Shown here: piece after piece, positions 1 to 59,153 of the stretch
Layout: each line of letters begins with the position of its first letter
Numbering within the stretch: the first letter of the stretch is position 1
DNA from: Anaerolineae bacterium
GTDB taxonomy: Bacteria > Chloroflexota > Anaerolineae > Anaerolineales > Villigracilaceae
Direction: 5' to 3'
Length of the DNA: 59,153 nucleotides
Assembly: GCA_018648655.1 (NCBI GenBank)
Contig: JABGQV010000091.1
Location: 1-59,153 of the forward strand
Position numbers and translations under genes: made by a program
The notes under the pieces: model-generated
What the model was told of the DNA's origin: nothing
What the model saw: only the letters and a program-made list of their open reading frames with translations
Database searches by the model: none

Positions 1-383
1 GGAATCGAACCCGCGTCCGAAAAATTCGAGCCTCGAATATCTACGAGCGTAGCTAATTGATGAACGTCACCAGAGAATTCTCAATTAGCAGGAAATTTCT
101 CCAGTCAGCCACTAGGACCCGAAAGCCCTCTTTCACATAGTTAATGGCATCGTATGTGGCACTTCGCTTTTGCGTCGCCCGATCCTATGACCCAACGAAG
201 AAGGGTAAAGGGGGGCGCGGTCTACTATGAGACCGGACCGCTAGACTATCGCTTATGCAGCGAGAGGCATAGCAGCGTAAGGTGTGCGTTTGGCACTTAA
301 ATGTTGCGCTGATTTTACGAGTAACGGCGCACCCTCGGCTCGCAATTCGGAATCAGCCTTCCCCGTCGAAGCCTGTCATCCCC
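1..383 (-). ncRNA. ssrA: tmRNA (ssrA), 3' end truncated by the window edge
   Basis: The reverse complement of 361-383 reads GGGGATGACAGGCTTCGACGGGG, the canonical tmRNA 5' end. The reverse complement of 1-20 reads TCGGACGCGGGTTCGATTCC, the T-arm of the tRNA-like domain; the acceptor 3' strand and CCA lie outside the window. Tag reading frame on the minus strand, 294..253: GCC AAA CGC ACA CCT TAC GCT GCT ATG CCT CTC GCT GCA TAA = AKRTPYAAMPLAA*. Confidence 0.85.
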
Positions 384-485
384 GTTGCTTTTGGATTATA
401 GCACGAAGTAGATTTCGTGCAAAACTTACCAAAATTTATGAGAGTGTTATACTTTGAAAAACTAATTCTATAAAAGGAATATCTA

Positions 486-2060
486 ATGAAAAAAGACTTT
501 CTTTGGTGGCGAGATGGGATTATTTATCAAATCTACCCGCGCTCTTTTAACGACATCAATAATAATGGATTAGGAGACCTTGCAGGCATCACTGCGCGTC
601 TCGATTATCTCGCCGATCTTGGCGTAGATGCCCTTTGGCTCTCACCCTTTTACCCCACCCCAGATGCCGATTTTGGCTACGATATTAGCAATCATATAGA
701 TGTGGATCCACGTTTTGGTTCACTACAGGATTTTGATGACCTCCTGCACGCAAGTCATGAGCGTGGAATTCGAATCATCCTTGATTTAGTCTTGAATCAC
801 GTTTCCAATCAGCATCCCTGGTTTCAACAGTCGCGCGTTGATTCTTCTAATCCCAAAGAAGATTGGTTCATTTGGCAGGATTCTATCCCCAATAACTGGG
901 AATCTGTCTTTGGTGGCAAAGCCTGGACTTATGATGAGAAGCGTGAACAATATTATTACCATATGTTCGTCAAAGAACAGCCCGATGTGAATTGGCGCAA
1001 CCCTGAAGTACGCAAGGCGCAAATGGATGTTTTACGGTTCTGGTTAGAGCGCGGTGTAGATGGTTTTCGGCTGGATGTTTTCAACGTCTATTTCAAAGAT
1101 AAAGAATTACGAAATAACCCTAAAAAGTGGGGGCGTAGAGCCTTTGAACGCCAGCATCATATCTATGATGGCGACCAACCAGAAATGGAATCTGTGCTAA
1201 AAGAAATGCGCAGCATAATGAATGAATATCCTGACCGTTATGTGGTCGGAGAAACTTTTTTTGCAACGCGTGAAAAGATTATCCGCTATAACGGTGCCGA
1301 TAAATTAAATGCCGCTTTTGATTTTGAATTTTTATGGAGTAAATTTAAACCCAAAAAATTCTTGAAAGCAATAGAAAATTGGGAGAGCCTTGCTGAAGAA
1401 ACACAGATATTCCCCAATTATGTGTTGAGCAATCACGATTCTCCACGCCCGGCTACGCGTTATAGTAAAAGTGAAGATGATGATCGTGCAAAAGTGATTA
1501 TGGCTATGCTGCTCACTATGCGTGGCACCCCTTTTCTTTATTATGGTGATGAAATTGGGATGCGAGATATATCTTTGAAACGTAGCGAGATTATGGACCC
1601 GCCTGGCATAAAATATTGGCCCTTCAATAAAGGGCGCGATGGTTGCCGCTCACCCATGCAGTGGGATGATTCTGTAAATGCTGGTTTCTCAAAAGAAAAA
1701 CCTTGGTTACCAGTGCACTCTAATTATGAACAACGTAATGTGGCTCTACAAGAGAAAGATGAAGATTCGATTTTTAATTTCACACGTGATCTTATTGCTC
1801 TTCGTAAAGCAAATAAAACCCTAATAAGTGGGAAAATCATCATTCCTTCAAAAATGCCATATAAGATAATGTCTTATATACGTGAGGATGGTGACGAGAA
1901 AATTTTGGTTATATTAAATTTTAGTAATAGAAAAAGAAAAATAGATTTACCCGTGGGAGAGTCTTGGCATATTCTTTTTTCAAAGCATGAAAGAGAAGGA
2001 AAAGCAGAGAAAGAAATGATGCTTTTGCCCTATGAAGTGCTTTTCTTAAAAAATTCTTAA
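486..2060 (+). CDS. GH13 alpha-glucosidase / oligo-1,6-glucosidase family protein
   Basis: 524-aa ORF. N-terminus WWRDGIIYQIYPRSFNDINNNGLGDLAGITARLDYLADLGVDALWLSPFYPTPDADFGYDISN, plus DLVLNH, GVDGFRLDV and SNHDSPR, all typical GH13 subfamily motifs. AAGGA lies upstream of the ATG. Confidence 0.85.
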   Translation: MKKDFLWWRDGIIYQIYPRSFNDINNNGLGDLAGITARLDYLADLGVDALWLSPFYPTPDADFGYDISNHIDVDPRFGSLQDFDDLLHASHERGIRIILDLVLNHVSNQHPWFQQSRVDSSNPKEDWFIWQDSIPNNWESVFGGKAWTYDEKREQYYYHMFVKEQPDVNWRNPEVRKAQMDVLRFWLERGVDGFRLDVFNVYFKDKELRNNPKKWGRRAFERQHHIYDGDQPEMESVLKEMRSIMNEYPDRYVVGETFFATREKIIRYNGADKLNAAFDFEFLWSKFKPKKFLKAIENWESLAEETQIFPNYVLSNHDSPRPATRYSKSEDDDRAKVIMAMLLTMRGTPFLYYGDEIGMRDISLKRSEIMDPPGIKYWPFNKGRDGCRSPMQWDDSVNAGFSKEKPWLPVHSNYEQRNVALQEKDEDSIFNFTRDLIALRKANKTLISGKIIIPSKMPYKIMSYIREDGDEKILVILNFSNRKRKIDLPVGESWHILFSKHEREGKAEKEMMLLPYEVLFLKNS

Positions 2061-2097
2061 TAGTACTTAAAATGCTGTCGTAATAAAGGAAATTTAG

Positions 2098-3600
2098 ATG
2101 AAAAAATATATCGCTTCAATAGACCAAGGAACCACTAGTACTCGCTTTATGGTTTTTAACCATGCCGGTGAAGTGGTAGCACTTGATCAAAAAGAGCATA
2201 AACAAATTTATCCTAAACCTGGTTGGGTAGAGCATGATCCACTTGAGATTTGGGTACGGACACATGAGGTGATAGCGGGCGCATTAAAAAAGGGTGATAT
2301 TGATGCTAATGAAATTGCTGCAATTGGAATCACCAATCAGCGAGAAACAACAGTTGTTTGGGATAAGAATAGTGGTGAGCCACTTGGCAATGCGATTGTT
2401 TGGCAAGATACGCGTACGGATGAGATTTGTAAGGAATTAGCGGAGGAGGGCGGGCAAGATCGTTTACGTGCAAAAACGGGATTACCTTTAGCCACTTATT
2501 TTTCTGGCCCAAAAATTAAGTGGATTCTAGATAGCATTGATGGCGCACATGCCGCAGCAGAGCGCGGGGAATTACTTTTTGGCACAATGGATACGTGGAT
2601 TATCTGGAATTTGACAGGGGAACATGTTACCGATGTAACCAATGCCTCACGTACTCTACTCATGAATTTAGAAACGCTTGATTGGGATGAGGAATTGCTT
2701 TCACTGATGAATATCCCCCGTTCGATGATGCCAGAAATTCGCTCCTCGTCTGAAATTTATGGGCATGTGGAAATGGGTCCTATTGCACTGGGTGGTGTAT
2801 TTGAAGGTATGCCCGTTGCGGGAGACCTTGGCGATCAGCAAGCCGCCCTTTTTGGGCAGACTTGCTTCAATGCAGGTGAAGCTAAAAACACCTACGGTAC
2901 TGGATGCTTTATGTTGCTCAATACAGGGGAGAAACCTGTCCCATCAGAATCAGGTTTGCTGACTACGCTGGGATATAAAATTGGCGACCAACCTGCTATA
3001 TATGCTCTCGAAGGTTCAATAGCCATTACTGGCGCACTTGTGCAGTGGTTGCGTGATAATTTGGGTATCATCGAAAATTCATCTGATGTAGAAGAATTAG
3101 CAAAAAGCGTCGAGGATAACGGCGGGATTTACTTTGTCCCCGCCTTTAGCGGACTTTTTGCTCCTTATTGGCGTAGCGACGCACGTGGCGCGATTGTCGG
3201 GATGACGCGTTACGTCAACAAAGGGCATATTGCTCGTGCCACTCTCGAAGCGACTGCTTTCCAAACCCGCGAAGTTTTGGATGCAATGGAAAAGGATTCT
3301 GGTGTGAAATTGACTGCCCTAAAAGTAGACGGTGGGATGGTCTTCAACGAAGTGCTGATGCAATTTCAGGCTGATATGCTCGATGTTCCCGTTATCCGCC
3401 CGAAGGTTGCCGAGACAACGGCTCTCGGCGCGGCTTACGCAGCGGGACTCGCTGTCGGATTTTGGGATAATTTTGACGAACTTCGTGCCAACTGGGGACG
3501 TGATAAAGAGTGGAAGCCCAAAATGGATATTGAAAAAAGTGAGGAACTCTACAAAGGTTGGAAGAAGGCTGTCACGAGAACTTTTGATTGGGTAGAATAA
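2098..3600 (+). CDS. glpK: glycerol kinase
   Basis: 500 aa. [40 protein letters not shown] and KVDGGM are FGGY-family glycerol kinase hallmarks along the full length. Confidence 0.95.
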
Positions 3601-3928
3601 GTGTTTTAAATTCAAGGGAGGAGGCTTCATCTTAGTACAGGATTGTTGGAGTGAAGCTCGAAATTTCCGTTTAACTTATTATTGCCAATCTGCCTTGCCT
3701 CATTATTAAGTGTAGCGACAGAAATATTTGAATGATTTTTCTTCTGTTAGGATATTTAAGTCCGTCATTTCAGGGATAGATAAATAACTCTCTAGGGAAG
3801 GACTGAGTTCCATAAATCAAGTATCTTGTTTTGTTATGCGATATGAAAGCAAGTTGTAAGGATAAAGGACAGAAGAATAATATATAATGTCAAAAAGGTT
3901 AGAAATGCTAATCTAAAAAGGAGATATT

Positions 3929-4348
3929 ATGTCTAAAAAAGCAAAAGTGTTCTCTGTAGTTGTTTTATTTCTACTCATGTTGAGTTCCTTTCCCTCTGTA
4001 GCATTAGCTAGTGTGCTTGTCCCACCTCCAGAGCCAAAACAACCAGCTAGATTTGCAGAAGTTGATTCGACAAATTTTGTCCTTCTTAGTGCCACTTATG
4101 CCCAAAAAGGGCCTGTATTTACCTTCCAAGTTAACGGGCATGTGAGCAAAGCAGACCTTCGTGCGGCTACGTTCAGCACATCATCTAAAGATTTTGCCCT
4201 TAATTGCGTACAAAAGAGTGAAACCACCGTGATTTGCTCAGCCCCCAAAAGTACTGCTGGGTTGAGTGGTTATATTTATATAGCAGGTTTTGGGACTTGG
4301 GTTAGTGTCCCCGAGGCTCGTGATTTTATTCAACCAGCTATTAGCTAA
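3929..4348 (+). CDS. small secreted hypothetical protein (signal peptide)
   Basis: 139 aa. Strong SD (AAAGGAG) 7 nt upstream. N-terminal signal-like VFSVVVLFLLMLSSFPSVALA. Followed by a strong terminator. No recognisable domain. Confidence 0.6.
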   Translation: MSKKAKVFSVVVLFLLMLSSFPSVALASVLVPPPEPKQPARFAEVDSTNFVLLSATYAQKGPVFTFQVNGHVSKADLRAATFSTSSKDFALNCVQKSETTVICSAPKSTAGLSGYIYIAGFGTWVSVPEARDFIQPAIS

Positions 4349-4360
4349 ATATGTAAATAC

Positions 4361-4396
4361 AAAAGGCGAGGCAATAATATTATTGCCTCGCCTTTT
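4361..4396. terminator. bidirectional intrinsic terminator between convergent genes
   Basis: Perfect hairpin AAAAGGCGAGGCAATAA-TAT-TATTGCCTCGCCTTTT with A/T runs on both sides. Confidence 0.75.
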
Positions 4397-4443
4397 ATTA
4401 TTTGTATTGCTAGATATGAAAGGAGTTAGGGGAAATAGGGTGG

Positions 4444-5178
4444 CTAAAATAAAACTCTGCCAATCATTAAAAAACCAACTCCAACCAATGTAATAGCAAC
4501 TACCATGCGTAATTTTTCATGGGGAAGGCTATGTGCTATTTTTGCCCCAAAAATCACACTCAGAGATTGAACTATCCCCAAAGTTAGCCCTAAGGAAAAA
4601 TCGATTTCACCATATAATATAAATCCAATGGTAGCAAAAATTGCAATAGGGAGTTGAATGGCCTGGCTGATTCCTACGGCCACCAGTGGCATAAATTGTA
4701 ATAAAAGCAAGATAGGTACAAGTAAAACAGGACCTCCCGTGCCGGTCAGCGATGAGCCAAAACCAACTCCAAGCCCAATTAAAATACGTGTAATTTTATT
4801 TAAAGTTTGTCTAGGCTGGGCATTTGTCTTTTCTTTTGTCAGTGCATTATATCCAGAAAAGGTAATTAAAATGGCTAGGATTACGGTTAGCACTGTGCCA
4901 GATAAAATTGTATTTACTTTTGCTCCTAAGAGCGTAGCTGGAATAATGCCAACACTAATCCATAAGACCTGATTCCAGTCTATTGATTTTTGACGAGCAT
5001 AAATTACCACCCCTACCACACCTGTGAATAAAAAACTAAAACTGCTGCTTGCTTGGGCAATATGCAATTCTGTACCGACAAAAAACATCAACAAAGGGGT
5101 TAGCAAAATCCCCCCAACGCCAACTGTACCAATTAAAGTACCGCTTATCAAACCGATTAGAATAATTTTTATTAACAA
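4444..5178 (-). CDS. TauE/SafE family sulfite-exporter-like membrane protein
   Basis: 244 aa, about 7-8 hydrophobic helices. Gly-rich motifs GTVGVGGILLTPLL and GLGVGFGSSLTGTGGPVLLVP are typical of the TauE/SafE (DUF81) family. Confidence 0.8.
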   Translation of the reverse strand: MLIKIILIGLISGTLIGTVGVGGILLTPLLMFFVGTELHIAQASSSFSFLFTGVVGVVIYARQKSIDWNQVLWISVGIIPATLLGAKVNTILSGTVLTVILAILITFSGYNALTKEKTNAQPRQTLNKITRILIGLGVGFGSSLTGTGGPVLLVPILLLLQFMPLVAVGISQAIQLPIAIFATIGFILYGEIDFSLGLTLGIVQSLSVIFGAKIAHSLPHEKLRMVVAITLVGVGFLMIGRVLF

Positions 5179-5284
5179 GTTCTTTACCCTTTAAGTTTTT
5201 TCTTCAGATTAAGTATTATCAAGCTATCTGCTACAATAACTACAAAATAGTTTAACCTATCAATATTATGGAGACAAGTGAAAA

Positions 5285-6283
5285 ATGAGTATTCTTGACC
5301 AAATTGGAAATACCCCTTTATTAAAACTTAACCGAGTTAATGATATGTCAGGCGTGGAGATTTACGTTAAATGTGAATTTATGAATCCTGGCGGAAGCAT
5401 CAAAGACCGCATGGCCTTATGCATGATTGAAGAAGCTGAAAAACGTGGAGACTTAAAATCGGGTGGGACGATTGTTGATCAGTCTACTGGAAATACGGGC
5501 CCAGCATTATCATTTGTGGGGGCAGTGAAAGGTTATAAGGTTCAATTATTTTTACCAGCAACGCTTTCCAGTTCTTATAACCCTGCTGATCGCATTCGGA
5601 TTGCGCGCTTATATGGATGTAGTGTGACATCGATTAATTTGGATGAACACATAAAGAATATAGATGAACTTAGTGATGTGGAAAGATCAGCATCCTTTGT
5701 CGCAGTTCGTATGGCGCAATGCTATAAACTGCAAGAAAGTGATCCATCCATCTGGTGGTCGAATCAATTAGGAAATGTAGATAATACAAAGGCGCACCGA
5801 GAGCAAACGGGAAGAGAAATTGCTGAGCAGATGGATGGGAAAATTGATGCGTTCGTTGCTTCGATCGGCACAGGAGGTACACTGATGGGCGTGGCGCAGG
5901 CCTTGAAGGAAAAACATCACGACATAGTCGTTTCCGGCGTTGTGCCCACTGATGACCCCCGTATTCAATGGATTCAGTCTCGGGCAGTGCATGATGCACT
6001 CGAAAAATTTGGTGCGCCAAGATTGAGATTTTTAATCGAGGATGTGCTTGAGCAAAATATTATGGACAACGAGATTGTGGTTCGTAATGAGGATGCTAAA
6101 AATATGGCAGATCGATTATGTAAAGAAGAAGGTTTATTCTGTGGCATGTCATCTGGAGCAAATGTTCATGCAGCAATTGAGATGGCAAAAACGATGAAAA
6201 AAGGTTCAAAAATCGTAACGGTTTTGGTGGATCGGAGAGATAGGTATTTCGCAGAATACCCCAATGAGCATTACGTAGTTTGA
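5285..6283 (+). CDS. cysteine synthase-like PLP-dependent (fold type II) enzyme
   Basis: 332 aa. GNTPLLKL, NPGGSIKDR (PLP lysine motif), STGNTG and GTGGT loops. It carries an insertion relative to classical CysK, so specificity is unclear. Confidence 0.8.
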   Translation: MSILDQIGNTPLLKLNRVNDMSGVEIYVKCEFMNPGGSIKDRMALCMIEEAEKRGDLKSGGTIVDQSTGNTGPALSFVGAVKGYKVQLFLPATLSSSYNPADRIRIARLYGCSVTSINLDEHIKNIDELSDVERSASFVAVRMAQCYKLQESDPSIWWSNQLGNVDNTKAHREQTGREIAEQMDGKIDAFVASIGTGGTLMGVAQALKEKHHDIVVSGVVPTDDPRIQWIQSRAVHDALEKFGAPRLRFLIEDVLEQNIMDNEIVVRNEDAKNMADRLCKEEGLFCGMSSGANVHAAIEMAKTMKKGSKIVTVLVDRRDRYFAEYPNEHYVV

Positions 6284-6408
6284 TTTAAATCAGACAAGAA
6301 GTTTTTCATTTAAACGGAAGCCAGCCCAATATCTCGTGTGAAAGGGACTATAATGGGGAGCAGTATAAACTATTTGACCATAAGCTATCAAACCAAGAGA
6401 CCAATCCT

Positions 6409-7686
6409 ATGCTTATCCATTCTGCAACCCAACTCCTCACCATTGCTGGCGGCCCCCAACGTGGGCGCGACCTTGGCGAACTCGGCATCATCGAAGATGG
6501 TGCTATTCTTATTCGTGAAGAAAAAATTCACGACATCGGCACAACACAGGAACTGCGCGAAAAATATCCCGATGAGCCCACTCTAGACGCTTCTGGTTCT
6601 GTTCTCATGCCAGGATTTGTAGACCCGCATACCCATCTTATTTGGAGCGGAGATCGTGCAAAGGAATTTGAGATGCGTCTGGAAGGAGCACATTATTTGG
6701 ATATCCTCAAAGCCGGCGGCGGGATACTCTCAACAGTACGGGATACTCGAAAAGCATCGATTGAATCGCTCTTATCTCAAACCCGCTCCCGTTTAATGCG
6801 CGTTTTCTCGACTGGTACAACTACCGCTGAAGCAAAAACTGGCTATGGGCTGCAAACTGCCACCGAATTAAGAATGCTCAAAGCCCTTCTCACCCTCGAT
6901 CATGAAGGGCCTCTCGAACTTTCTATCACCTTTTTGGGCGCACATGCCATTGCCCCAGAATTTAAAGACGACCCTCAGGGATATACAGATCATATTATTG
7001 AAACGATGCTGCCCATCGTGAGTGAATGGTGGGAAACGCACGCTCCGCGCAGAAAAAACAAACCCTTTGTAGATGTTTTTTGCGAAACTGGTGCATTCGA
7101 TTTGGCGCAATCTCGTCAGATCTTAGAGAAAGCAGTAGCACTTGGCTTCCCACTCAAAATCCATGCAGATGAATTCGATAATCTTGGTGGGGCAAGTTTG
7201 GCGGCCGAATTAGGCGCAGCATCAGCAGACCACCTTGTAGTTACATCTGATCAAGATATAGAGAATTTAGCGAATTCAGAAACAGTAGCTGTTTCATTGC
7301 CCTGCACTCCCTTTGGCTTGGCGCATTGCGAATATACTCCCGCACAAAAAATGCTTGATGCGGGCGTGATCCTTGCCCTTGCCACAGATTGTAATCCTGG
7401 TACTGCCTGGACAGAATCAATGCAATTTGCACTCGCCCTTGCCTGTCGAAATATGAAACTCACCCCTGCTCAAGCGATTGTAGCCTCAACGATTAATGCC
7501 GCCTACGCCATTCGTCGTGACGATAGGATTGGCTCGCTCGAAGTTGGCAAACAAGCAGATATGCTGATGCTCTCCGTGCCAGACTATAGGCAGCTTGGTT
7601 ATCGATTTGGCACAAATCTTGTTAAAAAAGTTATTAAGCGCGGGCGCATTTATTCGGTAGACGTAGGCTATTATCAAACAGCTTAA
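6409..7686 (+). CDS. hutI: imidazolonepropionase
   Basis: 425 aa amidohydrolase. PGFVDPHTHLIWSGDRAKEFEMRLEGAHYLDILKAGGGILSTVRDTR, KIHADE and ATDCNPG match HutI-type motifs. Confidence 0.85.
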   Translation: MLIHSATQLLTIAGGPQRGRDLGELGIIEDGAILIREEKIHDIGTTQELREKYPDEPTLDASGSVLMPGFVDPHTHLIWSGDRAKEFEMRLEGAHYLDILKAGGGILSTVRDTRKASIESLLSQTRSRLMRVFSTGTTTAEAKTGYGLQTATELRMLKALLTLDHEGPLELSITFLGAHAIAPEFKDDPQGYTDHIIETMLPIVSEWWETHAPRRKNKPFVDVFCETGAFDLAQSRQILEKAVALGFPLKIHADEFDNLGGASLAAELGAASADHLVVTSDQDIENLANSETVAVSLPCTPFGLAHCEYTPAQKMLDAGVILALATDCNPGTAWTESMQFALALACRNMKLTPAQAIVASTINAAYAIRRDDRIGSLEVGKQADMLMLSVPDYRQLGYRFGTNLVKKVIKRGRIYSVDVGYYQTA

Positions 7687-7797
7687 TAGCTGTAATGCTC
7701 TAGATTAGTAGCTCTAATATATTTCAGATATGATATAGACAATAAAAAAAGGTACTCATTAAACTTTTTTCTATCACTTTATATACAAGGAAAAAAA

Positions 7798-8625
7798 ATG
7801 AAAATAGCATTTATTGGTTCAGGAGCAATGGCAGGTGCAATGATAGTGGGGCTATTACGCGAAAATTTGGCAAAACCAGAGAATCTCTTTGCCAGCGATA
7901 CGCGTGAAGAACGCGGTGAAGAATTACGTGAAAAATATGGCGTTATTCCCTTTACTAATAATCTTTCCGCTATAAAAAATGTGGATGTAGTTGTTCTCTC
8001 CATCAAGCCACAGCGATTAAGCGGCGTATTAGAAGAGTTGAAAGGGAATATCCCTGCAGATGCCCTAGTCTTGTCGATTATCGCAGGGGCAACGATAGAG
8101 AAAATTGGCACGGGGTTGCAGCACGGGAAAATTGTTCGTACCATGCCAAATACGCCCGCAAGAATCGGGGAGGGCATCACGGTTTGGGTTGCGTCCGATG
8201 CGGTTTCTTCATCCCAAAAAGAGCAGGCGCAGAAAATCCTATCTGCACTCGGTGAAGATGTTTTTGTTGAAGATGAATATTATCTCGATATGGCAACTGC
8301 ACTTTCTGGCTCTGGGCCCGCTTATGTTTATATGTTTATGGAAGCGATGATTGATGCAGGTGTTCATATGGGTTTTCCACGCCGTATCTCAGAGAAATTA
8401 GTTACTCAAACTATGCGTGGTTCGGTTAATTTTTATGAGAGAAATGATATGCATGTTGCTGCCTTGCGCAATCAAGTCACATCTTCGGGGGGCACATCGG
8501 CTGAGGCTCTGTATTATCTCGAAAAGGCTGGTATTCGTACAGCTATTTCACGCGCAATTTGGGCCGCTTATCAGCGTTCTTTAGAGCTGGGAAGAGAGAA
8601 AAAAGAGCATGTGCCAGAAGAGTAG
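7798..8625 (+). CDS. proC: pyrroline-5-carboxylate reductase
   Basis: 275 aa. MKIAFIGSGAMAGAMI (Rossmann), SIKPQ, VRTMPNTPARIGEG and SSGGTS are P5CR hallmarks. AAGGA SD. Confidence 0.9.
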   Translation: MKIAFIGSGAMAGAMIVGLLRENLAKPENLFASDTREERGEELREKYGVIPFTNNLSAIKNVDVVVLSIKPQRLSGVLEELKGNIPADALVLSIIAGATIEKIGTGLQHGKIVRTMPNTPARIGEGITVWVASDAVSSSQKEQAQKILSALGEDVFVEDEYYLDMATALSGSGPAYVYMFMEAMIDAGVHMGFPRRISEKLVTQTMRGSVNFYERNDMHVAALRNQVTSSGGTSAEALYYLEKAGIRTAISRAIWAAYQRSLELGREKKEHVPEE

Positions 8626-8715
8626 ATTTCTTTTCAAGTAATAGAAACTCTCGAAGGACTAAAGTTCACGTTTGAAGCGTTTTTTTTGATATACTCTGTT
8701 TATAAGGAGAATAAT

Positions 8716-9801
8716 ATGAATAAAAAAGTATTTCCTCTCATTCTTTTAATGGCATTAAGTCTTTCAGCATGTGGCACAGCAACACCAACGGCCACTGCTG
8801 TGGCAACAGAAGAGCCTCCTACAGCTACTCTTTTAGCTGCTACTGAAGCGCCTACAGAAGTTCCCCTCGTAACAGAGACACCTCTGGTTACGGCTATCCC
8901 AGTAGATCCTCCAACTTCTGCGCCAACAGCAACACTCCCTCCGCCAGTGAATGCAGCAGACTGCACTAACTTAGGGAAGTTTATCTCCGATGTTACTATT
9001 CCTGATAATAGCGAAGTAAATATTGGTGAAGCTTTTACTAAAATATGGCGTATTCAGAATACAGGCACCTGTATTTGGTGGGAAGGATATTCAGTGGCAC
9101 ATTATTCAGAAGGCTCTTTTGACGCAGCTGAGACAACCCCTTTGCCACGCACTAATCCTGGAGAAACAGCAGATATTTCTGTTGATTTAGTGTCCCCTGA
9201 ACTGGCTGGTTTTTACCGTGGGAACTTTGTAGTTCAAAACCCACTTGGGCTATATATGGAGATTGAAGGTGATTCTCGTTTATGGCTTATTTTTAATGCC
9301 GTCGATAATGGTGAAATCATTGTTGAAGCCACATCAACTCTTGCTGCAACAGCTCCTGTTGTTGCAGAGACAGTGGAAGTGGCTGCTTGTGAAGCCGTTC
9401 TTGAAGATACACGACTTGATGGCGTCTTTGCCTCTGTTAATACCTATAGGGTAGAGAATGGTTTGACACTTTATCCTATTAATCAGGCTTTATCAGATGC
9501 TGCTCAGGCTCATGCTGTGGATATTGCCTGCAATAATCTTTTTGTGCATACAGGTTCTGATGGTTCTACCGCTCAAGAGCGTGCAACTGCGGCAGGATAT
9601 ACATTTTCTGTTACAGAAAACGTGTATGGAAGTAATCCTCCGCTTACGCCTGAAGGGGTGAAAGAGTGGTGGAGACTAGATACGGTAGACCCCACCCATG
9701 GTGAGAATCTTCTTAGCACCGAATATACTGAAATGGGGATTGGTTATGCCTTCTTTGATGGTTTCGGCTATTATGTAGCCGTCTTTGGAAAAGGGGAGTA
9801 G
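8716..9801 (+). CDS. secreted lipoprotein: Thr/Pro linker + Nbr1-FW-like domain + CAP/SCP domain
   Basis: Start moved to ATG 8716 (AAGGAG SD; the track start 8686 lacks one). Lipobox LSLSACG. Nbr1-FW-like FTKIWRIQNTGTCIWWEGY...GFYRGNF. CAP-like C-terminus HTGSDGSTAQERATAAGYT...MGIGYA. Confidence 0.75.
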   Translation: MNKKVFPLILLMALSLSACGTATPTATAVATEEPPTATLLAATEAPTEVPLVTETPLVTAIPVDPPTSAPTATLPPPVNAADCTNLGKFISDVTIPDNSEVNIGEAFTKIWRIQNTGTCIWWEGYSVAHYSEGSFDAAETTPLPRTNPGETADISVDLVSPELAGFYRGNFVVQNPLGLYMEIEGDSRLWLIFNAVDNGEIIVEATSTLAATAPVVAETVEVAACEAVLEDTRLDGVFASVNTYRVENGLTLYPINQALSDAAQAHAVDIACNNLFVHTGSDGSTAQERATAAGYTFSVTENVYGSNPPLTPEGVKEWWRLDTVDPTHGENLLSTEYTEMGIGYAFFDGFGYYVAVFGKGE

Positions 9802-9995
9802 AGATTTTCAGCAAATAGTATTCAGCTTTTTGTAAAAAATAAAAATTGCCATGTCTTTTTCGGGGAAGGGCAAGGCAGTTTTTCTTTAAGCTATACTCAT
9901 GAAGTGATTTTCTGAAATTCAATAAATTTAACCCACGTAAAATAAGTATCAAGTTATACAAGAAAACTTTTCACTCTCTTTTCACCCTTAAACTT

Positions 9996-11195
9996 ATGAA
10001 AACAAAACTCTTCCTCCTCTTTACCCTTCTTCTCGTTATCATCATTGCTAGTTTCGCGATTTGGGGCGTGCCCTATTTTTTTTCTCCCGTACAACGTATC
10101 CAACAAGAATCAGGTTTCGGGTCAGGAACGGTACGGGCAAAGGTCACGCAGATTATTGAAGAAGGCGAGACAACGCTGGGGGATAATCCTCCACAGCTTT
10201 ATCAAATCTTCCGTGCAAAGCCGCTATCTGGAATATATGAGGGCATTGAGCTAGAGTTAAATAATGGCACGCGCCAAATTCGCTACGATTCTATTCGGCT
10301 AGATGTGGGAGACGAGTTGCTCATTGCTGTTACCGTTGGCCCCGATGGCACGTTAAATGCCTATTTTGTTGATTATGTGCGTTCGCATTTGCTCCTAATT
10401 TTGGTTGCAATTTTTGTGGTCGCAATTTTAGCAATGGCAGGGCGTAAAGGGCTTGGCGCTCTGCTTAGCCTGGCCTTCTCGTTGCTGGTTGTCATTGGCT
10501 ATATCATTCCCCATATTTTGGAGGGTGAAAACCCAGTGAAGGTGAGCATTATTGGGGCAGCCATTTTGCTCTCAGTTACCCTCTATCTCACCTATGGATG
10601 GAATTTAAAAACTCACGCTGCCGTAATCAGCATGCTTTTTTCGCTCATTATCACTGGCACCTTAGCATGGGTTTTTGTCTATACTACAAAATTGACGGGC
10701 TCTGGGGATGAAAATGCGCTTTTTCTCGTACAAATGGCAGATGCTTCAATTAATTTGCGTGGGCTTTTGTTGGGAGGGATTATTATCGGTGCGCTGGGCG
10801 TTTTAGACGATTTGGTGATAACCCAAGCCTCTGCTCTTTTTGAGATTCACGATGCAAACCCGAGTTTGAGCTTGGGTGCCCTCTATAAGCGTGCTACCAA
10901 TATTGGGCAGGATCATGTAGCCGCCACCGTTAACACCCTTGTTATGGCTTATGCTGGAACAGCCCTTCCTATGCTTCTTGTTTTTTCGATGTCAAAAGGG
11001 AATTTCGGCTATCTCATCAACTTCTCCTTTGTCGCCGAAGAAGTTGTTCGAACTCTCGTTGGCTCATTGGGATTAATAGCCGCAGTCCCTATTACCACCA
11101 TTATCGCTGCATATTTTGCTATGAATAATGAGGGTTTTGGCGCGCTACGCCCCTTTTTAGGAGAGAAAAATAGTAGGGGTGGGCATCATCATTAA
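9996..11195 (+). CDS. YibE/F family membrane protein
   Basis: 399 aa. N-terminal TM plus soluble domain, then a multi-TM core with GALGVLDDLVITQASALFEI, which is YibE/F-like. Confidence 0.8.
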   Translation: MKTKLFLLFTLLLVIIIASFAIWGVPYFFSPVQRIQQESGFGSGTVRAKVTQIIEEGETTLGDNPPQLYQIFRAKPLSGIYEGIELELNNGTRQIRYDSIRLDVGDELLIAVTVGPDGTLNAYFVDYVRSHLLLILVAIFVVAILAMAGRKGLGALLSLAFSLLVVIGYIIPHILEGENPVKVSIIGAAILLSVTLYLTYGWNLKTHAAVISMLFSLIITGTLAWVFVYTTKLTGSGDENALFLVQMADASINLRGLLLGGIIIGALGVLDDLVITQASALFEIHDANPSLSLGALYKRATNIGQDHVAATVNTLVMAYAGTALPMLLVFSMSKGNFGYLINFSFVAEEVVRTLVGSLGLIAAVPITTIIAAYFAMNNEGFGALRPFLGEKNSRGGHHH

Positions 11196-11328
11196 AAAAG
11201 CGTATGTTTGAATTTCAGAAAAAAATAGGGGAAATTAATCCAAAATCAAGGGCGCCACACGATGCTTATCAAACAGGGTAACCCAAGCCATAAAATATCA
11301 GAACTATATAAGAGTTTATTAACGTCCC

Positions 11329-11357
11329 TTGACGCTACTTAGCCGTAGAAGTATCAT
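11329..11357 (+). promoter_or_regulatory. sigma-70-type promoter of groES-groEL
   Basis: TTGACG (11329-11334), 17-nt spacer, TATCAT (11352-11357). The CIRCE operator lies just downstream. Confidence 0.55.
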
Positions 11358-11368
11358 TTGAAACGAAA

Positions 11369-11395
11369 TTAGCACCTTGATGCTTAGGGTGCTAA
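11369..11395 (+). promoter_or_regulatory. CIRCE operator (HrcA binding site)
   Basis: TTAGCACCT-N9-GGGTGCTAA against the consensus TTAGCACTC-N9-GAGTGCTAA, 28 nt upstream of the groES ATG. Confidence 0.85.
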
Positions 11396-11422
11396 AATTT
11401 TGTATAAGGATATTTTTGCTCG

Positions 11423-13382
<1,960 letters not shown>

Positions 13383-13402
13383 ACTGAATATAAAATAATT
13401 TT

Positions 13403-13434
13403 AAAAACCCCGTTCGATAATGAACGGGGTTTTT
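13403..13434 (+). terminator. intrinsic terminator of groESL
   Basis: AAAAACCCCGTTC-GATAATG-AACGGGGTTTTT. Confidence 0.85.
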
Positions 13435-13472
13435 GCTTTACGGTATAATTTCACCCTAAAAACAGCCCCCTC

Positions 13473-13534
13473 TGTCCTTCGGACATCTCCCTCCTCAAGG
13501 GAGAGAAACAATCCCTTCCCCCTGAGGGGGAAGG
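13473..13534. repeat. cluster of three short GC-rich hairpins (REP-like)
   Basis: TGTCC-TTC-GGACA, TCTCCC-N7-GGGAGA and CCTTCCCCC-TGA-GGGGGAAGG sit back to back in the groEL / PPIase intergenic region. Confidence 0.5.
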
Positions 13535-13565
13535 CTAGGATGGGGGCAAAGGACTTCATTTTCTC

Positions 13566-14444
13566 TTGAATACCCGAACTTGCTTTCGTTTTATCACATT
13601 ATTTTTCATCCTAGCATCTACCGCCTGTGGCACATCTCAGGAAGTATCTGAACCTACACTTGCTCCCACAACTGAAATATCTGCCCCGCCCACTGCGACT
13701 GCAATCCCGGCTGCTGCGATTGTGAATGGAGAAGTTATTTCTCTAACTGAGTTTAACGCCGAGGTATTTCGTATTCAGCAGGCGCAGGAAGCGTTGGGTA
13801 ATATCATCTTTGTTGATGAGGCAGAGGAGCGCGTTCTTAACGATTTGATTGACCAAATACTCTTAGTTCAAGCTGCGCGTGCAGATGGTTTCACGCTCAC
13901 GGATGCCGAAGTAGAAGCCAGGATTGAGACTTTAGCTGCAGATGTTGGCGGGGAGGAGAATCTGTCTACTTGGCTGGCAAACCACAACTACACGAGTGAA
14001 TCCTTCTTTTTATCCCTTAAAAAAGCAATCTCAGCAGCGTGGATGCGTGACAAAATCCTTGCAGATGTCGATGAATCCGCAGAACAAGTACACGCTCAGC
14101 AAATTTTGCTCTATAATCTGGAAAGGGCTGAGGATGTGCAAGCTAATTTAGCTGCTGGTGCAGATTTTGGCGAATTGGCATCGGCTTATGACCCTAATAC
14201 AAATGGTGAATTATTCTGGTTCCCCCGTGGATATTTGCTAGAAAAAACTATTGAAGATGTAGCATTTTTACTAGCAATTAATACGCCAAGCGAAATTATT
14301 GAGACAGAAATTGGCTTTCATATTATTGTGGTTTTAGAAAAGGCAGAAGATCACCTGCTTTCACCTGATGCTTTATTGGCATTGCAAGAAAAGGCATTAA
14401 ATGAATGGCTACAAAAAGAACGAGAAACGAGTAAAATAGAGTAA
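13566..14444 (+). CDS. SurA/PrsA-like peptidyl-prolyl isomerase (parvulin) lipoprotein
   Basis: 292 aa. Lipobox ILASTACG, a SurA-N-like helical region and a parvulin domain (HAQQILL...FGELA...GFHIIVV). The start is TTG in the track, so its position is uncertain. Confidence 0.75.
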   Translation: MNTRTCFRFITLFFILASTACGTSQEVSEPTLAPTTEISAPPTATAIPAAAIVNGEVISLTEFNAEVFRIQQAQEALGNIIFVDEAEERVLNDLIDQILLVQAARADGFTLTDAEVEARIETLAADVGGEENLSTWLANHNYTSESFFLSLKKAISAAWMRDKILADVDESAEQVHAQQILLYNLERAEDVQANLAAGADFGELASAYDPNTNGELFWFPRGYLLEKTIEDVAFLLAINTPSEIIETEIGFHIIVVLEKAEDHLLSPDALLALQEKALNEWLQKERETSKIE

Positions 14445-14491
14445 GAAAATTATAGAGATGCGGCGCATCTGCTTAAGTAGGAGAAAGCCTT

Positions 14492-15259
14492 ATGGAAGAT
14501 TACGATTTTAGCGAAGATAGTTTTGATGAAGAAGTGGAAGAAACAGATAAGAAGAAAGGTCTTAGTTTTGATATGTTAGATATTTTTTCTATTCTTCTTT
14601 TGCTTGCAGCAGCATGTTTGGGTGCATATTTCTTATTGCTATTTTTTAACCCCTACACCAGTTTGAATCCTTTACGTCCTAATACGCCCACCCCGCCTAT
14701 CGTCCTGCCCTCTGCCACAATTACTCCCTTGCAGTTATCAGAACCCTGGACGCAAACGCCCACAATACAGCCTACAGTTACCGAAACACCGCGCCCAACC
14801 TTTACACCAATTCCATCGGAAACTCCTGTGCGGCTTTATACAGTAACATTTACACCACCCCCTCCTACAGCTACAGCCACCCCTCAGATGCCTTTTGAAG
14901 CAGATATTCAGCTCATTAGTAGCACAATAATTCACTCTGAAACAGATTGTAATTGGTTAGGCGTTGGCGGTACAGTAAAAGATATAAATCAAAGCCCAAT
15001 GCTCGGTGTGGTTGTTCGTGTTCAAGGAAGTTTGGTTGGAGAGAATGTCGATTTTATGACAGTAAGTGGTGTTAGCCAAGCCTATGGACAATCGGGGTTT
15101 GAGTTTGTACTTGGAGACCTACCCCTTCCTTCAAGCGATAGCTTATGGATACGTGTTTTCGACACAGCGGGTTTGCCCCTTTCTGATCAAATTTTCTTTA
15201 GCACCTTGGGTGATTGTGATAAAAATTTGGTGCTAGTCCACTTTAAACAAGTAAGATAA
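14492..15259 (+). CDS. membrane-anchored hypothetical protein with Pro/Thr-rich linker
   Basis: 255 aa. AGGAG SD, acidic N-terminus, one TM (IFSILLLLAAACLGAYFLLLFF), a P/T-rich linker and a C-terminal domain of about 110 aa with unknown fold. Confidence 0.6.
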   Translation: MEDYDFSEDSFDEEVEETDKKKGLSFDMLDIFSILLLLAAACLGAYFLLLFFNPYTSLNPLRPNTPTPPIVLPSATITPLQLSEPWTQTPTIQPTVTETPRPTFTPIPSETPVRLYTVTFTPPPPTATATPQMPFEADIQLISSTIIHSETDCNWLGVGGTVKDINQSPMLGVVVRVQGSLVGENVDFMTVSGVSQAYGQSGFEFVLGDLPLPSSDSLWIRVFDTAGLPLSDQIFFSTLGDCDKNLVLVHFKQVR

Positions 15260-15277
15260 ATTTTAGTGCTCTTAGAG

Positions 15278-15314
15278 AAAAGCTCTTTCCTTCAAAAAGG
15301 AAAGAGCTTTTTTT
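15278..15314 (+). terminator. intrinsic terminator
   Basis: AAAGCTCTTTCC-TTCAAAA-AGGAAAGAGCTTT followed by TTTT. Confidence 0.8.
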
Positions 15315-15451
15315 ATACTATATTTTCTTAAGTTGCTTGTATTAAAAGGCATAATTTTATAAGATAAGTGTATGGAAAAAATGACACTACTTATCTTTTT
15401 GACCTTTTGATTGCTCAAAGAATCACAAAAACTTAGTATATAGGAAAGCCA

Positions 15452-16000
15452 ATGAATGCACTCCGCGCCTTCTTCCGCTTACTCAATAAATATTTTATGG
15501 TTCCTGCTTTCAAGCTGGGGTTTGGGCCCATCATGGGTAATCCCATTTCGGGCTATATTATGGTTTTGAAAACAATTGGTAATAAATCTGGGCTAATGCG
15601 TTATGCTCCTGTTAACTATGCCATTCACGAAGGAAAGATCTATTGCCTTTCTGGGATGGGGAAAATAGCGCACTGGTATAAAAACCTGAGCGCAAATCCG
15701 AAAGTTGAAGTGATATTGCCCTCTGGCATAATTTCTGGAGAAGCAGTCACCGTCACAGATGCAGATGAACGCTTAAGCCTGATGCGTCAGATTCTGAAAA
15801 ATAGCGGATTTGCCAGCTTTATGTCCGGTATTAATGCTTTTAGCATATCTGATGCAGATTTGCTGAAAAAAGGGGAAGAGATGATTGTTATTCGTATCTC
15901 ACCAGATGGGATTGTCGCTGGTTCAGCAGACCCGGGTGGAAAGTTGTGGCTTTGGGTGACCATTATTACGATTGTTTTTGTATTTGCAGTTGTTTTTTGA
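15452..16000 (+). CDS. deazaflavin (F420)-dependent nitroreductase-like protein (DUF385 family) with C-terminal hydrophobic tail
   Basis: 182 aa. LNKYFMVPAFKLGFGP...VLKTIGNKSGLMRYAPVNY...WYKNLSANPKVEV resembles the DUF385/PNPOx-like family. C-terminal LWLWVTIITIVFVFAVVF. Confidence 0.65.
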   Translation: MNALRAFFRLLNKYFMVPAFKLGFGPIMGNPISGYIMVLKTIGNKSGLMRYAPVNYAIHEGKIYCLSGMGKIAHWYKNLSANPKVEVILPSGIISGEAVTVTDADERLSLMRQILKNSGFASFMSGINAFSISDADLLKKGEEMIVIRISPDGIVAGSADPGGKLWLWVTIITIVFVFAVVF

Positions 16001-16108
16001 TTTTGGCATGCTCTATATCGATGACCTCATGCTGGGGGAATCTTGTGCAGGTGGACTTGTCCTACCGATTGCTTTGGCGGGTTTAGTTTTTAGAAAAAGG
16101 AGAAAGAA

Positions 16109-17095
16109 ATGACAGAAAAAATCAAATGGGGCGTAATCTCGCCCGGGAAAATAGCCCATGTCTTTGCGAAGGGTGTGAGGGTTATCCCTGATGCTGAGAT
16201 TATCGCAGTTGCTAGCTCTAATAAAGAACGAGCAAAGGTTTTTGCGAGTGAATATAAAGTGTCCGAAGCCTATGATTCTTATGAAGCTCTTGTTGCTAAC
16301 CCTGATGTGGAAGCAGTCTATATTAGCTCTTTGCACCATCAGCATTTTGAGCATAGTATGCTTGCTCTCAAGGCTGGAAAACATGTCTTGTGCGAAAAGC
16401 CGATGACAGTGAATGCCCTTGAAGCAAAGAAGTTGATTGATACAGCACGTGAGAAAAAACTTTTCTTGATGGAAGCCCTGTGGACACGTTTTTTACCAAT
16501 TTATGATATTGTGCGCCAATGGCTAGATGATAGACGTATCGGCGAAATCAAATTGCTGACCTCTACCTTTGGCTTTCTCGCTGAAGAAGATGAAAGCAGC
16601 CGCTTATTTAACCCAAATCTGGCCGGTGGATCTTTGCTAGATATTGGTATTTATCCTTTGGCTGTTTCTGAATGGGTGATGGGTGCCTTTCCTGAAACTA
16701 TGAAAGTCCATGCCTTGATGGGAAATACGGGCGTAGATGAATTACTCTCAGTAATATTGGTTTATGAAAATGGTGTGGTATCACAATTTACAAGTACTTT
16801 TCTTGCCGAAAATATGAATGATTTCTTTATATATGGCAAGAAGGGATATATCCGCATCCATCCGAAATTCTGGGGTGGCACTCAAGCCACATTAAGCATA
16901 ACGGGAAAAAAAGATGAAGTCATCTCTGCACCCTTCAGGGCAGCAGGATTTGAATATCAAACTAAAGAAGCAATACGTTGTATCCGTGCGGGATTGCTAG
17001 AAAGTCCCGTTGTTTCGCATGATTACACCCTTTCGATGATGAAGCTGATGGATAGTATTCGGGAAGAGATCGGATTGAAATATCCTTTTGAATAG
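16109..17095 (+). CDS. Gfo/Idh/MocA family oxidoreductase
   Basis: 328 aa. KWGVISPGKIAHVF (Rossmann) and the LCEKPM motif. AAGGAG SD. Confidence 0.85.
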   Translation: MTEKIKWGVISPGKIAHVFAKGVRVIPDAEIIAVASSNKERAKVFASEYKVSEAYDSYEALVANPDVEAVYISSLHHQHFEHSMLALKAGKHVLCEKPMTVNALEAKKLIDTAREKKLFLMEALWTRFLPIYDIVRQWLDDRRIGEIKLLTSTFGFLAEEDESSRLFNPNLAGGSLLDIGIYPLAVSEWVMGAFPETMKVHALMGNTGVDELLSVILVYENGVVSQFTSTFLAENMNDFFIYGKKGYIRIHPKFWGGTQATLSITGKKDEVISAPFRAAGFEYQTKEAIRCIRAGLLESPVVSHDYTLSMMKLMDSIREEIGLKYPFE

Positions 17096-17110
17096 CTGAA
17101 GGAAACACCT

Positions 17111-18802
17111 ATGGAAAGTGGTCCAAAATATCGGGTTTTAGAAGTTGGTAGTATCGTTGTCTTTATAATTATTACGATACTATTGGTGGTTCTCAACCCA
17201 TCACAGGGGGTGGATACGGTTGAGCAATTCTCAAGCGTAGAATTGGATGCTTACGCTTATGCCATGCCGCATCAGGGTTGGGCACCGATGAGTGTCTATT
17301 TCAGTGCCTTTGGCAGCCAATCGAAGTTGGGGAATGTTGTCAGCTATGAATGGGATTTGGACGGGAACGGCCTCTACGATACCGATGCCAGCGCGGATGG
17401 GGGATATGCCAGTTATACGTATACAAAGCCGGGGGAATATCTTGTTACGGTACGAGTGACGGATGATGCTGGACGTTCAACTACGGCAAACACTTTAGTC
17501 GTTGTAAAGCACCCTTCCGCCAGCAGTGTAGATTATTGGACGATCTTCGATGATTCGCAAGTGCGGAAAGTGGAGTTGCAGATTACACAGGCGAATTGGG
17601 ATGCGATGTGGGAGCAACCTGAATCCAAGACCCGTGTTGAAGCGGATATTTTCTTTTTTGGCGATCTTGTTGAATCTGTAGCGGTCAGTATGAAAGGGAA
17701 CGGTTCTTTGGGCGGCTCGGGCGAGAAGAAGTCGTGGAAGATCGATACGGATTATTTTGTTGCCGAGCAAGAATATAAGAATTTGAAGCAATTTCTTTTC
17801 CATAATAATTTTATGGATGCTTCGATGCTGCGAGAGAAGATGGGCTATGAAATGAGCGCTTTTGCCGGTGTCCCGGCAGGGTATACGGCTTATGTCGAAT
17901 TCTGGATAGATATTGTGGATGATGAGAATCCATCTGAGTATTGGGGCGTGTATACGATGGTCGAGCGACCGGATTCTAAATATGTGCGCAATCGTTTTGG
18001 AGACGATAATGGGATTGGGAACCTGTACAAGGCAGATGCCTGGTTCGAGCAGGGGGCTGCCGACCTAGCCTATTACGGGCAAGATATTGAAGATTACCCC
18101 AAACCTCGGGGAGAGGTTGCATACAGTCTTCGGACTAATAAAGATGAAGCCGACTACAACGACATCATCCAATTATGTTATGTGATCGATGGTGTCCAAT
18201 ATGAAACTGAAGAAGTTTTTACACAGGCTCTTGAAGAAGTTCTGAATGTGGATGGTTATCTGCGTTATACCGCCGTTTTGATGACACTCCAAAATTTGGA
18301 TACCTACCAATATACGGGCAATAATTACTTTATCTATAATGATTTAACGATGGGCAAATTTGAATTCGTGGCGTGGGATTTGAATAGTGCGTGGATGGGC
18401 AATCCTGAGTTCCCCTTATATGGCGAAAAATGTTGTCAGGGACCCGTGCAGTGGGCGCCGCTCTATACAAAGGTTTTTCAGGTTGCCCGTTATCGACAGG
18501 ATTATGCCGCGTATGTGGATTTGTTGACCCGTTACTGGTTCAGTGATAATTATTTTCCCACAAGGGCAGCGTATTGGCAGGAGATGGTCTCGCCATATTT
18601 AGACGGTGACAAAGCTTATATCGGCGATTCGGCACTGTACTCGCTAGAGCAATTTACGAGCGAGCGGGATCAATTGATTTTGCTAACGAGCCAACGCAGC
18701 CAGTATTTGCAATCACTGCTTTCTTCGGGGCAATGGAGAACGATTATCCCTGAGCCAAATGTGGATTTGAATACTGAGGGCAATGTCAACGAAATGCACT
18801 GA
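17111..18802 (+). CDS. membrane-anchored PKD-domain + CotH kinase family protein
   Basis: 563 aa. N-terminal TM IVVFIIITILLVVL. PKD repeat YEWDLDGNGLYD...YTYTKPGEYLVTVRVTDDAGR. CotH-like KKSWKIDTDY, MLREKMGYE, WGVYTMVE, GNLYKAD and NNYFIYND..FVAWDLNSAW. Confidence 0.85.
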   Translation: MESGPKYRVLEVGSIVVFIIITILLVVLNPSQGVDTVEQFSSVELDAYAYAMPHQGWAPMSVYFSAFGSQSKLGNVVSYEWDLDGNGLYDTDASADGGYASYTYTKPGEYLVTVRVTDDAGRSTTANTLVVVKHPSASSVDYWTIFDDSQVRKVELQITQANWDAMWEQPESKTRVEADIFFFGDLVESVAVSMKGNGSLGGSGEKKSWKIDTDYFVAEQEYKNLKQFLFHNNFMDASMLREKMGYEMSAFAGVPAGYTAYVEFWIDIVDDENPSEYWGVYTMVERPDSKYVRNRFGDDNGIGNLYKADAWFEQGAADLAYYGQDIEDYPKPRGEVAYSLRTNKDEADYNDIIQLCYVIDGVQYETEEVFTQALEEVLNVDGYLRYTAVLMTLQNLDTYQYTGNNYFIYNDLTMGKFEFVAWDLNSAWMGNPEFPLYGEKCCQGPVQWAPLYTKVFQVARYRQDYAAYVDLLTRYWFSDNYFPTRAAYWQEMVSPYLDGDKAYIGDSALYSLEQFTSERDQLILLTSQRSQYLQSLLSSGQWRTIIPEPNVDLNTEGNVNEMH

Positions 18803-18818
18803 GCTTGAAGGAGAACTC

Positions 18819-20225
18819 ATGAAGAAACTCAAAAGAATTTTTCTCGTTTTTATCATTATTATCCTCATCCCAACTATCGCTCTTGCGCAGGGAAATGGTT
18901 TCAGCGACAGCTTTGATGATTCCACACTCTCGGAGTGGGAAGCGCCCGGTGCGACGGTTGAAAATGGTGTTTTGAAACTCAGCGATGGAGGATTTGCCCT
19001 CCACTTTGGTGATTGGTCAGAAATTACGCTGATGCTCAAATTCAAGTTTTCTGGCGAAGGCGAAGGGGTGGTCAATTATTATTTCCGTGACGAAGGGCGT
19101 TATGGTTTTGCTTTTGGAGAAAACACTCTATACCTTGAAAAAGAAACGTCAGAGGGCATCGAGACGCTTAGCGATGTGAAAGCAGCCACGCTTCAACCAG
19201 ACACATGGATCAATCTTAAAATTGTTGTCAGTGACGGACAGCATCAAATTTATCTCAATGATGAATTACAACTCACAGCTACAGATGGAAATCCGCTTAA
19301 AACGGGCGCAGTCATGTTCAACTCTCGTGGGCTGACGCTCGAGTTTGATGACCTGCAAGTGCAGGGCACGCCCGGCGAAGGTGCCATGCCCGAAGGCGAA
19401 TATCCGTCCGAAGGGCAAGATCCGCTAACAGAAGGCGAAGCCTCGCCAATGGGCGAAGTATCGCCTGCGGTCGAGGGTGCGCCAGAAGTTGGCGAAACGA
19501 ATGCTTCAACCTCTAACACAGCCCAACCCGCAACCACATCCCAAACAAAGGATAGCCTTATGCAAGAATTCTTCTCCAGCCAAGCCACCCCCACCGACCT
19601 GACCACTTTCCTCATCAACATGGTGCTGGCAGCCATTGCTGCCTTTATTCTCAGCCTTGTCTACATCCATTGGGGCTCGTCGCTTTCGAACCGCCGCAAA
19701 TTTGCTGCTAATTTTATGCTGATGACCATCACAACAACCTTTATCATTTTGATTGTGCGTTCGTCAGTTGCCTTGAGTCTTGGCTTGGTCGGTGCGCTCT
19801 CGATTGTCCGTTTTCGTACCGCCGTCAAAGAGCCAGAAGAGTTAGCCTATCTCTTCTTTGCCATCGGGATCGGGATTGGCTTGGGGGATAACCAGCGGCT
19901 GATAACGATGTTGGCGTTAGTAATCGGGATCATCATCATTGGATTAAATAGACTGCTCCACCGCGCCGAAGCGGACGCAAATTTACACTTGTCAATTGCA
20001 AGTCAACATCCTGCCAAAGTGGAGCTACTGCAGATCGAAGCCGTTTTACGGAATCATTGCTCAAAGATGAAGCTGCTTCGTTTCGATGAAACAGCAAAGA
20101 TACTCGAAGCAGGCTTCCTCGTTGAATTTCGGGAGATGAGTCAACTAAACGTGACCAAGCAAGAATTAAGGGCGCTTTCGGATCAGATCGAGATCACTTT
20201 TATGGATAATAAGGGCGTTTGGTAA
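18819..20225 (+). CDS. DUF4956 membrane protein with N-terminal concanavalin/DUF1080-like ectodomain
   Basis: Start placed at ATG 18819 (AAGGAG SD; track start 18783 overlaps the CotH 3' end). Signal/TM IFLVFIIIILIPTIALA, a beta-sandwich-like ectodomain, an acidic E/G/P linker and a multi-TM core with GALSIVRFRTAVKEPEELAYLFFAIGIGIGLG. Confidence 0.8.
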   Translation: MKKLKRIFLVFIIIILIPTIALAQGNGFSDSFDDSTLSEWEAPGATVENGVLKLSDGGFALHFGDWSEITLMLKFKFSGEGEGVVNYYFRDEGRYGFAFGENTLYLEKETSEGIETLSDVKAATLQPDTWINLKIVVSDGQHQIYLNDELQLTATDGNPLKTGAVMFNSRGLTLEFDDLQVQGTPGEGAMPEGEYPSEGQDPLTEGEASPMGEVSPAVEGAPEVGETNASTSNTAQPATTSQTKDSLMQEFFSSQATPTDLTTFLINMVLAAIAAFILSLVYIHWGSSLSNRRKFAANFMLMTITTTFIILIVRSSVALSLGLVGALSIVRFRTAVKEPEELAYLFFAIGIGIGLGDNQRLITMLALVIGIIIIGLNRLLHRAEADANLHLSIASQHPAKVELLQIEAVLRNHCSKMKLLRFDETAKILEAGFLVEFREMSQLNVTKQELRALSDQIEITFMDNKGVW

Positions 20226-20228
20226 ATG

Positions 20229-20314
20229 TCGTCACTGCGAGCCGATGATGCACTTCGTCGGCGTGACAGTCTCCCGGATAGCGTGGAGATTGCGTCGCTT
20301 CGCTCGCAATGACG
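20229..20314. repeat. palindromic MITE/REP-like intergenic repeat, copy 1
   Basis: Terminal inverted repeat CGTCACTGCGAGC...GCTCGCAATGACG. Shares blocks GTCAYTGCGAGCCGATG, TCGGCGTGRCARTCTCCC, GGAGATTGC and CTCGCAATGAC with 37712-37801. Confidence 0.7.
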
Positions 20315-20334
20315 TAGCTCTATAGGTATAAAAA

Positions 20335-21024
20335 ATGAAAAAACCCAAAATCCGAGAATACCGCTACGAGCGAAAATTCCGCGTTGAAGACCTTGATGTT
20401 GCTCAAGTACGGATGCTCGTCAAACGCCATCCGGGCATTTTTTACTCGCCCTTTCCGCCCCGCTATATCAATAATCTCTACCTCGACACGCCCGATATGG
20501 AGAATTATCACGCCAACGTGAGTGGTGTGGGCGAGCGACAAAAAGCGCGCATCCGCTGGTATGGCGATCTTTTTGGCGAGATTCCTAAGCCCGTTTTGGA
20601 ATTTAAGGTAAAAGATGGTTTGGTTGGTGCAAAATATAGTTACCCTTTTCCCGCTTTTTCTTTTGACAGTGAATTCTCGCAAAATGGCTTTCAAAAACTT
20701 ATCGCCAAATCCGATCTGCCCGATGTCGTGCGTTGGCAGCTGCGCGGTATGAGCGTGGTTTTATGTAATCGCTATTATCGCTGGTACTACCTCACAAAGG
20801 ATCAAAAATATCGTGTCACGGTTGATAAAGAAATGCGTTATTATCACATCCGGCAAACTGCTAATCATTTTCGCTATCAATTTCTTGACCCTAAAGCGAT
20901 TGTGGTTGAGCTGAAATATGCCCGTGATTTAGACCCCTATGCTGATAAAGTTGCGGGATTTTTCCCCTTCATGCTCACACGGAACTCAAAATATATCACT
21001 GGTATAGAGCAGGTCTATTTATAG
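20335..21024 (+). CDS. VTC-domain (CYTH-like, polyphosphate polymerase domain) protein
   Basis: 229 aa, no TM. EYRYERKFRV, INNLYLDTPD, RQKARIRWYG and VLEFKVKDG resemble bacterial VTC/triphosphate-tunnel proteins. Confidence 0.7.
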   Translation: MKKPKIREYRYERKFRVEDLDVAQVRMLVKRHPGIFYSPFPPRYINNLYLDTPDMENYHANVSGVGERQKARIRWYGDLFGEIPKPVLEFKVKDGLVGAKYSYPFPAFSFDSEFSQNGFQKLIAKSDLPDVVRWQLRGMSVVLCNRYYRWYYLTKDQKYRVTVDKEMRYYHIRQTANHFRYQFLDPKAIVVELKYARDLDPYADKVAGFFPFMLTRNSKYITGIEQVYL

Positions 21025-21037
21025 GTAAAACATTTTC

Positions 21038-22162
21038 ATGTCCCGCCGCACAGAATTTATCCCCTATAAGCCCAAAACGATTCTCAATAAACACAAACGC
21101 GCTGATCATTGGTTCTGGACGCGTTATACAGCCTATCCTTATAAAGGGTGTCAGCATGGTTGCCAATTCTGTTACTGCCGCGAGCAGAAATTTTCTCCTT
21201 TTGATGATCCAAATGATTTTGCATATACCATCCACGTTAAGGAAAATGCGCCACAGCTTTTGCGCAAAGCCATTGCCCGCGCGAAAACGGATTTGATCTT
21301 CATGGGTGATTACCAACCTGCTGAAAAGAAATTTAGACTTTCCCGTCAAATGCTCGCAGTTTGCCTTGAGAGGAACTTCCCTGTTTTTATTCTAGAACGT
21401 TCGCCCCTCATCTTGCGCGATCTCGACCTGTTGACTGAAATCAACACCAAAGCTGTTGCCGCAACGGCTTTCAGCATCATCTCTACGCCCGACTCGGTGC
21501 ATTACGAACGCATCCGCCAGATGGAGCATCTTGCCCCGCCGCCAGAAAAACGCTTCAAGGCGATGGAGCAACTCGCGCTCGCTGGCATCCAGACCGGAGC
21601 GTGTATGATGCCCCTCTTGCCGGAACTTTGCGACACGGATGAAAATCTCGAATCTATCATTAAATGGACAGCCGACCACGGAGGGAGCTTCGTCCTTGCA
21701 TCAGGCTTGACCCTCTCCGATCAACAGCGAGCCTACTTCTTCAATGTCCTTGCCGAACGTTTTCCCGATATCTTGCCTGCCTATGAAAAATATTATCCCG
21801 CTGGGAAAAGTTATGGCGCAGCCGATGGGAGCTGGCGTAGGACAGCACTTAAAATTCGCGAGCTCTGCGAGAAGCACGGTATCAAAGATAGAATGCCACG
21901 CCCGATTATTCCGGGCGATAAACGGGCTAAAAACAAAGGTATCGTTGAAATTTTTGCGAATAAAGTCTATAGAATGGAACTTGAGCGTGCCCCAAAAAAT
22001 AAGATTTGGGTGTATAGAAAAGCGGCTTGGGCAATTGAAGATATGGAACAGGATATTTCACTTTTTTATCGCATGATGGGTCAAAAAGGTTTAGAAAAAA
22101 TACCAGAAATAGGCGAAAATTTGGCAAAAGAAGTTGAAGGATTATTAACTGAGGTAGTGTAG
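21038..22162 (+). CDS. SplB-like (DNA photolyase-type) radical SAM protein with C-terminal PolX-like helix-hairpin-helix extension
   Basis: 374 aa. CX3CX2C cluster motif YKGCQHGCQFCYC. The body resembles COG1533-type radical SAM proteins. The last 60 aa or so (IWVYRKAAWAIEDMEQDISLFYRMMGQKGLEKIPEIGENLAKEVEGLL) resemble the Pol beta/PolX 8-kDa HhH pattern. Confidence 0.8.
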   Translation: MSRRTEFIPYKPKTILNKHKRADHWFWTRYTAYPYKGCQHGCQFCYCREQKFSPFDDPNDFAYTIHVKENAPQLLRKAIARAKTDLIFMGDYQPAEKKFRLSRQMLAVCLERNFPVFILERSPLILRDLDLLTEINTKAVAATAFSIISTPDSVHYERIRQMEHLAPPPEKRFKAMEQLALAGIQTGACMMPLLPELCDTDENLESIIKWTADHGGSFVLASGLTLSDQQRAYFFNVLAERFPDILPAYEKYYPAGKSYGAADGSWRRTALKIRELCEKHGIKDRMPRPIIPGDKRAKNKGIVEIFANKVYRMELERAPKNKIWVYRKAAWAIEDMEQDISLFYRMMGQKGLEKIPEIGENLAKEVEGLLTEVV

Positions 22163-22187
22163 CGTATTTTTCATAGTAGAATCAATT

Positions 22188-22445
22188 ATGGCAAAATTAA
22201 AATTAGACCTTCACGATATTTATAATAAAGGCTATAAGATTGATTCGGAACTCAATCGCATTATTCAAGAAGCGATTGACAAGAAAATTACACTTGTAGA
22301 AATTATCCCCGGCAAGGGGAGTGGCCAACTTAAGAAAAAGGTGCTCCGTTTTTTAAATCAAAAACATATTCGCCCTCTTTATCACCGCATAGACAAAGAT
22401 AGCAAGAATTTTGGGCGAATTTTTGTGCGTTTCAAACATAAATGA
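22188..22445 (+). CDS. small stand-alone Smr-domain protein
   Basis: 85 aa. LDLHD (canonical LDLHG) and EIIPGKGSGQLKKKVLRFL (canonical IIHGKGxGxLrxxVxxwL). Very AT-rich coding sequence. Confidence 0.7.
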   Translation: MAKLKLDLHDIYNKGYKIDSELNRIIQEAIDKKITLVEIIPGKGSGQLKKKVLRFLNQKHIRPLYHRIDKDSKNFGRIFVRFKHK

Positions 22446-22457
22446 AAAAGGTGTAAA

Positions 22458-23291
22458 TTGGATAATTATCGTGAATACATTATTCAGCCAGATGGATATG
22501 GCGTCGTACGATTCTGCCCTTTATTTATTGCGAACATAATGGGCACAAAACTGGAACAGTGGTTTCAAGATAACAAATTTATTTACCAAGCTTTTCGAGA
22601 ATATAATACAAGTAATTATGTTTCTCAAAACTTGCAAGTAGAATTTCTATATTCTCGAAGAGTTGAGCCAAAACGAGAATTGGCAAAAATAAAACAAGAT
22701 GTTTTGAACCAAACAAATGCAAAACAATATCAATTGCTAATCAATTTGATACACCAGTGTTTTGAAATGATTTATGAATGTTATGAGTTGTTTCGCACAC
22801 CCAAAATAGGTTTGTCAGTTATAGATTTAAAGGATGATATTCAAAGAAAGGTAGCAAAGTTTGAAAAAGGGAATTTCCCAAAGAAAGCTAATATCATCAA
22901 AAAGTTTGGTAAGTCTGAAGAACTGATTCAGTTTGTAGAAGAAATGAATGCTGCTCGAAACTGTATTGAGCATAGAGGGGGAATTGTAGATAAGAATAAG
23001 GATTTGAAAGGTAAAACTAAACTGTCAGTACATTGGAAATCTCCAATAATACACTCTTCAAAAGGGAAAGTATCTGTTACTATAGATATTAAAGGGGGGC
23101 TTAATACAGAGGTAATCTTTGAGAGCGGGATTTTTGAATTCAGAGAAGGTGAATTGGTTAAATTTTCTTTTGAAGATAACTATAAGCTCATATACACCAT
23201 CATGGTTGCATTAAAAACAATTATTGATGGGTTATATGAAAAGTTTGAAATCGATTGCAATAAAACACCAGAAATACGAAAAGAATTTTAA
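22458..23291 (+). CDS. hypothetical protein with RNxxxH (HEPN-like) motif
   Basis: 277-aa ORF, TTG start 12 nt after the Smr stop (AAGGTG upstream; next in-frame ATG at 22539). No family recognised. Motif AARNCIEH at 22956-22973 fits HEPN Rx4-6H. G+C is about 27-33% in sampled lines. Confidence 0.6.
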   Translation: MDNYREYIIQPDGYGVVRFCPLFIANIMGTKLEQWFQDNKFIYQAFREYNTSNYVSQNLQVEFLYSRRVEPKRELAKIKQDVLNQTNAKQYQLLINLIHQCFEMIYECYELFRTPKIGLSVIDLKDDIQRKVAKFEKGNFPKKANIIKKFGKSEELIQFVEEMNAARNCIEHRGGIVDKNKDLKGKTKLSVHWKSPIIHSSKGKVSVTIDIKGGLNTEVIFESGIFEFREGELVKFSFEDNYKLIYTIMVALKTIIDGLYEKFEIDCNKTPEIRKEF

Positions 23292-23420
23292 GCTTGATTT
23301 TTTCCTAGCTTTAAAGAATTTCAAACTTTTAGACTCCCTAATCTTTCAAATTTCACTTTGTCCACAAAAAATATGACACTTGCCTCATGACTTTTTACAC
23401 CAAGCGAGTATAATACTTGC

Positions 23421-24365
23421 ATGAGCATTTATATCGCCGTAGATTTAGGCGGAACGCATATCCGTGCCGCGTCATTTCGACCGAAAGAAACAGAAGCACT
23501 TAGTCACCAGAAAATTAAGACCCGCTCAAAAGATGAAACTATCTTTGAGCGGATTCTTGGTTTAATTGAAGATACTATCCCCGAAAATGAGACTCTTAGT
23601 GCTATTGGCATTGCCGCACCGGGGCCTTTAAATCCGCGTACGGGGATTATCTTGAATACGCCCAATATCGAAGCTTGGGATAATTTCCCTATTGTTGAAA
23701 AGCTTAATGCGCACTTTAACGTTCCTGTTTATTTAGGCAATGATGCCAATCTTGCTGCATTAGGGGAATGGAAATATGGCGCGGGGCGTGGGCATGATCA
23801 TCTGGTATATCTGACCATTAGCACTGGTGTTGGGGGCGGTGTTATCTCTGATGGACGCTTGCTAGAGGGCGTGAACGGCTTAGGGGCAGAATTAGGGCAT
23901 GTGACTGTGCTTGCCGATGGGCCAGAATGTGGATGTGGGCATCGAGGACATTTAGAAGCTTTCTCTTCAGGAACCGCGATCGCAAAATACGTTGAAGAAG
24001 AGCTTAAAGATAAATTAAGGGTATCAAGCCTTAGATTAAGTTCGAAGCGAACGGCTAAAACGATAGCTGCAGCCGCAAAAAGTGGCGATGAGTTGGCAAT
24101 ATCTGCTTTTGACCGAGCAGGAAAATATTTGGGCATTGGTGTTGCTAGTTTTCTCCATATATTTAATCCTTCTATTTTAATTTTTGGCGGCGGGGTCTCG
24201 ATGAGTGGTGATTTACTCTTTGATCCTTTTTATGCTAGTTTGAAAGAAGAAATTTTTGGCCCTACTTATTTAGAAAATCTTAAAATAACCACTGCTGCGT
24301 TGGGCGATGATGCAGGTTTGCTCGGTGCTTTGGCATTGGTAGAAATGAAAAGTAAAATTTCCTAA
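23421..24365 (+). CDS. ROK family glucokinase
   Basis: 314 aa. IAVDLGGTHIR, GNDANLAALGE, the ROK Cys/His zinc motif GHVTVLADGPECGCGHRGHLE, and GGGVS. Confidence 0.85.
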   Translation: MSIYIAVDLGGTHIRAASFRPKETEALSHQKIKTRSKDETIFERILGLIEDTIPENETLSAIGIAAPGPLNPRTGIILNTPNIEAWDNFPIVEKLNAHFNVPVYLGNDANLAALGEWKYGAGRGHDHLVYLTISTGVGGGVISDGRLLEGVNGLGAELGHVTVLADGPECGCGHRGHLEAFSSGTAIAKYVEEELKDKLRVSSLRLSSKRTAKTIAAAAKSGDELAISAFDRAGKYLGIGVASFLHIFNPSILIFGGGVSMSGDLLFDPFYASLKEEIFGPTYLENLKITTAALGDDAGLLGALALVEMKSKIS

Positions 24366-24371
24366 ACAATG

Positions 24372-24414
24372 GCAATAAGCCCCCGTTCCTTTTGAAAGAA
24401 CGGGTTCTTATTGC
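24372..24414 (+). terminator. long hairpin downstream of the ROK gene (probable terminator)
   Basis: GCAATAAG-CC-CCCGTTC-N9-GAACGGG-TT-CTTATTGC. The U-tract is weak. Confidence 0.55.
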
Positions 24415-24446
24415 TTAGATTATCTATTTTAAAGGAGTTCTATATA

Positions 24447-25757
24447 ATGAAAAACTACCCTGGTAAAAAAGCCAACGCACTAATTGAGCGTGATTTATCT
24501 GTTGTTTCACCTTCTTACCCCCGTGCATTTCCTTTTGCAATGGAACGCGGAAAAGGTACCGAAGTTTGGGATGTGGACGGCAATCGTTTTCTTGATTTTG
24601 CAGCGGGAATTGCTGTAGCTTCAACGGGGCATAGCCATCCCAAAGTAGTTAAAGCCATTCAGGAGCAAGCTGAAAAGTTCTTGCATATTTCTTCAGATTT
24701 TTATCACGAAAAGTGGATTGAGTTAAGCGAAAAATTAGCCGCGATTGCGCCCTTCGAAGAAGACGCGCGCGTCTTTTTGACCAACTCAGGAACTGAAGCA
24801 GTGGAAGCGGCAATTAAACTTGCTCGCTACAAAACTGGTCGCTCTGGATTCATCGGTTTCTTAGGTGGCTTTCATGGGCGCACAATGGGCTCTTTAGCTT
24901 TTACCGCCAGTAAAGCAAAATATAAGCGTGGATTTGGTCCCGTAATGGATGGCGTAGTGCATGCACCTTTCCCAGATACTTATCGTCCTCTTTTGGCGAG
25001 CCGCAAGGGTGAAGGCTATGGCGAAACCGTTGTACGTTATATAGAAGAAGAAATTATGGGGCGCATTATGCCCGCCGATGATATTGCAGGCATTGTGATT
25101 GAACCTATTCAGGGTGAGGGTGGATATATTATCCCGCCGCCTGAGTTTTTCCCTGCCTTACGTGAGCTTTGCGACAAACATGGCATTTTATTGATTGCAG
25201 ACGAAGTGCAAGCCGGGATGGGGCGTACGGGTAAATGGTGGTCTATTGAAAATTTTGGTGTAGAGCCAGATATTATTACTTCTGCGAAGGGAATAGCCTC
25301 TGGTGTTCCGCTTGGTGCGATGATTGCTCGTAAATCGGTGATGAACTGGACAGTTGGCACACACGGCAATACTTACGGTGGAAATCCATTGGCTTGCGCC
25401 GCTGCTTGTGAAACGATTGATCTGATTGGCGAATCGTTCATGCAAAACGCAGTAGAAGTTGGACAATATGCGCTAGATGCTCTCGACGAAATTGCGGCAC
25501 ATCACCCTAGCATTGGTGAAGTACGTGGTATGGGTTTGATGATTGGCGTTGATTTTGTTAAAGACCAAGAAACCCGTGAACCTGCCGGTGCTTTCCGCGA
25601 TCGTGTCTCTGATCTTGCCTTTGAGCGTGGCACAATCACTCTCGGATGTGGAGAAAGCACAATTCGTGTTTCCCCGCCTTTAAATATTACCAAAGCCGAA
25701 ATTGATGAGGGCTTAAGAGCCTTCGATGAAGCTATTGGAATTGCTGAGAAAGAGTAA
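24447..25757 (+). CDS. class-III (acetylornithine / 4-aminobutyrate type) aminotransferase
   Basis: Start placed at ATG 24447 (AAAGGAG SD; track start 24411 lies inside the upstream hairpin). NSGTEAVEAAIKLAR, DEVQAGMGRTGKWW and TSAKGIASG (PLP Lys). Confidence 0.9.
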   Translation: MKNYPGKKANALIERDLSVVSPSYPRAFPFAMERGKGTEVWDVDGNRFLDFAAGIAVASTGHSHPKVVKAIQEQAEKFLHISSDFYHEKWIELSEKLAAIAPFEEDARVFLTNSGTEAVEAAIKLARYKTGRSGFIGFLGGFHGRTMGSLAFTASKAKYKRGFGPVMDGVVHAPFPDTYRPLLASRKGEGYGETVVRYIEEEIMGRIMPADDIAGIVIEPIQGEGGYIIPPPEFFPALRELCDKHGILLIADEVQAGMGRTGKWWSIENFGVEPDIITSAKGIASGVPLGAMIARKSVMNWTVGTHGNTYGGNPLACAAACETIDLIGESFMQNAVEVGQYALDALDEIAAHHPSIGEVRGMGLMIGVDFVKDQETREPAGAFRDRVSDLAFERGTITLGCGESTIRVSPPLNITKAEIDEGLRAFDEAIGIAEKE

Positions 25758-25820
25758 AAAATATAGAACGCGGATTCTGCTACGCTAAAAGCGGATTCTC
25801 GCAAATTTTTTAAAACTTTT

Positions 25821-25867
25821 GGTTTAGTTTTGGCGCAAAGTGCCAAAACTAAACCATTTTTGTTTTT
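25821..25867 (+). terminator. intrinsic terminator of the aminotransferase gene
   Basis: Perfect 14-bp stem GGTTTAGTTTTGGC-GCAAAGT-GCCAAAACTAAACC followed by ATTTTTGTTTTT. Confidence 0.85.
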
Positions 25868-25946
25868 AAAATCAGTGTTCTATTTTCTTCAAGATGATAA
25901 AATACCCTTGCAATATTTATACCCTCTATCACCTTTGGTATCTCCT

Positions 25947-27488
25947 ATGCTCCCTACCCTCCCCGACTTTCGTGTTCGTCAACGAGATTATCTTCTCGAA
26001 ATAACCCGCGCCATCACCCAAGAGCTTGATCTTGAGAAACTCCTCGCGCGTATTTTAAAAATCTCTATAGAAATGCTGGCTGGGCAAGCGGGTCTAATAG
26101 CCCTTAAAAAAGATGATGGCTGGCGCGTTGGCTCGGCACAAAAAATCCCCCCTGCGCTGCTTGATTATCTCAAACCGCTTCTTGCCGAAGAAACTGTTTC
26201 TGAGTTTAATATCAATGAATTAAATAGGATGCTCAAAAGCCTTGCTTATACCGCTAGTCGTGGGCTCTTAAATGGTGTTGGGCTTCCACTTGTTGCTCAT
26301 GAAAAAGTGATTGGTGTAATTTTCATCTTTCGTAATTATGCTGACCTTTTCTCTCTTAACGACAAAAGACTGCTCCGTGCCTTCGCCGACCAAGCTGCAA
26401 GCGCGGTCTATAATGCCCAACTTTATGGGCAAGTTACTTACGAAAAACAACGCCTTGACGCCCTTCTCGAATCCGCGGCCGATGGCATTCTAATCCTAAA
26501 CGCCGACCATACCATTGAGCGCGTAAATAGCGCGTTTCAGAAACTCTACGGACAACCGCGCGAAGACATTACGGGCAAAGCACATGCTGAAATTATCCGC
26601 TGGGCAAGTGACCCGCACGGCGCAACCCTCGAAGAATCTGAAGCTGAGGGTTGGCCCCTGACCCCCAATGCCTCCCTCTATGTCGAAGGTGATTTACATC
26701 GCCCCGATCCGCCCAATCTTCCTGTTGGTGTCACTTATGCCCCCCTTTTTGCCGCTGATAATAGCCTTCGGAATATCTTTATCACCGTGCGCGATATTAC
26801 CCATTTCCGCACCGCAGAGCAGGTTAAGAGCACTTTTATTTCGGTCGTCAGCCATGAGCTTCGCACACCGGTTGCCCTCATTAAAGGCTATGCCAGCACC
26901 CTTCGGCGAGACGATGCTCGCTGGGATAGAGAAATCATTGAAGATAGTTTGATGGTTATCGAAGAAGAATCCGACCGCTTGGCGAAAATGATAGACGATT
27001 TATTGGATGCTTCGCGACTTCAGGCAGGCGGATTAAGCCTCAATATCACCGATATTAATATACAGAATCTTGCCACCCAACTCGCGGATCGCTTCGCGTC
27101 TCAGGCTGGCTCACGTTCAATTAATACTGCCTTTCCCGAGCATTTCCCGTTAATCTCCGCAGACGAAACACGGATTCGCCAAGTGCTCACCAACCTCATC
27201 TCCAATGCCATCAAATACGCGCCCAAAGGCGATATCACCATTAGCGGAGAAGGTCGCCCTGAGCAAATTATCCTCTGCGTCAGCGATGAAGGTCCTGGCA
27301 TAGACCCTAAAGATATGCCCCATATCTTCGACAGATTCTACAGAGCCAACGAATCTGTCAATAAAACCAAAGGAGCGGGATTAGGCTTATATCTCGCCCG
27401 CGCCATTATCGAAGCCCACAGTGGACGGATGTGGATAGATTCTAAATCCACAGAAGGTGCACGGATTTGCTTCTCGTTGCCGAGGTAA
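25947..27488 (+). CDS. GAF-PAS sensor histidine kinase (orphan, no adjacent response regulator)
   Basis: Start placed at ATG 25947, because track start TTG 25830 would read through the terminator hairpin. H-box FISVVSHELRTPV, N-box LTNLISNAIKY, G-boxes DEGPGI and GAGLGLY. Confidence 0.85.
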   Translation: MLPTLPDFRVRQRDYLLEITRAITQELDLEKLLARILKISIEMLAGQAGLIALKKDDGWRVGSAQKIPPALLDYLKPLLAEETVSEFNINELNRMLKSLAYTASRGLLNGVGLPLVAHEKVIGVIFIFRNYADLFSLNDKRLLRAFADQAASAVYNAQLYGQVTYEKQRLDALLESAADGILILNADHTIERVNSAFQKLYGQPREDITGKAHAEIIRWASDPHGATLEESEAEGWPLTPNASLYVEGDLHRPDPPNLPVGVTYAPLFAADNSLRNIFITVRDITHFRTAEQVKSTFISVVSHELRTPVALIKGYASTLRRDDARWDREIIEDSLMVIEEESDRLAKMIDDLLDASRLQAGGLSLNITDINIQNLATQLADRFASQAGSRSINTAFPEHFPLISADETRIRQVLTNLISNAIKYAPKGDITISGEGRPEQIILCVSDEGPGIDPKDMPHIFDRFYRANESVNKTKGAGLGLYLARAIIEAHSGRMWIDSKSTEGARICFSLPR

Positions 27489-27629
27489 AGCTTTAAGAAC
27501 AACGTGTAGGGAATAACTCAAGAGCTTTAGAATAAGCGCAAGGTGACACACAATATATTTATGGTAAGGAAAACCCGCGAGTGTTGACGCTTGGCACTTA
27601 GAACGTGAGTTACTAAGTAATAAGGAATA

Positions 27630-28199
27630 ATGATGAAACATATTGCTACTACACTTCTACTTCTTCTCTTAGTCAGTTGCCAGGCAGACGTTCCTGTTTC
27701 AGAAGAAGTAAATATCTACCAAACAGTATCCATAAAACAAGAATTTCCGGAAGTTCTAATGCTGGCTCAGAGTTGGAGCGAAGATGCTTTGCTCTTTCGC
27801 GTAAGTGTACCGGTAATTAATCCAAACGCTCTTAGTATTAGAGTAAATTCTGAATATGTTTTTGAATCACCTACAAATCTAGGTGAACAATTTGTTGTGT
27901 TTTGTGAGTCCACCAAATGCAATAGTAAAATTTATGAACCCAATGCACTATTTATGGACTATGGCGTTGAGGCTATTAACTTGGACGATGTCCGAGTTGA
28001 CAGTATTGAGGCCGTCAAAATTGCACTACGCAATGGGGGAGACAACCATATAAAAAACAGTAGTCGTCACGGGGATGTGACTTTAGGGCGTAACAAAGAA
28101 GGTACTTTGCATTGGGTTGGATATTTCAGTGGAGAAAATGGCACAATTTATATCTATATTGACCCTGAAAGTGGTAAAGTGACAGAAATAGATGATTGA
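27630..28199 (+). CDS. lipoprotein, possible PepSY-like C-terminal domain
   Basis: 189 aa. Lipobox LLLLVSCQ. The C-terminus IYIYIDPESGKVTEIDD resembles PepSY-type endings. AT-rich. Confidence 0.55.
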   Translation: MMKHIATTLLLLLLVSCQADVPVSEEVNIYQTVSIKQEFPEVLMLAQSWSEDALLFRVSVPVINPNALSIRVNSEYVFESPTNLGEQFVVFCESTKCNSKIYEPNALFMDYGVEAINLDDVRVDSIEAVKIALRNGGDNHIKNSSRHGDVTLGRNKEGTLHWVGYFSGENGTIYIYIDPESGKVTEIDD

Positions 28200-28307
28200 A
28201 AAGGCTACCTCTGATAAATGTTTCCATACCAAAAGAATAAATACTTTCTGTTACTATCTGTATAATAACTAAAGCATTTGCCATCCAATAAAAGAAAGGA
28301 AACCCTC

Positions 28308-30107
28308 ATGTCAAAAACCCCTGCACGAAACGAAGTAGACCCAAAATATACCTGGAACGCCAAAAGCGTTTACGCCTCCGCTGAAGTGTGGAACGCAGAA
28401 GCTGAGCAAATCATTGCCGATATTCCTACCGTGAAGATTTTTCAAGGAAAATTGGGCGAAAATGCCGCCTCTCTAGCCAATGGGTTGGAAGTAGTTGAAA
28501 GTCTGCTTGTGCGCGCAGAAAGGCTCTATATGTATGCCGGCTTCTCTTATAGCGTTGATACCACCAATCAAGATGCCGCCGCAATGGCAGATAAAGCTAG
28601 CGGTGTTCACGGTCAGGTTGTCGCGGCTATATCTTTTGTCCAGCCAGAGATGTTGACAATCGGTGAGCAAGTTCTGGGTCAGTGGTTGTCTGAAGATGCT
28701 CGTTTAGCGGGATATAAGCATTTCGTCAGCAATCTCTTCAGAAAACAGGCCCACCTTCGATCATCCGAAGTAGAAGAGATTTTGGGCATGTTAGCCAACC
28801 CCTTTAGTGGCGCGTCTGCCACCACCAGTATGCTCACCAACGCCGATTTTAAATTTGCGCCAGCAGTAGATGATAATGGCAATGAACTTGACCTCACACA
28901 AGGCACATTGGGAAAAATACTAAATAGCACAGACCACAAAGCACGTAAAAATGCGTGGAATAATTATCTCGATAAATATCTGAGGCATAAAAATACCCTT
29001 GCTACCAGCTTGGGCACATCTATTAAGCAAAATGTTTTTCAAATGCGAGCGCGAAAACATGAAAGCACGCTGGGCATGTCGCTTTTTGAAAACGATATTG
29101 ATACAGCGGTTTTTCATAACCTGATTGATGTTTTCAAAAAGAATTTACCCGTTTGGCAACGCTATTTCGAGATTCGCCGCAAGGTCTTGGGCGTAGAGAC
29201 CCTGCACCCCTACGATTTGTGGGCACCGCTCACCAAAAATAGCCCGCCCGTGAGCTATGAACAAGCTGTCGATTGGATTTGTGAAGGGCTTAAACCGATG
29301 GGCGCAGAATATGTGGCCACGCTCCGTAAAGGTGCACTCGAAGAGCGTTGGGTGGATGTTTTCCCTAATCAGGGTAAGCGCAACGGCGCATTTTCTTGGG
29401 GTGCGCCGGGCACATATCCCTTTATTATGATGAGTTTCGGAAATAATATGATTGGACTGAGCACCCTTGCGCATGAGTTAGGGCATTCGATGCACTCTTA
29501 TCTCACTTGGCAAAATCAGCCTTTGGCTTATTCAGATTATTCGCTCTTTGTAGCAGAAGTCGCATCAAACTTCCAGCAGGCAATGGTGCGCGATCATCTG
29601 TTAAAAAGCAATCCAGAGAAGGATTTTCAGATTGCGATTATTGAAGAAGCGATGATGAATTTCTTGCGCTATTTCTTCATCATGCCGACCTTAGCCCGCT
29701 TCGAACTTGAAGTCCACTTGCGTGCCGAAAATGGGCAGCCCCTGACGGCTGACACGATGATGGCCTTAATGGCAGACCTTTTCGCCGAGGGGTATGGCGA
29801 AAGCGTGACTATAGACCGTGAACGCGTGGGCATGATTTGGTCAACTTTTGGGCATCTCTTCTCCGATTATTATGTCTATCAATATGCAACGGGCATTTCG
29901 GGCGCACACGCGCTCTCTCAACGAGTATTGGATGATGTGCCAAATGCAGTCGAAGATTACACCAAATTCCTAAAGGCTGGCTCTTCCATGTACCCGCTAG
30001 ATGCACTCAAGATGGCGGGCGTTGATTTGACTACACCTGATGCTGTTGAAGCGACCTTTGCCGTGATGAGTGAATATATTGATAAGTTAGAAGAGTTGAC
30101 GGCGTAG
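28308..30107 (+). CDS. pepF: oligoendopeptidase F (M3B family)
   Basis: Start placed at ATG 28308 (AAAGGA SD; track start is TTG 28278). Zinc motif HELGHSMH and about 600 aa of M3B-like sequence. Confidence 0.9.
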   Translation: MSKTPARNEVDPKYTWNAKSVYASAEVWNAEAEQIIADIPTVKIFQGKLGENAASLANGLEVVESLLVRAERLYMYAGFSYSVDTTNQDAAAMADKASGVHGQVVAAISFVQPEMLTIGEQVLGQWLSEDARLAGYKHFVSNLFRKQAHLRSSEVEEILGMLANPFSGASATTSMLTNADFKFAPAVDDNGNELDLTQGTLGKILNSTDHKARKNAWNNYLDKYLRHKNTLATSLGTSIKQNVFQMRARKHESTLGMSLFENDIDTAVFHNLIDVFKKNLPVWQRYFEIRRKVLGVETLHPYDLWAPLTKNSPPVSYEQAVDWICEGLKPMGAEYVATLRKGALEERWVDVFPNQGKRNGAFSWGAPGTYPFIMMSFGNNMIGLSTLAHELGHSMHSYLTWQNQPLAYSDYSLFVAEVASNFQQAMVRDHLLKSNPEKDFQIAIIEEAMMNFLRYFFIMPTLARFELEVHLRAENGQPLTADTMMALMADLFAEGYGESVTIDRERVGMIWSTFGHLFSDYYVYQYATGISGAHALSQRVLDDVPNAVEDYTKFLKAGSSMYPLDALKMAGVDLTTPDAVEATFAVMSEYIDKLEELTA

Positions 30108-30138
30108 CAAACGAAGACCATAATTTTAGCTGAGTAGC

Positions 30139-30180
30139 TTACCCCCCAGTTCTATCTTTTAGAATTGGGGGGTAAAATTT
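30139..30180 (+). terminator. intrinsic terminator of pepF
   Basis: TTACCCCCCAGTTCT-N7-AGAATTGGGGGGTAA followed by AATTTT. Confidence 0.8.
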
Positions 30181-30237
30181 TAATAGAGATACCGAAATAA
30201 TTATATTATCTACGAAGAAAGGGAAAATTACCTCAAG

Positions 30238-31500
30238 ATGTACTCAAAAATTAATTTACGACTTGCAAAACGTACAAAGTTTTTTTATGGCTGGATTATT
30301 TTGCCCATCTCCATTTTAGCGTCTTTTTTTACCAGCCCAGGGCAAACTTATATGGTCTCAATTTTTAATCCATCTCTGCGAGATACACTTAATCTTAGCC
30401 TAACTCAGCTTACCGGAGCCTATATGTTTGGCACTATCCTTGCCTCTTTGCCCCAAACTTATATAGGGCAGTTGGCTGATCGAATTGGCATTCGTAAAAC
30501 ACTTTTTATGATTGTCAGTTTATTTAGTTTGGCCTGCATTTTTATTTCACAAGTTAGTAGCTTGGGTATGCTTTTTTTTGCCTTTTTCTTTTTAAGAATG
30601 TTAGGACAAGGTGCGCTAGAACTTCTCTCTGCCAATATGCTCCCAATGTGGTTTCGCAAGTCTCTAGGCACAGTTTCAGGAATTAAAAATGTAATTGTCA
30701 GCCTGATGATCGGCGTTGTCCCCATAGGGGTTCTTGCTCTGATTGGGATTGTCGGCTGGCGGCAAACTTATATTTTCTCAGGCGCGAGCGTATTTCTTAT
30801 CTTGCTACCGCTTATCTACTTTTTATATATCAATAAACCTGAAGAGATTGGTGAAGTCATTGACGGAAATAAATTATTAGATTCTCAAAAATCAGATACT
30901 TCTGACGCTGAGAATGAATTAACCCTCAAAGAAGCAATGCGAACGCGAGCCTACTGGATATTGTCTTTATCCAGAGCTGTTTGGGCTGCTATTGCAACAG
31001 CGATTGCTTTCAACTTGCTCCCGATTTTCAACGCCAAAGGATTGAGCAATGAAGAAGCAGCGGCCAGTTTTCTGATTTTGATGGTTCTTTCAGCATTTTT
31101 TCAGATTTTTGGTGGGGTGATTGCAGACCGAATAGAACTTCGGTGGATGTCTTTCGGCTCGATGGGTCTATATGGACTTGCTATTGGTGCATTGATTTAT
31201 ATGCCTAATAATTTAGTTCTTTTGGTTTATACACTGATATTAGGACTTTCACAGGGGTTATTTGGCGGACTAGAGAATACAGTTTGGGTGCGTTATTTTG
31301 GGCGCAAACATCTTGGCAAAATTCGCGGTAGTGTCTTGACTGCTAGTGTCGCAGGAAGTAGTGTTGGGCCTTTTTTGATGGGCATATCCTATGATATGAG
31401 CGGGGATTTTTTTATCTCATTAGCTTGGTTTGCAATTATTCTCTTTGCTTTATCAATCGCCGGAATCTGGGCAACGCCCCCTTTTCAAAATGCTAAATGA
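30238..31500 (+). CDS. MFS transporter
   Basis: 420 aa, about 12 predicted TM helices in a 6+6 arrangement with a central hydrophilic loop. GQLADRIGIRK resembles the MFS motif A. Confidence 0.85.
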   Translation: MYSKINLRLAKRTKFFYGWIILPISILASFFTSPGQTYMVSIFNPSLRDTLNLSLTQLTGAYMFGTILASLPQTYIGQLADRIGIRKTLFMIVSLFSLACIFISQVSSLGMLFFAFFFLRMLGQGALELLSANMLPMWFRKSLGTVSGIKNVIVSLMIGVVPIGVLALIGIVGWRQTYIFSGASVFLILLPLIYFLYINKPEEIGEVIDGNKLLDSQKSDTSDAENELTLKEAMRTRAYWILSLSRAVWAAIATAIAFNLLPIFNAKGLSNEEAAASFLILMVLSAFFQIFGGVIADRIELRWMSFGSMGLYGLAIGALIYMPNNLVLLVYTLILGLSQGLFGGLENTVWVRYFGRKHLGKIRGSVLTASVAGSSVGPFLMGISYDMSGDFFISLAWFAIILFALSIAGIWATPPFQNAK

Positions 31501-31506
31501 CGAAGA

Positions 31507-31547
31507 GTTTCCCCCGAGAAGTTTAAAAACTTCTCGGGGGAAACTTT
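31507..31547 (+). terminator. intrinsic terminator (hairpin shared by convergent MFS and trpB genes)
   Basis: GTTTCCCCCGAGAAGTTT-AA-AAACTTCTCGGGGGAAAC followed by TTT. Confidence 0.8.
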
Positions 31548-31665
31548 GGAGGCTCGAAAAGGCTTTAATGAAACCTTTCGAGTTTAGCTAGAGGCCTTTT
31601 CACGTAACAGCGATGTTGTTTTAACGAGGGCAAGCTCAAAACACGCACGGCGCGGTTCTTCACCC

Positions 31666-32847
31666 CTAGATCAGATTTTCAAAAACGTTTTCCACATCTT
31701 TATCACCACGACCAGAAAGATTGACAACCACAATATCATCGGGGTTGCTATATTTGCCATGATCTTGGAAAAGATAGGCAATTGCATGTGAAGATTCTAA
31801 GGCGGGGATAATGCCTTCAAGATGAGAGAGAGCGATAAAGGCATCTACAGCTTCTTTATCAGTGACGCCGCCTAATGCAAGGCGACCATTTTCTTTGAGC
31901 ATACTCAAGATAGGGCTAATGCCAGGGTAATCTAAACCAGATGCCGCGCTATATGATTCTGCGATTTCGCCTTCATCATCGTGCATAACAAGGGTTTTGA
32001 AACCGTGAATTACATCGGGGGAGCCTTTGCCAAGAGAAAGGCCATGTTTTTCTGTTTCTGCACCCAAACCAGCTGGCTCAACTGCCACAAGCTCTACATC
32101 TTCATTGGCTATAAAAGCAGTGAATGCGCCGAGTGCGTTGCTTCCGCCACCAGCACAAGCAATAATAGCGGTGGGGAGTTTGCCAACTTCTGCGAGCATT
32201 TGCTCTTTGATTTCTTCGCCAATTACTTGCTGAAAATCACGCACCATTGTAGGGTAAGGGTGTGGCCCAACAGCAGAGCCGAGTAGATAATAAGTATCGG
32301 CATGGTCTTGAGCATAAGCACCGAGTGCAACATCTACCGCGTCTTTGAGCGTTCCTTGACCAGCCGTGACGGGGATTACCTTTGCGCCTAGCGCCTTCAT
32401 GCGATAAACATTTGGCTTTTGTGCATCCATATCGCGTGCGCCCATATAAATATCGCAATCAAGATTGAGATAGGCGGCAATAGTAGCTGTAGCAACACCG
32501 TGTTGCCCTGCGCCTGTTTCGGCAATGAGCTTCTTTTTACCAAGTGCTTTGGCGACCAATCCCTGCCCGACGACGTTATTAATTTTATGTGCGCCAGTAT
32601 GGTTTAGATCTTCGCGTTTTAAATAAATCTTTGCCCCACCGAGTTTTTTAGTTAGCCGCTCGGCATAATAAAGCATACTGGGGCGGCCGGCATAGTTTTT
32701 ATAGAGCGCTTTTAAGTCATTTTGAAATTCGGGGGTTACTTTTAATTCATCATATTTTTCGGCAAGTGTACCTAAAATTTCTGCTAAAAATTCAGGTAAG
32801 AAAGTGCCGCCAAAATCGCCAAAGTTTCCATTTGCTTTGTTACTCAT
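31666..32847 (-). CDS. trpB: tryptophan synthase beta chain (stand-alone, no trpA in window)
   Basis: 393 aa. GRPSMLYYAERLT, KREDLNHTGAHKINN (PLP Lys) and GGGSNA. Confidence 0.95.
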   Translation of the reverse strand: MSNKANGNFGDFGGTFLPEFLAEILGTLAEKYDELKVTPEFQNDLKALYKNYAGRPSMLYYAERLTKKLGGAKIYLKREDLNHTGAHKINNVVGQGLVAKALGKKKLIAETGAGQHGVATATIAAYLNLDCDIYMGARDMDAQKPNVYRMKALGAKVIPVTAGQGTLKDAVDVALGAYAQDHADTYYLLGSAVGPHPYPTMVRDFQQVIGEEIKEQMLAEVGKLPTAIIACAGGGSNALGAFTAFIANEDVELVAVEPAGLGAETEKHGLSLGKGSPDVIHGFKTLVMHDDEGEIAESYSAASGLDYPGISPILSMLKENGRLALGGVTDKEAVDAFIALSHLEGIIPALESSHAIAYLFQDHGKYSNPDDIVVVNLSGRGDKDVENVFENLI

Positions 32848-32971
32848 GATATTTTTTCCTTTTTATTTATCTAATTTAGTTTGATGTTGTAATTTTCTAA
32901 TAGTTTTACTATTTACTGGTTTACTAATTCACTGTTTTTTTTTCATACACCGCGTCTCCTATATTTGGAAA

Positions 32972-33345
32972 TTAAAAAGCCCTCTCTCAGGTCTCAGGGA
33001 CGAGAGAAGGCTTCCGCGGTGCCACCCTGCTTAAGCTAACTTTCATAAATAATGCGCCCGTGCTTATCTCTATAGAGATAAGCATTGCTTAAAAGAAAAA
33101 TCCCGTTGTGATGCAACGGGAAAATATCTTAAGCCCTAAAGCCAGCTTCACTTTTCGTAGTCTTGCAGGTTCTCACTGCGTCAACTACTATGCCCTGATA
33201 ACGGTGGCTACTCCGGCGCAACTACTTGCTCAACGAGCGTTCACATTGCAATTCCGAGACCCATTCAGCATCAGTCTGTGTGCGAGATTTCCACCGTCAC
33301 TCGCTCTCTAAAACACCATTCTGATGCTTACTCCTTCTCTTCACA
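32972..33345 (-). promoter_or_regulatory. T-box riboswitch leader, Trp (UGG) specifier, controlling trpB
   Basis: On the minus strand: AGUA S-turn, GCAUCAG/CUGAUGC helix, AGAGAG box, distal GGUGGAAA, specifier loop GAA-UGG-G (UGG = 33263..33261), F-box-like CCGUUA, T-box AGGGUGGCACCGCGG (33028..33014), and terminator CCUUCUCUC...GAGAGAGGG plus U5 (33011..32974). Confidence 0.85.
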
Positions 33346-33372
33346 ATTTTTAGTTTATGTGATTAGGCGCGT

Positions 33373-33401
33373 TTATATCATGCTCTAGGATGATTCGTCA
33401 A
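33373..33401 (-). promoter_or_regulatory. sigma-70-type promoter of the T-box/trpB transcript
   Basis: Minus strand: TTGACG (33401..33396), 17 nt, ATATAA (33378..33373). Confidence 0.5.
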
Positions 33402-33618
33402 GGAGTATTTTTGTTTGGAGATATCAAGCGGCCCGTACGTGAAGTCAACTTGAGTGGCATCAAAACAGCATTTGTGCGTCAGTTAGTACCTCCCGTTAAA
33501 TGGTTAAAAAGTAACTCGCTTAAAGCCATAAGTTCAGGTAAAATGCAAATATAATAGCATTGGATGGGAATAAAAAAAGTCTTTCTCGTCTTATATTTAT
33601 GCAAAAAAGGAAAAGATC

Positions 33619-34794
33619 ATGACATTAAATTCAGATACCTCAGCAAGCGACACCATAGATGCCTATCGTAAAAAACAGCAACGCGGCCCCGTTGTTGTCT
33701 GGGCTATTGCGGCATTGCTTGTTCTAGTTGGCATTATTATTCTCATTATTTGGTTCACAGGTGATAATAAACCGCAAATAGCACTTTTTGCTACAAAAAC
33801 GCCAACCCCAACAATCACCTCAACAGCCACGCTTACTTCAACGCCAACACTAATACCAACAGCAACATCTACGCCAACTCAAACATTAACACCCGTTCCA
33901 CCAACTCCCTCTGCGCCATTTCTCTATGAAGTACAAGAGGCTGAATATCTTTATTCTATTGTTGAGAAATTTAACTTAGGGGAGGATGGTATTGCCTTAA
34001 TATATTATCTGAATCCAGATGTAGCAGCGACTGGCGGGAATGTTTATCCAGGGCAAAGCATACAAATTCCAAACCCCGATATGCCACTCCCTACGGCTAC
34101 TGCTATTCCCCTAGATTTACCGAGAGGAACAGAACTGAACTACGCTGTTGAACTTGGTGATTCTATTGCCTCGATTGCAGTGAAATTCCGTAGCACCCTT
34201 GAAGAAATTTTAGAGCTAAATGGTATAGAAAATGCAAATAATATCCAGGTAGGGCAAATCCTTATTATCCCTATAAATCTTGTCACCGCAGAACCTACTC
34301 GCCTTCCGCCCACAGCCCCAGCAAATCTGACATCAACGCCTACTGCTCCTGTAACTGGAGGAACGCCTGTTGGTAGAGCGTGTAATTATGAACTAAATGA
34401 GGACTTTATAGCTCAAATTTTTGAGCTAGTTAATACTGAGCGTATAACACAGGGTTTATCTCCAGTGACAGAAAATGAAAAACTGAGTGCCGCTGCCCTT
34501 GTTCACGCTTCCGATATGGCTTGTAACTCTTTCGTCAAAGAAACTGGCTCCGATGGTTCAACTGCCGAAGAGCGCGTTCAAGCACAAGGATATACAGCCT
34601 CAGCGGTACTTCAAGAAATCCTCGCTTTGCCTCCAGAGTATGGTGGTGATGGGCAAGCAGCCTTCGATGAGTGGATGGGTGGGATAACATTACTCAACCC
34701 CATTGTCACCGAAATTGGTATTGCCTATGCCTACTCATCAGAAAGCGCTTTTGGCGGTTACTTTACCCTTATTCTTGCTGCTCCCGCACCCTAA
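33619..34794 (+). CDS. membrane-anchored Thr/Pro linker + 2x LysM + CAP/SCP domain protein
   Basis: 391 aa. TM VVVWAIAALLVLVGIIILIIWF. LysM-like YEVQEAEYLYSIVEKF and YAVELGDSIASIAVKF...LNGIENANNIQVGQILIIP. CAP-like ETGSDGSTAEERVQAQGYT...IGIAYA. Confidence 0.75.
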   Translation: MTLNSDTSASDTIDAYRKKQQRGPVVVWAIAALLVLVGIIILIIWFTGDNKPQIALFATKTPTPTITSTATLTSTPTLIPTATSTPTQTLTPVPPTPSAPFLYEVQEAEYLYSIVEKFNLGEDGIALIYYLNPDVAATGGNVYPGQSIQIPNPDMPLPTATAIPLDLPRGTELNYAVELGDSIASIAVKFRSTLEEILELNGIENANNIQVGQILIIPINLVTAEPTRLPPTAPANLTSTPTAPVTGGTPVGRACNYELNEDFIAQIFELVNTERITQGLSPVTENEKLSAAALVHASDMACNSFVKETGSDGSTAEERVQAQGYTASAVLQEILALPPEYGGDGQAAFDEWMGGITLLNPIVTEIGIAYAYSSESAFGGYFTLILAAPAP

Positions 34795-34873
34795 AAAATC
34801 ACTAGACAAAATTCAAGCTATCAAGTAGAATTGCGCCTTGCAAATAGAAAGCAAATATCTCGGAGGAAGACCT

Positions 34874-35146
34874 GTGGCAAATCTTAAATCTCAAATCAAA
34901 CGCAATAGACAAAATGAAAAACGCCGATTGCGCAATCGTGTTTATCGTGGCTCTACAAATGTAGCCATTAAAAATGCTCGTAAAGCATTAGAATCTGGAA
35001 ATGTAGAAGAAGCACGCGAAGCAACTATGTTAGCTGTTAGCCGTCTCGATAAAGCTGCCCAAAAGAGTGTACTTCATAAGAAGAACGCTTCACGTCGTAA
35101 GGGTCGCTTAATGAAACAACTTGCTGCTCTCGAAAACGCAGCGTAG
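34874..35146 (+). CDS. rpsT: 30S ribosomal protein S20
   Basis: GTG start at 34874 with a GGAGGA SD 6 nt upstream (the track extension from 34838 is unlikely). ANLKSQIKRNRQNEKRRLRNR is the typical S20 N-terminus. Confidence 0.9.
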   Translation: MANLKSQIKRNRQNEKRRLRNRVYRGSTNVAIKNARKALESGNVEEAREATMLAVSRLDKAAQKSVLHKKNASRRKGRLMKQLAALENAA

Positions 35147-35170
35147 TTCATAAAACATTCAGCTTAAATA

Positions 35171-35202
35171 AGCGGGAGTATCTCTAAGATACTCCCGCTT
35201 TT
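35171..35202 (+). terminator. intrinsic terminator of rpsT
   Basis: AGCGGGAGTATC-TCTAA-GATACTCCCGCT followed by TTT. Confidence 0.85.
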
Positions 35203-35220
35203 GCGCGTTTAAATCTAAGT

Positions 35221-35249
35221 TTGACCCATTATCAAATTCTTGCTATCAT
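35221..35249 (+). promoter_or_regulatory. promoter positioned for a leaderless yvcK-like mRNA
   Basis: TTGACC, 17 nt, TATCAT, then 6 nt, then ATG 35256. No SD is present. Confidence 0.5.
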
Positions 35250-35255
35250 CACTTT

Positions 35256-36557
35256 ATGACCATCAAAGAAAATCTTCGTCAGTTTTTGCGTTGGCTCGCT
35301 CCTGGGCTAGGCGTTAAGCGCTGGCTTGCTTTTGTTTTAGGAGGGATTACCCTCTTCGCAGTTGGCTTAGCCTATCTTTTATTAGATGTATACCGCACAG
35401 CGCCTGAAACTTGGTGGTTACCTAGCCTCTCTTATCTCGCCCTACGTTTTTTGCCCCGCCCGATACGTATTTTCATTTTTGCTAGCATCGGCTTTGGCCT
35501 CGTTTTATACGGAATTTGGGGATTAAACCGCACGCTGTTGCGCCCTTTTTTACGCCCCGGCAAAGGGATTGTTGACGAGCTAACAAATTATCGTCGTCGT
35601 GGACGTGGCGCACGGATTGTTGTTATTGGGGGTGGGCATGGCCTCTCCACTTTATTACGTGGCCTGAAAGCCTACACACATAATCTCACCGCAGTTGTCA
35701 CCGTTGCCGATGATGGTGGTTCATCAGGCAAATTACGCGAATCAATGGGCATTCTCCCACCTGGAGATATTCGTAACTGCCTTGCTGCATTGTCGAATGA
35801 TGAGACAATGATGACACAACTTTTTCAATATCGTTTTAGTGGTTCAGAGGGTTTAGATGGCCATTCTTTTGGTAATTTATTTATTAGTGCACTCAGCAAT
35901 ATCACGGGGTCTTTTGAAGAGGCTGTTGCAGAATCGGGCAGAGTCCTTTCTGTACATGGGCGTGTTCTCCCCTCAACATTGCATAATGTCAAATTAGTGG
36001 CAGATATGACCCTCCCGAACTCAGCCTATGAAGTTCGCGTGGAGGGAGAGAGCAAAATCCCTGAGTTTGCAGGGAAAGTGCGTCGCGTTTGGTTAGAGCC
36101 AGATAATGCGCCAGCCTTTCCGCCTGTTATTCGTGCTATTTTAGCCGCAGATATGATAGTGATAGGGCCCGGTAGTTTATATACGAGCATTCTGCCTAAT
36201 CTATTGGTATCAGACTTGAAATCTGCAATAGAAGCAAGTAGAGCATTAAAATTATTCGTCTGCAATATCGCCTCCCAAAAAGGGGAAACGGATTCCTATT
36301 CTTGCTATGATCATCTCACAGCTTTAGAATCCCATGTTGGGGGAAAAATGATAGACCTAGTCATTGCAAATGATTGCCAAGAAGCAACTCTGCCCGCAGA
36401 TACCGATTGGACAAAAATTGGAGATGAGCTTTCAGGTGATACCCGTCTTTATACAGCTGATTTACTCGATAGAGAGCACCCGTGGCGACACGATTCTGAA
36501 GGGCTGGCACAAATAATTATGAAATTATTTTATGAACGCAAAGAGGGCGTAAGATAA
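35256..36557 (+). CDS. YvcK/CuvA-type gluconeogenesis factor (CofD-like) with N-terminal TM segments
   Basis: 433 aa. VVIGGGHGLSTLLRGLK, VVTVADDGGSSGKLR and GPGSLYTSILPNLLV. Two or three N-terminal hydrophobic helices. Confidence 0.85.
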   Translation: MTIKENLRQFLRWLAPGLGVKRWLAFVLGGITLFAVGLAYLLLDVYRTAPETWWLPSLSYLALRFLPRPIRIFIFASIGFGLVLYGIWGLNRTLLRPFLRPGKGIVDELTNYRRRGRGARIVVIGGGHGLSTLLRGLKAYTHNLTAVVTVADDGGSSGKLRESMGILPPGDIRNCLAALSNDETMMTQLFQYRFSGSEGLDGHSFGNLFISALSNITGSFEEAVAESGRVLSVHGRVLPSTLHNVKLVADMTLPNSAYEVRVEGESKIPEFAGKVRRVWLEPDNAPAFPPVIRAILAADMIVIGPGSLYTSILPNLLVSDLKSAIEASRALKLFVCNIASQKGETDSYSCYDHLTALESHVGGKMIDLVIANDCQEATLPADTDWTKIGDELSGDTRLYTADLLDREHPWRHDSEGLAQIIMKLFYERKEGVR

Positions 36558-36671
36558 ATTTTCTTTGCAATATCTTAGGATTTATTGTATAACTGATAAA
36601 GTACGATATAATTAGAAGTTGAGAAAAAATTCACAAAGCTAATAAGCTTTATAACTTAATAGGAGATAGAT

Positions 36672-37694
36672 ATGACAACAAAAGTAGGTATTAACGGATT
36701 TGGGCGCATTGGCCGCCAATTGCTTAAAATTTGTTTAGAACGCTACCCAGAAGAATTAGAAGTAGTCGGCATCAACGATCTTTGGGATACAGAGACAAAT
36801 GCACAACTCTTTAAATATGACTCCAGCTATGGAAAATTTAACGGTGAAGTAGAAGTAGTAGATGGTGATCTCGTTCTTGACGGCAAAACCATCAAAGTTT
36901 TCGCTGAACGCAACCCCGCAGGTATTCCCTGGGGCGAGCTTGGCGTAGAGATTGTTTTTGAAGGCACTGGTGTTTTCCGTGACCCCACCACAACCCCTGG
37001 ACCTCAATCTCATATTGAAGCTGGCGCAAAGAAAGTCATCCTCACAGCCCCAGCCAAAGGCGGCGATGTTTTCACTGCTGTTATGGGCGTAAATGATCAA
37101 GATTATGATCCCGCAAATCACCACATCGTTTCTAACGCATCTTGCACAACCAACTGCTTGGCTCCCTTTAGCAAAGTCATCAATGACACCTTCAAAATAA
37201 AAAAAGGCTTGATGACTACTATCCATTCTTATACCACCAGTCAAAACGTGCTTGACCTTGCTGATAGTGATCCCCGTCGCGCTCGTGCTGCCGCTATCAA
37301 CATCATCCCTACTTCTACAGGTGCAGCAAAAGCAATTGCTCTCGTCATCCCTGAACTCAAGGGCAAACTCGATGGCTATTCCCTGCGCGTTCCTACCCCC
37401 ACAGTTTCTATCGTGGACGCAGTTTTTGAAGTTGAAAAAGACACCACAGCAGAAGAAGTCAATGCCGCTCTCAAAGCTGCCTCTGAAGGCGCCATGAAAG
37501 GCATTCTTGGCTTCAGCGAAGAACCCCTTGTTTCTATGGATTTCAAAGGCGACGAACGCTCCTCCATCGTAGATGCAGACCTTACCGCCGTCATGGATGG
37601 TAATATGGTTAAAGTTGTTTCTTGGTACGATAATGAATGGGGCTACGCCACTCGGTTGACCGATTTTGCAGCAAAGATTGCAAAATCTCTTTAA
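36672..37694 (+). CDS. gap: glyceraldehyde-3-phosphate dehydrogenase
   Basis: 340 aa. [10 protein letters not shown] and the active-site motif [12 protein letters not shown]. Confidence 0.97.
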
Positions 37695-37711
37695 TCTAAA
37701 ACCCTAAACCA

Positions 37712-37801
37712 ATGTCATTGCGAGCCGATGCTTGTCGGCGTGGCAATCTCCCTCACAATCAGGGAGATTGCTTCGGCGGTAAAACTGCCTCGCAATGACA
37801 T
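37712..37801. repeat. palindromic MITE/REP-like intergenic repeat, copy 2
   Basis: ATGTCATTGCGAG...CTCGCAATGACAT termini, internal 10-bp stem GCAATCTCCC-N9-GGGAGATTGC. Related to 20229-20314. Confidence 0.7.
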
Positions 37802-37823
37802 TTTTTATATATAGGAGCTATTT

Positions 37824-38999
37824 ATGCTCAACAAAAAAACACTTAAAGACCTTGATGTCAAAAATAAGCGTGTTCTTGTGCGTGTGGATTTCAATGTTCC
37901 GATTAATGATGGGGAAGTCGGGGATGATACCCGCATCCAAGCCGCGTTGCCGACTATTATGTATTTACTGAAACAGGATGCAAAAGTCATTCTCTGTTCT
38001 CATCTGGGACGACCAAAAGGCGAAGCTCAAAGTGAGTTTTCACTTGCTCCCGTTGCCGTGCATCTAGCATCGGTAATCGGGATGCCCGTCAAATTCGCTA
38101 CAGATTGTCTTGGTGAGCCAGCCCAAGCAGCTACATCATCTTTGAAAGTAGGTGAAATTCTCTTGCTTGAAAATACCCGTTTTCATGCAGGTGAAAAGAA
38201 AAATGACCCTGCAATGGCAAAAGAACTGGCTTCTTTAGCAGATTTATTTGTTAATGACGCTTTTGGCACAGCCCACCGTGCGCACGCATCTAATGCAGGT
38301 GTATCGAAGGAACTCCCCTCTGCAGCAGGATTTTTACTAGAGAAAGAGTTGAAATATCTCGGTGATACCATCGCAAATGCCGAAAAGCCCTTCATTGCTA
38401 TTTTGGGCGGGGCAAAGGTGAGCGATAAAATTGGTGTTATTACCAACTTATTAGAAAAAACCGATAAAATCCTCATTGGCGGTGGTATGGCGAATACTTT
38501 CTTTAAAGCGCAAGGTTATGACATGGCTGATTCTCTTGTAGAAGCGGATGCCATAGAAACAGCACGTCAGCTCATTGAAAAAGCTAGGGATGCCTTAGTG
38601 CTACCCGTCGATGTCGTCATCGCTGATGACTTCGCAGACCAAGCGCAAAGCAAGGTCGTTCCGGTTGGTGATGTCCCCGCTGGTTGGCGCATTTTGGATA
38701 TTGGTCCTGCCACAGTTGTCGCCTATGCTTCCATTATTAAAAAATCTAAAACAGTGGTTTGGAATGGACCTATGGGCGTATTTGAATTCCCGAATTTTGC
38801 TAAAGGTACTTTTGGCGTTGCCGAAGCCGTTGCAGAGGCAGATGTGGTTAGTGTGATTGGTGGTGGAGATTCAGTTGCTGCTATCAAAGAAGCCAATTTA
38901 GATGAAAAAGTAAGCCATATTTCTACAGGTGGTGGGGCATCGTTAGAGATGTTAGAAGGCAAGATTTTACCTGGCGTAGACGCGCTAGAAGACAAATAA
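37824..38999 (+). CDS. pgk: phosphoglycerate kinase
   Basis: 391 aa. [24 protein letters not shown] and STGGGA. Confidence 0.97.
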
Positions 39000-39190
39000 T
39001 TTGTAGAGGTGGGGTTCAAGCCTACCCCTATTTTTTACAAAACCATAACATTTTTGAAACACAAAACTTTTGAAGTGGGCTATAATTTAGGCGGGTGGTC
39101 TGAAGGGCTTATAGTTTGATAATTGTAGAGAATAAATTGCCTATCAGCTCAACTGATCAATCGACCAATTTAACTAAAAAGGAAAACATC

Positions 39191-40981
39191 ATGGCCTTTG
39201 ATACTGGTGAAAATGTAGGCTCTTATAGAGTTATGGAAAAACTGGGGCGCGGTGGTATGGCAACGGTATATAAAGCCTATCATGCTAATTTAGATCGTTA
39301 TGTTGCGCTTAAGGTTTTGCACCCTGCCTTTTTAGAAGATCCTAATTTTTTGGCACGTTTTCAGCGTGAGGCACGTTTGGTTGCTAAGTTGGAGCATACC
39401 AATATTGTGCCAGTTTATGATTTTGCTGAACACGATGAACAACCTTATTTGGTGATGAAATATATAGAGGGGGACACACTCAAGGCGCATTTAAATAAAG
39501 GCCGCTTAGAGACAGATGAAATCTGGAAAGTTGTTGAAGCGGTTGGTGCAGGCTTAGGGTATGCGCATCAGCAAGGTATTTTACATCGCGATATTAAGCC
39601 ATCTAATGTAATTATGGCAAAAGATGGTAAAGCCTATCTCGCGGATTTCGGTTTAGCGCGGATTGCCCAATCGGGAGAATCTACACTGTCTTCTGACATG
39701 ATTATGGGCACACCCCAATATATTTCACCAGAACAAGCGAAAGGCGAGAAAAATCTTGATAATGGCACCGATATTTATTCTTTTGCGGTGATGCTATATG
39801 AAATGGTGGTCGGTCAAGTGCCATTTAGCTCTGACACGCCTTTTTCCATTATTCATGATCATATTTATTCGCCACTGCCTTTGCCACATTTGGTTAATCC
39901 TAAAGTGCCAGATGAAGTGGAACGCGTTTTGCTTAAAGCACTCTCCAAAGAGCGTGAAGATCGGTATGAAAGTGTAGAAGCATTAAACGCTGCTTTCAAA
40001 AAAGCTTGGGATGATTCTGATATAGATATGGCAGATGCGACTATGACCTCGCCTATTCAAAATATCCCCATGCCCCCATCGCCAGATATTTTAGAAAGGG
40101 TGAGTGCTTCAACTATTATTCCTGAACAAAAAGAGGAAGCAGATATTGCTAAAAAGACAAAAATTTCTGAGAAAACAAAGAAAAAACGTAAAATTTGGCC
40201 TTTTGCCGCTGCTGGGCTTTTAGTATTATTGGCTATTTTCTTTATCATTAATGCTGCAGGACAAGATAGAGTTTTTGAGAACTTATCGGAAGCTGGAGAA
40301 GAAGGCGCAGGCCAATTAGAAGAAAATGCCCCCATCCCAGTGCCTATAGGCCAAGAAGCTCCTGAACGCGTAGAAGAAGCAAGACAGTGGGTAAATGATT
40401 CTCCTGATGATCCTTATGCTCATATAGAATTAGCGCTTATGCTTCTTGAAGAGCAACCAGAAAACAGAGAAGGAATTCAGAACGAAGTAAGAGAAATAGA
40501 AAGAACTGCTGGAGATAATATAGAAATTTATGAAGTCGCAGGTTATGAGTTTGCATCGCGAGGATATTGGCGTGGCGCTACCCTAATGTTTTTACGTGCA
40601 GTAGAAATCAGTGGACAGGAAGATATATATATGCTCGATAATCTTCGTGAAAGTGCATATAAATTTGCTGGTTCACCCCTCTCGAGAAATGAGAGTGGTC
40701 TACTTGATAGAATAACTATAATAGACCCTACACTTACACTTATTGCTCAAGCTCGTCATGAGTTTTATTATGGTGATAGGAAAGCAGCACAAGAAATCTT
40801 GGAAGAAGCCAAAAGACAAAATGCTAAATATCCTGAAATTCCTTTGCTAAGAGCAGAAATATTATTACAGCAAGGTCATTTTGACGAAGCCCGTGGAATA
40901 CTTGAAGCCATTTGGGATTTCCCTGAAGTTCCAGATTGGATAGCCGTAGAAGTTGATAAAGCACTCAGTGAATTACCCTAG
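39191..40981 (+). CDS. Hanks-type Ser/Thr protein kinase, single TM, C-terminal TPR-like ectodomain
   Basis: Start placed at ATG 39191 (track start is TTG 39116). GRGGMATVYKA, ALKVL, HRDIKPSN, DFG and GTPQYISPE. TM IWPFAAAGLLVLLAIFFIINA. The C-terminal helical repeats are TPR-like. Confidence 0.9.
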   Translation: MAFDTGENVGSYRVMEKLGRGGMATVYKAYHANLDRYVALKVLHPAFLEDPNFLARFQREARLVAKLEHTNIVPVYDFAEHDEQPYLVMKYIEGDTLKAHLNKGRLETDEIWKVVEAVGAGLGYAHQQGILHRDIKPSNVIMAKDGKAYLADFGLARIAQSGESTLSSDMIMGTPQYISPEQAKGEKNLDNGTDIYSFAVMLYEMVVGQVPFSSDTPFSIIHDHIYSPLPLPHLVNPKVPDEVERVLLKALSKEREDRYESVEALNAAFKKAWDDSDIDMADATMTSPIQNIPMPPSPDILERVSASTIIPEQKEEADIAKKTKISEKTKKKRKIWPFAAAGLLVLLAIFFIINAAGQDRVFENLSEAGEEGAGQLEENAPIPVPIGQEAPERVEEARQWVNDSPDDPYAHIELALMLLEEQPENREGIQNEVREIERTAGDNIEIYEVAGYEFASRGYWRGATLMFLRAVEISGQEDIYMLDNLRESAYKFAGSPLSRNESGLLDRITIIDPTLTLIAQARHEFYYGDRKAAQEILEEAKRQNAKYPEIPLLRAEILLQQGHFDEARGILEAIWDFPEVPDWIAVEVDKALSELP

Positions 40982-40990
40982 GAGAAAAAT

Positions 40991-41746
40991 ATGCGAACCC
41001 CCATTGTTGCTGGAAATTGGAAAATGAATAAAACAATCTCAGAAGCTCGTGAATTAGTTTCTGAATTTGTACCACTCGTAAAAGATATGAACGCTGTTGA
41101 AATTGTTCTTTGCCCGCCCTCGCCTGCGTTGCTCCCTGTAGCCGCTTTATTAGAAGGAACGGATATTGAACTTGGTGCTCAAAATATGCACTGGGAATCT
41201 GGCGGCGCATACACGGGTGAACTTGCTCCCGTTATGGTGAAGGAATTTGCGAACTTCGTCATTCTTGGTCATTCCGAACGCCGAGCCTATTTCGGAGAGA
41301 CTGATGAGACTGTAAATAAAAAAGTTAAAGCCGCCCAAAATGAAGGCTTAATGCCCATTATTTGTGTAGGTGAAAGCCTTGAAGAAAACCAAGCTGGAAA
41401 AACAGAAGATATTGTATCTGGTCAAATTAAGGCCGGGTTAAAGGACGTAGGCGCAAACTTGGTTATTGCCTATGAACCAATTTGGGCAATCGGCACTGGA
41501 CTTGCCGCAACGAGTGAGATGGCAAACGATACCATTAAGATAATTCGTTCAAACTTGAAAGAACTTTTCGGACAAGAAGATGCCGAAAAAATCCGTATTT
41601 TATATGGTGGCTCTGTGAAGGGGAGTAACGCTGCTGAATACTTCTCTCAATCTGATATTGATGGGGCACTGGTTGGCGGCGCATCCCTCAAAGCAGATGC
41701 TTTTGCAGAGATTGTTGTTGCAGCGCAAAATGAAGCAGTAAAATAA
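40991..41746 (+). CDS. tpiA: triosephosphate isomerase
   Basis: 251 aa. VAGNWKMN, GHSERR, AYEPIWAIGTG and GGASL. Its SD (AGGAGA) overlaps the kinase stop codon. Confidence 0.97.
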   Translation: MRTPIVAGNWKMNKTISEARELVSEFVPLVKDMNAVEIVLCPPSPALLPVAALLEGTDIELGAQNMHWESGGAYTGELAPVMVKEFANFVILGHSERRAYFGETDETVNKKVKAAQNEGLMPIICVGESLEENQAGKTEDIVSGQIKAGLKDVGANLVIAYEPIWAIGTGLAATSEMANDTIKIIRSNLKELFGQEDAEKIRILYGGSVKGSNAAEYFSQSDIDGALVGGASLKADAFAEIVVAAQNEAVK

Positions 41747-41760
41747 ATTTTCTTTTATAA

Positions 41761-41800
41761 AAAAACCCTGATGGATTTCTAAAACCTATCAGGGTTTTTT
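41761..41800 (+). terminator. intrinsic terminator of tpiA
   Basis: AAAAACCCTGAT-N15-ATCAGGGTTTTTT. Confidence 0.85.
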
Positions 41801-41813
41801 ATTATCTTTTCTC

Positions 41814-42575
41814 TTGAATATTTCCTCCCTTAACGGACTTTTATGGCTCCTGCTAATGTTGGTGCCTTTCATATTTTTAGAACGAGCCTTGCATCGTGAG
41901 ATACAAGTTGTTTTTTTGATTCTAACGCGCCGCGCTGATATTGCGATGATAATTTTTTCGGTGATTTTTTTCCCGGGTGTTTTCTTACATGAACTTAGCC
42001 ATTTTCTGATGGCAAAATTACTCATGATAAAAACAGGAAAAGTATCTTTAATCCCCGAGAGTATGCCTGATGGACGCTTAAGACTCGGCTATGTAGAAGT
42101 TACTAAATCGGATATTCTTCGTGATTCTCTTGTGGGTATGGCGCCACTTATTGTAGGCGGATTATTCGTATCTTATGCGGCAATTTATAAACTTAACTTA
42201 CTCCCTCTTTGGGATGCGTTTCGTCAAGCCGAGTTCTCACTTTTTTGGTCTGCATTTGCTTCTTTACCATCTCAACCTGATTTTACACTTTGGTTTTATC
42301 TCACCTTTGCCGTAAGTAGCACTATGCTCCCCTCAGAATCTGATCGAAATGCTTGGCTTCCTTTGGGCGGTGCGATTATTTTGCTTATTGGATTTGTTAT
42401 ATTTGCTGGTGCAGGTGTGTGGATGTTAGAAAATATTGCTCCCCCTCTAAATATTTTTTTTCGGTCAGTAGCTACTATCTTTGGTTTGAGTGCGATGGTG
42501 CATTTCGTTTTTATTTTACCCTTTTTGCTAATACATAAATTGCTTACACGCGTTACGGGCTTGGATATAGGATAA
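41814..42575 (+). CDS. polytopic membrane protein with HExxH motif (putative zincin/DUF3267-like)
   Basis: 253 aa, about 6 TM helices. FPGVFLHELSHFLMAKLL contains HELSH. Start uncertain (TTG 41814 or ATG 41856). Confidence 0.55.
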   Translation: MNISSLNGLLWLLLMLVPFIFLERALHREIQVVFLILTRRADIAMIIFSVIFFPGVFLHELSHFLMAKLLMIKTGKVSLIPESMPDGRLRLGYVEVTKSDILRDSLVGMAPLIVGGLFVSYAAIYKLNLLPLWDAFRQAEFSLFWSAFASLPSQPDFTLWFYLTFAVSSTMLPSESDRNAWLPLGGAIILLIGFVIFAGAGVWMLENIAPPLNIFFRSVATIFGLSAMVHFVFILPFLLIHKLLTRVTGLDIG

Positions 42576-42577
42576 AA

Positions 42578-42623
42578 GATTTCCCTACCCCTCTCCCGGA
42601 GATGGGAGAGGGGTAGGGAAATC
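42578..42623. terminator. 20-bp perfect GC-rich hairpin between convergent genes
   Basis: GATTTCCCTACCCCTCTCCC-GGAGAT-GGGAGAGGGGTAGGGAAATC. There is no clear U-tract, so it may be REP-like rather than a classic terminator. Confidence 0.55.
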
Positions 42624-42697
42624 CAACATTGTCTTGCTCTCCTCGAAATCGAGTACTTAGAATTTGGAGTAGGCTGGTTGGAGGGGTGAAGTTTTTC

Positions 42698-43474
42698 CTA
42701 CACACCCCAATAATTCAAAATCTCTTGCGCCGCTTGCTCTGCGAGACCATAATGATTAAGTACGCAGGTGATTTTTTTATCAGCAGCAATCTCCATATCA
42801 GAAAGAGATGAAGAAAATCTACCTAAAAGTGTTGCTCTAAATTTTTCTTCAACAAGTCGGCTAGGCTCACGATTGAGCAATCTGAAAATCCATTCATGTC
42901 CACTGGGAGCAGCAAGATAAATAATTTTCAGATTATCTCCCCAAGCTGGGATTCCAGAAACTCTATTTTCTTTCAGATATAATAAAGTGGGAATAACGGT
43001 CTCCAGATACATGATCTTTTCTCTGGCTGCTTGCATATCAGACAATAGAATTGCGTTATCCGCGCCGGGGCGAGATTGATAGCGGTAATAAATATCAGCA
43101 TGTGGGTAAAAAAGATCGGGGTTATGAATATCCTGAAAGCCTTTAGGAGTCTCCTCTACAAATATATAAGGATTTTTATGTCCTTCATCAGGGCGAGGCG
43201 ACCTAGTTGCTAATAAATAGATGCGAGGCAATATCAGAGATTGTTCTTTTAGTAAACTCTCAACGCGTTTCATCACATAGCTTTGCCCAGCACCAGATGC
43301 ACCATTAAGAGCCAAGATGCCCGCATTGATTTTCTTTTTTGAGCCAGCACCATCTATTGCTTTTGGGAGTTTTGCAAGCAGCTCATCATATTGCTCTGCT
43401 TGTGAGAGAATTGTCTCTGCATCTTCTTTAGGAAACGATTCTAAAAGGGGCATAATTTCTTTTAATGTGGTCAT
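42698..43474 (-). CDS. guanylate-kinase-like protein with non-canonical Walker A (Lys->Gln)
   Basis: 258 aa. GASGAGQSY where Gmk has GPSGxGKST. LATRSPRPDEGHKNPYIFVEE matches the Gmk TTRxPRxGExxGxxYxFV motif, and IIYLAAPSGHEWIFRLLNRE matches Gmk IFIxPPSxxxLxxRLxxR. GAGGAAA SD. Last gene of the guaB-purA-upp string. Confidence 0.7.
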   Translation of the reverse strand: MTTLKEIMPLLESFPKEDAETILSQAEQYDELLAKLPKAIDGAGSKKKINAGILALNGASGAGQSYVMKRVESLLKEQSLILPRIYLLATRSPRPDEGHKNPYIFVEETPKGFQDIHNPDLFYPHADIYYRYQSRPGADNAILLSDMQAAREKIMYLETVIPTLLYLKENRVSGIPAWGDNLKIIYLAAPSGHEWIFRLLNREPSRLVEEKFRATLLGRFSSSLSDMEIAADKKITCVLNHYGLAEQAAQEILNYWGV

Positions 43475-43528
43475 TTTATTTTCCTCATATCTGATTACAG
43501 AATACGGATTTCTGAATACTATACACCG

Positions 43529-44155
43529 TTACGCCGTCCCAAACTGTCTATCACCTGCATCGCCCAAGCCAGGGAGAATATAGCCAATCTCGTTTAATTT
43601 CTCATCAATTGCGGCAAGGTGAATGGGCACATCGGGGTGTGCTTCTTGCATCACAGCGATGCCTTCAGGGGAGGCAATCATGGCAATAAACTTGATTCTG
43701 TTCACACCCCATCGCTTCACGATGTCCACTGTCGCAACTGCTGAACCGCCAGTAGCAAGCATTGGGTCAAGAACGAGACAAACGGAAACTGTGGGGGCAA
43801 TGGGCAATTTATTATAGTATTCAACTGGTTGCAAAGTTTCCTCATCCCTATATAAACCAATATGCCAAACTTCTGCTGAGGGCATTAGTCCCCAAACGCC
43901 TTCGACCATCCCTAATCCTGCTCGCAAGATGGGCACAAGGCCAATTTTTTCTTTGAGTTCAAAGCCATCGGTTTCTGTGAGTGGGGTTTCAACTTTACGC
44001 GGAGATGTGAGTAAATCGGCGGTGGCCTCATAAGTAAGTAAAGCACCGATTTCACGTGTTAGTTCGCGAAACTTTTTTGGTTGTGTGTTTTTATCGCGTA
44101 AACGAGTTAATTTATGAGCAACAAGGGGATGTCGCGATGGATATATATTGGACAT
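43529..44155 (-). CDS. upp: uracil phosphoribosyltransferase
   Basis: 208 aa. [28 protein letters not shown] and PGLGDAGDR. Confidence 0.95.
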
Positions 44156-44256
44156 AATTTTCTCCTAAATAAAAGTACGGTAATTATAGTGAAGATTTGC
44201 CGCGTACGCATGTTGTACTTGCGTACTGCTATTAGCGATATTTTAACTTGCAGCGT

Positions 44257-45567
44257 CTACTCTATCCGATAAAAAACTTCATTACGTGCAGGGCCATTGG
44301 AGATAATCTCGACCTTCACGCCAACACTATCTTCAATAAACTTTACATATTTTTGAGCTTCTTTAGGGAAATCTATAAAGTTTTTGATGCCTTCTGTAGG
44401 AGATTGCCATCTTGGCATGGTTTTGTAGATTGGCTTTGCTTCTGCCATAAATTCTGCATCGGCAGTGGGAAGGGTATCGTATCTTCTGCTATTATGCTCA
44501 TAATGCGTGCATATTTTGATTTCATCCATACCGTCTAAGATATCTATTTTAGTGAGAGCAATAGAGTTTATGCCACCAATTTGAAGGCTATAGCGCAAAG
44601 CGGGCAAATCTAACCAACCACAGCGACGTGGGCGCCCTGTTGTGGCGCCGTATTCGTTGCCGAGCTCTCTTAATTTATCACCAACTTTACCTGTTAATTC
44701 TGTGGGCATTGGGCCAGAGCCAACGCGTGTTTGGTAGGCTTTTGTGACGCCGATAACACGCTGAATATCATTTTGTTGTAAACCAGTAGCAATTGAAAAG
44801 CCTGTAATGCCTGGATGACTAGATGTAACATAGGGATAGGTGCCTAAATCAATATCCAGTAGCATCCCTTGCGCGCCTTCGCCAAGGATATTTGCACCTT
44901 CTTTTTGTGCTTTCCAAATGATTGGAAGTGGATTGCCGATCATGGGTGCTAAAACTTCTTTTGCAGCACGAAAATCTGCTAGAATTTTATCTTTATCTAG
45001 CATTTCCCCATAGATATCATCATTATTTACATTCATTATACTAATCAATTGCTTTTGCCACGCTAATTCACGTAAAATGATTTCTTCAAAATTTTCTCGA
45101 AGCATATCGCCCATACGTACGCCAATACGTTCTGTTCTATCAGCATAGAGAGGGCCAATTCCACGCCCTGTTGTGCCGACTTTTGAAGCACCGCGAGCAG
45201 TTTCACGAAGCGTATCACGTGCAATATGCCAAGGCATAATGATATGGGCATATTCTGAAATGAGCAAATTTTTCTCTGAAATTTTTACGCTTTTTTTGCG
45301 TAATTCTTCAATTTCTGAAACTAAGGTTAGAGGAGAAAGTGCAACTGATCCTGCTAAGATAGAGAGAGCATTGGGGTTAAAGATACCAGTAGGAATAAGA
45401 TGGAATTTGAATTCTCCATAATCATTCACAACGGTATGTCCCGCATTTGCACCACCATTGAAGCGGACGACTAAATCTGCTGAGTGAGAGAAAACGTCTA
45501 CAAATTTTCCTTTACCGCTATCGCCCCATGCGGTGTCTATAACGATATTTGTACCTTTGAGTTTCAT
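44257..45567 (-). CDS. purA: adenylosuccinate synthetase
   Basis: 436 aa. WGDSGKGKFVD, GGANAGHTV, TTGRGIGP and GATTGRPRRCGW. Confidence 0.97.
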   Translation of the reverse strand: MKLKGTNIVIDTAWGDSGKGKFVDVFSHSADLVVRFNGGANAGHTVVNDYGEFKFHLIPTGIFNPNALSILAGSVALSPLTLVSEIEELRKKSVKISEKNLLISEYAHIIMPWHIARDTLRETARGASKVGTTGRGIGPLYADRTERIGVRMGDMLRENFEEIILRELAWQKQLISIMNVNNDDIYGEMLDKDKILADFRAAKEVLAPMIGNPLPIIWKAQKEGANILGEGAQGMLLDIDLGTYPYVTSSHPGITGFSIATGLQQNDIQRVIGVTKAYQTRVGSGPMPTELTGKVGDKLRELGNEYGATTGRPRRCGWLDLPALRYSLQIGGINSIALTKIDILDGMDEIKICTHYEHNSRRYDTLPTADAEFMAEAKPIYKTMPRWQSPTEGIKNFIDFPKEAQKYVKFIEDSVGVKVEIISNGPARNEVFYRIE

Positions 45568-45690
45568 ATTATTTTCCTTAAAAGTGTATATTTGACCGCG
45601 TATCAGGATTTATCACAAAGAGATAATCACCAGCGGCACTCAAGTTGAAATCACGTGTGTCGCGGAGTGAATCCGTTATCTCTCTAAAAT

Positions 45691-47133
45691 TTATTTTAAA
45701 CTTACATCGTGGGGGTGTGATTCTTTTAATCCAACTGGCGTCATCCGCACAAAGATTGCTTTTTCATGGAGCTCTGCAATACTGTGAGCATTTGTATAGC
45801 TCATCCCCGATTTTAGCCCGCCAATAAGCTGAGCGAGTACCTCACGGGTGGAGCCACGATAAGGAACGAGCGCATCGACGCCTTCGGCAACATATTCTTC
45901 AACTTCTTCTTTTCTAAGATCAGCTTTGCCATTTTCACGGGTTTTTCGGGCAAGGTTTGCCTGCAAAGATGCCATGCCGCGCGAAGATTTATAGCGATGC
46001 CCACCACGTGTGACAAAGATGCCCGGGCTTTCTTCGGTGCCTGCTAGCATAGAGCCGAGCATAACCGTGGATGCGCCCGCGCCAAGGGCTTTAACGATAT
46101 CGCCTGAGGTGCGAATGCCTCCGTCTGCGATGACGGGAATGCCTTGAGGCCGAGCAACCTTGGCACATTCGTTAACAGCGGTAAATTGCGGCACGCCCGC
46201 GCCTGCAACGAGCCGTGTGATGCAAATGGAGCCAGGTCCAACCCCAACTTTGACTGCGTCTACACCTGCGTCTATGAGGCGTTGAGTGCCTTCAGCAGTA
46301 GCTACGTTTCCGCCCACAATTTGTGCAAATGGAAAGTTTTTACGGATATTTTTGACGATATTTATTTCTAATTCTGAGTCCCCATGTGCAATATCAACGA
46401 CTAAGGCATCTACATTTGCTTCGAGCAATTTTTCTACACGTTCTAAATCATTTGCCTTTACACCTATAGCCGCACCTACTGATAAACGTCCTAATTCATC
46501 TTTGCTTGCAAGAGGATATTTTTCTAATTTGAGAATATCTTTTACGGTAATTAATCCTGTCAAATGATTATTCTTATCCACGAGGGGAAGTTTTTCAACG
46601 CGATATTTATGCAAAAGTTTCTCTGCTTCTTTAAGATTCGTATTTGTGGGTGCAGTGAAAACTTTTTTGCTCATTACTTCGCTAACGGATCTATTATCGT
46701 CTTTTTCAAAGAGCAAATCGCGCGTAGTAATGATTCCAACAACACGCTCATTTGCATCTAAGATAATAATTCCACCCGTATAAGTCTCTTCTACTATACG
46801 CCGAACATCACCAACTTTATGCTCTGTAGTGAGCGTAATCGGATTTTCGACTACAAAAGACTCCGATTTTTTTACTTGGCGTACTTGGTCTACTTGTTCT
46901 TCTATAGACATAAAGCGATGAATAATACCAATCCCACCGGCGCGTGCCATTAGAATTGCCATTTCTGCTTCTGTGACTGTATCCATATTTGCAGAGATAA
47001 TGGGAATTTGCAAAGGTAAATTTTCGGTTAATTGGGTTTGGGTGGAAAGTGTTTTGCGTGAAGCAATATCAGAATATTGGGGTACGAGTAAAATATCATC
47101 GTAAGTGAGTGCGGTATTGGGTAGTATTTTCAT
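45691..47133 (-). CDS. guaB: IMP dehydrogenase
   Basis: 480 aa. A CBS pair is inserted in the TIM barrel. [11 protein letters not shown]-like ([14 protein letters not shown]) and GGIRTSGDI. Confidence 0.97.
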
Positions 47134-47209
47134 TTATTCCTTCCTCAATAATGGTTTTTTTACCGCTCCCCATTATACACGCCTTCCCGCCATCGTTTAT
47201 AATTGCTCT

Positions 47210-48598
47210 ATGGAAAATCACAAACTTAGCTATCTATCCCCCCTTGATGGGCGTTATGCCAAAATTACAGCTCCTTTGCGTGCTCATTTTTCTGAATTTG
47301 CCTATATTCGCACGCGTATGGCGGTCGAAATTAATTATATTATTTCCCTCTCGCAGAGCCTAGAAATTATCCGTCCTTTCACAGAAGACGAGCTTGAGAT
47401 TCTCCATACGCTAGAAAATAATTTTTCTCTTGAAGATGCCGAGCGTGTCAAAGAAATTGAATTAGAAACACGCCACGATGTTAAAGCAATTGAATATTTC
47501 CTCCGTGAAAAACTGCAAAAAACTTCTCTTTTGGATATCTTAGAGTGGATTCATTTTGGACTAACCAGCGCAGATGTGAATTTCACATCTCTTGCCCTTG
47601 AACTACGAAACGCACGTGACCTGAGCTTGATGCCCTCCATCAACAGCCTCTTATCTCAAATCACAAATCTGGTCAGAGATACCAAAACCATTCAGATGCT
47701 AGCACGCACGCACGGGCAGCCAGCTGTCCCGACCACTTTTGGTAAAGAAATGGCTGTCTTTTTGGCACGTTTATTAAAAGAACGGGAAATGCTTAACGCA
47801 CATAAATTTGAAGCCAAATTTAGCGGCGCAGTTGGCAACTATAATGCCCAAATAGCAGCTTTCCCTGAAGTAGATTGGATTAAATTCAACCAAGAATTTT
47901 TTGAAGAACTGGGTTTAGAATCTAATATAATCACCACTCAAATCTTGCCTTATGATAATTGGCTTTCTTATTTTCAAAAATTATATTTATTCAATGCCAT
48001 TCTCATAGACTTCTCCCAAGATATTTGGCGCTATATTAGCGATGGCTATCTAAAATTGCGTGTAGTTGAAGGCGAGGTGGGTTCATCCACGATGCCACAA
48101 AAAGTTAACCCCATAGATTTTGAAAACGCAGAAGGTAATCTCGGCCTTGCAAATGCCCTGCTCGAATATTTTATCCGTAAACTTCCTATTTCTCGCCTTC
48201 AGCGCGATCTCTCCGATTCAACGGTACGACGTAATTTTGGCGCTGCATTGGGCTATAGCCTTATTGCCTATTCAAGTCTCTCACGTGGACTAGGACGTAT
48301 TGCCGCAAATAAAGACTTAATGCAATCGGATTTAGAAAATCGCTGGGAGGTTGTCGCAGAGGGCGCTCAAAGCATACTCCGTGCAGCGGAAATCTCAGAA
48401 AGTTATGAAAAGCTAAAAGCACTAACGCGTGGGAAGAAACTTAATCAAGAAATCTATACAAATTGGATTGAAAGCCTAGATGTAGAGACGACAGTTAAAA
48501 AGAAATTGCATCAGCTTTCTCCGCTAAAATATTTTGGCTTATCTGAGAAAATTGCAGAAGAAGTTTTAGCACTCATAGAAAAAGATTCGACTCTATAA
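47210..48598 (+). CDS. purB: adenylosuccinate lyase
   Basis: Start placed at ATG 47210, because track start 47105 overlaps the guaB 5' end. LSPLDGRY, the signature GSSTMPQKVNP and HGQPA. Confidence 0.93.
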   Translation: MENHKLSYLSPLDGRYAKITAPLRAHFSEFAYIRTRMAVEINYIISLSQSLEIIRPFTEDELEILHTLENNFSLEDAERVKEIELETRHDVKAIEYFLREKLQKTSLLDILEWIHFGLTSADVNFTSLALELRNARDLSLMPSINSLLSQITNLVRDTKTIQMLARTHGQPAVPTTFGKEMAVFLARLLKEREMLNAHKFEAKFSGAVGNYNAQIAAFPEVDWIKFNQEFFEELGLESNIITTQILPYDNWLSYFQKLYLFNAILIDFSQDIWRYISDGYLKLRVVEGEVGSSTMPQKVNPIDFENAEGNLGLANALLEYFIRKLPISRLQRDLSDSTVRRNFGAALGYSLIAYSSLSRGLGRIAANKDLMQSDLENRWEVVAEGAQSILRAAEISESYEKLKALTRGKKLNQEIYTNWIESLDVETTVKKKLHQLSPLKYFGLSEKIAEEVLALIEKDSTL

Positions 48599-48665
48599 TA
48601 GTTGTGGTTGTCGCTATTATAAATTTACCCCTTAGAACTTAGAAACTTACCTTATAATTCAACTT

Positions 48666-49694
48666 ATGACATCTACCGAAAACCGCCCGCTCGACCCCGA
48701 AAAGAAAGCAGACGATAGTATAGACCACGCCTTGCGTCCAAAGATGCTTGGTGATCTTATTGGTCAGCATAAAGTTAAAGAAAATCTTGAGATTCTCATC
48801 GAAGCTGCACGCCAACGTGAAGAAGCTCTCGACCATGTTCTTTTCTACGGACCTCCCGGGTTAGGCAAAACGACCCTCGCTCATATTTTGGCGAATGAGA
48901 TGCAAGTTAATATTCGTGTAACATCGGGGCCTGCCATTGAGCGTGCGGGCGATTTAGCCGCAATCCTCACTAATCTGCGGGCGGGCGATATTCTTTTTAT
49001 TGATGAAATCCATCGTCTTGGTCGCGTGGTCGAAGAAGTGCTCTATCCCGCGATGGAAGACTTTTCTTTAGATATTATTGTTGGGAAGGGACCCTCAGCC
49101 CGTTCCATTCGGCTGAAATTACCCCGCTTCACAGTGGTTGGTGCAACTACTCGTTTGGCTTTAGTAACTGCGCCTTTGCGTGCTAGATTTGGCGCAGTCT
49201 ACAGATTAGAATACTACGATAACGAAGCGATACAAGCTATCGTCACTCGTGCCGCCAAGATGCTAAAAGTCCCCTACGATGAAGATGGGATCAAAGAAAT
49301 CTCACGTCGCGCACGTGGAACACCACGTGTGGCACTGCGTTTATTGCGCCGCGTCCGTGATTACGCCCAAGTCCGCGCGGATGGAAAAATCACCGCGTCA
49401 GTCGCATCCGATGCTTTAGGTTTGCTCTCCATTGATTCCCTCGGCTTAGATGATATGGATCGCCGCGTCCTAAAAGCCATCATCGAAAAATATCGCGGTG
49501 GTCCCGTTGGCTTAAACACCATCGGCGCATCCATCAGCGAAGAACCCGATACTATTATGGATGTGGTTGAACCCTATTTGCTCCAACTCGGATTCTTAGA
49601 TCGTACCCCGCAAGGTCGCATTGCCACACGCTTGGCGTATGAACATTTGGGTTTTGAATATCAAGTAGAAGAGCAACAGGGAAAACTTTTATAA
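48666..49694 (+). CDS. ruvB: Holliday junction branch-migration helicase RuvB
   Basis: 342 aa. [29 protein letters not shown] and [16 protein letters not shown]. Confidence 0.97.
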
Positions 49695-49740
49695 TAAACA
49701 GGGAAGGGGCTTTTATGCCTTACCTTTATTTTATTTAACC

Positions 49741-50748
49741 ATGAAAACATCCTCCTTCAACTATCACCTCCCTCAAGAATCTATCGCGCAGACACCCGTA
49801 GAGCCACGCGATTCATCGCGCTTGCTTGTTTTGCACCGTGAAAGCGGCAAAATTGAGCATCGTCATTTTAGCGATATTGGCGATTATCTCAGTCCAAACG
49901 ATATTCTCGTTGTTAACCAAACGCGCGTTATCCCGGCACGCATTTATGCTAAGAAAGAAACTGGCGGCAAAGTAGAATTGCTTCTTCTCCGTCAAGAAGA
50001 TGAATTAACATGGCGCGCCCTCGTTGGTGGAAAAGGGCTAAAAGTTGGCAAAAAAGTGATTATAGAAAATGCTTGCCACGCCGAAATCATCGAAGTGCTC
50101 GAAGGCGCACAACGTCTCATCCGTTTTGATGAGCCGATTGAGCCATTCTTTCCGCACATCGGAAATGTGCCGCTCCCGCCTTATATCCACGCGAAACTCG
50201 AAGACCCGGAACGCTATCAAACGGTCTACGCGCAAGAGCCGGGGTCGGCTGCTGCGCCAACTGCGGGACTTCATTTCACGCCGCGTCTGCTCGCCGAACT
50301 CAACGAAAAAGGTATCAATTGCGCCGAAGTCACGCTCCACGTTGGGTTGGATACTTTTGCGCCAGTCACCGAAGATGATGTCGAAGAGCATCATATCCAC
50401 ACCGAGTGGTGCCAGCTTACGCCCGAGACTGCACAGAAAATCACCAACACAAAACAAGCTGGGGGCAGGGTCGTCGCGGTCGGCACCACATCCGTTCGCA
50501 CGCTCGAATCCGCATCCCAAACGGGCGTAACGCTCCCCACGAGCGGCGCGACATCCCTCTTCATTCTGCCCGGCTATGAATTTCAGGCAGTTGATATAAT
50601 GATTACAAATTTCCATCTTCCTAAATCTACACTCGTGATGTTGGTGAGTGCTTTTGCCGAGCGAGAAATGATTTTGAACGCCTACGAGACCGCGATTAGA
50701 GAAGGCTATAGATTTTATTCCTTTGGCGATGCGATGATAATTTTATGA
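49741..50748 (+). CDS. queA: S-adenosylmethionine:tRNA ribosyltransferase-isomerase
   Basis: 335 aa. FNYHLPQESIAQ, SRLLV, AAPTAGLHFT, VGTTSVRTLES and NFHLPKSTL. Confidence 0.95.
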   Translation: MKTSSFNYHLPQESIAQTPVEPRDSSRLLVLHRESGKIEHRHFSDIGDYLSPNDILVVNQTRVIPARIYAKKETGGKVELLLLRQEDELTWRALVGGKGLKVGKKVIIENACHAEIIEVLEGAQRLIRFDEPIEPFFPHIGNVPLPPYIHAKLEDPERYQTVYAQEPGSAAAPTAGLHFTPRLLAELNEKGINCAEVTLHVGLDTFAPVTEDDVEEHHIHTEWCQLTPETAQKITNTKQAGGRVVAVGTTSVRTLESASQTGVTLPTSGATSLFILPGYEFQAVDIMITNFHLPKSTLVMLVSAFAEREMILNAYETAIREGYRFYSFGDAMIIL

Positions 50749-51932
50749 CTGAAAAACGATATTTTGACGACCCGATGACGACTGAATTTACTGCCGAGAT
50801 TGTGGGAACGCGGCGGGACGAACGTGGTTTTGGCGTGATTCTGCCCTTTACCTTTTTCTACCCAACTGGCGGAGGCCAGTCTAACGACACTGGCACAATT
50901 GGTGTGGCGCGCGTGGTGGACGTTTTCTACGATCGAGACGATATTGTGCATCTCCTAGACCGTGAAATTGAATTGGGCAAATATCCCGCAAAAATTGATT
51001 GGGATAGACGTTTGGCAAATATGCAACACCACTCTGGGCAGCATATTCTTTCGGCAGTTTTTTGGAAAACTTTGAATTTAGAGACAATTTCGTCTCATAT
51101 TAGCGGGGATTCTCCTTCGACCATTGATTTTGAAGTGAATTCACTTTCAGACAAAGAAATTCTGCACGTAGAGCAAAAAGCAAACCAGCTTATCTTTGAA
51201 AATCGCATAATGAGAGCGTATTTTGTAGAGAATAAAGAGAGCGTTCCTTTTCGCAGATTGCCAAAAGTAGATGGTGAAATTCGTGTCATTGAAATTGAAG
51301 ACTATGATTTCTCAGCTTGTGGCGGGACACATGTTCTACAAACGGGCATGATTGGCAGTTTGAAAATCGTGCGCACGGAGCGTGTGAATAAAAAAATACG
51401 TATCCATTTTGTAACGGGAAGACAAGCCCTAGCTTCTTTTGAGCAATTCCAATATGCTGCCCAAAATACAGCTAATTTGCTCAAAGTTGGTGTAGATGAG
51501 ATTTCTGTCTATGTAGAAAATTTACAGATGCAACTCAAAGATGCACAAAAAGAATTGAAAACCCTGCGTGAGTTTTCTTTAGATGTTGAAGTTGAAAACA
51601 TGGTACAACATGCTGAAAAAGTGGGAGAGATTTGGATAGTTACAAAACTTTTTGAAAACCGTAATCCCGCAGAATTGCGCGCCTTAGCAATGAAATCACG
51701 AAATTACCCTAATATCGTGGCTCTTTTAGCATCCTTTGACGGTGAAAAACTCTCGTTGGTGACAAGCTGTGCAGAGGGGATTTCAGTTAGCGCAAATGAT
51801 TTGCTCCAAAAACATCTTGCCCCTTTTAATCTGCGTGGTGGCGGGGATAAATCTATTGCTCAGGGTGGGGGTGTTGCAGATGGTGTGGATGAGATTTTTA
51901 AGAGTACAGTTGAGATAGTGCAAAACTCATAA
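50745..51932 (+). CDS. AlaX-L-type alanyl-tRNA editing protein (SAD + DHHA1-like)
   Basis: 395 aa. ATGA overlap with the queA stop. HSGQHIL and CGGTHV zinc motifs of the Ala/Thr-tRNA second additional domain. C-terminal GGG...AQGG is DHHA1-like. Confidence 0.8.
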   Translation: MTEKRYFDDPMTTEFTAEIVGTRRDERGFGVILPFTFFYPTGGGQSNDTGTIGVARVVDVFYDRDDIVHLLDREIELGKYPAKIDWDRRLANMQHHSGQHILSAVFWKTLNLETISSHISGDSPSTIDFEVNSLSDKEILHVEQKANQLIFENRIMRAYFVENKESVPFRRLPKVDGEIRVIEIEDYDFSACGGTHVLQTGMIGSLKIVRTERVNKKIRIHFVTGRQALASFEQFQYAAQNTANLLKVGVDEISVYVENLQMQLKDAQKELKTLREFSLDVEVENMVQHAEKVGEIWIVTKLFENRNPAELRALAMKSRNYPNIVALLASFDGEKLSLVTSCAEGISVSANDLLQKHLAPFNLRGGGDKSIAQGGGVADGVDEIFKSTVEIVQNS

Positions 51933-52004
51933 TTTTTCTTAAGACGAAGGCCACAAAGAAGCACAAAGAAAACTTGTGACCTTTGTGTTTAATTCGAGAG
52001 CAAT

Positions 52005-52664
52005 ATGGATAACCTAAAAGAACTTACCAAAGAAATCATCGCCTGCCGTCAATGCCCACGTCTTGTGGAATGGCGTGAAGAAGTTGCTCTCGTTAAACGT
52101 AAAGCCTATCTTAATCATGAATATTGGGGAAAACCAGTGCCCGGATTTGGTGACCCGCATGCAGAGATTATGGTCGTGGGCTTAGCCCCCGGCGCACATG
52201 GCTCCAACCGCACAGGACGCGGATTTACAGGTGATGGCTCTGGCGATTTTCTTTTCCCAGCCCTCCATCGAGCGGGATTTGCCAATCAGCCCGACGCCAC
52301 CGCCTGTGACGATGGCTTGCTCCTGACCAATATGTGGATCACCTCCGTTGGACGCTGTGCCCCACCCAAAAATAAACCCACTGCTGTCGAGCTAAATATC
52401 TGCCAGCCCTTTTTGGAACGTGAGATTGAGATTCTTCAACCAAAGGTCTTGGTTGCCTTCGGGCGTATTGCTTTTGATAGATTGCTAAAAGTCTATAATC
52501 TGCGCAAAAAGAATTATGCTTTCTCACATGGGGCACTCCACAAACTTCCCAGTGGAGAATGGTTGCTCGTCTCCTATCACCCCAGCCGTCAAAACACGCA
52601 GACAGGAAGACTCACTGCTGAAATGTTTGACTCTATATGGCAAAAAACGCACGAGTTACTCTAA
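52005..52664 (+). CDS. uracil-DNA glycosylase, family 5 (UdgB)-like
   Basis: 219 aa. N-terminal CRQCPRL (Fe-S Cys). MVVGLAPGAHGSNRTGRGFTGD matches the family-5 GLAPxxHGxNRTGRxFTGD pattern. HPS near the C-terminus. Confidence 0.8.
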   Translation: MDNLKELTKEIIACRQCPRLVEWREEVALVKRKAYLNHEYWGKPVPGFGDPHAEIMVVGLAPGAHGSNRTGRGFTGDGSGDFLFPALHRAGFANQPDATACDDGLLLTNMWITSVGRCAPPKNKPTAVELNICQPFLEREIEILQPKVLVAFGRIAFDRLLKVYNLRKKNYAFSHGALHKLPSGEWLLVSYHPSRQNTQTGRLTAEMFDSIWQKTHELL

Positions 52665-52715
52665 TCCTAATTTCCTCTTTCCCTTCTTCTTTACAAATTC
52701 AAAAGGTAAAACCCT

Positions 52716-53747
52716 ATGCTCGGAAAAATAGCCTTTCTCGGTTCTGGCGAAACCTCCCTCGCGGGTGGACGAATCTTTGAGAGTATTATCAAAGAAATAG
52801 ACCACCCTCCCCAAATTGCCATTATGGAAACCGCAGCGGGATTTGAACTCAACTCCGCGCAGGTTGCTCAAAAAGTGGGGGACTATCTCCAAACCCGCCT
52901 ACAAAACTATAAACCCGAAATTCATATCATCCCCGCCCGCAAACGCGGCACAAAATTTAGTCCTGATAACGCTGAAATTCTCTCTCCGCTCCTCACCACC
53001 GATCTGATCTTCATGGGCCCCGGTAGCCCCACTTACGCCGTGCGTCAACTCGAAAATAGCCTTGCCTGGGATCTAATCCGTGCGCGTCATCGACGCGGTG
53101 CCGCGCTTATTTTCTCTAGCGCGGCTACCATCGCGATTGGCGCACAGGCTCTCCCCGTTTACGAAATTTTCAAAGTTGGCGAAGATATTCATAGCAAGCC
53201 CGCACTCAATCTTTTTGCCGATTTTCACCTACCCCTTTCCTTCATCCCACATTGGAATAACGCCGAAGGCGGCGCAGATCTCGATACCAGCCGTTGCTTT
53301 GTCGGGCGTCAGCGTTTCGACCGTTGGCGTAAGCAACTTCCGCTCAACCAAATAATTCTTGGCTTAGACGAGCATACGGGCATTATCCTTGATTTTGAAA
53401 CGCAAAAATGCCGAATTAGCGGTGTCAGCTCTATAACAATCTGCGATGGTAAAGAGACCGAGATTTACCCCGCAGGGGCAGAATTTGGAATAGATAAACT
53501 TGGCACACTAAATATCCCTAATTTGGATGAAGGCATCTCTGCAACCGCTCTAGATTTCCTCCGTAACACCCCTGACCTGGAACCTGATACCGTTATTCCA
53601 GCAGAAGTCCTCACCCTAGTCGAATACCGCCAAAAAGCCCGCGCCATCAAAGAATTTGCAGAATCTGACCGTCTGCGTGACCAAATCGCCGCCCTCGGCT
53701 GGGAGGTGCAAGACACTTCCAATGGGCAAGAGTTGGTGAAGAAATAG
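52716..53747 (+). CDS. hypothetical protein: S51-peptidase/cyanophycinase-like N-domain + CysRS-type C-terminal helical tail
   Basis: 343 aa. IAFLGSGE..., LIFMGPGSPTYAVRQL...GAALIFSSAATIAIG (S51-like layout). The C-terminus VLTLVEYRQKARAIKEFAESDRLRDQIAALGWEVQDTSNGQELV resembles the extreme C-terminus of cysteinyl-tRNA synthetase. Confidence 0.6.
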   Translation: MLGKIAFLGSGETSLAGGRIFESIIKEIDHPPQIAIMETAAGFELNSAQVAQKVGDYLQTRLQNYKPEIHIIPARKRGTKFSPDNAEILSPLLTTDLIFMGPGSPTYAVRQLENSLAWDLIRARHRRGAALIFSSAATIAIGAQALPVYEIFKVGEDIHSKPALNLFADFHLPLSFIPHWNNAEGGADLDTSRCFVGRQRFDRWRKQLPLNQIILGLDEHTGIILDFETQKCRISGVSSITICDGKETEIYPAGAEFGIDKLGTLNIPNLDEGISATALDFLRNTPDLEPDTVIPAEVLTLVEYRQKARAIKEFAESDRLRDQIAALGWEVQDTSNGQELVKK

Positions 53748-53810
53748 AATCAAGAACTGCATTGCACCTGCTTTTGGTACGTTGCAATTCGATTTGGAAA
53801 ATGTAAACTT

Positions 53811-53850
53811 GATGTGCAACGCATCTTTCAGATGCAACGCACATCTTTCT
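53811..53850 (+). repeat. tandem ~20-nt direct repeat abutting the ATG of the kinase/aminotransferase fusion gene
   Basis: GATGTGCAACGCATCTTTCA / GATGCAACGCACATCTTTCT. A further GTTGCAAT half-site lies at 53782-53789. Confidence 0.5.
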
Positions 53851-56175
53851 ATGGAGCTCCCCATGCCCCTCCCTCCCCTCAACGCAAAACATGCTATCGA
53901 ACTTGCCTCCGAATATTATGGCTTAATCGCCGAAGCGAAACCCCTCCCCGGCGATATTGACCGCAATTTTCTGCTTTCTACACAAAGCGACAAATTAACC
54001 CTGAAAATCCACGAGCTAGAAACGCAGCGCGAAGAAATTGAATTTCAGCACGCTGCCCTCCAGCACCTGAGCGGATTTGGTGGTGTGCCACATATTATCC
54101 CAAACAAAGATGGGGAGATGATTTTTAGAATCTCCCACGATGGAGATAATTACCTTGTACGGATGGTTAGCTATTTAGAGGGAAATCTCTTAGAAAATAT
54201 TATTCCCAAACCTTCGAATCTTTTGCATGGGCTTGGCTCGTTCATTGCACAGCTTGATCTTGCTCTCGTTGATTTCACGCACTCTGCTATGCAGCGAGAA
54301 GAGCCACTTTGGGATTTATCGCTGGCTCATCTCGTTATTGAGCCACGCTTGGGTATCATCGCTACCTCCGAAAGGCAAGATTTAGCATCTCAAGTTGTGG
54401 AACGCTTTAAAAGACGTGTCTTGCCTGTTCTGCCCGATTTATATCAGCAAGTCATTCATTGCGACGCTAATACGCAAAATCTCCTTGTGGAAGATGGCAT
54501 GATTAGCGCTATCTTTGATTTTGGTGATATGAGATATGCCCCACGCATCTTTGAAGTAGCAATTTGTGCGGCTTATGCGCTGCTCGGCGAAGAGAATCCG
54601 CTTGAGGCTGTGGCACATCTTGTGGCGGGATACCACAGCTTAATCCCGCTGACGGTGACGGAGATTTCTTTGCTATACGATTTGATCTGCGCGCGGCTGG
54701 CGGTTAGTGCATCCATCTCATCTGAACGGGAAGGGGATGACCGTTATGATGCTTATCACCAGACTCATGCAAAACCCGCTTGGGAGGCGTTAGTGAAGTT
54801 ATTATCGGTAAATGCCGAAGATGCGACGTCGATTATCGGGTCGATGTGTCCGCCAAGAAATGTTAGTTTAATGGAAGCAAGCCCAAAACGGGTGCGGCTC
54901 ACGCCGCAGGCGATCATCCAAAAAAGAGAAAAGAATCTCAGTCTTGCCTTGAGTTTATCTTATGAAAATCCGCTCTATATTGTGCGTGGGCAGGGGCAAT
55001 TTTTATACGATACAGAGGGGGAAAGTTATCTGGATTGTGTGAATAATGTTTGCCACGTTGGGCATTCGCACCCGCGTGTTGTAGCGGTGTTGGCAGGGCA
55101 GGCGGCGGCATTGAATACGAATACGCGCTATTTGCACGAGAATATCGTGCGGCTGGCGGAGCGGGTCACGACGACCATGCCTGAGCCCTTATCCGTGTGT
55201 TTTTTCGTCAATTCGGGCAGCGAGGCGAACGACCTTGCGCTGCGACTGGCGCGGGCCTATACCAGCGAGCGGGATATGCTCGTTTTGGATGGGGCGTATC
55301 ACGGGAATTTGTCGAGTTTGGTGGAGATTTCGCCTTATAAATTTGATGGCAAGGGCGGTACAGGCGCGCCATCTTGGGTGCATAAATTGAGCGTGCCCTG
55401 TAATTATCGTGGCGAGTTTCGGGATGCTGAAAAGCCTGTGGCGCGTTATATAGAGCAGGCGCAAGAGAAAATTGATGCGGCGAGAGGTATTGCGGCCTTT
55501 ATTAGCGAGGCGATAATTGGCACGGGCGGGCAAATCGTTTTTCCTGAAGGCTATTTGGCGCAAATTTATGAGCGGACGCGCGCGGTGGGCGGCATTTGCA
55601 TCGCCGATGAAGTTCAAAACGGGTTTGGGCGTTTTGGCACACATTTCTGGGGTTTTCAGAGTCACGGCGTTGTGCCAGATATCGTCACGATGGGCAAGCC
55701 AATGGGCAATGGACATCCGCTGGCGGCGGTGGTCACGCGCCCAGAAATTGCGGCCGCATTCAATAACGGGATGGAATATTTCAACACCTTTGGTGGCAAT
55801 CCCGTTTCTTGTGCTGTAGGTCTTGCTGTGCTGGATGTGATCGAAGATGAAAACTTGCAGGAAAATGCGCTCCACGTAGGCGCAAAACTTAAGGCGGGAT
55901 TATTGGAACTCAAAGCTCGCTACCCCTTAATCGGCGATGTGCGCGGCGAGGGGCTTTTTCTCGGCATCGAACTTGTGCGGGATCGTTCTACGCTCGAACC
56001 TGCTTCCGCTGAAACGCATCGGATTGTCGAGGAAATGCGAAACCGGCAAATCTTGCTCAGCATAGATGGTCCCTTGTATAATGTCATCAAGATCAAGCCG
56101 CCGATTGTGTTTAATGAGGGAGATGCGGCGAGGTTGGTAAGAGAGTTGGATTCAGTGATGGGCAAGTTGTTTTAA
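53851..56175 (+). CDS. fusion: APH/hydroxylysine-kinase-like phosphotransferase + class-III aminotransferase-fold (phospho-lyase clade-like) domain
   Basis: Start at ATG 53851 (or 53863); track start is TTG 53782. Kinase part: [19 protein letters not shown] and FDFGDM. Aminotransferase part: [39 protein letters not shown] and [10 protein letters not shown]. Confidence 0.85.
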
Positions 56176-56338
56176 ACACCAAGGTCACGCAAGTACACAA
56201 AGTTTAAGAGCTTTTCCCTTCGTGTTATAACGACCTTAGATTGGGATATAAGTGATGGTGGAATTTAACCCGTAAAGTAACACAAAATAGCATTAAAAAT
56301 ATATCCTTGCATTCTGCAAGTATGCGCACAGTAAGTTT

Positions 56339-56743
56339 TTATGCCCTTAGTGGCTCTGTAGCTTTCCCCCATATTTTACTAAAGCCAAAACTAACCCCAA
56401 AAGCTATTGCCATACCCGCAATAATGCCTGCTAAAATACCCCAAATTGCCCCCACGTAAGCGCCTACAAGCCTGCCGAAGAAAATGGCAAAGCCCATTAC
56501 CAAAGCCACACCGAGTAAATCAATAAATGTGTTGCGAAGAAACTCAGTGCGGGTTATTTCTTCTCTTTTATAGCTTTGCCAATTGCCATGTACAGTAAGA
56601 ATAATGGCAGTCCCAACACTGAAAACGATAATTATGCTCGAAAGCGTGCGCGCAGAAGGTGGGTAAAAGAATAGCGCGATTAGTAGGGCAATGAGGAGCA
56701 GGGTGGAGATGGTGGGGGCGTGGTTTTGGAGGGGTTTTAGCAT
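56339..56743 (-). CDS. small 4-TM membrane protein
   Basis: 134 aa, four hydrophobic helices, 34 nt downstream of the FGE-like gene on the same strand. No family recognised. Confidence 0.55.
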   Translation of the reverse strand: MLKPLQNHAPTISTLLLIALLIALFFYPPSARTLSSIIIVFSVGTAIILTVHGNWQSYKREEITRTEFLRNTFIDLLGVALVMGFAIFFGRLVGAYVGAIWGILAGIIAGMAIAFGVSFGFSKIWGKATEPLRA

Positions 56744-56777
56744 TTTCAGGCCTTCTTATTTTCTTGATACTACCTTT

Positions 56778-57638
56778 TTATGGAGACCAAGCGCACCTTA
56801 CGCCAGAATAATAGTCTCGATATTCGAAATGTACGAGGTTTCTTGCAAAGGTGCGTACATTGTATGGATTGGAAAAGGCACTATCCCCACGGAGGATACG
56901 CCCACAATCAGCATCACCTGTTGCTAATGGGTTGACACTCTCGTCGCCAACTTGCGAATAGAAGTCTTCAATGTAGCAATCCTGTACCCATTCACTTACA
57001 TTGCCAGCCATGTCATAAGCACCATAGGGGCTGATACCTTTCGCGTAACTTCCAACGGGGAAAATATATCCGTTGCCACATCTCGGTCCAATATTAACGA
57101 GGCCATAATTTGCATAAGAACAATCAATTTCATTCCCCCAAGGGTATATGCGTTCGTCTGTTCCCCGCGCAGCTTTTTCCCATTCGGCTTCGGTTGGCAA
57201 TCGCGTCCCACGCCATTCACAGTAATTCTGGGCATCCTGCCAACTCAGATACATGACTGGCGATTTCGCGATATTCTCTTTATCGGGGTATAAACGCATT
57301 CTTCTTTCTTCACGTTCCAAAGATGCACAGATACTATCATTCACACAAGCTTGATATTCGGCGTTGGTTATTTCATACTTGTCGATGTAATAGGCACTGA
57401 GGTAGACAATATGGGCAGGGGTTTCATCTTCAGCTTCACCTTCGTGTGTATATTCCAATTCATCAGGATTTACTCCCATAGTGAACTCCCCTTCGGGTAC
57501 TAGAACCATTTCCACACCGTACGCATCTTTCCTGTTTTTTTGTGGGAATAGGCTCTCACCGCTTATGCATCCAGTCAATACCATAACGAAAGAAACAAAG
57601 ACAATGCATTTTTTTCTGAAGATTGTGTTGATACCCAT
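56778..57638 (-). CDS. formylglycine-generating-enzyme (SUMF1/FGE-sulfatase) domain lipoprotein
   Basis: Start placed at ATG 57638 (AAGGAGAA SD; track start 57695 overlaps the upstream gene). Lipobox VLTGCIS. MVLVPEGEFTMG, YYIDKYEITNAEY, WQDAQNYCEW..RLPTEAEWEKAARG, NVSEWV and RG..., the C-terminal GVRCA. Confidence 0.85.
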   Translation of the reverse strand: MGINTIFRKKCIVFVSFVMVLTGCISGESLFPQKNRKDAYGVEMVLVPEGEFTMGVNPDELEYTHEGEAEDETPAHIVYLSAYYIDKYEITNAEYQACVNDSICASLEREERRMRLYPDKENIAKSPVMYLSWQDAQNYCEWRGTRLPTEAEWEKAARGTDERIYPWGNEIDCSYANYGLVNIGPRCGNGYIFPVGSYAKGISPYGAYDMAGNVSEWVQDCYIEDFYSQVGDESVNPLATGDADCGRILRGDSAFSNPYNVRTFARNLVHFEYRDYYSGVRCAWSP

Positions 57639-57657
57639 TTTTTCTCCTTGAATTAGT

Positions 57658-58902
57658 TTACTCGCAATCAACATGCCTTTCCGTGATTTCACCAACCTGC
57701 TCTACCGATACCCAATCTCCTGAAGGCAATTGTTCAGCAATATGCAGAGTGAGCGTACCTCCATTTTCAATGTACATGGTATGTACCAACTCATCATTGA
57801 CGTTTACTTCATGAACTGAAACAAAGACACCTTCCTCTACTTCAATTGGTGGATCACCGTGTGCTTCTACTGGAGGTTGATTTTCCATACCATATACAGG
57901 CTGCTCCAGATAATTCCCTACCCAGGCATTCGCAACATATTCTTGAGCTGGGCTTTCAAGTTCTTGTGACCCGATCTCTTGAAAGGCGTAATGTATATCA
58001 TCAGGAGGAGCATCTTGAAAGCCGATAGGGATTAAACATTCGGATAATCCTCCAGTATCAACTGGCTCTACTGAAATACCAGTGTCCTCTTGTCCTTGTT
58101 GTAAAACACTCTTCCAAGTATCTAACCAACCAAAAATTTTATCTAAAAGGGTTTCCTCCTCTTGGTTATTTTCAGCCTGTGATAACGTCTCGTCTTCTTC
58201 CTGCGCTATGACCGCCCTACTAGCTGCTACCATATCCGCTTCCTTCCAATCGGCGAGGGTTTGTTCTTGCTCTAATTGCTTTTCCTTTGCCATTCTCGCT
58301 TGCACCTCAGCAAGACTTGGTTCAGGTGGTGATGGAGGCGGATTAAGAAGTTGCTCTTTGAAATTCAGTGCCTTTTCTTTCCAAGTCTCTTTGCGGATAA
58401 TACGCTCTTTCTTCACTTCATATTCTATCGCACCATTTGCATCCCATCTGGCTTGTCTTGCTTGTTTTTTCTTCCATTCTTTTTCACTCAACCCGCTTTT
58501 CTCACGTAGCTTCTCATCTTTTTTCTTTTCTTCTTTATGAAGAATGCTCGCTACTTTGGCTTTTACTTGTGCGGCTCTTTCTTTGCGTATCTCGCGTATA
58601 TATGCGCCTAAAGTCCCCGCTTTTTCAGCAGCGCGTCTTTTGGTATGGTTGCTATTATTATTTTGTGCACGTTTTTCACGCGCTTCTGCTTCTTTTCTCT
58701 TCTTCTCTGCAATCACAGCGTTAAAAGCACCCAATGCCGCCGCGGCGGCTACACCCCATAATATATTGGGGTTTGTGTCTTGTCCGGTCCCTGAGCTTGT
58801 CGAAGGGGGTAGGTTAAAGAAGGAGAAAAAGCCGTTATTTTCTTCTGTCTCTCTTGGTTCTGGTGGTAGAAAAACAAAAGGTGTTTGCGTAGCGGTAGGC
58901 AC
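57658..58902 (-). CDS. single-TM, K/E-rich (coiled-coil-like) protein; the true N-terminus probably lies upstream or off-window
   Basis: 414 aa from GTG 58902. TM ILWGVAAAAALGAFNAVIA, then about 200 aa of Lys/Glu/Arg-rich sequence and an acidic C-terminal domain. The same frame stays open and coding-like up to 59118 (see finding). Confidence 0.55.
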   Translation of the reverse strand: MPTATQTPFVFLPPEPRETEENNGFFSFFNLPPSTSSGTGQDTNPNILWGVAAAAALGAFNAVIAEKKRKEAEAREKRAQNNNSNHTKRRAAEKAGTLGAYIREIRKERAAQVKAKVASILHKEEKKKDEKLREKSGLSEKEWKKKQARQARWDANGAIEYEVKKERIIRKETWKEKALNFKEQLLNPPPSPPEPSLAEVQARMAKEKQLEQEQTLADWKEADMVAASRAVIAQEEDETLSQAENNQEEETLLDKIFGWLDTWKSVLQQGQEDTGISVEPVDTGGLSECLIPIGFQDAPPDDIHYAFQEIGSQELESPAQEYVANAWVGNYLEQPVYGMENQPPVEAHGDPPIEVEEGVFVSVHEVNVNDELVHTMYIENGGTLTLHIAEQLPSGDWVSVEQVGEITERHVDCE

Positions 58903-59153
58903 TATGAGCGGCGCATTATATACTGTGGCTGTAGGCGTTGTGAGAGGTGTATTCGTTGCCGTTGGCGTAGGGGTAAAAGTGGGTAATGCAGTTGCATTTG
59001 GTTGGGGAATAATAATTTGCGCGCTTTTCTGGCTTCTATTCCCCGCTTCATTTTCTGCATAGATAATTACATCATAAATGCCAACAGGGGCAGTAATCCC
59101 ATATAGTGAACCCCAATGTCAAGACCACAAAATGACAAAGTTAAGGTGGATAA

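Follow-up and report, generated by a model that had tools for sequence, protein, structure and literature searches.

Among the nearest described relatives of the locus analysed here are accessory genes of Gram-positive pel operons, recorded in 2020 as a set comprising cotH, a polyphosphate polymerase gene, DUF4956 and DUF4832 (SIR_1594/1593/1592 in Streptococcus intermedius); in Firmicutes, the trio of CotH, VTC and DUF4956 genes is flanked by pel operons (PMC7112168 / bioRxiv 10.1101/768473). VTC and CotH genes also stand together in NELoc-2 of Clostridium perfringens (PMC11677781). Deletion mutants of the trio genes were reported in S. intermedius in 2025: loss of the DUF4956 or CotH homologue altered Pel levels and aggregation, unlike deletion of the VTC gene, which gave no aggregation phenotype (PMC12345266). 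In the same work, SIR_1592 was read as MgtC plus ACT, and polyphosphate was expected to be cytoplasmic (PMC12345266). These reports correct the initial annotation of this DNA, in which the trio had been taken as uncharacterised.

The VTC complexes of yeast and protists (PDB 3g3q, 7ytj, 8i6v) share with the trio the Pfam VTC domain, the tunnel fold and seven aligned Vtc4 residues, and the yeast complex, like the trio, pairs a tunnel domain in the cytoplasm with a membrane protein. However, the trio has neither SPX nor the Vtc1-type (DUF202) transmembrane domain, its tunnel domain is a separate protein with E12 in place of T198 of Vtc4, its membrane partner DUF4956 (five helices and an ACT-like domain) is unrelated to Vtc1, and its outward CotH partner has no yeast counterpart. 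The Bacillus spore-coat protein kinase CotH (5jd9) has in common with gene 1 the catalytic Asp, the Asn and the metal-binding Asp (D397, N405 and D423), whereas the gene 1 product is PKD-bearing, predicted to be membrane-anchored and extracytoplasmic, and linked to VTC and DUF4956 rather than to cotB or cotG.

The trio locus

The window, that is, the whole 59,153-nt stretch analysed, contains the three co-directional open reading frames that the initial annotation had placed there (Table 1). The frame of gene 2 opens at 18783, but the start proposed for it at 18819 has GAAGGAG 7 nt upstream and yields a typical signal peptide (MKKLKR-h-region-ALA|QG). The motifs and the acidic linker quoted in that annotation were all located, and its family calls (CotH, PKD, DUF1080, DUF4956 and VTC) agree with a profile-HMM search in which every family match of the trio surpassed the curated Pfam cut-off.

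Table 1. Features of the trio locus, numbered by position in the window.
Feature	Position	Strand	Basis
Gene 1 (PKD + CotH, membrane-anchored, kinase-like, 563 aa)	17111..18802	+	ORF; Pfam; PDB sequence match
Signal-anchor helix, gene 1 residues 9-27	17135..17191	+	hydropathy, charge count
PKD domain, residues 59-130	17285..17500	+	Pfam PKD, PKD_4; PDB matches to collagenase ColH PKD domains
CotH kinase-like domain, residues 193-533, with K206, D397, N405, D423	17687..18709	+	alignment to B. cereus CotH
Gene 2 (signal peptide + DUF1080 ectodomain + P/E-rich linker + DUF4956, 468 aa)	18819..20225	+	ORF; Pfam; Shine-Dalgarno
3-keto-disaccharide-hydrolase / DUF1080 ectodomain, concanavalin-like	18900..19361	+	Pfam PF06439
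Acidic P/E/G-rich linker, residues 185-226	19371..19496	+	sequence position
DUF4956 five transmembrane helices	19599..19958	+	AlphaFold model m3a4460889b19, pLDDT 80.5; hydropathy
ACT-like C-terminal domain of DUF4956, beta-alpha-beta-beta-alpha-beta	19977..20207	+	model secondary structure; predicted cytoplasmic
Gene 2-gene 3 spacer, 109 nt, strong branched hairpin	20226..20334	+	RNA fold -44.7 kcal/mol, z -4.0
Gene 3 (stand-alone VTC-type triphosphate-tunnel domain, cytoplasmic, 229 aa)	20335..21024	+	ORF; Pfam; Foldseek

The three families adjoin here as they do in the pel accessory genes and NELoc-2, and in each case CotH is secreted, the VTC-like protein is cytoplasmic and the membrane protein bears an ACT-like domain. 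The order in the window is CotH-DUF4956-VTC, in contrast to CotH-VTC-DUF4956 in pel loci and S. intermedius; the CotH protein carries PKD where the pel type carries FN3, and DUF4956 bears an N-terminal signal peptide and DUF1080 ectodomain. No pel or other polysaccharide gene was found anywhere in the 59 kb, and no sporulation genes were seen in the window, as had been noted before.

Linkage of the three families

Because the + strand is one densely packed gene run from 13.5 to 22 kb, adjacency of the trio says little by itself. Partners of the VTC gene were counted within 6 kb in 53 independent, well-flanked loci (at least 5 kb upstream and at least 3 kb downstream): DUF4956 was present in 52/53, CotH in 50/53 and both in 49/53. 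This linkage far exceeds chance, which supports the co-localisation that the initial interpretation required. The loci come from Chloroflexota, Actinomycetota, Gemmatimonadota, Planctomycetota, Verrucomicrobiota, Bacteroidota, Acidobacteriota, Chlorobiota, Gammaproteobacteria and Omnitrophota, and in the methanogenic archaea Methanosarcinales and Methanogenium. Three gene orders were found among the loci examined, with a fourth in S. intermedius, and the flanking genes are conserved among close relatives only. The dense local gene run speaks for unrelated genes adjacent through chance or local synteny; retention of the trio in 49/53 loci, from about ten phyla as well as archaea, in rearranged order and between unrelated flanks, makes that reading vanishingly improbable, and it was ruled out. 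The three genes are held together through selection, and their linkage in numerous bacterial phyla and in certain methanogens marks a real module with a putative function.

Between the DUF4956 stop and the VTC start the median gap is 9 nt, with overlap in 16/67 pairs. Genuine DUF4956-VTC or CotH-VTC fusion proteins were looked for and none was found. Locus L085 has DUF4956 and a CotH-like protein with VTC absent within 8 kb, and in L062, L066 and L076 no CotH is recognisable beside the DUF4956-VTC pair. In L001, L085 and L087 the trio lies amid clusters of glycosyltransferase, methyltransferase, Wzx, Wzy and CapK genes, while in the window, Pelolinea and Methanogenium it is isolated, with no polysaccharide genes close by. 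Such pel-independent loci across phyla refute the claim in print that this synteny is restricted to pel loci (PMC12345266); this cross-phylum and archaeal spread is new here.

Membrane topology and a proposed mechanism

An N-terminal hydrophobic segment was found in 53/53 Chloroflexota-type CotH ORFs and 14/15 beta-helix-type CotH partners, compared with 0/84 VTC proteins, as expected from the outward orientation first assigned to the CotH domain. In gene 1, the single segment is preceded by K6 and R8 and followed by an acidic 536-residue tail, and the CotH domain is, judging from sequence, tethered to the outer side of the membrane. The gene 3 product is cytoplasmic and soluble. Predicted topology is uniform for the trio: CotH faces out, VTC lies inside, and DUF4956 spans the membrane with its ACT-like domain in the cytoplasm.

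The best explanation, preferred tentatively, is that the trio is one membrane-spanning machine handling a phosphate polymer made inside the cell and used outside. By analogy with Vtc4, the VTC domain would polymerise phosphate from a nucleoside triphosphate, and a DUF4956 oligomer may dock the VTC domain and move the chain through the membrane, as Vtc1-type transmembrane domains, unrelated to DUF4956, do in yeast. The CotH enzyme, outside the cell without ATP, would use the exported polymer, either drawing phosphoryl groups from it or joining it to a glycan or protein on the cell surface, and the PKD and lectin-like DUF1080 domains could hold its substrate. Since the trio core lies inside exopolysaccharide gene clusters elsewhere, a surface polysaccharide is the most likely target. 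Synthesis, export and an ecto-kinase form a coherent proposal, favoured by the linkage, the Vtc4-like tunnel residues and fold, the topology, the CotH active site, the glycan surroundings and the S. intermedius phenotypes of the DUF4956 and CotH deletions. The original interpretation is partly supported: its family calls, its outward CotH, the co-localisation it required and the missing sporulation context hold, and DUF4956 as membrane partner or conduit and CotH acting on or drawing from the exported polymer are putative. Against the polymer-machine model stand the invariant E12 of the VTC proteins, the VTC deletion without aggregation phenotype, the lack of true fusions, the loci without VTC (L085) or CotH (L062, L066, L076), the His of beta-helix-type CotH partners, and a DUF4956 transmembrane part without a solved relative, its pore being putative.

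The VTC-type protein

Gene 3 matched Pfam VTC over model positions 2-235 of 235 (80.6 bits, cut-off 23; E 1.7e-22), and a profile search matched yeast Vtc2/Vtc4 chains. When its structure model (pLDDT 86.8) was compared by Foldseek, the top 13 matches were all Vtc4, Vtc3 or Vtc2 (E ~1e-10; Vtc4 best, TM-score 0.6), and every other tunnel enzyme ranked below, including YgiF, thiamine triphosphatase and class IV adenylate cyclases (E 1e-7 to 1e-5). Residues K14, R72, R74, K91, Y147, R149 and R160 align to Vtc4 K200, R264, R266, K281, Y359, R361 and R373, and six of these seven catalytic-tunnel equivalents are invariant across 71 diverse homologues. In the ExExK motif, gene 3 has Arg at the first Glu position, as in Vtc4, but the second Glu (E12), Thr (T198) in Vtc4, is invariant in the bacterial VTC proteins. 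Glu at this position is typical of hydrolytic tunnel enzymes, and most bacterial triphosphate-tunnel enzymes are hydrolases or cyclases rather than polymerases. The VTC-type protein might likewise act by cleaving a nucleotide, triphosphate or polyphosphate, or by forming a cyclic nucleotide; the product would act on the ACT-like domain of DUF4956 and so control a CotH surface process. Invariant E12, the lower-ranking fold matches and the small-ligand binding of ACT domains all suit this alternative, which is nevertheless unlikely given that Vtc4, Vtc3 and Vtc2 are the nearest solved relatives in both sequence and fold, ahead of the hydrolytic enzymes, and that the tunnel residues and the first-position Arg are Vtc4-like.

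DUF4956 and its ectodomain

Gene 2 matched Pfam 3keto-disac_hyd (PF06439, formerly DUF1080; 39.8 bits, cut-off 26.8; E 6.5e-10) and DUF4956 (PF16316; E 2.9e-15). Fusions of PF06439 and PF16316 of about 460 aa occur in more than 90 Anaerolineae protein clusters; the fusion is Chloroflexota-specific and novel relative to the literature. The linker between the two domains varies in sequence among homologues. DUF4956 is modelled as a five-helix membrane protein with its N-terminus out and C-terminus in, and the residues invariant in 56 homologues (N291, R292, R331, F332, R333, K337, E340, E341) are predicted to sit on cytoplasmic loops. A Foldseek search of the PDB gave no solved structural relative for the transmembrane part; the C-terminal domain best matched ACT domains of TyrA, Ser33, SerB2 and RelA (E 2e-3 to 1e-2). 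The ligand-binding look of this domain would fit either a docking site or a regulator.

MgtC/YhiD/SapB proteins have the same layout of five helices and a C-terminal ACT-like domain as the DUF4956 model, and many DUF4956 homologues are named 'YhiD' by JGI. Sequence relatedness is unsupported, however: hhalign of the DUF4956 profile against E. coli YhiD was not significant (probability 1%), and Pfam MgtC gave weak matches (E 0.15-1.7) in 3/4 DUF4956 proteins tested. An explanation resembling the suggestion of the S. intermedius authors would keep polyphosphate in the cytoplasm and make DUF4956 an MgtC-like regulator of phosphate or energy homeostasis sensing a small ligand, with the outward CotH chemically independent and functionally linked. 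The ACT-like domain, the 'YhiD' naming with the weak MgtC matches, and those authors' MgtC plus ACT reading of SIR_1592 (PMC12345266) agree with it; yet, besides the negligible YhiD profile match, it leaves unexplained the tight and universal linkage of an extracytoplasmic kinase to two cytoplasm-facing partners and names no phosphoryl donor for that kinase. It is judged rather unlikely, and is the likeliest of the alternatives to the polymer machine.

The CotH protein and its glycan context

Gene 1 matched Pfam CotH with 166 bits (cut-off 23.8; E 1.8e-48) and PKD with 38 bits (E 1.5e-9), and in a PDB sequence search B. cereus CotH 5jd9 (E 1.5e-11). Aligned to that protein, K206 corresponds to K55, D397 to D224, N405 to N229 and D423 to D247. 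In B. subtilis CotH, mutants of D228 and D251, the equivalents of the aligned Asp residues, are inactive (PMC7821199). The catalytic Asp/Asn/Asp of the kinase is retained in gene 1. In beta-helix-type partners the catalytic Asp is replaced by His, so kinase chemistry is perhaps not general for the trio.

The trio might instead serve a surface polymer pathway of the phospho-glycan or teichoic-acid-like kind, with CotH a glycan kinase or phosphotransferase/ligase, not a protein kinase, that decorates or anchors an exopolysaccharide, and VTC with DUF4956 providing a phosphate-containing building block. Trios within Wzx/Wzy, glycosyltransferase and pel clusters, carbohydrate-type domains on CotH or DUF4956 (DUF1080, beta-helix, CHB_HEX_C), the Asp-to-His change and the changed Pel levels of S. 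intermedius mutants (PMC12345266) would suit such a pathway. It is quite unlikely as a separate explanation, since the trio stands alone in the window, Pelolinea and Methanogenium, the canonical kinase Asp, Asn and Asp are all present in the window CotH, and the pathway overlaps with the polymer-machine explanation without excluding it. The modules fused to CotH (PKD, FN3, LTD, CHB_HEX_C and beta-helix) are all of surface or carbohydrate type.

The hairpin in the spacer between genes 2 and 3 was not conserved in the close relatives compared; it is a lineage-specific feature outside the conserved module.

Linkage and spread of the trio

Stand-alone VTC genes are almost always tied to a DUF4956 gene and to a gene for a surface CotH enzyme. 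At 50% identity, the stand-alone VTC proteins (about 230 aa) group into about 3,000 clusters. A locus scan with one genome per species gave 471 confirmed VTC loci, of which the best 80 were retained; because the query was a narrow alignment (A3), these 80 are biased to Chloroflexota. Profiles built from the window proteins were run against all open reading frames (ORFs) of the 80 loci, and CotH in divergent partners was confirmed by Pfam. At the 53 well-flanked loci (at least 5 kb upstream and at least 3 kb downstream of VTC), DUF4956 was found within 6 kb in 52, CotH in 50 and both in 49, so that the co-localisation in other genomes that the initial annotation had named as a test is borne out. 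Chance adjacency is excluded and the linkage is kept by selection; the genes flanking the trio vary from locus to locus. Immediately adjacent DUF4956-VTC pairs, in that order, are separated by a median of 9 nt; 16 of the 67 overlap, as would fit partners that are translated together. A GFO/IDH/MocA oxidoreductase, a radical SAM protein and an F420H2-reductase were considered as further members and rejected, since they recur in close relatives only.

The Chloroflexota form (PKD-CotH, then DUF1080-DUF4956, then VTC) occurs in Chloroflexota and some Actinomycetota-labelled bins. A second form, which runs from a plain DUF4956 protein (about 230 aa) through a CotH plus beta-helix protein (about 880 aa) to VTC, is present in Omnitrophota, Gemmatimonadota, Planctomycetota, Saprospiraceae, Acidobacteriota, Gammaproteobacteria, Methanosarcinales and Methanogenium marinum. 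The order is DUF4956-VTC-CotH at two Verrucomicrobiales loci and CotH-VTC-DUF4956 in Streptococcus. The best homologues of the window proteins are from Anaerolineae (Chloroflexota) metagenome-assembled genomes, with up to 89% identity. Methanogenic archaea carry the trio at three loci of the VTC search (L063, L065 of M. marinum DSM 15558, and L071), with VTC proteins 40-44% identical to that of the window, an occurrence that suggests transfer across domains of life. At L065 the CotH-like gene and VTC are separated by an additional ORF of 365 aa that matches no Pfam family.

No recognisable CotH accompanies the DUF4956-VTC pair at L062 and L066 (Verrucomicrobiota) or at L076 (Lentimicrobiaceae). 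Upstream of the pair, L062 and L066 have an ORF of 682-690 aa with no Pfam match, which could be a very divergent partner. L085 has DUF4956 and a beta-helix-type protein of 897 aa within a Wzx/Wzy/GT4 cluster, beside a type I phosphodiesterase gene; VTC was not found within 8 kb, so this partner can be absent or located elsewhere. Two database proteins that resemble fusions, P0181 (DUF4956 + VTC, 305 aa) and P0308 (CotH + VTC, 1110 aa), were rejected as such, as their junctions are out-of-frame-looking or of low complexity; they are read as frameshift or read-through artefacts, unfit as fusion evidence. A concatenated DUF4956 + VTC query gave no further fusion among its best 120 matches.

The initial annotation knew of no experimental characterisation of the trio, a view that is outdated. 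A contiguous pel accessory set of cotH, a polyphosphate polymerase gene, DUF4956 and DUF4832 has been described in streptococci, clostridia and bifidobacteria, with the trio downstream of pel operons in Firmicutes (Whitfield et al., PLoS Pathog 2020; PMC7112168), and in Clostridium perfringens a CotH gene and a pair of VTC-type genes belong to the NELoc-2 locus (PMC11677781). In Streptococcus intermedius, deletion of the DUF4956 or CotH homologue altered Pel levels and aggregation, and deletion of the VTC homologue gave no phenotype (mBio 2025; PMC12345266). The statement in the same study that synteny is absent outside pel loci is contradicted by the present loci. The Gram-positive accessory set adjoins pelDEADAFG, whereas the window trio has no contiguity with pel. 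New here are the pel-independent trio, the lectin-domain fusion and a spread far wider than published, archaea included. The literature search revealed no biochemical study of any of the three proteins in the trio setting.

The VTC tunnel protein

All family calls of the initial annotation (CotH, PKD, DUF1080, DUF4956 and VTC) exceed their curated Pfam cut-offs, every sequence motif that it quoted was found, and gene 3, like gene 1, is a real ORF. Gene 3 (229 aa) encodes a VTC domain alone (PF09359, 80.6 bits, cut-off 23, model positions 2-235 of 235). It is predicted to be cytoplasmic because it contains no hydrophobic segment, and such a segment was found in 0 of 84 VTC proteins. Its structural model (pLDDT 86.8) has the triphosphate-tunnel fold, an eight-strand beta-barrel. 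The 13 best Foldseek matches are all Vtc4, Vtc3 or Vtc2 (E 1e-10 to 1e-8, TM-score about 0.6), with other tunnel enzymes, among them hydrolytic ones such as YgiF, ranking below them, from E 7e-8. Likewise, the only PDB chains matched by a profile of 71 diverse homologues were those of yeast Vtc2, Vtc3 and Vtc4.

Residues K14, R72, R74, K91, Y147, R149 and R160 align with K200, R264, R266, K281, Y359, R361 and R373 of Vtc4; six of these seven are invariant in the 71 homologues and Y147 is conserved in at least 90%. In 2009, Hothorn and co-workers reportedly found those Vtc4 residues, together with E426 and S457/K458, to be functionally important in the catalytic tunnel. The C-terminal motifs E192/K194 (ELK) and S218/K219 (SKY) are invariant in the VTC family; their equivalence to Vtc4 motifs is based solely on the full-length fold match, and the C-terminal third gave no significant sequence alignment with Vtc4, singly or as a profile. 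E12 is also invariant in the bacterial family, where Vtc4 has Thr, and Glu at this position is typical of tunnel enzymes that hydrolyse. It speaks for a reading of the tunnel enzyme as a hydrolase or cyclase, which is quite unlikely beside the structural ranking and the aligned tunnel residues. Unlike the catalytic subunit of the eukaryotic VTC complex, which has SPX and a C-terminal DUF202 and works with Vtc1-type partners, gene 3 has neither SPX nor DUF202; the membrane protein encoded beside it belongs to DUF4956 and not to DUF202.

The DUF1080-DUF4956 membrane protein

The gene 2 ORF opens at an ATG at 18783 (480 aa), but the start at 18819 chosen in the initial annotation is preferred, since GAAGGAG precedes it by 7 nt and translation from it gives a canonical signal peptide. 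In the numbering of the 480-aa ORF, 3keto-disac_hyd/DUF1080 (PF06439, 39.8 bits, cut-off 26.8) covers residues 40-193, nearly the whole model, and DUF4956 (PF16316, 56.9 bits, cut-off 30.6) residues 299-435, including the invariant core SSxALSLGLVGALSIxRFRxAxKEPEEL. The signal peptide is followed by a 239-residue ectodomain, made of DUF1080 and a P/E-rich linker whose sequence varies between homologues, then by five transmembrane helices and a beta-alpha-beta-beta-alpha-beta domain. The fusion of DUF1080 to DUF4956 is found in more than 90 protein clusters. Sequence comparison led to rejection of a relationship of DUF4956 to MgtC/YhiD (PF02308): the hhalign probability with E. coli YhiD was 1%, and Pfam MgtC had no match to gene 2 and E values of 0.15-1.7 in three homologues. 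DUF4956 is like MgtC in general architecture only.

Residues N291, R292, R331, F332, R333, K337, E340 and E341 (468-aa numbering) are invariant in 56 homologues, and all lie on predicted cytoplasmic loops. In a PDB fold search with the AlphaFold model of the DUF4956 part (pLDDT 80.5), the C-terminal domain resembled ACT domains (weak E values, 2e-3 to 1e-2), and the membrane part found no solved structural relative, the Vtc1 channel included. The ACT-like domain is predicted to be cytoplasmic, as the N-terminus is outside and five helices follow. These results would also suit a model in which polyphosphate stays in the cytoplasm and DUF4956 acts as a regulator, which appears rather unlikely given the linkage of the same gene to a CotH enzyme predicted to be outside.

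The CotH partners

Gene 1 combines a PKD repeat (E 1.5e-9, residues 59-130) with CotH (PF08757, 166.1 bits, E 1.8e-48, cut-off 23.8, residues 193-533), and matches the Bacillus cereus CotH structure 5jd9 by sequence (E 1.5e-11). Its single hydrophobic segment, residues 9-27, is preceded by K6 and R8 and followed by an acidic tail of 536 residues, which marks it as a signal anchor with PKD and CotH outside the membrane. An N-terminal hydrophobic segment was found in 53/53 Chloroflexota-type CotH partners and in 14/15 partners of the second type. The topology predicted in the initial annotation, with CotH outside, VTC soluble and DUF4956 in the membrane, is borne out.

D397, N405 and D423 of gene 1 correspond to B. 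cereus D224, N229 and D247 in the alignment to 5jd9, and the catalytic Asp, the Asn and the metal-binding Asp are also retained in the displayed Chloroflexota-type CotH sequences. D397 and D423 are equivalent to D228 and D251 of Bacillus subtilis CotH, mutation of either of which inactivates the kinase, according to PMC7821199 (citing Nguyen et al. 2016). The kinase domain of gene 1 is predicted to be intact as well as extracytoplasmic. Bacillus CotH belongs to a cotG/cotB and sporulation setting, whereas the scan of 40 window ORFs revealed no such neighbours and, as the initial annotation had remarked, no sporulation genes.

The modules fused to CotH across loci (PKD, FN3, LTD + CHB_HEX_C, EF-hand and beta-helix) are all of surface or carbohydrate type. 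The second type of partner, of about 880 aa, consists of an N-terminal anchor, a CotH-like domain and a right-handed beta-helix. In its CotH-like domain His takes the place of the catalytic Asp, and the metal-binding residue is Asp or Glu; the chemistry of this partner type may therefore differ from that of a classical kinase. The trio lies amid glycosyltransferase, methyltransferase, Wzx/Wzy and CapK-type genes in Omnitrophota and two other metagenome-assembled genomes, and stands alone in the window, in Pelolinea submarina and in M. marinum. The former settings and the His substitution would agree with a phospho-glycan pathway whose CotH enzyme is something other than a protein kinase; with the kinase residues of gene 1 in place, this reading is distinctly unlikely.

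A putative route of polyphosphate synthesis and export

The three proteins very probably work together across the membrane. To our knowledge, no ATP is available outside the cell. The VTC tunnel enzyme would make a phosphate polymer in the cytoplasm, DUF4956 would dock this enzyme and pass the chain outward, and CotH would use the polymer on a glycan or protein of the cell surface recognised by the PKD and lectin-like domains. This scheme, each step of which we infer, is the most economical way to join the linkage, the Vtc4-like tunnel protein, the charged cytoplasmic loops and ACT-like domain of DUF4956, and an outside kinase with no ATP. It is attractive but tentative, and as a whole less likely than not to hold. 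In its broadest wording, bacteria and methanogens would have their own VTC-type polyphosphate polymerase coupled to a hitherto unrecognised DUF4956 translocon, with the exported polymer as phosphoryl donor or transferred group for CotH ecto-enzymes on surface glycans or proteins; so stated, it is unlikely.

Prokaryotic polyphosphate synthesis is ascribed to PPK1 and PPK2. A 2023 review (PMC10657179) surveyed the VTC domain in eukaryotes only and ascribed synthesis in bacteria to PPK1. Should the proposed scheme hold, the module would give DUF4956 a function and add a second, PPK-independent and export-coupled route of synthesis in prokaryotes. It would further explain kinase activity outside the cell with no extracellular ATP, and would show what powers extracytoplasmic CotH kinases, known from biofilm (pel) and virulence (NELoc-2) loci. 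Cultured carriers of the trio are P. submarina MO-CFX1, M. marinum DSM 15558 and S. intermedius.

Genomic context in the window

The rest of the window is housekeeping, with tmRNA, amylase, GroEL, GAPDH-PGK-TIM, purine genes, RuvB and QueA, and a scan of the ORFs from 0.5 to 59 kb turned up no gene for sporulation or exopolysaccharide synthesis, no pel and no ppk. PADLOC anti-phage models had zero matches for genes 1-3 and the downstream radical SAM gene, and a promoter and terminator scan of 15.2-23.5 kb gave counts similar to shuffled sequence and thus no information. The hairpin in the gene 2-3 spacer was rejected as a conserved regulatory element, as it is not kept in close relatives, which have other palindromic inserts at this site; at most other loci the spacer is at most 10 nt or the genes overlap. 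The spacer looks like a variable REP/MITE-like insertion. The sole Rfam match was the tmRNA, with none in the hairpin. The radical SAM gene follows the trio only where the VTC protein of a relative is at least about 59% identical, a restriction that indicates synteny and not membership of the module.

Features of the window and of loci compared with it
Feature	Location	Strand	Remarks
tmRNA gene	1-383	-	Rfam RF00023, 117 bits; truncated by window edge
CAP/SCP (PR-1-like) domain genes	8626-9798; 33574-34791		one adds Ig-like N_BRCA1_IG, the other LysM
Gene 1, PKD + CotH	17111-18802	+	
Gene 2, DUF1080 + DUF4956	18819-20225	+	
Gene 2-3 spacer, 109 nt	20226-20334		strong branched hairpin, -44.7 kcal/mol, z -4.0
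Gene 3, VTC	20335-21024	+	
Radical SAM protein, PA0069/Rv2578c type	21038-22162		C-terminal helix-hairpin-helix; begins 13 nt past gene 3
pgk	37815-38996		
Ser/Thr protein kinase gene	39104-40978		C-terminal TPR region; between pgk and tpiA
tpiA	40982-41743		
811-aa protein	53740-56172		APH-type phosphotransferase and class-III aminotransferase domains
Beta-helix-type CotH partners	L001:8685-11291; L057:897-3560; L063:7225-9975; L065:6198-8885; L068:7342-10017		also at similar loci
DUF4956 + 897-aa beta-helix-type protein	L085:8001-11382		

Elsewhere in the window, the kinase-TPR gene interrupts the gap-pgk-tpi glycolytic cluster, and the two domains of the 811-aa protein are fused in a single chain.
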